From: Callorhinchus milii
Lineage: Eukaryota
Length of the DNA stretch: 64,000 bases
Reading direction: 5' to 3'
Assembly (NCBI RefSeq): GCF_018977255.1
Contig: NW_024704745.1
Span: 51,522,001-51,586,000 of the forward strand
Shown: positions 1-64,000 of the stretch, in pieces
Numbering within the stretch: the first letter of the stretch is position 1
How the letters are laid out: the number at the start of each line of letters is the position of its first letter
Made by a program: the position numbers and the translations under genes
The notes under the pieces: generated by a model
What the model was told of the DNA's origin: nothing
Database searches by the model: none
Seen by the model: the letters and a program-made list of their open reading frames with translations, nothing else

Positions 1-1263
1 ATGACTGGATCTCCTGTGCAGTCACCCGCACTATAATTGAAGAAGAGGGCATATATTTGTTAGAACTTTATTATGGCCAACTGCAGGGAGACCCTTCTGA
101 GTGAACTATTTTCCATTGTCAGTTGACCCAGGCAAAAAGCATGCACAGAAGCAAAGCCAGTTTGGGAGCACCATTTTCCAAATTAAAGGATGCGGTGGTA
201 AAAGCACCACCTGCTGTCCACTATAATCTGAGCCAAACAGGTGTATAGCACTCCAAACATGTTTTTTTTTAAAAAGTATGTCGTAACATGTAGCACACAA
301 AACGTGTCACACATACAAACTAAACTAAGAATTAAAACAGGATGACATGGCTTTCTGGGAAGAGAGAAGTTCTGATTTTAAAGCAGAAGTGGAACATTGC
401 AAACATAATAGGACACTGAACTAGATGAGAAGCTAAGCCTTTTTCACCCAGGACCAAATTTGAGGTGGACTGTTTTTTTTAATGTAACTACAGTGGTGAT
501 ATATTGTGTTCTGACTTATATTGAAAAGTCACTCTGCCTGCTGGGAACTAGTCTTTATTTATTAAAAAACACTTAAGTGCTTGGATTAATTGGTTTATGT
601 CCTGGTAGCCTGAATGCTTAACATTCTGGATAATGTGTTTTAAGGTATCCTACAAAGGTATTTTCGCCATCCTGGAAGTAGCTGTTTGTCTAAAGAGTGA
701 CAAGGAAACTCTTGATGCTTTGTACACTGCTGCTGGAAGGTGTTACCTGGTGTGGTGTTTATAGGTACACATTTGTATGTTTAGGATTCGGTGGCGACTC
801 TAGTTGGATGTATTGTGCTCTGGGTGGTGACGTCATCATTTAAGCAGAATAGAGTGTGTTTCCTGACTATGATTTAAGAGGTCACGTTAATGCATTTTAT
901 GTGCAAGCTGTGTTGATCACCATATCACTCAGGAAGGAATTTCTAATGTTGTCTATGTCTCCAGCAAGAGCTTAGACAGTTTGTTAGCTGTCTGAAGATC
1001 AAGGGGGCAGATAGAGGAATGATAAGCTTCTCCTGCTGGCTCAATTATGATATTTTTGTTGAAGAATGAGTGGAGCTGAGTCAACTTTGTAGTGTACTAT
1101 GTAAGCTGAACGAAACAGCACTCCAAATATGCTATTTTTTTTAAAAAGTATGCCATAACATGTAGCATATTAAATGTATGCTTTATCAGTTTATAGCTGT
1201 GTTCAAGTTAATGTAATGGAAAATGAGGAACAATAACTATTTATTTGCAAATTATTTCCTCAG

Positions 1264-1413
1264 CTGTCTCGACACAAGCATTTGGCAAAAGACCATTCAC
1301 CTGATCTTTATTCACTAGAGCTAACGGGTCTGGAAGAGATTTTAAAACATTATGGGCAGGACTCCCAGCAATTCCGTGATGCTGCCCAAATCCTTGCAAA
1401 TGTCATCCAGAAG
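1264..1413 (+). CDS. ATP6AP2: Renin/prorenin receptor (V-ATPase accessory protein 2), third-last coding exon
   Basis: ttcctcag| ... |gtaagc, 150 nt, phase 0-0; [50 protein letters not shown] closely resembles human [40 protein letters not shown]. Confidence 0.96.
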
Positions 1414-2471
1414 GTAAGCCTCTTATCACATAAATTTACATGGCAGTAATCAATTTGTATATTAGCCTTTCAACTGTTGCTCAGGATTTCTCAGTATTCA
1501 GTTAGATGTTTAGGCTTTCACTTGGCTGCAGGTTCAGAATAGTTAAATCATTTGAATTTTGGAGTACAGACGTGCTTTTTCCACTAAAATTTTTTAAATT
1601 GGGCAAGGAGTAGTATAGCGGAACAGGAGGAATTATTCCAATTTGCACCAAAATCTGCTAGTTTTTGCAAAATAATTGTACTGTTCCATATAAAGTGAGT
1701 GTTAAAGTAATTGCAGTTATATTTATTAGTTGGAAAAATATTTTTCTTCATAGTGAGATGAGAGTATTTTCCTTTTGGGTGCAATTCAATTAAATCACTC
1801 CTAAAGTCGGAATTAGAAACTTGTGTTCAAATTTCTATTCTGTAAGCAAAACATTTGAATTCTTGTGAGAATAAAATACAACTAAGTTGGTTTGGTTTCT
1901 TAAAATTAGTAGCTACTTGAGAGTTATAAAAATGGGATTACAAAATACACCATCTACACTTTGGTAAATCCTGGTAAGTACTTTTGAGAGGACTTTCCAA
2001 CGATAAAGACACTCCATCAAATGCAAGGATTTTATAAAATTTAAGCTGAATGGAAAATATACCTTGCTCAGTGGCCAATTTCACGAGTGAGCTCAGACAG
2101 TGAGAATTGACAGTTTATGTGAAGCCGGGAGTTAGGTAGGAGGTAGGGACATGAGGAGAGGGGCTATACAGCTATCTCAGCTGAAGTCTATGTACCTCAA
2201 TAACTCTGACCATTGGCTTCACCGCCTGATTGGGATAACTTCAGAAATCGTTTTCTTTTAAGAAAGGTAGGCATTTTTGTGTGAAATCTTTAAAAATTTC
2301 AATGGGCTTAAATGTTGGTTTATGAATATTCCCTTTTCGGTAACCTGCATATGTTTAAGTTCAATTGTGCAAAGTAGATTTTATGCAATTTGTAGAAATG
2401 CAGTAAAAATTCAGATTTGGAAATTCTGGTGCGCAAGATTTGAAACTCCTGTACAACACTTTCTATTTCAG

Positions 2472-2591
2472 TTTGCAGATGAGATGTTCAGCATTTATAA
2501 TGGAAATGCGTTAATAGACCTGCTGACAGTGAAGACATTTGATGTTCCTCTTATGCGAAAGACTCGATCTATCTTGGAATCTACATCCATA
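2472..2591 (+). CDS. ATP6AP2: ATP6AP2 penultimate coding exon with furin site
   Basis: atttcag| ... |gtaagt, 120 nt; [40 protein letters not shown] contains the conserved RKTR furin motif. Confidence 0.96.
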
Positions 2592-2874
2592 GTAAGTATA
2601 ATATGGAAATAATGGTTTTTCAGTAGTACTGCCATAATTCAACAGCATGCAAACATTACCTTGTTTAATTGACAAATGTTAACACTTTTTTTATATTAAT
2701 CATGGCTGAAGTTTCAACAAAGGGGCCTTTGAATACAAAATTAAATGGGCTATAAACCAAGCTAAAATATATTAATCCTTTTGACAGCTTGACCTATATT
2801 TTTTGTAAATTAAAGTAAAGATGTTGGCCAATGCAAAGCTAATTGAATATTGCTAACAATTCCTTTCTTTGTAG

Positions 2875-3069
2875 AGCAACCCAGGCAGTCCATACGGCTT
2901 CGCCTATCAGTACAACTATAACTATGCTGTTGTCTTCAACATTGTCCTGTGGTTAATGATAGCCCTAGCCTTAGCTGTGATCGTTATTTCCTATAACCTG
3001 TGGAACATGGATCCTGGCTATGACAGCATTATCTATAGAATGACCAGCCAGCGAATTAAAATGGAATAA
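2875..3069 (+). CDS. ATP6AP2: ATP6AP2 last coding exon (transmembrane helix and cytosolic tail)
   Basis: ttctttgtag| [64 protein letters not shown]; diagnostic [15 protein letters not shown]. Confidence 0.97.
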
Positions 3070-4265
3070 ACTTTCTTTGTCAAAACCAACCTAAAGGAGG
3101 GAATCACTGAGGATACAAACTGATGGGTTAGGAAAGTTAAATATTGATTTCTGACCTTTGTTCTGTTTCTTGCTAAGGCAGTATTCCAACATTGGAGGGG
3201 AGGGGGGTAATGTGGGGATGTGAAACATAATTTTTCAATGTAAATTTAAATATCCATCACCTCTGCACTTATATCTAAGATATATTTGTGTAGATATATT
3301 TGCAGAAATATCTGGCTGTCACAGTAGCTATTATCAACAAATATGGGATACAGTGGCTACTTAATCATGGAAAACTTCTACATGATCTCTCAAATTGTAT
3401 TATATTTTAAATACGATGCAATAGTGGGAGGGGAAAGAAGGAAATTACTTGATGATGAACAATTAATTATTGCTGATGAAACTTGAGCAGTGCTGACAAA
3501 TTAATGTCCTCAAGATTTTAGTTGTCTCTAAAGATCCTTCAACCCAAGGAAAAAATCTTGCTAATTTTAGTTAAATAATTTCTTATTCTAAATCCAATCT
3601 GCACCAACATCAAATGTTTACAAAGTAGTCCAATGCTATTGCTGAACAACTGTAACACAAATAAGTATAATGTGCATTCTTCACCCGGTGCTGGTTTACC
3701 AAACTGGCCTCAGCTCAACTTCCATCATCAATATAATGAGTATTCCGGGGAAGAGTTTGTATTGAAATTGATGGAAGAGAATGACTTCACATGAGCATTT
3801 CATTGGGTTATAGTATCGCAACTCCTTTCTCTATTATTCTGCAATTAAATTGGTTCTGTCTGTATATATTAGGAATATTACTGCTTGAATGACTTGCCAC
3901 TCTATTCAGTACTGTTGGATTCAGTTTGTCATTTTATGTTGAAATAGTGACCAGATCAGTGATAGATATTAGCTTCAATGAAAAATGCACTGTGATATGA
4001 ATTAACTTGATTTTGTGAAAATTATTCTTAAATGATTCGACTTCTCCATTGCTTTCATGTTTAAAGTGAATGTGGTGTAAAGATGTAAATTACTATGTGG
4101 ACTGTTGAATGGCAGTCCTATTAAAGACAATCTGTATGTTCATTTGCAACTGTTAAACCTGTCTCTTAGTGAAGTGAGTTCGGTACATAAAGGTAGAGAA
4201 TAGAAATGGATCTTTGTATTTATGTGAAAGCCTATGTGTTACTTGTGTTCTGTGTAAATGTTATT

Positions 4266-4271
4266 AATAAA
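4266..4271 (+). terminator. Probable ATP6AP2 polyadenylation signal (3' UTR about 1.2 kb)
   Basis: AATAAA preceded by TGTA elements and followed by a T/GT-rich tract. Confidence 0.6.
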
Positions 4272-4374
4272 GGATGACTGTATACAGTTATGTCATTTGT
4301 AGTTTAATAGGCTGAATGAGCATTGAGGTACAGGTTGAAAAATTGAAAACCTCAACCAGAGATCTGCTCCCAGA

Positions 4375-5071
4375 TTGGGGCTGTAATCCTGGGAATCCCA
4401 ATCCTGGAATCTATAAGAGAGAATCCTGGGATTTGAGTCCTAATTAAAAAAATAAGTTACTTTCTATCCATCACTGTTTTCTGTCTCTTATCTGCCCACC
4501 CAAACACACCTCTTAAGTAATTTCTTTCCATTAGTATTATGTTCATCTGTTTTGCTGTCACTGTTTCATTTCTCACTTTCTGTCAGTCTCTCTCCTGGAT
4601 ATTACTGTCTCTCTCTGTATTTAACATTCTTTCTCCGTCTCTCCCCCCACCATATGTAACAATGAACTTGTTCATTTTCTCTGTGGATGTATCAATCTCT
4701 GTCACCTTCCATTTGTGCCACTGACTATCTTAGTCCTGTGTTATGTCTCCCTTTTCTCTCCCTCTATATTATATGCTGTGTATGTGTCACTGATTTTTCT
4801 GTCACTTTCTGTATGTGTTATTTCCTCTTGTGAAATCTGCCCATTGCTAACCCCCCCTCCCTGTCTTGGTCAGTGCCTCATCAGGCAGCTGTGTTGCTGA
4901 AGTAGGCGGGGAAGGAGGGAAATGAGTCAATGACTGGCTCGGAGGGAGGTTGCTGTGCAGTGCTGTCTTCCCTGGCATTTTTCTGAAGCAGGATTTAGCA
5001 CTGCGGAATCCTGGGATTTGGGGCATTAAAATCCTGGAATGCAGAAAAAGCAACCGGGATTGCAATAGCTA
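4375..5071. mobile_element. Non-autonomous hAT-like DNA transposon (MITE)
   Basis: Imperfect TIRs (ttggggctgtaatcctgg / ccgggattgcaatagcta), several subterminal AATCCTGG repeats at both ends, flanked by 8-bp near-TSD ctcccaga (4367-4374) / ctcccagg (5072-5079). Confidence 0.65.
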
Positions 5072-5389
5072 CTCCCAGGTGACATTCTGCAGCTAGGAAA
5101 TAGAGTAGTTGGGGATGATTTTTCGGTTATTTCTCTCCTCCCCCCTCCCCAACTCCACTCATTTGACATTAGGAACTCATAGTATGAGAACCATGAATGT
5201 GTTTTGCATTGGATCTCCAATGCCATTATTTTGAATGTCATTAATCTGAATCAAATATTGGATACTTTACATTTTTTAAAAATGTTCAAAGCATTCTTTG
5301 TTCAAATTCACAAATTAATTTCAGATATTGTTTAATAATTTTTTTTGTGATTTGAATATCAAAGTAAAAAGTGCAGTAAATCTTCAATA

Positions 5390-5760
5390 CTCTTCAGTGG
5401 GGAGGGGTAATGAACAAATAATTTAGTGTCCTGCACATAGAATTATTTCCTCAACACCTGCATCCAGATAATTGATAATATTGAGAGAACAAGAGAGGGC
5501 CTAACACTGATCCCTGAGGCACACCACAAACTACTCTCTGCCAATCTGAAAAAAATCCCTTAATTCCCACTCTGTGCCACCTGTTCTTCAACATTGGTCT
5601 ATCAGTTTGTTAATTTGCCATCTATTGCGTGTGCTTTAATTTTGGCTATGAGTCTTCTGTACAGCACTTCATCAAACACCTTCTTAAAATCCAAACCAAT
5701 AACTACTGCACCTCTTTGTCTACATTTTAGACATCTCTCCAAAGAATTCAATCAAATTAG
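5390..5760 (-). mobile_element. Decayed CR1-clade LINE reverse transcriptase fragment
   Basis: Reverse strand reads [13 protein letters not shown] and INYLDAGV; broken by stops and frameshifts. Confidence 0.75.
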
Positions 5761-8339
5761 TGGATACAATCTTTCTACATTCATTATGACCTTGAACATC
5801 TTCTCTACAACTGAACTCTGGGTCTGGCTCTTTTATTAAAGTGATATTCCCACTCTACAAGCCTCTGGGGACAACCCTATATTTACGGATGTTTGATTTT
5901 TCAGCTAGAATTGCCAGATTACCTTCACAAAGTTTTGATTATCTTTGCACTGACAAACTTCTCCAAGGCAATATCTACCAGTTAGCCAAAGCACTTGTGT
6001 GTAGAAATGAAGATACACCTGGAGAATTCAGTCCTACTCATTGAACCATTGAGTGAAGAAGATTATTCCAAAATTGCATTTATGATAATATTCCTTTCGA
6101 TTTAACTTTTTTACCCTATTTTCAAAACTATGCACTTCACTTTTTCATTTTAAAATTGAAATTCAACAAAATGAATAAACAATGTTGCTTGTTAGATTTA
6201 ATTATAGTTATGCACAAGGGAGAGCAATGCAAATAATGAGTTCTAAGGTCAACATATCAACAACAGTAAAAGTGCTTCAAAATCCTGCAAGACCGATACA
6301 GTACTGAGAAGTGAAATGGAGCCTTGGGAAGAAAGTGGACAAATGAAAGTGGCTGAAGAGAAAGCCCTGAGTTCAGGATAAAGGAACTTGACGAGAAGCT
6401 AGGGTTTACAGCACCTCACTGAGAAAGCGCAAAAGATGTTCCCACAGTCAAATCTCCCTAAATTATCTCTGGAGATCCCCAGTATCACTTCAAGCTGAGA
6501 AAGTCTTACTGAATGTTTAACTATTGTCCTTCTATCTCAAACACTAATTTTTCTTGCTGCCCTTTCCCTCTCTCCTGAAAGAAATGCACCAAATTTGCGT
6601 TAAAATTCACGAACCATCGAATAGAGAATTTACAAGCCAGCAAAATCTGATAAAAGTCCAACAAGGGAAACAGTGGTGAAGTTTTTTGTTGGACTTTGTC
6701 AGCTTAGAATTCATTGCCCTTGTATTTCAAAATCGATATTTGAAAACAAGAAGGCATAATTAACTCAACAAATCCAGTTTGTAAAGAAAGACTGTATTGC
6801 AAATTAAACAGCAATGTTTCATTTCTATTTGTTCACTTCTCAAAATCTTTGGGAGCTATATTAGATTTGTGTTTTATTTTTAATGGAGACTAATTCTAGT
6901 TTTAATAAAAAGTGAGTGAACGACTTACACATGGGATAAATCATATCTGAGATTGCATGCTAATTTGCTGCTAGCCACACAGCAGTAAGGAAAGAGTTAA
7001 ATCAGCCAAGTGTTTCTGAACAGGCTGTGGTGTGCAGCCAATCTGATTACTCGCATCGTTGCTTGCTGGCTGCTCGCTGTGTAATTTTTGTTTCATGCCA
7101 GAACTGACTACAACAAGAGCAGACAGCAAAGACATGAAGCTGCAGTATACATGGGATTTGTGTAACGTCTCTTGAACTCCTGCTAATTAACCTGACTGCT
7201 ATATTGGCTGTCTGCGCAGCACTATAGTCAATATCACTGTAACACTAATTTTGCTAACTCTGCTAATTCTAGCCATGGTGTTCCAGAAATAAATAAAAAG
7301 GAAAACGATGATATTATCAAAAACAATTTCCAATGTCTGCCCAAACTACACCAATAAAAGGAAAAGGCCCCCAAATCAAAAAAACACAAGATTTTTCAGT
7401 ACAATTCAGTATTATACTTAGAATTTTAGTTTCGCATAGTTTTAGTTGTTTACTGCAATTATTGTTATTGTTGCATTTATATTTGACAATGTTTGCCCCA
7501 AATCCTATAGGTAACAGCCAAATATTTTACTGCTTTATTTGGAAATAGCTTAAACGTTAAGCTGCCTGTTTGGGTGATCCAAGCAAAATACCTACAATGT
7601 GATTTCTTCGGCCCCATTAACATACACTATGCAGTCTTCACGGATCCTATTGCAGTTCCGTACTACCAAGTTGGCCGTGCCAAGACAAAGCTGAAAAGCA
7701 AAATGAGGGACTACAAAGAAAAGAATAATAAAACAAAGGTAACAAATAGAGATGAACAGAAAACTAATCAAAAGAAAAAGAAAACAAAATGCAGGAGCAA
7801 TTGCCCGTTTTTATTTTGAAAAAATGAGTGAACAATTTACACATGGGAATAAATCATATCCTAGATTTCATATTAATAAGTCTTACTTTCTAAAGATCAT
7901 GTTTCAAAAGTAATTTTTTGCCCATTCTTACCTGAGCGAGATTGAATTTGCAGGTTACTCACTCATGGATCTACTTCCTTAACCTCCTAGCTTAAGCCAA
8001 CTACAGAATTAAGGACCAGGAGTGAAAGGTAAAGGTCAGCATTGCTTTTAACAAACTACAGCTGTGAGGTCTGATCAATACTGCAAAAAATGTGGAAAAA
8101 AATCCTCAAAATAGCATTGACTAAATGAACAGTTTATTGGTAATGCAAGATTTTTACTGGGGGAAAAATGCTTTTTTTTTTGATCATTCTGCTTTGTGGC
8201 CGAGGCACATTGATGAGGTGTTGAAGAAATGCTGTCTCCAAAGTCAATTTATTTGTTTCTGAAAGCGGTCTGACAGTTCTTCAAACAAAACAAAGGAAAC
8301 CAACTTGGCCACTATTTAGCACTGAAATACATGCAAAAC

Positions 8340-11300
8340 GGTGGTATCTGCTATGTCCTACTAAACGCACCGCCTCTCGTCTCAGCGTGCGCTTCTTGGC
8401 TGCTGGCCCCGACCCGAGCTGGCCCTCCCTTACAATATCCCCCCTCCCTGCAACTCTCCTGCTCTGTCCTGCTCTCTCTATACCCCCCACCTCCTATCCC
8501 TGCTTGACGGCCCCCCCACTGCCTCCCTCTGCTCCATCCTGGGAATCCTCTGCCGGGTTCATCACGGCATTCGGCATTGGCTGTCTAGCAGCAGCCACAT
8601 TGACTGCCCCATTCCCCACCATCGCCATAAGCCACCCTGGACCCTGACCCCGGGGGCTAACCTCTCCTCCCTCACCTGCATCCCCAACCTCCCCCCAACC
8701 AACCCACTACCCCCTCCCATCCCACACATCCCCCTGCAAACTGTCCACTCCGCATTGGCCTTCAAAACATCCGCTCCATCTCCAACAAGACCCTGGCCAT
8801 CAATTAACTCATCCTCGATGAGAACTTTGACATTATGGCACTCACAGAAACCTGGGTCACCCCAGATGACACCTTCCCCCTCACTGAGGCCACACCATCC
8901 GGCTACACCTCCCATGCCCAACCATCGTGGCAGTGCTGTGGCCCTCATATCCAGGCCGTCACTTGCCCTATCCCCCTACTCCACCGGCTCGTTCCCCTCC
9001 TTCGAACACTTTACCCTCTGCCATCCCTCCCACCTCTCTCTGAAAATTCTCTTACTTTACCGTCCCCCAAAATCCTCTCCCACCTTCATCTCTGACATCT
9101 CCACCCTCCTTGCTTCCCTCTGGCTCTGCTCTGACCACCTCATCATCCTAGGCGACTTCAATCTCCACTTCAGCCCCTCCTGCTCCACCTCCTCAGACTT
9201 CTCCTTTCCTCTCTCAACCTCTCCCTCCACAACCACTCTACTACCCAAGTTCACGGCCACCAGCTCGATCTGGTGATCACCCAGGGCCTCAATGTCTCGG
9301 ATGTCACCATCACTGACGAGGCCATCTCCGACCACCATTTCATCTCCCATATCTCTCTCCCCACTGCCTCCAAACCTACCACCATCTTCTATCACCCGTG
9401 GAAGATCTCCCCGCAATCCCTCTCCATTGCCCTGGAACCCTCTGATCTCCTCCCCCTCTGGCCCACCTCTCGCAACAACCCACTCGCTGCACTTACTCTT
9501 CTCCACAGCACCCTCTCCACCACACTTGACATCCTTACTCCCCTCACCTCCCGAACTGCCTCCTATTTCCGATCTTCACCCTGGTTCACCAGCCACCTCC
9601 GCTCGCTAAAGGGCCATGTACGGTTTTTCTGAATGCACTTGGCTCAAATCCGGCCTAACGGTCCACCGCCATATCTGGCTGGACCTCATCAAGATCTACC
9701 GCTCCGCTCTCGCCTCGACCAAATCATCCTTCTATTCCAGGTTAATCCTAGAGGCGAAGGGCAACCCCAGGCTCCTGTTCTCCACCACCAACCGGCTCCT
9801 CCGCCCTTCTCGCCACGCCTCGCAGATTCTTTTCTCTGACTCTCACTGAGAAAATGCTGGACTTCCTCGAGTCCAAAATCGAGGGAATCCGCTCAGCTGC
9901 CACTGCCCTCCCAACTTCCACCCCCTCCCTACCACCAACCCCCGACAACTACCCATCCCTCCTTCCACATCTTTGAACCTGTCACTCCCTCCTCTGTCTT
10001 CAACAGGTAACCTCCATGAAGCCCACCACCTGCTTCCTGGACCCCATCCCCACCCCTCTCCTTAAATCCCAGCTTCACCTCCTTGCCCCACTACTTGCCG
10101 ACATCATAAATCTCTCCCTGTCATCTGGCACTGTTACTTCCCCCCTCAAAACAACTACTATCACCCCCACCTTGAAGAAACCTTCCCTCGATCCATCACA
10201 GCTATCCAGCTACCGGCCCATCTCAAATCTTCCCTTCCTATCCAAGGTCCTTGAGAGAGCCATTGACTCCCAGCTTCGCTCTTTCCTCTCCATTCACTCC
10301 CTCCATGAACCCCCCCCAATTGGGTTTACATGCTGCCCACAACACGGAAACTGCACTGGTCAAGGTCACAAATGACATCCTGACCATGTATGACCAGGGC
10401 TCCCTCTATCTCCTCGCCCTCCTTGACTTCTCTCCCGCTTTTGACACTGTGGACCACTCAATCCTCCTCCACCGCCTCTCCTCTGACCTCAACCGTCAAG
10501 CTTCTGTCCTTGTCTGGTTCAGGTCCTACCTTTCACACTGCCTCCACTTCGTCGCAGCAAACGGCTTTCCTCCAGCCCCTGCACCGTCTTGTGCGGCGTT
10601 CCTCAGGGCTCTGTCCTCGGTCCCCTACTCTTCACCCTCTACATGCTCCCCCTTGGTGATGTCATCCGCAGACATGGGGTAAATTTCCACATGTATGCGG
10701 ATGACACCCAACTCTATCTCTCTCCCTCCACCCTCAACTCCAGGACTACTGGCATCCTGACCAACTGCCTGTCCGACATCAAATCCTGGACGAGGGCCAA
10801 CTTTCTCCAACTGGAGATCAGCAAGACCGAGGCCCTCCTGATTGGCTCGCGCCAACTCCTCCACACCTCAGCACTGGCAGCATCAGCCTCCACGGCTGCA
10901 CACTCAACCTCACTAAACCAGTGAGGAACCTAGGTGTCTTGTTTGACCCTGAACTGTCCGTTCTCCCCCACATCCACGCCATGACCGGCACTGCATACCA
11001 CCACCTCCGCAACATTGCAAGACTCCGCCATTGCTTCACCCCTCAGGCTGCCAAAACCCTCACCCACGCATTCGTCACATCAAGGCTCGATTATAGGAAC
11101 TCCCTCCTCATTGGCCTTCCCAACTCTTCCCTTCACAAGCTGCAGATCATCCTAAACTCTGCAGCTCGTGTACTCTCACGAACCAGGCTCCATGATTCCA
11201 TCACTCCCACCCTCGCCCAACTCCACTGGCTCCCCGTACCCCAGAGGATCGAGTTCAAGATCCTTGTCCTCACCTTTAAGGCCATCCATGGCCTTGCCTC

Positions 11301-11530
11301 CTCCTCCTACCTCTCTGACCTGCTGACTCCCTACCAACCTCCCCGCTCCCTCCGTTCATCGGGCCCAGGCCTGCTCCGTGTCTTTGGTCTCCCTCCCACC
11401 TCTCTGCCTTCCCTCACCCCTACACCACCCCTCCCCCATGCCCTGGTCCCAACACCTGGCTGTTCAGAGCTTTGGGACGTCCTCCCAACATGAAAGGCGC
11501 TCTATAAATGTAATTTTGTTGTTGTTGTTG
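8340..11530 (+). mobile_element. Near full-length degenerate L2-clade LINE (APE endonuclease + RT ORF2)
   Basis: ALTETW, YRPP, ILGDFNLH (APE); [43 protein letters not shown] (RT); LHWLPV-QRIEFKIL C-terminus; L2 3' stem-loop and (TTG)n tail; many frameshifts. Confidence 0.93.
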
Positions 11531-14090
11531 TATCACCATTGAAGAACAGCAGATGTGTCCATCCTGTTTTTTTTGTGGTAATGACACATTTCCATGTGCC
11601 TTGCATTGGTAAATGGCAGGCAGGAGAGTGGTTGCCTCTCTCTCACTCTCTCTTTCCCCTCATTGAAAGCTGAGAAAAATAAATAGAGTGTTAGCTACAA
11701 AGCACTGGTAGGAAGTAACTGTTGTAGGTCCTTCTCAACCAGGAACTTCATGCACTGGAAAACTTACTTGGTAGCTTCTATTTCTGCAGTCCCTTTATCT
11801 TTCTGTGTAGCTATCAGTCAGGGCGGAAAGAAAAGAAACTAATAGAAATAAAATGAGTAAATTGCAGCACTTCAAAGTATATTCCAATAATGATTACACA
11901 GATGAATACACCAATGATTATTCATCTTCTTTTAAACCCAAATCACACTGTAAAACATCTAAGTAGTAAAATGGATGCAGGACCAATACAAGGTACAAAA
12001 ACAACAACAACTTGTGTTTATATAACGCCCCTCACGCAGGGTATCGTCCCAGAGCGCTTTGTGCATGACTCCCACCTTCTGAGAAACTCAAATGTTCCAG
12101 TAGAGGAATGCAGGCACTACAATGGAATTTAGTTCCACCAATGCAGAGAGCAGGGCAAACAATGTTGCTCGCAAATAAAGTACTGACCTGAAAACATTAA
12201 GGAAAACTAACGTTTACCCAATGCAGGATTTCACAGGCTCTTCAGTACATTTTAGAGTAAAAATTCCACCTGGATCCAGAGTTGTTCTATGCAGCATTTC
12301 TTCTCATTTATTGGTTAATATGATGAGAGCTGCCTTTTTAAAAGCCTCATAGAAACGGAAGTAGACTATTCAGCCCATCAAGCCTGTTCCGCCATTTTAT
12401 AAGATCATGGCTGATCTGTACCTCAAGTCCAGTTACCCCCCCTTGCCCCAGATCCCTTAATACCCTGAACCAACAAATATCTCATCACTGGATCTATTTT
12501 GCAAGCAGGCTGGTTTGTGCTGACCTTGCTTTAGATGCAAAGGACTTCGGTGAGAATGAATGATAGTGACCAATTTATTTGAGCCTGTGTCTAATCATAC
12601 CAATTGGAAACATAATGACAAAGGGTAAAGTGTTACAGTGATGTCAGAGACTTAGAAAGAAAGCTTCACAAATAACTCCTATCAAGTGTAGTGACTGTTT
12701 TTGTAGACAAACGCAATGGCAAGTTCCCCAAACAAATACGAGATGCATGACCATTCAATCTGTAAATATTTGGGCAACTCAGTAACTGCGGCATTGCAAT
12801 AGCTGGCCCAACAATGCAACATGGTGTAAAGGGCAGTGCTGTTCAGCAGTCAGCACAGGTTCTCACGAGCAAGATAATCTGCGTGGTTCTCTTGCCTCAT
12901 AGCAACAGATTTAAAGAGCACAATTGCCCAAGGAGGGGGGGGTTGAAAGGCAGAATCATTTACAAACTGCGATTGATATAACACCTTCATTTGTGGATGT
13001 AATTCAGTTAAATAGAAATGTCTTTATCTTTATTTGAAAAAGGAAAGAGACAAAGTGAATGTTATTGTAGCTACAAAGTCATCGTCTATTTCAAACGTTG
13101 GAGGCTCCAGTTTCAACCTTGGAGTTTAGCTGGGATGTGACCTGTGCAAATGAAGTTATGAGAAAAGTGAAACATTTTGATTTTGAGCACATAAAAATGA
13201 GCAACAACTAGTTAAAATAGTTACAGAATATTGCATCTGCCAGTTTTCTGCATGGAAGTTTCGATAGTGTACACCCTCAGTCTTTCCACAACAGGGTATC
13301 AAGACTGGCATCAGAATAATACATGGAGAAGTCTTGAGTTGTAAATATAAATTCCATTAAAGAAAAGGTCAGAACATCCAAAGAGGCTCCATTTATAATC
13401 TTAGGAATAATTTGACATGAGGATAATAGCCGCCTTCGTTCCCTCTTAAATAATCTTTTAACCCACCTCTCATAAAAAAGACGTGGAATATATCTCAAAC
13501 ATCACTAACAGCTATTCTGAAAATAGACAACTTCCTTCCTCAGACTGGGCTCCATTTTAACTCAAATCATAATGGTGAACGACACAGACCTAGAATAGAT
13601 TCTTGCCAATCTACAATATAACCTTACAGTGGAATAATTTTGAAAGTCAACTCAAGAACTAACAATAAGAATGTTGCAATCATTTAATGTGTTATGAATC
13701 TAACATCATTTAATATGTATTAGTTATTAAGGAATATTGGGCAATGGACCAGGCTAAATAAAATGAACCAGTCTGGTAATGAAAAGAGTGACTTGACAGT
13801 AAGTAACAAATCCACGAAAACATCAAACGGTCTCTCTTCAGAGTTGTCATGATCTTATATAGAAGATAGAAAATACAAATACAACATCGATTGTCTTTTT
13901 CAAAAAAATAATTCCACCTCTATTTCTCAGCTTCAAAAGTCTTTGGGCTTCTGTAGTTAAGAACAACAGGCTTCTTACAACTGAAGCAGTTACATGAGCA
14001 GAAAGTGACACATCAATCCAGTTGATCAGAATACTAGAAAGCTCTTGGAGTAGCTAATGGTTATCTTCTGGAACAAACAATCTTTTCATA

Positions 14091-14455
14091 TGTCCAGTAA
14101 CGTAGTGGTTAGCATGCTCGTCTCACAAGCGAGAATACAACGGGTTCGATTCCCGGACGGGACAAAAACTTAGGCAAGTTTCCTTACTCCACACGCCTCT
14201 ATTTACCTAGCAGTAAGTAGGATCCAGATTGTTAGTCAATTGGCGGATCACTTTCCGGGGTTAATAATCCCTCCCCCCAAAAAACTCAATCCACAACTGT
14301 TTACGAGACACTTCTGTGCAAAATTGGCTGCCACATTTTGCCCACAAAATATACAGTCAATCTACTTTACAATATATTCTGTGAAGCACTTTGAGACATC
14401 TTAACAATGTGATAACGCGCTATATCAAATGCAAGAATGATTCTATTATTATTAT
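14091..14455 (+). mobile_element. tRNA-derived SINE, long subfamily
   Basis: tRNA head with A box and B box (GTTCGATTCC), central body, L2-like 3' end, (ATT)n tail. Confidence 0.9.
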
Positions 14456-14593
14456 CCTCTCTGTGACATTGCAGCATGTTGGTATACAATCCAATTTTCA
14501 CAGTAAGAAAGGTGAGAATAACCTAGTGTTGGATAAAGAAGGACACTAACCAATGTCCTTCTTATGGTCAGGTTCAACTTTCCTCCATCTTCA

Positions 14594-14964
14594 TGGAGTC
14601 TGTAGCTCAGTGGTTAGAGCACACGCCTCACAAGTGAGAGTCCTGGGTTCGATCCCCGGCAGGACAAATTGTTGGGCAAGTTTCCTTACATGCCTCTGTT
14701 TACCTAACAGTAAGTAGAAACCCGGTTGTTAGTCAATTGGCGGATTGCTTTTCCAGGGATAATAATCCCTCAAGAAAAAAACAATAATAATTTGGTCACT
14801 CAATTCACGACTGTTGTAGGACACTGCTGTGAGCAATTGGCTGCCTCGTTTCGCCCACAAATATATAAGCAATTCACTTTACAGTATATTCTGTGAAGGG
14901 CTTTGAGTCTTCTAGAAGATGTGAAAAATGCTATATCAAATGCAAGGATTATTATTATTATTAT
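14594..14964 (+). mobile_element. tRNA-derived SINE, long subfamily
   Basis: TAGCTCAGTGGTTAGAGC A box, GTTCGATCCC B box, same body as other copies, (ATT)n tail; abutted by a short L2 tail remnant. Confidence 0.9.
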
Positions 14965-17900
14965 CTTGGAGATGCTACCCTGCGTGAAGGGTGCTATATA
15001 AGTGCAAGTTGTGTTTGTTATCTCAACAGATAAAATGGGGTCTAAATTGTAGGAGTTACAACAAGTTAAACTTGAATGTCTCACAACCAACTCTGTGGAA
15101 TTCCGCTCGAATGACAATTTCAAGTTAAAAACTAAGATCACTGTCTGAAGAGAGCCTCAGAGGGTCAGGTGTGATGTATCGAGTACTCACTAGCTCTGAA
15201 TCCTTTTGAAACTTGTGCAATTTAGATCCCAATATGTTTTCCAAAACGCATATTTTTTCAAGCTCTTCTGGAACATTAGAATAATTTGCAGTACTTTTTG
15301 TTATTAAATCAGTCTCACTGATGTATTTGGTCTAAGTCTAAAATGTAAAAATTGGAAGAAAACCAATTACACGATTATCAAGTCTGACAGTAAACTTTTT
15401 TTTCCCCGTCCCATATTTCCCTTCTCATCTGAAGGTAATGGCTCTTGCTGGTGCTGTTCCACAGAAACTGGCAGCTCCTCAATAACTCAAATAAGTGTCC
15501 ATTCTTCATAGGTGAGTCTCGACAGTGAGTGTCAGCAAGCTATTTGACTATTTAACACAACATATGGAAACCCAATGCTGTACTCACCTGAAATACACAC
15601 TGAACAATCACTGGGAGCGGGACCCTAACAAAATAAATTAGAAATCAACTGGAGCACACTTCTCCGATGCCCTGGTTCATTTCAGCTAACTCAAGGCAAA
15701 TAAGAGACCACACTGGGAATTGTATCCATTTCCCAAACCATCACTAAAACCTTTTCTCATTTTCTTTTGAATGCGAGTCCAATATTCTAACAGACGGTTC
15801 TATCCCTATATTGATAGCAGTCCCACCTCAAGATACAATACAGTAAAAATGCCACAATAATGGGCATATACACACGTGACAATGTTGCTCCAAGCAGAGC
15901 AGTCCCAGAAGTTCAAGGCAAAGCTCACGTTTGGCCTCCTCCTCTGAGTTATGCTTCTTCGTAGTGTTCACTGTGTAGTTTTTGAAATACGATGTTTATG
16001 GACAAGCTCATAAATTGCCTCAAGTGTAGATACTTTACAATTTTGCAGCAGTTCTTGAAGTTTCCCTTTGACATTCTCATTTCCTTTGAAATTCGTAATC
16101 CGAGAGCCAAAGATATGAGACTGTCTTCTTCGCAACATGATGCTCTGAATTCTGTTTACTGTAGTTTCTGAATAATTATCAGACAAAGAAGGTCTAATAA
16201 TAATAATAAAAGATTCTGTACACAAAATAGTACATACCAATGGAGCACCGGATCAAGCCAGCTCTATAGATAGTGCTGTATGTGTATTTCAAAAGATATT
16301 CCAGGGGAGGGCAGCAAACTGCTTATTTCTGAACTTTTGAAATGTACAGTACTTGGAAAGCAAGCTTGTCAATGCATTTTATCCAAACAAAACCGGCTGC
16401 ATTTTATCCAAACAAAACCCTGCCCACACAGTTTTCTACATTGGATGTTTACTGATCTCAAAGTAACAACATGGGTGCCAAATAGAGGGATAACATAGGG
16501 ACTTTTCAGGAGAGCAAAACTCCAGGAGTTTCTTCCAGAGTTTTCTCATGCTTGTCAGAGGTTAAAGAACACTGCTTAGTCACCAAACCTACAGAGACCA
16601 TGTCATTGGCCATGTACGGTGAAGGGAACAAGAATCAGATGCAACATCTTGCAAAGACAGCTGTGTAGTCTAAGTTTAGTTCCCTGATCTCACCCAAAGT
16701 AATGTTATTACTTGCCTTAGTATGTCTGAGCTGTGGAAAACAGTATGGGTTTCTGGTGCTGATTGACAGCTAATGGGCACTGCTGGAAAGTGCAGTTTGG
16801 AGGGGGCAAGTTTAGGCTCGACTGTTTGAGACAGAGATGAACATGAGTCACATGGGTAGGATACAGCTGTGCACCCAGTGCTCATGGAACCATATCATAG
16901 CAAGATTCAGCATCTTCAGGAGAAAAACTTTTAACCAAGTAAGCCCGGTTGACAGTTAATAAGGTATATTTTAGAAAATACTCTATATTGTAGTAATGTA
17001 CAGTTTACAAACTTCCTATTGTATGAAATAGTGATAGACACATTCAGTTTTGCTAGTATTTCTATTGTGTCAGCCCAAGGCAATGCAATTTCCTCTTTAG
17101 GAGTGACAGAAGCCAATGGCAAGAACTGCAAAGTATAAATTCTATGCTTGATTTTATTGCATCCAGTGAACAAGCAACCAAACATTTAATTGAACTGCTG
17201 CCAAATGATCCATTCGAGTGAACTGACTTAATGCCTCTACCTCTGTGCCTAACCCAGATAACTCACTTGAGATCAGGCACTGGCTATGTAGAGAAACAGG
17301 ACAATGAGCCACATTACCCATTCACCACAGGTATATGCATTCTTAGATACAAATCCCATCAACATTTAAAGCAACCAACTTTACTTTGATCCAAGTTTTC
17401 AACTAATTTTAGTTTCTTAAATACATTAAATATAATGCTGATAAAAGACATTTTTCAAATACATTTAAAATTTCCAACCACATTACTTTACTACAGCATC
17501 TCAAGAAAATTATTGTTTTTTAAGAGACAAAACGTGAGAAAGATTGAAAAAGAAATGTTAAGATCATGGCTTTTCAGGGCAAAGTTTCTGATTGTAGGTA
17601 AATTTCCTGATCTTGGCTATGAGAGCTTACAAAGGGAATATTCTTACTATAATAATATTAATTTTTGCATTTGATATAGTGCCTTATAATGTCATTGAGA
17701 CTCTCAAAGCACTCACAGAATATACTGAAAAATGAATTGACTGTATATTTTGTGGGTAAAACTATATCTTGACATGACACAGCAGACAATGAGATGTGCT
17801 CACCTGGCAATGATGGAAAATTTAATGATCACCAGAGAATGACCTCCTTGATTCCTAACAGTATCAAACTTCAATCAATTATAAATACTGAAGGCAATTA

Positions 17901-19016
17901 AATCTAACATTCATTAGGGAAATCCTGTTAAGAATTCCATGAATACAAGTTGAAGTACTATGGAGCCAGGTTACTGTCCCTTTTTTACAGAAAATCACTG
18001 GACAATGTTTAAATTATCTTTGGTTTGCAGTTGTTTCCGAAATTGTGCACCAATTTTGATTCCACTGGCAATTTAGAGGGAGTATTATTAACACGTTCTT
18101 TTCTCTCTCTCTCTCTCGCAAACAGCTGTGGAGACTTCCATGCATCTGGCTAATTAAGCTAGAGGGAACTGATTAGCAATGAATATGCAAACCTCTAGAT
18201 GAATACACTGTTCAAAAACTGTAAGATAATGAAGAAACCACAAAGTTGTTACGAGATTAGCAATAGTGTTTTCACCACGTGATTTGTATGTGCTGTTAAG
18301 AGCCTTGCTTGTCTCAAGACCATTAATATTATAATGTGTGCTAATCCCTGAACAATAATAATTAAAGATGTTAAAACATGCTTACAAGACCCATATTGTG
18401 TAGCTCACCTGAACTGACAGGAAAACGCACATATATATCCATAGAGATGTCCTTAAATACTGGACGGCAGGAGCGAATCTAAAGATGATTAGATCGAAAT
18501 GAGTGCACATCTTGTGACTGGAACTGTGACAACAGTCAGAAGATGGAAGTAAAAAAGACAATAAACAGGTTCACTTGAATAGTATAAGACATTACATGTA
18601 TCAAAATGTCACAGATGCCATTACTCATCACTTTAATTACATCAACTTTGATCTTGTATCATTCAGGATATGTGAACCTATATAATGTTCTTGTGACTGT
18701 GGGTCAGGCATCAGCCTGTGTAAAATTACAAGGGACCAGCATAGGAAACAAAATATTTCTCTGCATCTATACAGTATGAATAAATCATTCTATTTATGAT
18801 AATGGTAATAATCCTTGAATTGATATAGGGCCGTATCACGTCGTTGAGACAGCCCTAAGTGCTTCACCGAATATACTGTAAAGTGAATTGGCTGTATTTT
18901 TTTTAGTAAAACATTATATTTAACAGTTTGAATCCTTGAAAAGTAGTTTAGCATCAAAATAGTACACGTTTAAAGAATTTACAGAATTAGAATTTATTTC
19001 TTTGCTTGAAATATTA

Positions 19017-19341
19017 GTGGAGTCCTGTAGCTCAGTGGTTAGAGCACTCGCTTTGCAAGTGAGAGACCTGAGTTCAATTCCAGGCAGGGCGAAACCTTGG
19101 GAAAGTTTCCTTACTCCACACGCCTAATAATAATCCCTCCAAAACAAAAAACAATAATAAATTGGTCATTTTCAATCTATGACTGTTTGTGGGACATTGC
19201 TGTACGCAATTGGCTGCCGCGTTCGCCCACAAATATACAGTCAATTCACTTTACAGTGTGTTCTGTGAAGCGCTTTGGGACGTCCTCCCGACGTGAAAAG
19301 CGCTATATCAAATGCAAGGATTATTATTATTATTATTATTA
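19017..19341 (+). mobile_element. tRNA-derived SINE, short subfamily, full length
   Basis: GTGGAGTCCTGTAGCTCAGTGGTTAGAGC head, TTTGCAA anticodon loop, Deu-like TGTTTGTGGGACATTGCTGT..AATTGGCTGCCGCG segment, L2 tail, (ATT)n. Confidence 0.93.
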
Positions 19342-21159
19342 TAGTGGTGCCAAGGCTAAATCCTGGCTACGATCCAGTTTGCATAGACCAGGAATTTAAC
19401 CTGGGACCTTCCTATCTGAATACATTTGAAACTGGGGAAATTTGGACAGCAGATTTTGAACTGGCTTAAGCAAACATCCCTGCTGCTTGTACAGAATACC
19501 AAAACACACAAAACTGCCTCTGTATTTGATTTAACATAAACAGGGCAATACCTGTCTGAAATGATCACTGGGAAGTACATGAAGATCCTCCCCAGATTCC
19601 TGGCTTTCATTTTTTACCTTTCTTTGTTAAATGCCAGGCAATTGACCATTCAGCTGATTGGGATGGGTAAAGCGTCAGAGTGTCGACCTATACTGTAAGC
19701 TCAAGTTTTGTTATAGGCTTGAATCCACAATCATCCCCCCCCCCACTCCCACAAGATGAGAGTGCTACCTACTGAGGCAAGTTGACATATTGTTACGTTT
19801 GTTAATCCATCCAAATAGGGTTTTTCAAACACGTAAATCAAAATAATGTGTCTAATTAGTGAAGCAATCACTGTATTTTCAAATACAATCAAAAGCGAAT
19901 GACTTCAAGTCGCTTACTGTTTCCTTTGTATGTGAACAGACAAGAGACGATCAACTTGTATCTAAATCTTTCTTTGTTAATTATTGCAGATTCCTCAGGA
20001 ATTATGTTTCTATCAGATTCACAGAACTATGGCTTAGTAAGACTTGTGCAATCAGTGGAATCTGAAAAGGCATCTCCCAAGTTATTATTATTATCATTTA
20101 AGTGCATATTTGTTGAATCAGCCACAATGACGGTGTAAAACTCTATTTATGACACTAACAATGATTGAAGGCATTTCAGGAATATGCTCACATTCATAGA
20201 CACAAACAGAACAATGTCATTTCTTGCAACGAAGTGTAATTTTAGTGCAAACTAACATTTAATCATAGCTACTAGAATCAATACTCGTGGCTTTATAATT
20301 CAACCCCATCAGTTGTGGGTCAATAATCTTAAAATTAAACACATCAAATTAATTTGTAATATAGCAACCAAAAAAATTGTCAGATAACTAAAGTTGATCA
20401 ACTAGAAATGATCCAGATTTAAAAAGTCACCACTGTGTTTTTTTTCCCTCTTAGATTTGAAGATAGTGACTTCACAATATCATATTTTTATGATCATTGA
20501 TTAATACAAGAAAAAAACACTGATTTTAATTAGATGAGATGGCAGCATCTTCCAATGCAGTCCCCCAAACCTAGCCTGTCACCATATTAATATTATAATT
20601 TGCACTATGCTGCTTCCCTATTATAAGTGCAATTGGTATGAAATTTTTTACAGATTAGCAGCAACTTTGTTTTTAGATTGGCGTTTCAGATGGGATTTGA
20701 CACTCAACTTTACACTCAACAAATAAGGTACATGAATAATATTTATAAAAAACGTGTGCCGCGGAAAATACATCCCATTTCCTTTCTCCTCATCCAAAAT
20801 CCATTTTATGTTATTTCTACACCTTCTTAAAAGCAGGAATCTTTTGCAGGAATCTATAGCTTTAAATGATCTTCAAATGCTCAAATTTCCAGAATATTTA
20901 GTAGGTTACAATAAGTAAAAATAATACGCAAGTACAATTTGAAAACTCCCTGATGACTCAGTAGCTCAATGTGCTGTAGCTACAAGGTGTCTCAATAACA
21001 ATAGGAACAACAACAACAAATTACACTTGTATAGCATCCTTCACTTTGGAAAGACGTCCCAGGGCTGCTGGACAGTCAGGGTTCTTTGGAACATAGGAAT
21101 TGCTGGACAAAAAAGACTAAGGTTCATCTAGTCAATCGGGAGCAAAGTCAGGAGAGCGC

Positions 21160-21303
21160 GGGGCGGAGCCAAGGACGAGCTGCAGGTATAAAGCCCAGCC
21201 AGGTGAGGAGCCACTCAGTCGAGAGCGGAGTCAGGAGAGAGCGGGGGGGTGGGGTAAGTGACGGGGCGGTGTTTATTCACAAAGTGACGTTGGCGTAACG
21301 TCA
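21160..21303 (+). promoter_or_regulatory. Compact Pol II promoter-like module immediately 5' of an L2 copy
   Basis: GC box GGGGCGGAGC 21160-21169, TATAAA 21187-21192, Inr-like TCAGTC with A at 21217, donor-like gtaagt 21254-21259, inverted half-CRE pair 21285-21303. Confidence 0.45.
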
Positions 21304-21329
21304 TAATTTTAAAAAAACACAGCAATAAC

Positions 21330-24300
21330 AGCAACAACAACGGCCTGGCAGCCCCTGGCACTACCATCCCAGCCATGACCACACAGGCTGAGGGCTGATG
21401 CCTTCCCTCTGATCGCTCACTCCCGGTCTCTGTGTGCACGTTTTGGCTGCCGCCCCGACCCGAGCCTCCCCCTCCACTCTAAATGTCTCTCCTCCCATTC
21501 CCTTCTATCAGCTACTCCCCCTCTGTCCTTCTCTCCCACCGCTCTCCACGCCTTCTCTCTCTCCTCGACCCTATCACCACTTTCCTCTGCTCCAGCCTGG
21601 GCATCCTCCGCCGGGCCCATCGTGGCTCCCGTCACTGGCTGTCCCAGAGCAAGTGTCCAATCATTTACTCCCTCCGCTCAAACCGCCTCCTTAAGGCAAA
21701 CACAATTTCCCCCTCCCTCATACGTACCCTCCCCAGCTTTCCACTCACACCACTCTCCACAACCATCTCTCCTGTACACCCCAAAATCCTCTCTGCACCA
21801 CTCTCTCCTCCCTCTCCTCCCTCCAGCAAACCCACCCGCATTTCCCTCCAAAATGTCCGTTCCCTTTCAAACAAAGCCCTCACCATCCATGACCTCATCC
21901 TGGACAAGTACCTTAATATTCTTGGGCTCACCAAAACCTGGCTCTCCCCCAATGACCCCAGCCCCCTAGTTGAAGCCTCTCCTCCAGGCTACACCTTCCA
22001 CCACCCCCCCCCCCCGTCCAAACCAATGTGGTGGCGGGGTGGCCCTCATCTCCAAAGCCTCCCTTGGTCTTAACCCTACTCCTCTGGCTGCTTCCCTTCC
22101 TTCGAGCACCTCACCCTCTTCCATCCCTCTCTCCCACTGAAAATCCTCCTGGTCTACCGCCCCCCTTAGCCCCCCGGCTTCTTCCACACAGACATCTCTA
22201 CTCTCCTCTCTTTCCTGTCCCTCTGCTCCGAACGCCTGCTCATAATGGGTGATGTCAACCTCCACCTAAACTCCCCTTGCACCACTTCTGCTGACTTCGC
22301 TGCTCTCCTCTGCTTCCTGAACCTCACCCCTCACATAAATTCACCCACCCACAACTGTGGCCATGCCCTCGACCTCGTCATCACACATGGCCTTGGCATT
22401 TCCGACCTTAGCAAAGTGGACAAGGCCATCTCGGACCACTTCCTCATCTCCTTCTTCTCTCACATCTCTCTCTCCTCCACCAAGCCCTCAACCATTCTCT
22501 ACCGTCCATGGAAAAGGCTACCCCCTGAAACCCTCACAAAGGCCCTCACATCATCAAACATCCTATCCTTCTGGCCTTCCACCCGCGGAGATCCTGAAGC
22601 AGCCATCCAGCTGCTCCATGATCGCCTCTCCTCCACCTTCAAAATAATAATAATCCTTGCATTTGATATAGCGCTTTTCACGTTGGGAGGGCGTCCCAAA
22701 GCGTTTCACAGAACACACTGTAAAGTGAATTGACTGTATATTTGTGGGCGAACGCGGCAGCCAATTGCACACAGCAAGGTCCCACAAACAGTCGTAGATT
22801 GAAAATGACCAATTTAATTATTGTTTTTTGGAGGGATTATTATTAGGCGTGTGGAATAAGGAAACTTGCCTAAGATTTCGCCCTGCCTGGAATTGAACTC
22901 AGGTCTCTCACTTGCAAAACAAATGCTCTAACCACTGAGCTGCAGGACTCCACGTCCCCCTGAAATCCAGGACCATCTCAAAACCCACCCAGTCCCCCAA
23001 GTACAACAACCATCTCCGTTGCCTAAAAACCCAAACCCGGCTGCTCGAGGGCAGATGGCAGAAAACTGGCCTGACAGTTCACCGTCAACTGTGGCTCGAG
23101 CATCTCTACAGCTACCGCCATTCTTTGACATGTGCAAAAACGGCTTTCTACTCCAATATCATCTTGGAGGCTAAAAACAATCCTAAAATCCTTTTTTCCA
23201 TCAACCACTACCTCCTCCGTGCCCACCCTCAGGCCTCCTAATCTTCACATCCAATGCCAAGTGTGAGGAGGCCATGGACTTCTTTTCATCCAAAATACAC
23301 AACATCACCAGGCAGCCTCATCCGCCTGCTTCTTGTCAACCACCACCACCTCTCCGTCCCCCTCACCCTCCCCATCATCAGCTCCTACCACGACCCCCAT
23401 CCTACGTTCCTTCCTCCCCATCTCTCCCTCCTCCCTCTCACCCACCATCACCTCAATGAAAGCCACCACCTGCTGCCTCGACCCCCTCCCCACCAACTTA
23501 CTGGTCAACCAGCTCCCCCTCCTCTGCCCACTACTGGCTGATGTCATCAACCAGTCCCTCTCCTCCGGATCAGCCCCTGCCCCCCTCAAAACTGCTGTCA
23601 TCACCCCCGTCCTCAAAAAAACTTCTCTCGATCCCTCAAACCCAGCCACTACCATCCTATTTCAAACCTGCCCTTCCTCGCAAAAGTCCTAGAACGCGTT
23701 GTTGCAAATCAACTCTGCGCACACCTCTCCTCCCACTCCCTCTTTGAACCCCTCCAATCCAGTTTCCACCCTGCCCACAGTATAGAGACTGCACTTGTGA
23801 AAGTCACAAATGACATCCTCTCTACCTGTGACCAGGGCTCCCTCAGCCTCCTGTCCGCCGCATTCGACACAGTCGATCACGCCATCCTCCTCCACTGCCT
23901 TTCCTCCGTCATCCACCTCAGTGGGACCGTACTCCCCTGGTTCGAGTCCTACCTCACAAACCACCAGCAGAACATCTGCACAAACGGCTTCTCCTCCCGC
24001 TCTCACCCAGTTACCTGCGGAGTACCCCAAGGATCCATCCTTGGCCCCTCCTCTTTCTGATCTACATGCTCCCTCTTGCGGACATCATCCGTAGACATGG
24101 GGTACACTTCCACATATATGCGGATGACACCCAACTCTATTTTTCCACCTCTCTTTGCGACCCCCCCAACCCCCAGTCCCCTGATGTTCTGTCAGCCTGC
24201 CTGTCAGACCTCAGGAGCTAGACGAGCGCAAATTTCCTTCAGCTGAACATTGACAAGACGGAAGCCATCCTCTTTTGGCTCTCGTCAACATCTAAAATCA

Positions 24301-25088
24301 CATGGTTCTCATCTCCTCCACCTACCCGACCTCCCACTAAAACTCTCCGAACCCATACGCAACCTAGGCGTCAGGTTCGACCCCCAATTATCCTTCCTCC
24401 CCCACATTCGGTCCCTCACTAGTACCGCTTTCTTCCATCTCCGACAAATTGCCAGTCTCTGACAATATCTCACTCCATAAGCCGTTGAAACCCTGATCCA
24501 TGCCTTTGTCACCTCTCGGCTGGACTATTCAAATGCCCACCTTGCCGGTCTCCCCTCCACTACCATCCTTAAAATCCAGGTCATACAAAACTCTGCCGCC
24601 TGCATTCTTACCCGCATCAAACTCCGCTACCCGATTACCCCAGTCCTTGCCAGACTGCACTGGCTGCCTGTCCTAGAGAGGATCGACTTCAAGGATCAAC
24701 TTCAAGACCTCACCTTTGACTTCAAATCCCTCCACTCCTCTGCACCCCCCCTACCTCTCTGACCTCCCTCTCCTCAAAATAGTGCCCGTTGCCTTCGTTC
24801 CATTGGGTCTGGCCTCCTCCTCGTCCCCCGAATCCTCCGCTCCACCCTCGTCGGCCGTGCCTTCAGCCACTATGCCCCGAGGCTCTGGAACTACCTTCCT
24901 CACTCCCTTCGCCTCGCCCCTTCTCTTCCTTTTTTCAGGTTTCGGCTGAAGACCTTTCTTTTCGACCGTGCCTTTGGTCACCTTCCTCCCTCTCCCCCTG
25001 GCTCGGCCCTGGGATCCGTTACTATGAAGTGCTCTGAGACGCCGTCCGGCGTGGAGGGAGCTATACAAATCCAAATTATTGTTGTTGT
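21330..25088 (+). mobile_element. Near full-length degenerate L2-clade LINE (second family), interrupted by a SINE
   Basis: QNVRSL, GLTKTWL, MGDVNLH, GHALDLV (APE); [26 protein letters not shown] (RT); LHWLPV; 3' stem-loop and short (TTG)n tail; 5' boundary approximate. Confidence 0.92.
22643..22953 (-). mobile_element. tRNA-derived SINE, short subfamily, nested in L2 ORF2
   Basis: Reverse complement of the 19017 copy; L2 coding sequence resumes on both sides. Confidence 0.93.
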
Positions 25089-26647
25089 CCCCCTTCTACC
25101 ATCCTGGTAGTTGCATGCTGAAACAATTGAGATGTTGATAGCAATTAATTCTGTATGGATTAGTCTACCATCACAGTTGAAAGTTTTGGGAACCTTAGAT
25201 CCAAAGTTGCCTAGTTCTTCCAAGCTTACCACAATTCCAAGCGTACTACATTGTTCTCCAAGTAGACCGTTACCTTATCAACAAACTTTTGGAGGTTTGA
25301 ACGTGCAACCTAATGATTCTAAGTCCAGCTTTGCAAATCTTGATTGGCTTCTTTTCAAAAAGAAAGGAAGAATATAATTGTTGCTGTATTTCAACTCAGA
25401 ACAAATCCAGCTAGAATTACATCTCTGGCTAAGAAAAAGTTCCCCTAAAAAATTCATAACCTATTTTTAGCAATTCAGTACTGAGGAAAACATACAAGAA
25501 GCTAACAACATTTTATTTTGACAAATGGCCTTATATTGTGCATATTGTGTACAAAATGTAAAGAGGCAAATAACTGGTATGACAGAATGTGTAAATAATT
25601 TAAAATAGCAAAGCAGCGGGATATTAATATAGGTTTACACAGTGATTCCACACACAGTTATTTATACCAGACACAGTAGAGTATCACTGCAGCTGACCTT
25701 TGGGGGGGTTGGGGGGGGGTCACCCTCACATATACTTTTGTCTTGTCAAGGAAGTGACTTTGTACTCCATTTATTTTAATTGTAGTGTTGCACAGCTGGC
25801 AGCATGTGGAGCCAAATATCAGTTGTGTATGATGCAGAACAACTGTTCACTGTGATATGGGAGAGATCCATCAGTACAAAGGGGATAATCTGGTTACCTT
25901 CATATGAGATGGGTGTGGTTTATACTGATTCGGAAAAGATGATCAGTTTGTAATTCAGCAAGTTCTGACCCAGATCTGACTTCAGAAAAGCACCAGTAAA
26001 CTGTGTAAAAAATGCAACATAAAATCCAGTGGCAATGCCTTTCAGCAAAGTATAAATAGTAAGTAAGTCAAAGTGACAGTTCAGACACTCACAGTATATT
26101 CAACCAACCAAATTATGTATATATAGGAACAGGAGTAGGCCGTTTAGCTCCTCGAGCCTGCTCCACAAATCTATAAGATCATGGCTGAAGGCATCAAGGT
26201 TGCTGAGAGCACAGATGGTGCCCAGATCTCCGTTTTGTCAATTCACATCATTCCAAAACAAACGTTATAACAAATTTATTCTGTGAATCACTTTGAGATG
26301 TCTCAAGAATGTGATGAGATGCTATATCAGATGTAAGCTTTACTAGTATAATGATAAATGGAAACTCATAGGTTAACAGTCAGATACACCAATTAAATCA
26401 TACTCAAGAAAGAAAGAGTGAGAGTTCAGTAATCACCAGTATTGATCATGGCTGTTACTTGTTCTCAAAAGATGAAAGCATTTACATTGTGACCAAGAGT
26501 TGAGACATACAGGCAACTGTATTTTGATTTTGAGATTATAAACAGCATTGTTACATCTAAAGCTGCATCCTTCTCCACCCCAGATATTATTCTTTTCTTG
26601 TCATAATCTCTGGCTTCATTGTTTGATATCAGGTATAAGTGGCAAAA

Positions 26648-26785
26648 GGCAAAATACTACAGCTGCTGGAAATCTGAAATAAAAACAGAAGTCGCTGGGA
26701 ACACACAGCAGGTCAGGCAGTATCTATAGAGAGAGAAGAAAGTGAATTAACATTTCAGGTCGACGATCTTTCGTCAGAACTAAAG
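26648..26785 (-). mobile_element. Penelope-like element pLTR fragment with minimal hammerhead core
   Basis: Minus strand agtt-CTGACGA-aagatcgtcgacct-GAAA-tgttaatt followed by ctgcctgacctgctg...ttcagatttccagcagctgtagtatttt; homologous to the 47.1-47.4 kb element. Confidence 0.65.
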
Positions 26786-26799
26786 GGACACTTGCCCTA

Positions 26800-27100
26800 C
26801 AACAACAACAACAACTTGCATTTATATAGTAGTGCCATTTCATGTCAGGAGGACATCCCAAGGCGCTGGACAGTCGAGGGATTGCACTCGAACTGCGGAG
26901 TAGGATTTGAGAGGGGTGATGTGGGAAGATGACCGAAGGCATGGTCAAAGAAGAAGGTCCTGCGATAGACCTTGAAGGAGACCAAGGGGTGAGGCAGAGG
27001 ACCACTGCGATGGAATTCCAGAAAGTAGGGGGCAGAAAGGCTGACGGCCCAACCACCAATGGTGGGGCAGGCAGGAGTTGAAGGGATGTGAGTGAATGGC
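26800..27100 (-). mobile_element. L2 LINE 3' fragment
   Basis: (CAA)n tail plus 3' stem-loop; minus strand encodes a decayed PTFWNSI end of ORF2. Confidence 0.8.
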
Positions 27101-30100
27101 TCAAGTGAAAGATATTATTATGCTTAGGGTTAGGGTTCCACAGAGAACCCCGACAAATAAAGTTGTTTTAAGGTAAGCAAAGCTCTAAAAATAACATTAA
27201 AAACTTGGGTAGTAATCCTCTTCATATAAGTAATGAGTAACAGTACTTTTGCCTGCAAAATATAATTACACATTTTACAGTATACAATATTTTGGGAAGC
27301 GCTTTAAGACACACTTTCAATATGAAAAGTGCGATAATTGTTACAATTATTATTGTTACTATTTGATTCTAGAGTTAATTTCACCTTAAAACAATACAAC
27401 TACTGCAGTATGACATTCTGGAAATTAAATATGTGCAAAATTAGATGGAGCTCTTCAAGAATTAAAGTAGTATTATAAAACCATTAATTATGATGATTAA
27501 TGAATGGTTAATTATTAACCATTTAATTAATGGTTAATTAATTAGTTAAGGGGGCAAAATATAGGACGGGGCAGCGCAAAACCTGGGCCTTTGTTTCAAA
27601 TCAGGGCCAGACTAATGGTATAAAATTCTTCTCTTTCTGATATTTCCAATGAATCAAAGTCAAATGAGTTTTGACAACCCCATCCAAGGTATCAGTGAGC
27701 CACAGCATAAACTGTCCATTGTTAGACATGAATTGATACTGGATTAGCAATCTCATTCAGAGCAAACTTAAATTGGGAAAAAGAAAAACTCAAGGTCTGC
27801 TCTTCTGAGGTTGGAGTACATTAGGGTTAATCTTATGCTGATCATTAACAACAGCAATCTATTTGTTCTTCTTTATATTGGGATTTCTTATGATAAAGAT
27901 TTACCAAATATATTCTCTATTTGCATGAAAATCACCATTGATGGGTAAAGGGAGCTTCACTCTAGTGAAGATCTTAATGCTTAAATTAAACTTAAAAAGG
28001 TTAGAAAATATTCCCCATTCCACCAGCACCAGCAGCACCAGCTTTCCAAAACCCTTACCCACAATTAAATGAAAAACCAACATTCAAAAAATAATTTCAC
28101 AATGCTCAAGTGAATATTTAATGCATATTGACTACTTCTATTACAGCATCACAAACATGTAGATTTACAGTATTTTCACGTGCACCGTATTAGACCATGT
28201 TAACTGTAGGAGTTAAAACCCTTTGTTGCCATCCTGTTTTCCAGGGGTGGGTATGGCAACTCACTCACCTGCTGACTCAACAGTTTCCACTTCCTTGTTT
28301 TTTCTTACTTGGCTCACGGCAAACTCTGAAGAGAAATTCTGCATGTCTGTGGCTTCTGGTTCAATGGAATCTCTGTCCGTATTTAAACCTTTACAAAAAC
28401 AAGATATACGTTAGTGTGTGCCCAGTACATTCCAGCATTAAAGGATTGCGAATGTTAAACAGGAAACTCCCAGGTTCAGTCTGCTGACTTAACTGATCCC
28501 ATTGGGCAATAGTGGAACATTACAATTAGCCTCAGAACCTTTGGGCCACGGAGGTTTCATGGGAAATCAATCGCTTCTACATAGTATTTCCCCAGAAAGC
28601 AGGAGTATGTAGATGTTATGGAAGGAAATAATCAGGTTTCCTTGTCATATTCCTCACAATTGAACACTTTTAAACTCACTATCTAGGCTCACACATGAGG
28701 CTACTGGAATGAGACTTAGAGGCAACCAATGCTAGCAGAAGCACACATAATAATAATAACAATAATATAAGGTGAAATAGGAGTTAATTAGTGAAAAACA
28801 CCTGGAATCACCATAAATTTCTGAAGACATTTTCATTTTCTCTTAACTGCTCTACGAAACAGAAAGTTCAGTAAAGTTTTTTGATATTTGGCCACAGTGA
28901 AATCTGGCCAAATATCAAAAAACAATTATATTTATATATTTAACACCTGCCAACTATGAACTTGCTAAACCTGGAGGACTCCATCTTAAACTATTTGAAG
29001 AAAGGATTTCTAAGTAAATAATCAGCAATTTTATTTCCTAATAATTAATTCTAAACTCTAAATGCAAATCAGTATAAGGAAAAAAGTATTTGGAAGCTGT
29101 TTCTCTAATTACCTCTATTCCACACAGGTTTCATACATTAGGAGTTTTCATACTTTGGGCAAGGTCAATATCTTTGCAATAGGAATATACAGGACCGGAA
29201 AAACAGAAAAGACCGTCAAGGTCATCTGTATGGTTAAATATGTGGTTAAATACATACAAAAATAAAACAAGAAGGTTTCTTAATGGCTCACTGGGTAAAT
29301 GGATGCCTTGAACTGCACACACTAGAAAGGTCCCAAGTTCTTTCTCTCTCTGGTTTGCACCGAGTTAACTGAGCTGGGCAGCAGGTGGCGATAATATAAT
29401 TGGCTTTGGTGCCTCCGGGTTAGGGAGCAGAAAAAATAGGATAGAGCCTCTATGTTTACATTCTATCAAACATAACTATGCCCCAACACTTGTTAATACC
29501 GTAACCTTGATACCAAATTAATTGAAAGCAACAGATCATTCCCAGTTAATGGTTCTCAAAGTTATCTCTAGTTGATTTCAATTTTCTCTGCTCTTTCTAA
29601 GAATAGTGCACCTGAAATTTTACCAAGGGCCAAACAAATTTTTTGTCAATTCTTGCATCGCTTCTTCCGCTGTCACACGGCTGGATACTTTAACAACAAC
29701 ATTTTCCAGGATAACAGTAACACCTGAAATAAATCCTTTGACTGCTAGACAACACATACACATATTTTCTTAGTGAATATCTCCATGCTCTCATAATAAT
29801 AATTCTTGCATTTGATCTAGTTATTACACCCTTATTACATCCTCTCACTTGCGAGGCGAGTGCTTTAACCAATTTGCTGTAGAACTCTACATTTCTCAAA
29901 ATAACAGGTAAGCACAATAATAGCCCTTGGAACTAGAAGGTTCCTGGTTCAAACCCCAGTGGGTCCATTCAGCTATTCACCTGATTGCGATCAATAAATG
30001 AGAAGTATGTCTAAAAATATCCTCCTAAGAGGAGAGGCAAACAGAAATCTCTCGAGCTAAATTGGCTCTAAATCTCAGCAATCTAAGGTAGATTTAGAAA

Positions 30101-32541
30101 GTGAAACTATGCAAGTTTTTATGATTAACTGGAAGGAAGAGAAAAATATTTTTTCTCTAGATTGTAAATATTTTGCATCATCATACATGCACTGAATGTG
30201 GCAGACCTCCTGGGAAATGTAGTTAATAAAAAAATTTTCAAATGGTAGAAATATAAGCAGACATATTTTTTGCAATTTTCTCCCCTCTTCTGAAAATGTG
30301 GAAGTCAACTCATTTCAAATGTAAAGCCAAGTCCAATCCTATTGTCGCCTAATGCTCATGCATATTCACTTTCCAGCAGGAATACCAAGGAATATTAGTT
30401 TAGTAACCAAAGGAATACCAAAGGAATACCAGGAGTAGAAACCTACCTTATTTGTGCCCTCTTTAGCTCAGGGCATTGAAGCCAATTATAGTGCCCTGCT
30501 TCCCTGGTTAAAATGAACAAACTTGGCACAAGAATGGTCTGAATTATTCATTTTCACACCGAGTAGTGGCTTTACCAACCTTGTCATAGGGAAGGCTTAA
30601 AAAAAGGTTTGAGTATGCATAACCCAGCTCTTCACGTTGAGGGACATTGTTTTGGACTGAGAATCAGATGACAGAATAAGAGTGAGTCTCTTTGATTTCC
30701 TTGTTGTTTGTAAACACCGTGTACTGCACAAACTCTGAGCATGTTAAACTGGACAGGCAGCTTTGAATTCTAACCCGATAGATTGACATCTGGTGAGGTT
30801 TCCATTCTAGTTTCTGTCAGATTTCTTTCTCCAGACATCTCTTTTTTCATACCTCCCGATGGATCCAAAGTAATTGCGAGACCATCAGGAACAATCTTTG
30901 GCACCTCCTGATGTGCTGGTACTGGAACTGAATGCGTCAAAGTAACAAGGTTTAGTTTTGTGTAAAGAAACATTGTTAAAACATGTCAAATTACATATAC
31001 AATGTTTGTTTTGAGCTCAAGACCCAAGGTGGAGCCTGAATCCGCAACCCTCTGATCAAGAAACAAAAGTGCTACCAACTTTTACTAGCTGTCAGTGGAA
31101 GGCTTCATCTGTGCCACTGTATCTAAAATCGAAACGGTGTTACTTCTTGGAAATGGCTTGAGAATCTGCAGCAATCAGATACTATTCCTATTACAGTATT
31201 TGGCATGAATGCCCATCTCTCTCTATAGCATTGATTACTGTATTCTCTCAGATCTGTCCTAGAAACAACCAGGCCAGAAATATGCATTCATGTGCAATTT
31301 TGTTCACGTTTTCACCTTCTGGCTCCTAAATATTCCGAATTTAGCGATGTGAGCAGTTAAAACAGTAGGATTGTTTAGTCAGAAAAGTGGAATATAAATC
31401 CAGGACATTTATTCCATGACTTTAGCTTTAAGTTTTCTCATGTAGATTTCTGGCTGTGAGCTTTGCCTGGTGGGGGTGTGAGGAGGTGATCCCACACCTG
31501 AGAGTTGAGGTCTATGATGAGGCAGCTGTCAGTTTGCTGACAAAACAGATATGTTTTGTCGGGGGGATTGATTGTTACCCTCCGCAGAGGCCACATGCCG
31601 CATCATGCTGCCTTTAACATTACAGAACTGCAGGGACAGATAGCCAAGAGCTCTCTTCTAAATGCAGCTGCTGCTTTTACATTAAGCCACCTTGTTCCCA
31701 TTCCCAGTTTCATCACTATTATTTTAGATAGTAGCAATCAGGAAAACAAGGCTCTAAAAAAAACAATGACATAGGTTTCGTGCATTGCGACCTTTTGCTC
31801 TGGCATTGTCTCTTTCCCTGCCAGCAATGGAGCTCCTTGTGGAAGCAACAGGAAATTCAACTCTTATTGGACTTTTAGTGTCAGGACATTTGGCAGCTGA
31901 TAAGGACAATTTCAAGCATGGGATCATTTACAATCTGAAAACTATGTGGACATGGTAAATGTTAGCTACACCTTGATTCTAAGCTGGGCTTTTAGTATCC
32001 AAATGTCTCCATAACATCAAAGGGGTGTTTCTGTATTTAAGACTGAGCCCTTTCTTCCAGCTGTGTGGACACAGAACTGGGTTGAAGGGGAATCACTCAC
32101 AGGCAGCACTCACAACACAGTACCAACCACAAGAACTTTTAATTCTTCTAATCTTTTTGGAGATTTGAGAAAGGTTATTACAAAGTCTGTTGTTATTACA
32201 AAGGTCACCCCCTTTCCCCTCCCTTCTTCCCCCCTGACTCCAGCTCGGGTCTGAAATGCTGTACACTGTCCAGCACCTTGGGAAGTCCTCCCAACGTGAA
32301 AGGTGCTATACAAATTTAATCTTGTTGTTGTTATTCCATCAGCACTGAGTAAATGTACATAGCTATGATTGTTTGGTTAAATAATTCTGCTTCTGATACA
32401 ATGTTACTTTGTTACTAAACTAATATTTGCTACTTACTGAAAGCGATGTCTTTGAAGGCTGACATGAAATTATATTAAATTATTAAAAGTTATGTTGTTT
32501 CCCTAAGCGGGAAGATTGTGTCATTGGAGAGAAGATGCACT

Positions 32542-32859
32542 TAATAATAATAATAATCCTTGCATTTGATATAGCGCCTTTCACGTCTTCTAGACATCCC
32601 AAAGCGCTTCACAGAATATACAGTAAAGTGAATTGACTGTATATTTGTGGGCAAATGCGGCAGCCAATTGCGCACAGCAATGTCGCACAAACAGTCATGG
32701 ATTGAAAATGACCAATTTATTATTGTTTTTGTTTTGGAGGGATTATTATTAGGCGTGTGGAGTAAGGAAACTTGCCCAAGGTTTTGCCCTGCCTGGAACT
32801 GAACTCGGGTCTCTCACTTGCAAAGCGAGTGCTCTAACCACTGAGCTACAGGACTCCAC
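32542..32859 (-). mobile_element. tRNA-derived SINE, short subfamily
   Basis: Full-length reverse-complement copy, highly similar to 19017-19341. Confidence 0.93.
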
Positions 32860-32910
32860 GAGGATTTTGGCAGTCTGTGGTGTGAGATAGTGGCAGAGCC
32901 AGGCGATGTT

Positions 32911-33234
32911 AATAATAATAATAACCCTTGCATTTGTATAGCGCTTTTCACGTCGGGAGGACGTCCCAAAGCGCTTCGCAGAACACATTGTAAAGTGAAT
33001 TGACTGTATATTTGTGGGCGAACGAGGCAACCAATTGGGCACAGCAATGTCCCACAAACAGTCATATGGATTGAAAATGACCAATTTTTTTTATTATTGT
33101 TTTTGGTTTTGGAGGGATTATTATTAGGCGTGTGGAGTAAGGAAACTTGCCCAAGGTTTCGCCCTGTCTGGAATTGAACTCAGGTCTCTCACTTGCAAAG
33201 CGAGTGCTCTAACCACTAAGCTATAGGACTCCAC
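32911..33234 (-). mobile_element. tRNA-derived SINE, short subfamily (tandem partner)
   Basis: Full-length copy in the same orientation, 51 bp from the previous one. Confidence 0.93.
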
Positions 33235-34240
33235 TATTTGTGGTGGAAAAGTACAATAAAATGTTAACAATGCATTTTAATGTTTAAGAACTTGATATTT
33301 CTACATATAAGAACCTTTTAGTACGTAGTCACAAAAACGCCATCATATTTGTTTACCTTTAATGAATTTACAAATAAAAAATATTTGTGAAGACATTCTT
33401 AGGGAGATACTGCATCAATCATTGTATCATTATATGACTGACCAAGGCCATGAATCCCCTGAAATTTTTTTAAAAATTGCAGATTATGTTCTTATTGGAA
33501 CAACTGGTTGACATGTATTTAGTTGTCCTCTTGCAGTAATGCATCAATGGTGGAAAATGGCATGAGGTGTAAGATTGTTGAAGGGATCAGTAAAAAAAAC
33601 TCTCTGATAATTTCAGTGAAAGTGCCTTAAAAAACACTGCTGTCAAGGCTTCACTGCCTTTAAACAAGGCCCAGAAATGTAGCAAGAGTTTGGATAGAAA
33701 GTCTTGACTCAGATGTCGCAATGACCGCTGGTGATTGGTATCTGCTCATGACTGCTAACAATTCAAGAGCAGATTAATGGACAGCCATCAGGACAGAGAA
33801 ACTCTCCCACAGAATACCTTAATCGATGACCCATCTTCAGGCAAGGCTGCAATCAGAAAGATCTCAATAAATAGAAGGGAAAAAAATGACTGTAAAGATT
33901 TTTAAAAATATTTTACTTTGGTCACAGTTGTGGTTGTTATATTTATTTTATTTTAGTTGGTTAGGGTTATACTTGAAATGTGTAGTTTTAAGCTGTGAGC
34001 TTAAAATGACCAGAAGCAGTCAACCCACAAAGCAGCTATCTCTTTGAACAATGGCACTCACTGAGCTTTATCTAGTCGGGCACACTATTGATTTGTTTAC
34101 TTTGATTATTAAAATTATCACAAAAATAACGATAAGTCACAAATGGATAAATATTTTTGATTATGTTGACCAAAGTGGAGCAAAACAAATGATTGCCATC
34201 GTATCTGAGCCAGTTACATTTTTGTTTCTGCCTCCAGTAC

Positions 34241-34396
34241 CTATTCCTTTTCGCCCTCATCTTCAGCAACAGGCTCTGGGACACTGTTTAACTTCATCTC
34301 CAGTTTGTACAACTGCTGCAGCTCGTCATGGAGTTCACTCTCCAACTCTCGGTTATCTTTCAAAAATTCTTTGAATCTTCTCAAACAGTTTAAATC
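34241..34396 (-). CDS. CXorf38: CXorf38 homologue exon 6 (ends in TAG, directly followed by a GT donor)
   Basis: cttttgaag| DLNCLRRFKEFLKDNRELESELHDELQQLYKLEMKLNSVPEPVAEDEGEKE*; resembles human KEFLRNNEDL. Confidence 0.8.
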   Translation of the reverse strand, partial: DLNCLRRFKEFLKDNRELESELHDELQQLYKLEMKLNSVPEPVAEDEGEKE

Positions 34397-34954
34397 CTTC
34401 AAAAGAGAAAGATAATTTAAAGATGATTTATAATGATAAAATAATAATCCTTGCATTTGATATACTACCTGACCACATTGTTGAGACGTCTCAAAGTATG
34501 TCACAATATACTGTAAAATTAATTGACTGTACATGTTCTGAGCGAAATGCAGCAATCAATTGCGCACAGCAACTGTAATTGTGATTATAATTATAAGGGA
34601 GTGTATATCATTTGCTAAAAGGCATGAAAACAGGAAAGGTGATGAATAGCACTCCCTGGCACCTTATTAAATTGAGCACTGCCAAGCACCCACCCTTCTA
34701 GCTGCTGGCACTAAACTAAGCAGATTAAAAAAAAGTTGAAAATGATTTAAAATACATAGGGAATACCAATCCAAATACCCTTGGAAAAAAATAAGATTCG
34801 AAAAGAAACTTTTGTATTAAGTTAAGAATATTTTTTGTAGATCTGAGCTTATCTGCTCTGCAACCTGTAGTTTAAAAAAATATATTTTCTAACAATAGCA
34901 ACAACCTTGCTGGGCAGCTTCTTTACAACAGGGAGTGTGCAAATGCTGTTGTAC

Positions 34955-35131
34955 CTGTTCCTGTAATTCCTTTTGTTCTTCTAGTATGAAACACAGTTCC
35001 TGCAGTTTTTCTCTAACTAGTCTCAGTTCAACATTGTGGATCTCCTCAGCATTCAGCTCTTCATCCGACGCATGGGCATCATCAACCATATCCATTCCTG
35101 ATATTTGAACTTTCCAGCTGGATGATATAAT
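34955..35131 (-). CDS. CXorf38: CXorf38 homologue exon 5
   Basis: caatag| IISSSWKVQISGMDMVDD...EIHNVELRLVREKLQELCFILEEQKELQEQ |gtacaa, 177 nt; resembles human LLTSDWAVHI...EMQLLKEKLQE. Confidence 0.85.
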
Positions 35132-36061
35132 CTATTGGTCCAACAACACAGGAAGACTATGTTTAGTCACATTACTGAAACATGCTCCAATAAAGTATTG
35201 TAATTAACCCTTAATATTAGTTATTAACACACTACAGTCAACTCTCTTGTATCACTTTAGCACAGGAAGTTTCTGAAAGCAGCCAGTCTATCTGTTCTCT
35301 CTGCAGAAATTATCGTTGGAGTGGATTGATTTAGATCAGGTAAGAAATCAAGTATTTGATTGTGTAGATGTCAAATTAGGACAGCATGTGATTGAGCTCT
35401 GATGCCTTCCACCTATGGTTGAATATGTTGCCAGTCACTGTCTAAGATCACACTTAAACAATTGCCACTAACATGCATAGGCACAACATTTCACCTAATC
35501 TTAGCCATTAAGACCATTTTTTCTTAAAATTGATAATCATAAGAAATTGTGATAAATTTTGTACTGCAGTCTTAATTTAGTGGCCAGTTACTTTTAAGAA
35601 CTACCAAAACCAGATGCCTTAAACTTTAAGAATTTAGTCTACTTCAGTCTAAAAATGTTTTAAATTTAAGAATTTAGTTTTAAAGGATTTTAAGCCTTAA
35701 GTACCTATCTCAGAGGCAGGAAAACTACAGAAAAAGAGACTATATTTGTGAGAATTCAGAACAGAATATTATCATAATAATAATCCTTGCATTTGATATA
35801 GTGCCTTATTGAGACGTCTCAAAGTGCTTCACAGAATATACTGTAAAGTGAATTGACTGTATATATTTTATGGGCGAAATAATATTGTATTATTAATGGT
35901 ATAGTAGTGAAAGATTGTTGCATACATACACAAGTCCATATCAGCAAAGACTTCATATAACACAACAATAACGTGAGAACATGTATTTGTGAGCTTGGCA
36001 TTAGTGTCATAAAACCCACAGTGTACACGTGACTCAGAGCTCATTATTACCTCCAGAACTG

Positions 36062-36405
36062 AAAGGGCAGCCCAGTCATGGGGGGCAAATAATCCAAAGC
36101 CAAAATGGTAGGATGGTCCTAGCTGGACAAGCAGTGGGAAAGCTTGCCAGATAGTGGTTTTAGCTGGTTAGACTCCAGCGACCACTCTGAGTCCCCAAGC
36201 CTTGGCTCCTGCCAACGTGCACCTAATACTTTCCAGGATTAGGCAAGCAGGATGAGGGAGAGATCCAGGGAGAGAGTGCACATTCCATTCCAACAATCTG
36301 TCTCCGCAATTTCCATGTGTGGGAGGGATGCATAGAATTCTGTTTGGTTTGGATTCTCTTAAGCATGGTGATGGGTTTCGGGATGTGTCGGATACCGAGC
36401 TGACC
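36062..36405 (-). mobile_element. Interspersed repeat, possibly the 5' region of an RTE-clade LINE
   Basis: GC-richer block with a sharp end at a poly-A run; part of it recurs at 41626-41733; clade call rests on recalled similarity only. Confidence 0.4.
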
Positions 36406-36597
36406 AAAAAAAAAAGTTTGTTTCTATGATCTGTAGCTTTTATAAAAACGATGTCCCAAATGTCTAAAGTGAAAATAGTTCTGAGGCGAAGAAATCAATA
36501 CCTGTTATGAAGGCATCAATTAAATATCTGTTTTAAGGAGGAGACATTCCAAGATAGTACAAATTCATCACAAAATATTTATCTTATAAGCAGTTAC

Positions 36598-36747
36598 CTT
36601 TTGTATTATTTTGCTTGTTGTTTTTGTTTCAGCAACGTGTTGAAATTCCTGTAGAAGGTCAAGAATTTTCTGCACGCTGTTATCTAACCATTCGACAGAC
36701 ACACTCATTTCAGTGGAATGCATCAACTCATTACGACATTTAATTAC
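36598..36747 (-). CDS. CXorf38: CXorf38 homologue exon 4
   Basis: ctttcag| VIKCRNELMHSTEMSVSVEWLDNSVQKILDLLQEFQHVAETKTTSKIIQK |gtaact, 150 nt; human VIKCRNEIMHSSEMKVS. Confidence 0.92.
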
Positions 36748-37339
36748 CTGAAAGCAAGCATGACCGTGGCTCAGTATAGATCCAACATTCATCATATTTA
36801 TACTTGACAGAAAATACCAACTACTGTAAACAAAACATTTTCTATTAAGACAGTCATTTTATGCTGGATCTAAAATTGGGTGATTAGTTCATTTGAAGCC
36901 TTGGATAGGTCGTAAGGGAACGGGCTGATAAGTGGAATGTTATTCAGTGTAGAAAAATGCATAGAAAGAATACTGTATGAACTTACTGTAGGTGGTTGGA
37001 AGATAATTTTTATATAGAGTTGCTGGAACGTGAAATACTTTATCACAAATAGATGAAAGTGGATGCGTAGCATTACTTAAAAGGGATAGATAATTAGAGG
37101 AAATATAATATTAAAGGATGTGAGAAAAGTGTAAAGGAATTAGTTTAGGCTAGATAGCTCCAGCGGAGTAGTTAGAACCAGGAACATTATACAATGGGCT
37201 GATAGTTTCCTTCTGTGCCTTAAATTTTAATGATTCTATGGTCACAAGTAATTCAAAGAAAAAAGAAAAAATGAATCCGAAAGGTAAAACATTAACTACA
37301 GTTTTCTTTCTTACCCATACTTTGCAATGTGTTTACTAC

Positions 37340-37462
37340 CTCAATTAGTTTTCGACGTTCAACAAAGCTGAAGTGATCGCAGAAATTAATGAGATTTAAA
37401 AGAGCTGCAACATCACAATTTTCTGGTCCTTGTTTATTCATCTGCCCACGAGGCATATAGAC
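37340..37462 (-). CDS. CXorf38: CXorf38 homologue exon 3
   Basis: ttctgtag| [41 protein letters not shown] |gtagta, 123 nt; human [31 protein letters not shown]. Confidence 0.92.
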
Positions 37463-38689
37463 CTACAGAAAACAAACCGGTTTTCATCATATCATTTTGC
37501 ACCAACAAAAGATAATAAAAAAGAAATTGACGTACACACATTTACTAAAAGGCTTGTGCTTTAAAATCTCTTGAGGTGTTCAATAGCAAGTCTTGATGTA
37601 ACTCCATGTGATCTCAGATGCTTCCCAAATTTGATTACTTTGATCAAAATTTCTATTAATGTGACAGAAAACAAAACTTACCACTTTGCAATATCTAAGC
37701 AATCAGCTTATTTCTAGAAAAGTTTTAGTTGGAAATGAAACTGAATATGATTGTTTTTAGCAATATAAATTAGCTCAATTTGTTTTAAATTGATATCAGT
37801 TATACCAATCTGCCTTCCTACTCCATTCCTCATTCCTTTTTCTTTATTATGCTCATTATCTACATAAATCTTTCTTATCCCCACCAGCTTCTCCCCAGAC
37901 ACCTCCAAGTTTCTAAGTTTTGCCTTTTCTTCTATTTCTTCCCTTTCTCGATCAATGTTACTCTTTTTCCAATGAGGCTTTCTCAATTTGGTTTTCCTTC
38001 CCCTTGTTGCTTTTAAAACTATTTAAGTAATGCGTATCTAATAGATAATTAGAGGAAATATATTATTAAAGGATGTGAGAAACGTGTAAAGGAATTAGTT
38101 TAGGCTAGATAGCTCCAGCGGGGTAGTTAGAACCAGGAATATTATACAACGGGCTGATAGTTTCTTTCTGTGCTACAAATTTTACAGTTCTAATATATAG
38201 GCCTGTTTTTAAAAGGATAACATGCTCCTCAAAGGAAGATAATCAAAGTTACACATTGTAATTAAGAATGGTTTCCTCAGGGAAACATTGTCCCTTAATA
38301 AAAAGGCCCAACCAAGCTTACAAAACCAAGCTTGCTGCAGTGCACCATGCAATATTGTACACCAAATCAATGCATGTTTCTAAATAGGTAGAAATTAATA
38401 TTTATAAATGCATTAAATATGTAACTTTTAGAGGAAAAAAATTATTTGCTACTTAACAAACAGAAACAAAATATTTTATGACATTAGGCATTAACATTCC
38501 CCCACAAAATACACAACTTTACAGTATATCCTGCGGAACGCTTTGACACATCTCAATGACATGATAAGGCATTATATCAAATACAAGTATTAACATTATT
38601 ATTATTATTATTGTATCATGAATCTAAAGAAATTGTATTCAAATCTTAACATATTTACTGCCATCTTCCGGTGAAATTAGGAAATGAGC

Positions 38690-38960
38690 AGATATTATCT
38701 GTTCTTCAGATGAAACGTTAAATCAAGGCCCCAGCTGACCATGCTGCTGATTTAATTGGATGTTAAAGAGCCCATGGCAATATTTCAAAGAACAACAGAG
38801 TTATTCTGGTTTCCTGGATCATATAATTTCCAAAACACATTAATTGGTTATTTATCTCATTGGTGTTTGTGATACACTGTTGGGCACAGATTAACTGTAT
38901 TAACAACAGTCAGTACATTTCAAAGCAAATCACTGTTTGTAAAGTTCTGAGAAGTTTTGA
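38690..38960 (+). mobile_element. Old DeuSINE-like fragment
   Basis: cttcagatgaaacgttaaatcaaggcccc...gatgttaaagagcccatggca...ctcattggtgtttgtg resembles the recalled Deu domain of AmnSINE1/SacSINE1. Confidence 0.6.
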
Positions 38961-39762
38961 CAATCTTACCCAACCTAACCCTAAACCTGACAAGATGCCA
39001 AAGTATCATTTTTAGAATACCTACTGATGAGACTATTAAGCGATTAAGCATCAAACTCAGTAAATAGTAAATGCTTGGGTTGGGATTATTCCTTGATAAG
39101 AATTACCTTAGAACAGGTCAACAACAAGATGCATTTTAAACTATGTGTCAGTTATTTCAGCTCTCCAAGATACTGCCCTTTGTGAATGGTTGTTATTGCT
39201 GTAAAGTTCAAAACATATCAAGTGCTAATTCTACAATTTCCCTCCTATTCATATCCACCCAAATTATCATTTTCCAGAAACAATGGCACAGGTGACCTTG
39301 GTGTAGAGAGGAGTAAAATCAGCCAGGACCCTGCTCATGCTCCCTATCTAGTGACTCTGAATAAAACAAATTTGTGGATGTTGGTTGGGGAGGCTCAGAG
39401 TTGATTGTGCAACCAAAATAGACATTTCAACACAATAATGTACTATTATCAGTCATTATTATTTGAATTCATTGTAATATTGTTTTACGAGATTGACATT
39501 ATCCTTACAATTAACAAGTGCAGTACCATATATTTATAGTCCTGGGCTGAATGAAAAAAATGTTATCAGTTGATAAACGTATCGCACACAAGCAAATGAG
39601 TTGCTCATTTTAGTCCCTGCATAAACGTGTGCTCAACCATCTGCACAGCAGTAGGATGAAGTAAAAGGTTGAACATATTTAACTAATTTGTGAAATTCAA
39701 CATTTAATGGAAAATAAAATTGTTTACCACAGACCTATAAATTTACATCATTAAAACATTAC

Positions 39763-39897
39763 CTTTGCTACTTCCCAGGGGTGAATAGGCCACCATTGTG
39801 GCTTGCAGTTGCCCCAGTATATTATACCATTTTGATGTGTATGGTGTCTCAGAATTTCCTTTTTCCATTCTTCACACAACCAGCAAGCCTACTGAAA
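39763..39897 (-). CDS. CXorf38: CXorf38 homologue exon 2 (in-frame TAG at codon 3 if the ancestral acceptor is used)
   Basis: ttttcag| [44 protein letters not shown] |gtaatg, 135 nt; human FQPQCQVCAEWKREILRHH...WGNC...WEVAK. Confidence 0.9.
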
Positions 39898-40459
39898 CTG
39901 AAAACATAACACATTTTAAAAGTTATCTGCAACTCTGCTACCCCCCGAGTGAAGGGCAACATTATAAATGCAAGTTGTTTGATACTATTTCAACTGCGAC
40001 GTAAGATGGTAAACAGAGCAACTTGTGTACAACTCGCAAAGTCATATTGCGCTTAGCAGTGAACTCGCAACACCCCAAACTTCCAGCTTCCCATTAGAGA
40101 TGTCCTCTATAGAAAAAAAATACAACTTATTTAAAGATCATAAGACTCATCGGCCATACTCTGATTTGAGGAGAGCTGCCCTTTCAGTCCTTTTAACCGC
40201 AGGGCATTCCGCACCTCTGCCCCACACTCTGGACCTCCATCAAATAACCCCACCACCTCACCCCCTGCCTCGCCTCTAAAGACCTTCTTCTTCGACCGTG
40301 CTTTTGGGCCCCAAACCCCTGCCTCTCCAGCGCCCCTGGGGGGTGAATTGCAAGTGCAAGTTGCTATCGTTGTTGTTGCTGTTGGTGCGGTGGGTTGGAA
40401 ATCACTTCCCCGCAGGAACGCTCTGCGGGGCGACGCAATCCTGCTTCCCGTGGGCTGAC

Positions 40460-40735
40460 CTCGGTGGGCCGGGGTCTGCAGGCAGTCGCGCAGGAGGCTC
40501 GGCGCAGGGTGGGGTTGCGGTGCAGGATGGAGCCGTGGAAGCGGCGGATCTCCGCTCTGACGAAGCTCAGCAGACAGTCGCGCAGCTGCTGCAGACACCA
40601 CCCCGCCTTCAGCCGGCGCGGGTACCCCGCCTTCAGCCGGCGCGGGTACCCCGCCTTCAGCCGGCGCGGGTACCCCGCCTTCAGCCGGCGCGGGTACCCC
40701 GCCGCGTGCAGGCGGACACCCAGCTCCGCCAGCAT
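40460..40735 (-). CDS. CXorf38: CXorf38 homologue exon 1
   Basis: MLAELGVRLHAAG(YPRRLKAG)x4 WCLQQLRDCLLSFVRAEIRRFH...CRPRPTE |gtcagc, 276 nt; human [32 protein letters not shown]; syntenic position between ATP6AP2 and MED14. Confidence 0.9.
40601..40703. repeat. Perfect 24-bp coding minisatellite, 4.3 copies
   Basis: (ccccgccttcagccggcgcgggta)x4 + ccccgcc. Confidence 0.98.
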
Positions 40736-41235
40736 CGCGGCTCCCTGAAGGATGACGTCAGGCCTTTTTGGGACGTCCTCCCGACATGAAGGGCGCTCTA
40801 TAAATGGAATCTTGTTGTTGTTGTTGTTGTTGCTTTCCCGGTCCCGGGGCTGCGCGAGGCTCGGGAGCAGCTCCAGGAAGCAGCGCGGACAGAAGTGACG
40901 CCACGTCTGTAGCCCAAAACCCGCCCAAAACAGTGCGTCCGCCCTCCGCCGAGCAGCGGGAGACCCCCGGTTCAGGTCTCTCAATGCTTTTCAAGCAAAA
41001 AGAAAAAAAAAAAGGGGGTCTTCAAAAGGGAAACAACAGGTGTTTGGAGGGGTTCAAACGATTGCAATTTAAATTTTAAAAAATGGTGCGCCCGCCCGCA
41101 ACCCGCGCGTTAAACGCACGGCAACAGTAAAAACCCGCCCAATCGGGCGTGAAGCCGCCCAACTCCCCCGCCCACACTGCCAGTCCAGGCATTTCCGCGC
41201 ACGCGCTCTGCCTCCTTGTGAGCCAGGGAGGAGGG

Positions 41236-41384
41236 ATAATAATAATAATAATCCTTGCATTTGATATAGCGCTTTTCACGTCGGGAGAACGTCCCAAAGC
41301 GCTTCACAGAATATACTGTAAAGTGAATTGACTGTATATTTGTGGGCGAACGCGGCAGCCAATTGCGCACAGCAATGTCCCACA
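41236..41384 (-). mobile_element. 5'-truncated SINE copy
   Basis: 3' half of the SINE body with (ATT)n tail and well-preserved CpGs. Confidence 0.88.
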
Positions 41385-41882
41385 TGTGTCCCCTGTCCCA
41401 GGGTTTCTGCTCTGGGCTCCACAAGCTCAGCCCCCACTCCAGACCCAATTCCATTTTTCGAACATTTCAGAGTGTGCAGAATTTTTTTTTTTTTTTTTTT
41501 ACACACACACCCACACGCACACTCTTAAATGCAGTCTTGATTTTTTTTTTCGCGGTGGCGGGAGGGAGGGTGGAAGTGGGAGGGGGCCGGGCGGCGGGGT
41601 GTCTGAGACGCGTGTCAATGCGTGGCCATCACCATGCTTAAGAGTATCCCAACCAGAGTTTCCCACCCCCCCCCGCATCTCACCAATGAAAAGGTTTGGT
41701 TTGGTGTGGATACTCTTTTAAGCAAGGTGATGGGTTTCCGCACCACCCCTCCCCCATTCCCGGGCTCGACTGTTCGGTGCTTTGGCACGTCCTCCCAACG
41801 TGAGAGGGAATTAATGTCATTTTGTTGTTGTTCATATGTCAGACAACTAAAAATCCTTGCATTTTATCCAGCGCATTGTCAT

Positions 41883-42300
41883 AACAACAACTTGCATTTA
41901 TATAGAGCCCTTCCCGCGAGGTAGCGTCCCAGAGCCCTTCACAGTGGCGGAGTCTGACCCGGAGTGAGGAGAAGAGGGAGGGGGGAGGTGACCGTAATCA
42001 CGATCAAAAAGTCTTTAGGCGGGATTTGAAGGTGGGGAGGAAGGGGCAACGAGGAGGGATTGAGGGAGAAAGTTCCAGAGTATCGGGGGTGTAGTGGCTG
42101 AAGGCACGGCCGCCGATGATGGAACGAAGGGCATAAGGGACAAATCGGAGGACGGAGCCACCCAAGCAGAGGCAGCGGACGGTGGAATGGGGGGTGTGGG
42201 GGTAGGCAAGTTGGTTAGGTAGGGAGGTGTGAGGGAATTAAGTGATTTGAAAAAGAGAGGACCTTAAAATTGATCCATTCGGTGATTGGGAGTCACGTCA
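41883..42300 (-). mobile_element. L2 LINE 3' fragment
   Basis: (CAA)n tail, stem-loop, minus-strand ILWNFLPQSL. Confidence 0.8.
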
Positions 42301-42626
42301 GTGGAGCCTGGCAAGAACTGGTGTGATGGGTCTACGGCGTTTTGTGATCATGTCGTTGAGATACCCCAAAGCACTTCACAGGATATACTGTAAAGTGAAT
42401 TGCCTGTATTTTGTGGGCAAAACGCAGCACCCAATTGCGCACAGCAGCGTCCCATAAACAGTCCTGGATTGACTGACCAAATTTTTTTTATATAAAAGGA
42501 TTATTACCCATCCAGAAAGCAATCCCCCAAATCCCCGGGAAATTTGAATGCACATTTTGTACCCTGGGGTCAATCAAGTGCTTTGCTATTAGGCCTTCAG
42601 TTTAGTAATTACACAGGAAGTTAAAC

Positions 42627-42990
42627 AATAATAATCCTTGCATTTGATATAGCGCCTTATCACGTCTTCGAGACGTCTCAAAGTGGCTTCACAGAATAGA
42701 ATGTAAAGTGAATTGACTATATATTTTGTGGAAGAAAAGCGGCAGCAAATTGCACACAGCAGTGTCCCACAAACAGTCATGGATTGAGAGACCAGTTTTT
42801 TTTTTGGAAGATTATTACCCCCGGAGAAATGATCCACCAATCAACCAACAACCGGGTTCGAACTTACTGCTTGGCAAACAGAGGTATGTGGAGTAAGGAA
42901 ACTTACCCAACATTTGCCCCTGCCGGGAATTGAACCCAGGTCTATGTCTTGCGAGGCGAGTGCTCTAACCACTGAGCTACAGGACTCCAC
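42627..42990 (-). mobile_element. tRNA-derived SINE, long subfamily
   Basis: Full head-to-tail copy including the internal ~60-bp segment. Confidence 0.9.
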
Positions 42991-43689
42991 GTAAATCGCT
43001 GAAACGCATATTTTTTTTTGAAGGATGGAGGGAGGGAAAAATGAGAGTCTGAGCGTGTTCATTTTGAAGCCAGTTTTCTGCAGTATTTTTAAAAAAAAAC
43101 CTGCTCCTAAATTTTCAGTCTTAGACCCGTTAGGAAATACCTGCCTTCAGGCATATTATACAACAGCAACTTTATAATTTTCAAAAAAGGAAAAACAAAA
43201 AGACTATTAGATGGCAGTAACCAGATAATGTGACAAAAAAATGGGGAAATGCATTTACAGTTGGATCCAATGTAAAACTCAAAATTAGGGAAACGTTAGC
43301 TTTGAAAAAAGACCCCAGCAAACAATTCAGACACATTGAAGCATAAAGAAGCAATGAGAATTTGGAACAATTACAATTTTAAAGGAAATAGCTGAAATTA
43401 GTTGACATGCCAGTGCAGTACTAGGCTACATTAAGAATTGCCATCCTTGAGATCTCTGATGAGGCGTGACCAGAGATTTCAACTGTATGTTGTGGTGGGG
43501 GGCGCAGGGAGAGAGTAAAGATTTTTGAAGAAAATGTGCATTTAAATATTATATGTAATATTAGCCAACACTGAGTCACACAATAGTAAAATGTTTGAAC
43601 GTTTTGATGTTTATAGGCACCGCATCAAAAACACGGCTCATTTAACTTTTCCCACTCATGGACTTTCCAATCAAGAGCAGAACAGCATA

Positions 43690-44069
43690 CCTCTAAGATG
43701 CAGCTCAGTATTCTACCACAACCAGATGCACAACAACCAAAGTGATTCGACTTCCAAGATCCTCACATTTGTTTTCAACCACCTGGTGCCTCCGCTCGAC
43801 TCGTACCGGTCTCTTGCTTGTCCTCGCGCCCTCCGCTCCACCATTGGAGGTCGCACATTCAGCCACTACACCCCGAAACTCTGGAACACTCTCCCTCAAT
43901 CTCTCCACCTTGCTCCCTCTCTCCCCCTTTTCAAGTCCCGCCTGAAAACCTTCCTTTTCAACCGTGCTTACAGTCACCTCCCCAATACGGAGTCAGGCTC
44001 CGCCACGGTTAAGCGCTCTGAGACGCTACCCTGCACGGAGGGTGCTGTATAAGTGCAACTTGTTGTTGT
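43690..44069 (+). mobile_element. L2 LINE 3' fragment
   Basis: STIGGRTFSHYTPKLWNTLPQSL...FKSRLKTFLF, stem-loop, (TTG)n. Confidence 0.88.
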
Positions 44070-45467
44070 GCTCCCTAATAGAGTTGCTTACCAATCAGTT
44101 TAACACACCAATACATGTAAAGCTCAAATATGTATTGGAACCTTGTTTTGATATTTTTAGAAGTCTCTTTATTGCATTGTAAAATTTCAAAATAAACCTA
44201 GACTGCATAGGTGACAATACAATTCTTTTAATACTTTAGATTTCTGTAGGTCACCAGAAACGCTCACCTCTGTAGATTGAACAAACTGAATGCCCCCCAC
44301 TATTATCACAATAGTAAAGCTATTAATAAATCAGGATAGATTTAATCCTGAAGATTTCACTTAATTGAAAATAAATATTAAGGAATTAAAAAGAATTAAA
44401 TATTTCACTGGTCCTCCCATCATTTCTCTTTCTGTCTTTTAAAATTTGAACATAATTTTTATTCTTTTAACAGTTTACTTTTCTAATTGCTTTTTCTCAG
44501 ACTTAAAACTACATTTTCCTTTTGTCTTCCAATATCTTGCTCCTGCCATCCATTTGCTGCAAATGCAGTCACTACTCTTAACTATCAATACTGTGAAATG
44601 CTGATAATATTTTGATGCAATAAGGCGCTATATCAAATGCAAAGAATATTATTCAAGAGATTGGAACTTTTTTTTCAAAATATTTTTTCACTGAATGGCA
44701 ACTTCAAAGGCAGCTTTGCCGAAGACGAAAAAGGCAGGTTCTCAATATCCAAATGACTGCATCACAACTACACATCTGGTGTAATACTCATTTCAAAACT
44801 TGGTAAGACAAATATTTGAACTATTACAGAAAATAAAGTAGATACAATGAGTGGTATTTTATCTGCTCGTTTATTAAATATTGCTTCCGAGTCAATAGGA
44901 CCTAACGACTCAAATTTTATGTAAAGATTTAAAGCAGTCATAATAAAATACAACTCCATTACTTTAAAGTTTATCACAGTTTTACATTACAATAACCATC
45001 AATGTAACAAATAGGTTTAAGAAAAAAAACTTAAGCTATTATGCCACAACATAGGAAAATTGACACATTTACATTCTCAAAATAAAACAAAAAAAATCAA
45101 AATGTTGGCATCTTCATAATCTAATTATCTTCTCATACATATTATAACAAAGATTAAATCTAAGTCAACAAGATGACCAGTAAAAGGAATCTCACTGGAG
45201 ATTTAATTTTTTCTTGAAATGCAGTTTTCCAAAATACAATATATATATATAACAGCAGGTAAACAAAGCGATGAAAAATTGATGAAAGAAGTGCATCCCT
45301 GAAAAATAACTTTAATGGATCATGCTCTTTTTAAGTCACTTTAGAGCATGAATCTCACGATTCATAATCCTGTTTTGCATCAAACACTGTTACTTTTATA
45401 ACTCATCCATTGAGCTTCAGTCATTTTTTTTCTCTGTTCTGAGAACCCCATAAGGCAGATTGTAGTG

Positions 45468-45541
45468 TTACTGTCGACCCCCAGGGGGCAGTGATAGATT
45501 TGCCATCAAGTCCCGCACCGCTGCAAAGATTGTGCAGTCAC
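45468..45541 (-). CDS. MED14: MED14 last coding exon
   Basis: ttttcag| (G)DCTIFAAVRDLMANLSLPPGGRQ*. Confidence 0.96.
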
Positions 45542-46462
45542 CTGAAAAGGTGTCACAGAAAATACAGGAGATCACAAGTCGATAAAGATGTCAAACAAAA
45601 TAATTCACAACAAGGTCATTTTTATATCCTCCAAGATGTACTCTTTATAGTAGTGGCAGGGGTTGCTATTTGAGCAGCAAGCAAAGCTAAAATAAAACAA
45701 GTGGGTGGTCCAAAAACTATGGTAGATTCCACCAGAGATTCAAATTTTATTTGCCATCTCCAGTGATACTTGTTTTAGAAATCTTTGCTGTATTATTTGT
45801 TTGGAAATAAATATTCCTTCAGCTGCAAATAAATGGGTTTCTGAGTAAGTAAACCCATTATTCTTGATGCTAGAAAACTGCCATTTTGTCTTAAAATAAA
45901 AAAAACACATTTCTGGATAATCATACAGGAAGAAAAATAACTTCCATAACAGTTTTCATGAAGGGCTTTCACGTGGATGTAACAACGCAGCATAGGGTAC
46001 AGGTTTTGATGAATGAGAAAAGGAAGGGGGAAGGAGAGGGAGAGAAAGAAAACACACCCACAAAATAGTCAATCCACTTTACAATCTATCCTGTGAAGTG
46101 CTTTGAGATGTCTTGATGACATGATAAGGCGCTATATCAAATGCAAGGATGAGTATTATAAAGAAAGACGTATGGATACGCCTGGCAGGTTTGATGGTTT
46201 TCACCGTGTTTTGTATTGTCTTTAGAGCTTTCTATTCAGTCATCCTGCAGTTAAAAATAAATCACTGTTTCCCAATTGGAAGAATGCTTCCCACACATTT
46301 TAATAAATATAAGAAACATATTTTGGAGTTGGACTGATTTCACAGGCTTGGGTTTACCCTTTTTTACGGTCAGCCAGGCCGGTTTGAGAGATGCGGAAAC
46401 AATGCTCAAGAGTATCTAAACCAAACTGAGAATTCGACCTATACATGGAAATGTTGGTTTAC

Positions 46463-46652
46463 CTTGCTGTGGCTGATGTACCTCTGCAAACCTCCTCAGA
46501 ATGTTGCTAACCATCGAAGCAGCTGCACCCGATGTATTTTGTGGCCGAGGAATGTCGGCTTGCTGGGTTGTCCCTGTTGCCATGTCATAGACAATTGGCA
46601 CAATTATGCTGATCGGTTCCTGTGGCACCGTCAGTCGCTGCGTGAGCTGGAG
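46463..46652 (-). CDS. MED14: MED14 exon
   Basis: LQLTQRLTVPQEPISIIVPIVYDMATGTTQQADIPRPQ...NILRRFAEVHQPQQ; ag/gt, 190 nt. Confidence 0.96.
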
Positions 46653-47110
46653 CTAAGAGAAGAAAAGGAGACAAAGAAAAGTACTTTGAACTTTGGAATC
46701 ACCAATACAGAGGATTCAGAAATTAGCTCATTTAGTTTTCCTTCCAATTTTTCCATAAAAAAATGATTAAAGTGCTTTAAGACATTTCAACATATAAGCC
46801 AAGTTTCAGCAAGTTCTTTGTTTGTTCCATCATGGTCTGTGGCTAGAACAGATTTGTATGGAAAGAAAAGGCGTTTGATTCAGGAAATGATTAACCAGAA
46901 GATTCTCAGCGAGGTCTTCTTCCCATTTTAAAACAATAATATAAGAATCCTTGCTTTAGGAGGAGGTCTCAAAGCAATTCACTGAATGTATTGGTGGTCA
47001 CTGCTATAAAATATATTTCACCTACAAAATAAAGTCACTACAATTAACTTTATGATACTATTGTTCAAATGACAAGTTAAATTAATCTCCTTATAACTGA
47101 CCATCAATAA

Positions 47111-47408
47111 CAATACACAAAATACTGCAGATGCTGGAAATCATTTTTTACAAAACCCTCCCCCTTTTGTTTTACCCACCATCAACTCTTTAACCCATCA
47201 ACTAACACATTCTCTCCTTTGTCTTTTTTTTGTCCTCTTTGTCTTCCTTGTCCTGCCTCCCCCTCTCAACTTGTCCTTAAAAACCTCTCCCTCCCAACAT
47301 GCCCCAGTTCTGACGAAGGGTCGTGGACCCAAAACGTTGACTCACTTTCCTTTCTCCATAGATGCTGCCTGACCTATTGAGTTTTCCTAGCTCTCTCTGG
47401 TTTTGTTT
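47111..47408 (+). mobile_element. Penelope-like element remnant with inverted 5' piece and hammerhead-like core
   Basis: Inverted terminal piece aaaatactgcagatgctggaaatc at left; agttCTGACGAagggtcgtggacccAAAAcgttgact core; flanked by catcaataa direct repeats (47102-47110, 47409-47417). Confidence 0.7.
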
Positions 47409-47651
47409 CATCAATAATAGCTCATTATCGATACAACAACAACAGATTATATTTTTATAGAGCCTTTCACGTCAGGAAGACGTCCCAAGGCGCTGGACAG
47501 TCAGGGATCCGCTCCTGAGCAGGGGGTTGGGATCAGGAGCGGTGGAGGGTAAGGAGGGCACGGGTAGGAGGGTGACAGTAGGTACGGTCAAAGAGGAGGG
47601 TTTTGAGACGGAACCTTATAATCTCAAAGGAAACAAGGGTTTACTACTTAC

Positions 47652-47777
47652 AAAAAACAGCATCTTGGATTTTAAAACCACAGCAGGTGTTCCTGGAGGA
47701 GCTATTGGTGGAGCACTGGGGGGAATTGTCAAACAGAATTGCACATTCCACCTCAGCTGGGCAGCCTGATCTGGAAA
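47652..47777 (-). CDS. MED14: MED14 exon
   Basis: [42 protein letters not shown]; 126 nt. Confidence 0.97.
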
Positions 47778-48119
47778 CTAGAGAGCACGTTAAACTCTTT
47801 TACTCAGTTCCCTTCAAATTTTCTTATAATACAACACAAATTTATATTTATAAGGGCAGAACGACTAAAAGTCCGCCCACTACTGTTCTTGAAATCAAAT
47901 GGATAAAATGAGGCATTTTGAATAACTATTATAGAATATTTTTGGCACAACAATTAGCTAATATGCAACAGTCTAACCAATATTTTCACTGACAATAATT
48001 ATAGCAAATTATAAAAAGCATTACTTTGTTATCATTCACAAGTCTAAAGCATGGTGTTGAAATTAACATTTAAGACAAATCTATGCCTTCATTTTGTTTT
48101 AGTAAAACTGGACATAACA

Positions 48120-49000
48120 GAACAACAAAATAACATTTGTATAACACCTTTCACGTTGGGAGAACGTGCCAAGGCGCTGGACAGACAGAGTTTCGGTCCC
48201 GAGCTGGAGATCAGGGTCAGGGAGGGCAAAGGGGGAAGCAGGGAGATCGAAAGCATGGTCGAAGAGGAGGGTCTTGAGGTGGGTCTTGGTGGCAAGGGAG
48301 GGGGCGAGGTGGAGGGACTGCGGGATGGAGTTCCACAGGGTGGGGGCAGAGTGGCAGAAGGCCCGCCTGCCAATCGTGGGGCGAGCGAGGTGGGGGACGT
48401 GAAGCAGGCCGGAGTCCGCTGAGCAGAGGGAGTGAGCGGGATGGTAGGGGGTTAAGAGGTCGCAGAAGTGGGGGGGGGGGGGAGTAAGACCTTGGAGGGC
48501 TTTGAAGGTGAGGACTAGGATCTTGAACTGTATGATAGGAAGCCAGTGGAGTCGGGCGAGGATGGGGGTGATAGGGTCATGGAGCCTGGTGGGAGAGAGG
48601 ACACGAATTGCAGAGTTCTGGATGATCTGCAGCCTGTGGAGGGAGGAGTTGGGGAGGACGACTAGCAATGAGTTTGCATAGTCAAACCTTGAATTAATGA
48701 AAGCATGTATGAGGGTTTTGGCGGCCTGCGGTGTGAGACAGTAGCGGAGCCGGGTGATGTTGCGAAGGTGGGGGAAGGCAGAGGGGGTCATGGCGCAGAT
48801 GTGGGGAAGAAAGGTTAGTTGAGAATCAAAAAGATGCCAAGGTTCAGGATTGGTTTAAGTACACGCATTTGTGTGTGCAACCATGGATGGTGATGTTGTC
48901 AGTGCCTGAGGTGAGGAGGCGCTGACGGAAGACAATCAGGAGAGCCTCAGTCTTGTTGACGTTCAACTGAAGAAAATTAGCTCTCATCCAGGACTTGATG
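48120..49000 (-). mobile_element. L2 LINE 3' ~0.9-kb fragment in a MED14 intron
   Basis: NFLQLNVNKTEALL, HLRNITRLRYCLTPQAAKTLIHAF, LHWLP, TLWNSIP. Confidence 0.92.
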
Positions 49001-49517
49001 AGAAGAGATTTGCTAAATTTATACTGTGAGGTACTGTCACACGACAAGGCCAAATAGGTACTGACAACATAAAAGACATCCAACCAAGCTTAAGCGTTGG
49101 ATTGCAATGCTTTTTGTTTGTATGAGTATTTAGAAGCAGAGTTAAAGAACAAATCTGAATGGCACACCTTAACTCCCCTAGCTTTATTTAAAAAACTATA
49201 ACAGGCATGGTGATATATTGCTTTTTTAGGAAATAAAAGATTGTTGAGTTCAATTTGACTTAATAAATATTCCCTAGAGTTCAAAAATATTCTTCTAATG
49301 AAGCAATTTCACATTGCTACTATTGAACTTGCACCACAAATAGCCACATCTGCCAAAATTTAAATAGCTTTATTATAAATACCACAGCACGTTTTGTAAA
49401 AGGCCTCTTATTTCATTGAACAGAGAAAAGATCAGTCTGATTCAACATATTAAATGGACAAGAGTGATCTTTTCTTATGTTTCTGTGAACAGTCTGATTC
49501 AGGGGAAGGGGAGAGAG

Positions 49518-49894
49518 AATAATAATCCTTGTATTAGATATAGCACGTTGTCATGTCTTCAAGATGTTTCAAAGCATTTCACAGAATATACTGTAAAGTG
49601 TAGTAACTGTGTGTTTTGTTGGAAAAACGTGGTAGCCAATTGCACACAGCAGTTTCCCACAAACAGTTGTGGATTGAGTGACCAAATTATCTTCTTTTTA
49701 AAAAAAGGGATTATTAACCCTGGAAAATAATCCACCAATTGACTAACACCCGGGTTCCTACTTACTGCTAGGTAAACAGAGGCATGTATGTGGAGTAAGG
49801 AAACTTGCCTAAGATTTCGTCCTGCCCAGGAATCGAACCCAGGTCCTCTCGCTTGTGAGGTAAGCACACAAACCCCTACCCTATGGGACTCCAC
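49518..49894 (-). mobile_element. tRNA-derived SINE, long subfamily
   Basis: Diverged full-length copy. Confidence 0.88.
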
Positions 49895-50089
49895 ATGGAG
49901 GCTGGAAGAGGGTGGAGAGCACATTAACCAACTCTTTTTTGTTTTTTCTGTTTGTTCTAATGTACACAAAGTGGAAAAAAACAGACAAATTATTGGGTCT
50001 TAAACGAATAAGGCTTTGTACAAGAATACAGTTCTGAACTAAAACCTGAACTAAAAATATTCAAAAACTCTCAAAGTCAGCTCATTTAC

Positions 50090-50197
50090 CAGTTCCAGTT
50101 TCATAATCCGCACACAATCCCGGAGAATCTGAGTGTGGGCTCCCAATAGCTTAGCAAAGGCATTTAGTGTGTTGGCTTTAAATGGAGGACCTGCAAC
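50090..50197 (-). CDS. MED14: MED14 exon
   Basis: [36 protein letters not shown]; 108 nt. Confidence 0.96.
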
Positions 50198-52430
50198 CTA
50201 AATAAAACATAACAGAATTAATGATATTATTGACACTGCTGCACAGATTTAAAAGAAGCCTGAATTCAATTAAAAGCAGAAAAGGTATGTTGTACCATCT
50301 GTGAATTGTAAATGGTTCAATATGTTGTGATGTGAAAAATGTGTACATTCCACATAGCATTTCACTTGTAAACTAATCTTAAAATAAGATGGCACTACTT
50401 TTTTCATGCAGAGGATATCAAAAATATAGATAGGGTTCAAGATGTAAATGCAGAAAGACAACGTCCTTCTCATCCATTTTTTATGCAAAAGCCCATCATT
50501 TCTCACATAATCCCCTTTAATGTGGAGAACGCGGCATTTCAAACACTACACTTCTTCATGACAGTTTTTCATGGATTTAGACAGCAATAACGCAGTCTGA
50601 AACTTGACCTTTCATGGTCACTAAATGTAATGATATTGGACGAGAAAAATTCCTGGTGTTTGAGGGGAAAAAAATATAATTAACTAACATCCAACAAGGA
50701 GACCCACACTGAATATACTAACCATGTAACATTTCACTTAAAATTATGTTTACAAATTCATTTTAAAAATGACAATCAATGAATATCATGAGTGGAAATA
50801 ATGCACAATTCTGAAGTATATTACATAAATTGACTTTTCTCATCCATTGATCGTAATCCAACAAAGTACATTACGTTTTGTGTTGACAAGTTATTGTTTA
50901 CAGATTGACAAATTGTTTACAGGTACAAAAATTAAGCTTGCAAATAAACTCTCAAAACAACTAATTTCCAACAATAATCCAATGTATTACAAAGGAAAGC
51001 TTGATAAAAAAACACAGAAACATTTAGTTGTTTTGACATAAAATTGTTAAGGGAACTAGATGATGCAAATATGAATGCCAAGGTTTGAATCTACAGCAGA
51101 CTGACAAATGAAAGTTTCCTGTCTCCGTTGTCTGCATAGCTCACATGAGATTGGGATGCTTTGCAAAGGTTGGGGAAAAGGAGAGAAGCTTCATCTGCCA
51201 CACTTAACCTGTGCTAACGCACTGCTTATCCGATGCTAAAAATGGGTGTTGAAATGGTGATTGATGCAACAGCAACATCCCTCACCTTGATAATAATAAT
51301 CCTTGCACTTAATATAACGCTTTATCACGTCTTCGAGACGTCCCATAGCGCTTCATAGAATACACTGTGAAGTGAATTGACTGTACTTTGTGGGCGAAAC
51401 ACTGCATTTTAAGGAACACAAACTTTCACCCTAAGCTTTTTTTAAAAGAAAGATTATTCAGTGACATGCAGGTGATAACAAAAACAGATGGTTAACATCA
51501 TGCTTATTCTTTAAACAAACCAAAAGAAATGAGCATATATTTTGTAGACGATGTATCAGAATACAGACATGACATTAATGTTTTAGGATCATGTTCAGAC
51601 AGCTCCTATTACAGGGCCTTTGGGCGCCTTGGGACATCCTCCTGACTTGAAAGGCACTATACAAATGTAATTTTGTATTGTATACATTTTATTTAAACAG
51701 CGTGTGAGGGAAATCGCTCAGGTTTGTTGAAATTCCAATAAAGTACTCAAATCACTAAGTGGATGTCAGTAAATATAGACATTACTTGCTTCATAACATT
51801 TTCACAAAATTAGGCGAAATACTCATTGAGGTTATTACGATATAAGTAGCTTTAAAAGCATTCATTCAATTTCTCTGATGAGTTGGATATTTGCCTATAA
51901 ATTCACAATCACCATATATTGTAGAAAACTGTGAAGGCGTTTTGACGAAATAAGGCGCTATCTCAAATCCAAGGATTATTATTGTATTGAAAAGGATGTA
52001 GAAAACAACCAATGGGATCGTTCAACTAGGAAGTTGTTTTCATGGATCGAGGAAAGCAGTGAAATACAATTTTACTGATGTAAAGACTTGAAATAGTTAC
52101 TCACAATGGTCATGCCTCTTACAGCACAGAATCACTAAAAGCCTCCATTAGTCAAGTGTTTTGGTTATTTACAGTGACCTAAAATTGCACATTTCTCCAC
52201 AACAATCAGATATAAACCCACAACGTCACGTTAGCACCCAAATTAGCACTTGACTGATGGTAATTAACATAGCCCAGTATGTTGGTATATTGGGTTAAGG
52301 GGGAATGAGGAAAGGAAACTGTCAAGAAAAAGATCACTGGAAACTTCCTGCCTGACCAGTTCCTTGAGTGACCGATGTAGGTAATATTTAGAATTGTTAC
52401 AGCAAGAAGAGAATGCATTTCATATCTTAC

Positions 52431-52610
52431 TCTCGTTTCAAAGAACTTTTCCAAGACTTGCAGTTCTTCTTGTGTCCATGGGTCTGTTGTTTCGGGCGTC
52501 ACTTTAAACTGCAAGGTCTGGTAGGTCTGTGGGTTCAGTGCCACGCGACACTTCAGTGCTTCAGTCTTAAACATGATTACACCTGGTTCATTGGAGTTTA
52601 TAAGCTGCAA
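52431..52610 (-). CDS. MED14: MED14 exon
   Basis: [25 protein letters not shown]...[12 protein letters not shown]; 180 nt. Confidence 0.97.
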
Positions 52611-52812
52611 CTAAAATTAGACAAGACAACATTCAAAACGAATTTTAGGCAACCTGGACAAACAAAAGTTACCTGTGGAGAGACAGTATCCTCGGCTATG
52701 GAAATTATAATTCCTACAAGTGTAGACTAATTATAACATTTCCAAGAAAGATTAGAGATACCCTAACTTTTCAAATTTTACAATGGTCTCCAGAAAAAGA
52801 ACTTTATCGTAC

Positions 52813-53048
52813 CGGTTCTTGTTGAATTATCCTTTGTAGGTGTCGCCTCATCATAACAGATCCTAAGAATCGCTCGAGAGGGGAACAAAGGTAACTGCCA
52901 GCCAGTCCTGGCACAAGACCTGGTGTTGGTGATGGGCAAAGTAGAATATGCAAGGCATTATGAGTTAAGATGGTAGGTATTGATGCAGCCCATGATCGCT
53001 GAGGTAGTGTACGAGGTGGAGGCATATTTGTCGGCATTGTTTGGGAGC
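52813..53048 (-). CDS. MED14: MED14 exon
   Basis: SQTMPTNMPPPRTLPQRSWAASIPTILTH...CSPLERFLGSVMMRRHLQRIIQQEP; 236 nt. Confidence 0.97.
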
Positions 53049-53428
53049 CTGAAAATACAGAAAACGCAAGTCAATAAAAAAGAACTTTGCACATTTAAAG
53101 TACCATATGCAGGTGTTTTGATAACTTATGTAACAAAATGTCAAGAATTTTACAAGAATTTCAAAATGGTTTACATTAATTATGTTGCCACGTAGTTTGC
53201 ACAAAAGTGTGGATGGATAAAAAATAATTCAAAATGTAAATATGCATGGAAATTATTCTATTGGAATCAGGATTAGGATACTGGAGGCAAGAGTGAATTT
53301 AAAATGAGAATAATCAAATATATTGGTGAATTCAATCTGCATTTCATGATTTATTTCAACTCAGATGGATTAATCCTTTTGATACAGCATTATGAAAAAG
53401 AGTCAAGTCAGTAACTATTGAGACTTAC

Positions 53429-53608
53429 TTGTTCCAGCTCGTGGAGAATGGGAGACGTCAGGGATAGGGGAGTGCAAGGAGGGGTTTGCCGGAGACATTC
53501 CAGGTATGCGTGCTAAAGCCGGCCCAGGCAACTGTGGAGACCCAGGCCAGGTCCCCGGTCGCTGACTGGGTGATATAATTGTGTAAGGTGAACTTGGGTC
53601 AATTGTGC
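53429..53608 (-). CDS. MED14: MED14 exon (Ser/Pro-rich)
   Basis: [25 protein letters not shown]...SHSPRAGT; 180 nt, phase 1-1. Confidence 0.95.
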
Positions 53609-53924
53609 CTGAACAAATAAAATTGTACAGTTTAAGTAATAATTACAAGTTCATTTCAGTCAGAAATTGGTTGTCAATCTATACTTTACATGACCCAACA
53701 CCATCATCCCACAGTAATCTCGGTTGTATCTCAGGACCCACATTATAAATTAATGTGAAATAATGCCCTGATTCCACTTCAGACCCAGGGAAATTTCCTT
53801 GCATAGGTGGCATGATTCCATGGAACCGTCAGTCTGGTTTGGAATACCCTTAAGCGTTGCAATGGATTTCTGCCTGTTTAGGCATCCGACTGACCAAAAC
53901 AAAATCTACAATTACGAACAATTT

Positions 53925-54350
53925 AGAAACATAATTAGGCCATTCAGCTCCTCCAGCCTGTTCCGTCAATCTATAAGATCATGGCTGATCTGCACCTCAA
54001 CTCCAATTACCTACCCTTGCCCCATATCCCTTGATACTCTGACCTAACAAATATCTATCCATAGTCTTGAAAATGGAAATGGATCCAGGATCCACAGCCT
54101 CTTGGAGGAGAGAGTTCCAGATTTCCATGACCATTTGGTGAAAAACTAGTTCTAATTTTAAGATCCTGCCCCTTTGTTCTGGATTCCCCTACCAGAGGAA
54201 ATACTTTCTCTGTATCTACCCTATCGATTCCCTTTATTGTTATAAAAACCTCAATCAGATCACCCCTCAGCCTTCTAAACTCAAGGCAATAGAGATCAAG
54301 TTTATCTAACCTGTCCTCATAATTTAACCCTTTAAGCCCTGGTAACACTC
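53925..54350 (-). mobile_element. CR1 LINE 3' fragment
   Basis: [10 protein letters not shown]...[14 protein letters not shown], typical of the CR1 ORF2 C-terminus. Confidence 0.88.
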
Positions 54351-54497
54351 GAGTGAAATTTCCACAGGAATGAATTGCCACAAACATTAAGTCAATGAAT
54401 CATCAATCTTGCTTACTAGAGGAAGAGGCATGGAAGTAACAGCTCTAAAATGTAGCATGAAAAGACCATTTTAGTGAAGCAGCGAGAAGACACTCAC

Positions 54498-54629
54498 CGT
54501 GAGGACTTGCAAAGTTTGGTGTCTGTCCCATTGAGATTCCAAGGGAAGAGGGGGAGGGAGACGGTACGAATGATGCTGGTGAAGATGCTCGCAATGCACC
54601 ACTTGGAGAATTAGCTGGATGTAAATTCC
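54498..54629 (-). CDS. MED14: MED14 exon
   Basis: [43 protein letters not shown]; 132 nt, phase 1-1. Confidence 0.95.
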
Positions 54630-55778
54630 CTGCACAAAACAATGCATTTAATTAAATTGCTTTTAATACAGCAATGGTAATTCTCTTTAAAGGGTTGAGG
54701 CACTGTGACTCAATAAATTCACAGGAGGTGAATTTATCCAATGACAAACTGAATTTCACCACTTGTGGACATACGATCAAGAATGCATCGAAGAATTAAC
54801 CTTGTTCTTTGTGCTTAATGATAGGAACAGGTTACCAGAAGGGTTACTGAGGCAAGGACACTGGGCTCATTTAGGAAACAACCTGATGCTGCAATAGGAA
54901 GAACAGGTATTTTGGAAGGATCAGATGAAAAGGGCCAAAGGGCCTAATTCACCTTAATTCCTCTTGTAAATTCTTACTCGTGTACTTTAATGAAAGAAAA
55001 ACTGTTTTCCCTGGTCTATGGAATTTCTATGAGTACAGAGTATAAGTAGAACATGAAAATGATGTTGCTTGCCAACAAGGTAGATATAATTTTTGAAACC
55101 CCAAACTAAAATTGTCTAATTTCTGCCACCCTTTCACAAGCAAACTTAAAAACAAAGTCCACACACGCATACTAATACACTGAAAAAAATCACAGAATAA
55201 CAAATACATTACTGTAGCAAACTACAACACCAATGACTTGACACAGATTGTTTTGTCATTATCCCGAATTAAGAGAATATGGGCAATGTGGCATTGCTTA
55301 TTGTAGATTTATACCTTACATAGCACAGAATCCAGAAAAAAAAACTGATAGTAATTGCTAATATTCAATGCTGCTCAACATAATGAGAAATTTGTCTTGA
55401 GAACTGAGAATTCGTCTTGAGATAATGAGAAATTCATCAAATTTCAGCAGTAATGGAGTGCACCATCACCCGTGACCCAATTCTTTGAAACTCCATGTCT
55501 CAATCCCTCCTCCCCCTCTTTATTCATCTTCAATTCCCACCAAAGCCCTATCTCTTCAACTGCACCCAAGGTCACCTCCCCCCCACTCCCCCACGATTGA
55601 CATCCAACTCTGCCCAGCGCTCCGAGACGCTATTCTGCGTGTAGGGCAAATTTTATAAATGCAAATTTTTGTTGGAAGGGTTTTGCGCTAAAATACTTCT
55701 AAATTACCTCATATCCATCAGAAATAGTTTTCTTCTTTTCATGCTTAAGACTATAGCAAAACAAAAAAAAACACTTAC

Positions 55779-55887
55779 CTGGTGATTGCGTAGGCATCAT
55801 TTGTGGTGATGGAGTCACAGTATTGTGATACGATGTAGGTGGTGATGTCAATGGGTATGTTACGCCTCCACTAGCTTTGACAAAGGG
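55779..55887 (-). CDS. MED14: MED14 exon
   Basis: PFVKASGGVTYPLTSPPTSYHNTVTPSPQMMPTQSP; 109 nt. Confidence 0.94.
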
Positions 55888-56325
55888 CTAAGAGAATAAA
55901 ATAGTTACATGTTAATGTTAGTAACATAGGACCAGGATGGGCTCATGTTAGGTCAAGCATGGAAAACCCCTTGGTTTATTCCTACCGCCGCACCCCCACC
56001 CCCACACTCACTCTCTCACACACACGCACACTCACTCTCTCACACACAGAATTCTAGAATAATCACTTTGTAACAAAGCTCACACAGAGTTTTTTTTTTA
56101 AAATACATGTTTGGTTCATCTGGAAATACAACAGCAGCAAAAGCTCCTGTGTCCCAGAGGGAATTTCCTTCACCTATACTGCCAAAACACATCTTCTTTC
56201 CTTTGCACCATTAGTGGCCTACCTTCAATGCTTTATAGAGACCATTAGTGATAAAGGAGCTCAAGAGCAACATGCCTGTCCAAAGCTCAGGGAAAACAAT
56301 TAAATAGTTGGCACAGTGCAGCTCA

Positions 56326-56623
56326 TAATAATAATCTTGCTTTTGATATAGCGCTTTTCACATCTTCTAGACGTCTCAAAGTGCTACACAGAATATGCTG
56401 TAAAGTGAATTGACTGTACATTTGTGGGCGAAACGCGGAAGTCAATTGCGCACAGCAGTGTCCCACAAACAGTTGTGGATTAAAAATGATCAATTTATTA
56501 TTGTTTTGTTTTGGAAGGATTATTATTAGTGTGTGGAGTAAGGAAACTTGCCCAAGGTTTCGCCCTGCCAAGGTATCTCACTTGGAAAGCGAGTGCTTTA
56601 ACCACTGAGCTACAGGACGCCAC
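56326..56623 (-). mobile_element. tRNA-derived SINE, short subfamily (B box deleted)
   Basis: Reverse-complement copy with a small deletion in the head. Confidence 0.88.
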
Positions 56624-56807
56624 ATCTGGATGGTCCCAGTACAAAGTCGTACTAATTATTTTTTCTTAAGTAAAAATTGGCCCAATATATTCAGTACTGA
56701 TAACGTCACTGCTCCAAGTCAAATTTCTTTTGAAGAAATATCTCACATAAATAAACTAGGCAGAAGCACATTAAAACAAAAAGGCTACTGAACAGCAGGC
56801 ACTGTAC

Positions 56808-56939
56808 CTGCTGTGGCTGAAGCTGAGAGATGAATGACTCCATCATGTCTCCACCAATAGGAGATGGTGGATTATCATCTTCATTCACCGATCGCCTGCG
56901 TGCATCCTGGGTGCTGTCCACAAACATATTCAAGAATGT
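56808..56939 (-). CDS. MED14: MED14 exon
   Basis: [44 protein letters not shown]; 132 nt. Confidence 0.97.
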
Positions 56940-57299
56940 CTGTGGAAAATAAGCAACATTAAACCACAAAGTCCTTTAGATACCACACTGCAACTTAATA
57001 CATTTTACAAATGTGGAATGCAGTTAAGGCCAGCTGTGAAATTTGATAAAAGCCGTCAGAAACATCTCTGCACAACATTTTGGATGAATAACTAATTCAC
57101 CCACAATAATCAGCTAATTCAGGTTTCAATAATGCATTGCAAGCTATAATAGCACTGATCACCAAGTTATTGTTTTTTTAAACTAATGTTGTGGTCAGAA
57201 TATTAGAAAAGCACCAGTGCTTTATTTAGAATGTATTAGATAAATCAAATACTTCTGAAGGCAATCAACATTCACTTCAAGCAGCAATTTTATACAGAC

Positions 57300-57569
57300 C
57301 TTTAAGCCTGGAGCTGGATGGAATCCCTCCACAATCTTACTGTTGTCAAAAAGACTGTAGGCACCATCTCGAATAGCCACAACGCCTCGACTTCTGCAGT
57401 ATATGTCAATGCAGTACATATTGCGGAAAGCAAGTCTGATGTGTGTGGGTGACTGGGGTAGTATCGAGAAACATTGATAGGCAGTATTTGTTCGATGTGT
57501 GAGGCCCAACATTGGCACTGTTGGGAGTTTATTAATGGCATTGAGTGGTGCTTGTGTATCATACAGTAC
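57300..57569 (-). CDS. MED14: MED14 exon
   Basis: [24 protein letters not shown]...[27 protein letters not shown]...APGLK; 270 nt. Confidence 0.97.
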
Positions 57570-58899
57570 CTAGGGAAAAAAGCAGAAAATGCTTATTCAC
57601 AAAATTTCAAACAAATATCTGAATCGAGATTCTGATTTCATTCTTTCAGTAGTGTTCATCAACTTCTACAGAGCAAATATCCAAATAAAAGAAAATCCAC
57701 CAGGCCCAACATTGGCATGGTTGGGAGTTTATTAATGACTTTTTTTTTAAAAAAAAAGTTTGAAGCAAAGTTTGTCATATCGTCTTCCCTAACCTGGCCA
57801 TGCGTAAGGCCTCATCATGACATTTTCTCATTCTTTTGAAAGGAAGTGTGACACACAGTCACATATTAGGTAAACAGGCATAATTCCTTATTCATTCAGT
57901 CATCCATTAAATTTGCCCTTAAAATCAAATCATGTGAAGTATATAAATAACAGGTAGATAATAGGTTGGTAGCTCTGACTTAATATGGGAACCAGGTCAA
58001 CTATTGCAACACAGAGTGCTCATTGGCTTGAGTTGCCAAGTTAATACTGTGTTAAAGCACATAATTTACTTCAAATACCTGACAATTGGCTGCCGCATTT
58101 CGCCCACAAATATACAGTCAATTCACTTTACAGTATATTCTGTGAAGCGCTTTGAGACGTTTAGAAGATGTCTAGAAGCACTATATCAAATGCAAGGATT
58201 ATTATTATATATAATCCCTGCATAGGCTTTCAAAATTGGTTCTTCCTACACATTATGCAAAGGCTCTGAAACAAAGTTGATATGTCTTTTCCCATGAGGA
58301 AACATATAGTCACATGAAAATTTTCAGTACCAGCATCACTATGCCCCACTCCCAGCTCAGGTGGCAAGCCTGGCCTGTTAAACAAACAAATGCCTTGGGA
58401 CTAAGTGAAAGGCACTGTATACATTGTATTGTACAATGGAGTCCCAATAGATCCAAGAATTAAGCTTTCTTTATCCAGCATAGGGCTACCAGTCTTACTG
58501 TTGTTTCCTTTGCTTACATGCTGTGGCATTTCCCAGGGCTTTGAATCCATCTAATGCAACATCACAACTGACTTGGCTCTTGCAACAAAGCTTTGCAGAC
58601 TTTTGTTTTGAAAACTCGCCATATGATCTATCCCTAGATAATATCACCTGTCAAAGACAGTCTTCAGATGAAAGATCTGTTTGCCTCATTGGACCAAGGA
58701 ACTGCTCAATATTTCAACTGTAACATTCTTATATGGTTTGAGTAAAAACAGTAAGATTTTAATTACAATAATGTTACATTTCAACAATATTGTCATTGGA
58801 CCCAGGAATACATCCCTCTATGTTAACTAACCAGACATTCACCAACTTGTGTTCCTTCAAGACCACAATTAACTGCCATGCTCAGCATTGGAGAAATTT

Positions 58900-59485
58900 G
58901 CATCTCGTGAAGGAAGCATTGATCACAGAGGAAAAATTAATTAGAACAATTCAAGGGCGTTCAGGAGCAGAAAGACCTGGGGGTTCATAGACACAGGTCT
59001 TTGAAGGTGGCAGAACAGGTTGATAAGAGGAGATTTATCAGAATGATACCAGGGATGAGGGAGAATCTGGGATTGTTCTCCTTAGAGCAGAGAAGGTTAA
59101 GGGGAGATTTAATAGAGGTGTTCAAAATTATGAGGCGCATTGATAGAGTAGATAGGGAGAAACTGTTCTACTGGCAGGTGACTCAGTAACCAGGGGACAT
59201 AGATTTAAGATAATTGGCAAAAGAAAGAGGGGACATGAGGAGATTTTTTTTAAAAAACAGAGAGTTGTTGTGCTCTGGAATGCACTGCCTGAAAGGTTGG
59301 TGGAAACAAATTCAATAACAACTTTCAGAAGGGAATTAGATAGATACTTGAAAAGAAAAAAACTGTAAGGATATGGGGAAAAAAGCAGGGAAGTGGAACT
59401 GATTGGGTAGCTCTTCCAAACAGCCAGCACAGACACGATGGGCCGAATGGCCTCCTTCTATGAAGCAATATTCTATGATTCTATG
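58900..59485 (+). mobile_element. CR1 LINE 3' fragment
   Basis: [22 protein letters not shown]; 3' end atgggccgaatggcctccttct with attctatg tail repeats. Confidence 0.9.
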
Positions 59486-60248
59486 CAATAAAAGAAACAT
59501 TGATCATAGATGAAGCATTATTCAAGAGGGAGAGTCAGGATGCCTCACTTCAGCACAATGAATGATCATTGTTTCACCTCCTAAGTGAAACAATGACCAT
59601 TCAAAATATCCATCACCTGAGAATCTGTTCACATGCATCTTTGAAATGGTCAACACCTGACAACAAGATTGTTTGTTTGGTCTGTTGTTCAAAGAGTGAT
59701 AGTTGATATGGGGGATTAAACAAAACAACCAAATTTGAAAGAGTCAGAATTACAGCTATGACTGTATTAAATTCTTATGTGGGGATCATAATTTGATTTC
59801 AATTCTAATCTTTATGCAAGTATTTGTTAAGAGTGATTCTTCATGTATTCCCAAATACAGATGGTAAATCTATGCAAATTTGCACGGGCTTATTGAACAA
59901 TTGAACAACCTATGTCTATCTGGGATAACAGGCGTGAGGCAAACAGTGGGGCCAACTATTATAATCACTTCTCCCCTCACCATATCCTGCCACTTCATGA
60001 CACAATGTACTGCATTCAAACCCAACCAATGTGTTAACTTAGAAAAAAGCACTATCAGACAAGTTTTGGTATTGTCAAAGTATTGGCTAATATCCAGCAG
60101 CGGTTCACTTTATACAACATTTGATCTGCACATTACTGGTACTTTTTAAATTAAAAAATGTGTATGGTTTTACACATTTTACATCAGACTTTTTCAACTG
60201 CCAACTCTAAGCTTATGTATTTCAACATCTCTCAAAATAACTAAGTAC

Positions 60249-60401
60249 CTGTAGTAACTGGACTACATTTGGTGATTTGTTGAACATCTCCTGAAGCTGA
60301 TGGAGTATGATGTTGTGACAATTACTGCAGCCAGAGTTTGGACCAACTGTTCCCAATGATATATGAAACCTCTGGTGGGTGGGATTCCATTGGATAGTTA
60401 T
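60249..60401 (-). CDS. MED14: MED14 exon
   Basis: [51 protein letters not shown]; 153 nt. Confidence 0.96.
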
Positions 60402-60643
60402 CTACATGATAACAAGATAGTTTTTAAATAAGTAATCAATTATCATTGCATAATTATTCATATAATTGCAAAAATATAACACAGAGATTTAACTTAGGTT
60501 TCTGGTGATCTCATTTAGAAATTTGAAAAAAATGTACACTACATACATATACATGCATTACAGATAGCGTAGAGATGCTGATACTGTATACACTTGTACA
60601 AGGTTAACAAAATAAAAATACAAATGAAATGAACTCTGCTTAC

Positions 60644-60735
60644 CGAGCTGCCTTTAGTGGCTCCGTAGCATATGACAAGTTTACGATAATTATAGACGCG
60701 TATCTCCGAGAAATGATTAAGGTGGGATGGTATTT
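60644..60735 (-). CDS. MED14: MED14 exon
   Basis: [30 protein letters not shown]; 92 nt. Confidence 0.96.
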
Positions 60736-60822
60736 CTAGAGGGTGAAATTCAAGGTACATTATTTCTCATTTTACTAAAGCTGTTATTTCATTACTTTTT
60801 TTCTTGAAGTTATGTTTACTAC

Positions 60823-60969
60823 CTGGCAAGGAACGTGCAAACTCCAAAACACAGTCATACAGCTTTGCAATGCTATTACAATCGTTTAGGAACGCCTCAA
60901 CCACTTTCCGACCTCCAACAGGTTCCGATAGTAAGCTTTCATACGTGAGATAGACATGACGTGTTGAAC
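60823..60969 (-). CDS. MED14: MED14 exon
   Basis: [48 protein letters not shown]; 147 nt. Confidence 0.96.
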
Positions 60970-62762
60970 CTGGAGCATGAGAAGATAATAAAATAAATCT
61001 GCATTGAAGCTAATGAAAATCACTTTACAAAAGTGCCAAGGAATCACATGTCAGCTTTGACAAGATTTTTGTTTTATGTACTGCACATGTTTATTGAATA
61101 TACACAATGACCAAAAAGTTGTAATACCATTACAATGTCTAATGAGTCTTAAATTTTTTATTTTTTTTGGTGATAGGCTAGTTTGCCCACAAAAATATGC
61201 AGTTAATTCACTTTGCAGTATGTTCTGTGAAGCGCTTTGAGGCACTATATCAAATGCAAGGATTATTTATCATAGTAATCGCAACTTTTTGGTCACCATG
61301 TGCAAACACAATTATTCAAACTGGCACAATGATAAACATCAAGAAAATAAATACTAACAGGTATCTGGTACAGATCAAAATTTAAGTGTAGAATATTGGC
61401 TAATATCCATCACCTGATGCTCCAAATAATATGATTGCAAAATATGATGACTGCTATTTACTATGGAAAATTACATTTGTCATACGTCAAAGTTAGTTCC
61501 TTATATAAAATTAAGCTCAAATTCACATATTTTGCTTTAAAATTCGAGTGACTGCCAAGCTAAATTCTGATGGAGCAGTAGATTTCTATACCCATTTCAT
61601 CACCGAGCACTGAACACCTTTTAGTTTGAGAAATTTAAGAACATTGTCCACCACTTAAGATTAACATTTGTTGTGCACAAATTAGCCCACAGCTGCATTG
61701 GCCCACAAAACAGTCACTACACAGCAAAATCTTGTGAAGTGCTTTGAGACGTCTTCCCAACGTGACAGGCACGATACCAAATCTAAAGATTATTATTATT
61801 AAAAATGCAAAAAAAATATTGTCCATCAGACCCATTCTTTTTACTGATAGATTCTTATCACGTTTTAGAGATGTCTCAAAGCACTTCACAGAATATACTG
61901 TAAAGTGATTTGACTGTATATTTTGTGGGTGAAAGTGGTAGCCAATTGCACACAGCAGTGTCCCACAAACAACTGTGGATTGAGTGACCACATTTTTTTT
62001 CTCGGGATTATTACCCCAATGATGAGTTGTCCTGAGCTCAAGAATTTTTTTTGTCCTTGCTCATTCAACAAAGTTAGCAATAACTTTCTTGCTTTCTTTC
62101 ATAGAAGTAAAATCTTACATTTTTGCATTGCATACATGAAAGTTAAAGCATTCAAGAACAACTATGGAGTCAGGACTTGAAGTTGATTCAAACTAGCACA
62201 TCAATGAACAAAAAAAAAATCATGGCACAAAGAGGAAAAAAATGGGAATCAGAAATAAATCACATTGCAGTTAAGTTCACACGTTGCAGTATTATACAGA
62301 ATAGTAAAGGTGGAATATATCTGCAATCAGGTCACAGTTTTCCTCCTGCCAAAGCCAAGATGTTCAAGATGTGACTGGCTCTCACCTCCTCCAGTTGTTT
62401 CTCAGCTAAATTCTCCACTACTTAGATATCAACATAATCATTTGTACATTATGTACAATCGCAGTTCATTTCACAGTTGTAAAGCATCTTGGTATCTTGT
62501 GACATGATGTCAACAAGCCACTCTACCACCACTTCGCCCATAAAATATACAGTCAATTCACTTTAACGTATATCCTGTGAAGCATTTTGAGATATCTCGA
62601 AGGCGCTAAATCAAATGCAAGGTTTGTTATTATTGTACATTCTTTAAGTAATCTGAATTATCCAATGAGATAAAGCTTTATTAAATATGTTGCGTATATA
62701 TAAAGATTTCCCAAAGGAAAAAAGGAAAACGCTGGGAAATGTAAATATTTAAAATAACCAAC

Positions 62763-62923
62763 CTTGCTCCTTGGCAGAGGTACTATTTAGAGGGCAGTTG
62801 GCAAATACCAGTTCTGCCACCCAGGTCCGGTTGTTTCTTCCCTGCAACCGGAAAGTGCAATCTAACAAAGATCGGTCTAAGGCTTTCTGGGTCTCCTCAC
62901 TAACACTTGTACACGGAGGGATC
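62763..62923 (-). CDS. MED14: MED14 exon
   Basis: [53 protein letters not shown]; 161 nt. Confidence 0.97.
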
Positions 62924-63343
62924 CTATAAGGCAAAACAAACTCCTGGTTACGTTTGAGGATCATATGCTGTTGGAGGAGCAAAAGATGCAGGAAAGTAAC
63001 ATTGGCAAAAATTTATTTTATTAAAAAAAATCACAAGATGAACACTAAGTTCCCATTGCAAATTTAAAATCCAGCCACCAGCTTTTCAAACTTTTACTGC
63101 ATTTAATAAATTGAGATAGCAACAATAGCAAGTTCTTCAATTTGTTCAGAAACTGAAACATATGCTTTGATGTAAGTAAGCTTAGCTCACATTTAAAAAA
63201 ACACAAGGAACTAACACAATGAATGTAGAATTTTTTTGTCTTCTTCCTTTCCCAATTCATCATCCTCCCCAGTCTCAACTCTTTAAGATAACTACTTTAA
63301 ATGCCATCTGCCACTTTTCAGCCCAATGTGGAGTAACATTTAC

Positions 63344-63420
63344 CTTAGTATTCGTATGGCATGATTACAGCCATCACCTTCTATCTGAACTCCTTGGTGA
63401 GGAATCTCCATGGTACACAG
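63344..63420 (-). CDS. MED14: MED14 exon (most 5' in window; gene continues beyond)
   Basis: gtttttag| LCTMEIPHQGVQIEGDGCNHAIRIL(R) |gtaaat; 77 nt, phase matches the next exon. Confidence 0.93.
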
Positions 63421-64000
63421 CTAAAAACAACAGATTTGCTCAGTAATTTAAGATTTTTTCAGGACATCTTTTATTCAGAATTGAAGTAATCAATATTACA
63501 GTCCCACCAATCAGTGAATAAATCTCACAGGATTTCGTCATACATTAAGACCAGAAATACATGTTGAAATGGAATACTGTCAGCAATATTCCACAAATAA
63601 AAAAGTTTTGTACACAACCTAAATAGGTTGTTTTGACCACAGAAGCAATAATTCCCTGAACTCCCTGCTTTGTCGATGATGATATGGAATTTGCATATGG
63701 TCAATTTGGATTCTGGTTTTAAAGCAATCCAATACTAGTTTTTTTCTTATTGCTATTGATCTGCTGGATCTATTTCACTAAAATATATGTAGTCATAAAA
63801 ATTGATTTTATATTTGTAACGCAAACAACTGTTTGCTGAAGCAATGTCTCACCCACACTAGAACATAAAAGCATTTCCTGACAGCTGGAGTAAATTTAGT
63901 GTAAGGAAGCTTCACAGCAGGAAATTCTCACAACTGAAACACTGGCAAGATTAAATCCAGGCCTTGCACGGTACCAGATTGTGGACAATCTCATGTGCTC

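What the first reader, a model, noticed from the sequence alone, without database searches (positions are those of the whole stretch)
39886..39900. Nonsense codon in CXorf38 exon 2 that doubles as an in-frame rescue splice acceptor
Seen: the minus strand reads ttttcag|TTT CAG TAG GCT TGC. At the acceptor orthologous to human (FQPQC), codon 3 is TAG (39889-39891), giving a 94-aa product and a likely NMD target. That TAG is also an AG dinucleotide: splicing to it drops exactly 9 nt and restores a 335-aa frame, whereas splicing to the middle CAG still hits the stop. Exons 3-6 are open with canonical splice sites. Inference: this is a young pseudogene or null allele, a sequencing error, or a gene whose output depends on choosing among three AGs (NAGNAG-coupled NMD).
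Basis: partly seen in the sequence, partly recalled or inferred. Interest (0 to 1): 0.7.

Follow-up and report, generated by a model that had tools for sequence, protein, structure and literature searches.

The report
Segregating stop in decaying chimaera CXorf38
The stop codon in this cartilaginous fish's CXorf38 gene is a real variant carried by some animals and not others, in a gene whose front end carries further damage, so it is likely ordinary gene decay, and the splice site it creates is likely a by-product rather than a control switch.

Summary
In detail: TAG at 39891-39889, with 94, 92 or 335 aa products from the three AGs. It is not an assembly error and not fixed. Of three DNA runs laid, two read TAG and one reads TGG, which removes the third AG. 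The 'rescue' is in frame by construction. It cannot help frameshifted alleles, and it shortens a cysteine spacing that is 10 residues in 222 of 230 homologues. Database models for this species skip exons 1-2 (203 aa; likely start codon in intron 2); that product folds poorly as a whole (pTM 0.46 against 0.82). No RNA contig crossed the exon 1-2 junction, so acceptor use is untested. Verdict: likely a young polymorphic loss of full-length CXorf38. Stop bypass at a tandem acceptor is already known (CFTR E831X). Interest 0.3.

The parts
40460..40735 (-). CXorf38 coding exon 1 (92 codons, GC 0.74, GC3 0.92), in a CpG-rich region
40600..40703 (-). 24-nt x 4.3 perfect in-frame tandem repeat (8-aa unit). 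Reads YPRR where homologues read Y[KTI]NW. Unique to this locus. Copy number likely varies between animals
   Evidence: 4 exact copies in the genome, all here; 54-nt loop contig in 3 of 3 DNA runs, depth 60.8, 70.6, 14.9
40553..40554 (-). Site of a polymorphic 2-nt deletion (frameshift) in exon 1; not in the window's own sequence
   Evidence: in X1's 1439-nt contig, and as a 59/61-nt pair of contigs in X3 (depth 2.8/2.5); X2 not covered. Products 96-100 aa
39886..39904 (-). Three tandem AGs at the intron 1 / exon 2 border; exon starts 39897, 39891, 39888
39889..39891 (-). Nonsense codon TAG; SNP at 39890 (TAG/TGG)
39763..39897 (-). Exon 2: second cysteine pair of the predicted Zn ribbon; keeps 16 of 16 conserved columns
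38659..38664 (-). ATG-GCA followed by a GTAAAT donor in intron 2: inferred source of the first two residues of the 203-aa database protein. A at -3, G at +4
   Evidence: unchanged in the contigs of X1, X2 and X3 that cover it; junction not seen in RNA
38699..38946 (.). Old interspersed-repeat relic just upstream of that ATG (39 other copies scored, 68-79% identity); candidate acceptor at 38894
37340..37462 (-). Exon 3, open; holds the conserved Asp that a preprint proposes as catalytic
36598..36747 (-). Exon 4, open; holds the RNELMH (Rx4H) HEPN-type motif
34955..35131 (-). Exon 5, open; joined to exon 4 in an X6 contig
34241..34396 (-). Exon 6, open, ends with the normal stop

Best explanation
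The TAG is a real nonsense variant that differs between animals, in a single-copy CXorf38 gene whose full-length protein is likely no longer kept by selection in this chimaera lineage, and the extra AG it creates is likely a by-product with at most minor use. Shown: two alleles at 39890; a second frameshifting variant and a motif-destroying repeat in exon 1; spliced exon 4-5 RNA contigs. Inferred: the spliceosome mostly uses the first CAG (39897), 18-25 nt after branch-point-like motifs, so TAG-allele transcripts stop at codon 95 and would go to NMD. Inferred: any 335-aa product made from the third AG would lack the N-terminal motif and have a shortened cysteine spacing. Inferred: exons 2-6 still look intact because the loss is young, and the 203-aa database protein is the longest frame left rather than a working enzyme.
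For:: TAG in X2, X3 and the window, TGG in X1. The 2-nt deletion is in both runs that cover it (X1, X3). Every contig seen over these sites in the four genomes carries at least one of the two lesions, or comes from an animal with only TAG; the deletion gives 96-100 aa with any acceptor or with exon 2 skipped; four columns invariant in 49 of 49 homologues (N, K, N, W) are all changed in exon 1; the 49 homologues break 0-2 of 17 conserved exon 1 columns, the window 4; the repeat unit is in 3 of 3 DNA runs; cysteine spacing is 10 in 222 of 230 homologues; the third AG gives 7; no second copy found; both database proteins for the species leave out exons 1-2; exon 1 supplies the long helix 12-49 (pLDDT 95-98) of the shark model; pTM falls from 0.82 to 0.46 in the 203-aa protein. 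(passages): the AG nearest the branch point is usually preferred, and CAG > TAG.
Against: Exon 2 keeps 16 of 16 conserved columns and exons 3-6 keep 27 of 30 (homologues break 0-3), with no long protein branch (0.011-0.023 of tree length), so relaxed selection is not shown there. The RNELMH motif and the proposed catalytic Asp are intact. The gene's 3' part is spliced in contigs of two studies. The long exon 1 branch (2.9-fold; 40 bootstraps, 1.6-5.1) is largely a GC shift also seen in amniotes (GARP 0.41 against 0.37-0.40), so it is not counted as decay. Only 3 animals of one study were typed, from contigs at depth 6-12 that drop variants. The two variants in X1 lie 660 nt apart, so their phase is not proven, and an allele with TGG and no deletion may exist.
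Confidence: 0.65

Rival explanations
1. The gene is being remodelled, not lost. Exons 1-2 have become non-coding, and a start codon in intron 2 beside an old repeat drives a selected 203-aa protein from exons 3-6 that keeps the HEPN-type motif.
For: P0146 (RefSeq XP_042190444.1 and XP_007899732.1, UniRef V9LE86) is Met-Ala plus exons 3-6 letter for letter. The only ATG-GCN-donor in the gene is at 38664-38659, with a good start context, unchanged in 3 of 3 DNA runs. All lesions seen so far are in exons 1-2. Exons 3-6 show an ordinary protein rate.
Against: The junction 38659-37462 was not seen in any RNA contig. The product loses Pfam positions 1-108 of 305 and models with pTM 0.46. If the exon starts at 38894, five upstream ATGs precede the start. 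A similar N-truncated isoform is annotated in Mobula, which has a full-length gene (P0196). Exons 3-6 were not typed in the DNA runs, so the clustering of lesions is partly ascertainment.
Confidence: 0.17
2. The gene is still functional. The nonsense allele is tolerated because leaky splicing to the third AG (or skipping of exon 2, 293 aa) gives enough working protein, as in CFTR E831X.
For: The frame is open from 39888. CAGTAG is a 'plausible' tandem motif, and in CFTR 12% of exon-including minigene transcripts dropped the stop. Exons 2-6 look conserved. One sturgeon gene model lacks two residues at this border (P0232), and a ray isoform skips exon 2 (P0131).
Against: Here the TAG is the third AG, behind two CAGs, and three residues go rather than one. 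It cannot rescue the 2-nt deletion, which also segregates. The product still lacks the invariant N..KNW residues. A spacing of 7 occurs in 1 of 230 homologues, with an unrelated loop.
Confidence: 0.12
3. An evolved three-AG switch couples acceptor choice to NMD and sets the gene's output.
For: The geometry allows it.
Against: The third AG and the stop are missing from the TGG allele. No homologue needs it: 222 of 230 keep the full spacing. The in-frame property is automatic and near AGs are common.
Confidence: 0.03
4. The TAG is a sequencing or assembly error.
For: X1 reads a sense codon.
Against: X2 and X3 read TAG, and both differ from the window at nearby sites (38937, 39520), so they are not the window's own genome.
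Confidence: 0.01

Closest known systems
CFTR E831X: nonsense codon removed by splicing at a NAGNAG acceptor (PMC2951375; passages and section 8 seen)
   Same: A single-base change makes a TAG next to an acceptor, giving a CAGTAG motif whose distal AG drops the stop in frame.
   Different: In CFTR the TAG is codon 1 and one residue is lost, use is shown in RNA and the product works. Here it is codon 3, behind two CAGs, three residues next to a conserved cysteine pair are lost, use is untested, and the gene has other lesions.
Polymorphic pseudogenes / segregating loss-of-function alleles (general concept, recalled)
   Same: Stop and frameshift alleles segregate in a single-copy gene that is still transcribed and spliced.
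   Different: Damage seen so far is limited to exons 1-2, and no fully intact haplotype has been shown or excluded.
CXorf38 / DUF4559 (PF15112), described as a Swt1-like HEPN family with an inserted Zn ribbon (PMC3710099, passages seen; bioRxiv 10.64898/2026.05.28.728550, passages seen)
   Same: Five exons match PF15112 and exon 3 does; four cysteines, the conserved Asp and the RNELMH motif are present.
   Different: The N-terminal Y[KTI]NW motif is replaced by a repeat, and the reference allele cannot make the full-length protein from the orthologous acceptor. RNase activity of the family is predicted, not shown, in the passages seen.

Membership tests
CXorf38 / DUF4559 orthologue | Profile match to PF15112 along the gene | tested here: met
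CXorf38 / DUF4559 orthologue | Single locus in the genome | tested here: met
   3 matches among 6 candidates, all in this gene; exon 2 region found once
CXorf38 / DUF4559 orthologue | Invariant N-terminal N..Y[KTI]NW motif | tested here: not met
   the window reads H..YPRR
HEPN RNase | Rx4H motif and partner acidic residue | tested here: met
   RNELMH in exon 4 and the conserved Asp in exon 3 (residues named)
HEPN RNase | Fold match to a solved HEPN domain | tested here: inconclusive
   best Z 7.6 to generic helical bundles, no Foldseek match at E <= 0.001; one homologue matches HEPN_Swt1 just under the cut-off
HEPN RNase | RNase activity | not testable with these tools
   needs a bench assay
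Stop bypass at a tandem acceptor (CFTR E831X type) | YAG-TAG tandem with the distal AG in frame | tested here: met
   (on the TAG allele only)
Stop bypass at a tandem acceptor (CFTR E831X type) | Distal AG used in RNA | tested here: inconclusive
   no contig of X5, X6, X7, X8 or X12 was listed across the exon 1-2 junction
Stop bypass at a tandem acceptor (CFTR E831X type) | Bypass product is functional | not testable with these tools
   indirect evidence is against it
Regulated alternative splicing coupled to NMD | Stop-bearing option fixed and conserved | tested here: not met
   polymorphic; a sense residue in all 230 homologues with the motif (annotated proteins cannot show a stop isoform)
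Polymorphic pseudogene | Disabling alleles segregate | tested here: met
Polymorphic pseudogene | An intact haplotype also segregates | tested here: inconclusive
   phase in X1 unproven; only 3 animals
Polymorphic pseudogene | Relaxed dN/dS | not testable with these tools
   no orthologous DNA held; protein-level proxies only

The most novel reading that the evidence does not exclude
A predicted HEPN RNase gene caught while shedding its front half: exons 1-2 are free to decay (stop, frameshift and expanding repeat all segregate), while a new start codon recruited beside an old intronic repeat keeps a 203-aa protein with the catalytic motif in use, as a lineage-specific truncated or decoy form.
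Probability: 0.17. Interest if true: 0.55.

Novelty: new member of a known kind. Interest (0 to 1): 0.3.

Why it matters
If the best reading holds, a gene kept in sharks, rays, bony fish and tetrapods is being lost in a slowly evolving reference species, with living null genotypes. That bears on whether CXorf38 is dispensable and warns that the species' 203-aa database entry is not a normal orthologue. It also gives a natural test of stop bypass, since TAG and TGG alleles differ by the one base that makes the third AG. It does not point to a new regulatory mechanism.

Tried and rejected
No RNA holder on record was listed. X5 and X6 (guessed RNA), X7 and X8 (one sample) and X12 gave no listed contig across the exon 1-2 junction or the 38659-exon 3 junction; this blank is no evidence on expression or acceptor use. 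In one search repeats filled the joint table (422 joints not shown). Places 40674-40746, with the start codon, had no cover in any run. Fold searches found no HEPN match; a missing match shows nothing. Rfam found nothing credible in 37300-41800. The long exon 1 branch was rejected as proof of decay because of the GC shift. A parsimony argument that TAG is the older allele was dropped: sites 39991 and 40553 show all four combinations across the window, X1 and X3, so recombination or phase error cannot be excluded. The 3-aa isoform pairs in Stegostoma differ at the exon 3 donor, not at this acceptor. No other holocephalan protein stood out among the 254 held. Paper searches 'CXorf38', 'CXorf38 + pseudogene' and 'polymorphic pseudogene + chondrichthyan' listed no report of this allele; no supplements were opened. 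Look-ups in the scan's own notes gave nothing on this locus. No splice-site scoring model was available, so acceptor strength was not scored.

Full report
1. Observation. The minus strand at the intron 1 / exon 2 border reads ttatgttttcag|TTT CAG TAG GCT TGC. A six-exon model with all introns in phase 0 gives 94 aa from the acceptor at 39897, 92 aa from 39891 and an open 335 aa from 39888. The exons match PF15112, the CXorf38 family, and one locus was found in the genome. Exons 3-6 translate letter for letter to two named Callorhinchus milii proteins, so the species is very likely the elephant shark. Elasmobranch orthologues read FQ(R/G/T/K)AC or FHVAC here, so 39897 is the orthologous acceptor.

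2. Is the double role surprising? No. With a phase-0 intron, any in-frame TAG ends in an AG on a codon border, so splicing to it is always in frame. Only the nearness matters. In this window 383 of 1866 YAG sites have another in-frame AG within 9 nt and 66 of 1866 have an in-frame TAG.

3. The base is real and polymorphic. I laid contigs of 3 of the 4 best DNA holders (one study) on 38630-40790. X2 and X3 read TAG. X1 reads TGG on a 1439-nt contig at depth 8.7. The three runs differ from each other and from the window at nearby sites, so they are distinct genomes. TGG removes both the stop and the third AG. None of 230 homologues with the cysteine motif has Trp at this position. Which allele is older is not settled.

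4. (a) A 2-nt deletion at 40553 in exon 1 is in X1's contig and in one of two alternative contigs in X3 (depth 2.8 and 2.5, so low); X2 does not reach it. It gives 96-100 aa with any acceptor or with exon 2 skipped. (b) A perfect 24-nt repeat, 4.3 copies, 40600-40703, found only here, reads YPRR where 230 of 230 homologues with the motif read Y[KTI]NW (223 YKNW; 254 proteins held, isoforms included). Four residues invariant in 49 of 49 aligned homologues are all changed. The repeat unit is present in all three DNA runs. Its depth relative to the flank (7.0, 11.2, and 1.3-2.8, against 3.1 expected for the window's array) suggests a variable copy number; contig depth is a rough measure. In the AlphaFold model of a shark orthologue this motif starts the long first helix (residues 12-49, pLDDT 95-98).

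5. What the rescue would cost. Splicing at 39888 shortens the spacing between the second and third cysteines from 10 to 7. It is 10 in 222 of 230 homologues; the 8 others include one with 7 (an unrelated loop) and one sturgeon model with 8 that lacks two residues at this border. The family is described as a HEPN domain with an inserted Zn ribbon (PMC3710099, passages). Branch-point-like motifs lie 18 and 25 nt before the first AG, and the AG nearest the branch point is usually preferred, with CAG > TAG (PMC2018619, passages). I infer that 39897 dominates. Use of 39888 was not measured: no RNA contig was listed across the junction.

6. The 203-aa database protein. RefSeq XP_042190444.1, XP_007899732.1 and UniRef V9LE86 hold Met-Ala plus exons 3-6; a second UniRef entry starts one residue before exon 3. 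Of four ATG-GCN-GT sites upstream of exon 3 in the window, the only one inside the gene is 38664-38659 in intron 2, 35 nt beyond an old repeat relic. That this is the source is inferred. That V9LE86 derives from a deposited transcript is recalled, not checked; the genome paper does list transcript deposits (PMC3964593, passages). The protein keeps RNELMH and the Asp that a preprint proposes as catalytic (passages) but loses profile positions 1-108 of 305. Its model has mean pLDDT 80.7 but pTM 0.46, against 84.8 and 0.82 for the full shark protein.

7. Results against decay. Exon 2 keeps 16 of 16 conserved columns, and exons 3-6 keep 27 of 30 (homologues break 0-3). Their terminal branches are 0.011-0.023 of tree length against 0.052 for exon 1. 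The exon 1 excess is largely a GC shift shared with amniotes. An X6 contig joins exons 4 and 5 with no differences at depth 19.8, and an X5 contig covers exon 6 with flanks that do not follow the genome, so the 3' part is spliced; both runs are RNA by guess only. These facts fit a young loss, since the species' rate is low, but they fit a still-selected 3' half as well. The sample is three animals, contigs drop variants, and the two variants in X1 are 660 nt apart, so an allele without either cannot be excluded.

8. Comparison. Removal of a nonsense codon at a tandem acceptor is known: in CFTR E831X, 12% of exon-including minigene transcripts lacked the stop and the product worked (PMC2951375, passages and section 8). 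This locus has the same geometry on one allele but a weaker case: third AG, three residues lost, other lesions. It is best filed as a segregating loss of function in CXorf38. Searches listed no paper on this allele (search listings only; supplements unseen).

9. Verdict. Observation confirmed. Young polymorphic loss of the full-length gene with an incidental AG, 0.65. Selected truncated protein, 0.17. Leaky rescue of a working gene, 0.12. Evolved NMD switch, 0.03. Error, 0.01. New member of a known kind; interest 0.3.

Noticed in passing
window 34241 and downstream: The normal stop at the end of exon 6 is followed directly by GT. An X5 contig has 428 letters past exon 6 while 34051-34240 has no cover from it, which suggests an intron in the 3' UTR.
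   Followed up: partly
window 34293: One X5 contig (depth 5.6) has a missense change in exon 6, Lys to Met.
   Followed up: partly
window 39991 and 40553: All four allele combinations appear across the window, X1 and X3, hinting at recombination within 560 nt of a CpG-rich first exon with GC3 0.92, or at phase error. PMC5519329 (passages) lists this species' PRDM9 as KRAB-SET only, with no expression found, which would fit promoter-directed recombination and GC-biased conversion.
   Followed up: partly
window 40676-40684 and repeats: Going by the conserved residues, the changes that turn KNW into PRR would all be towards G or C, and the repeat unit contains a near-palindrome. A template switch or GC-biased conversion before the expansion is a guess.
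   Followed up: no
window 40377: A 9-nt deletion in a trinucleotide run in intron 1 is seen in X2 and X5.
   Followed up: no
window 39520-39619: A divergent intron 2 haplotype with 9 differences in 352 nt is in X8; parts of it recur in X2.
   Followed up: no
P0131, P0196, P0227, P0232: Annotated forms in other fishes alter this same region: exon 2 skipped (a ray), start in exon 3 (Mobula), and shortened exon 2 starts (two sturgeon models).
   Followed up: partly
window about 1200-1450 (+) and 45000-64000 (-): Frames that look like ATP6AP2 and MED14 exons flank the gene, as in the human gene order (names recalled, not tested).
   Followed up: no
window about 8300-11500 and 21400-25100 (+): Two long, broken LINE-like elements with endonuclease- and reverse-transcriptase-like fragments (labels recalled, not tested).
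   Followed up: no
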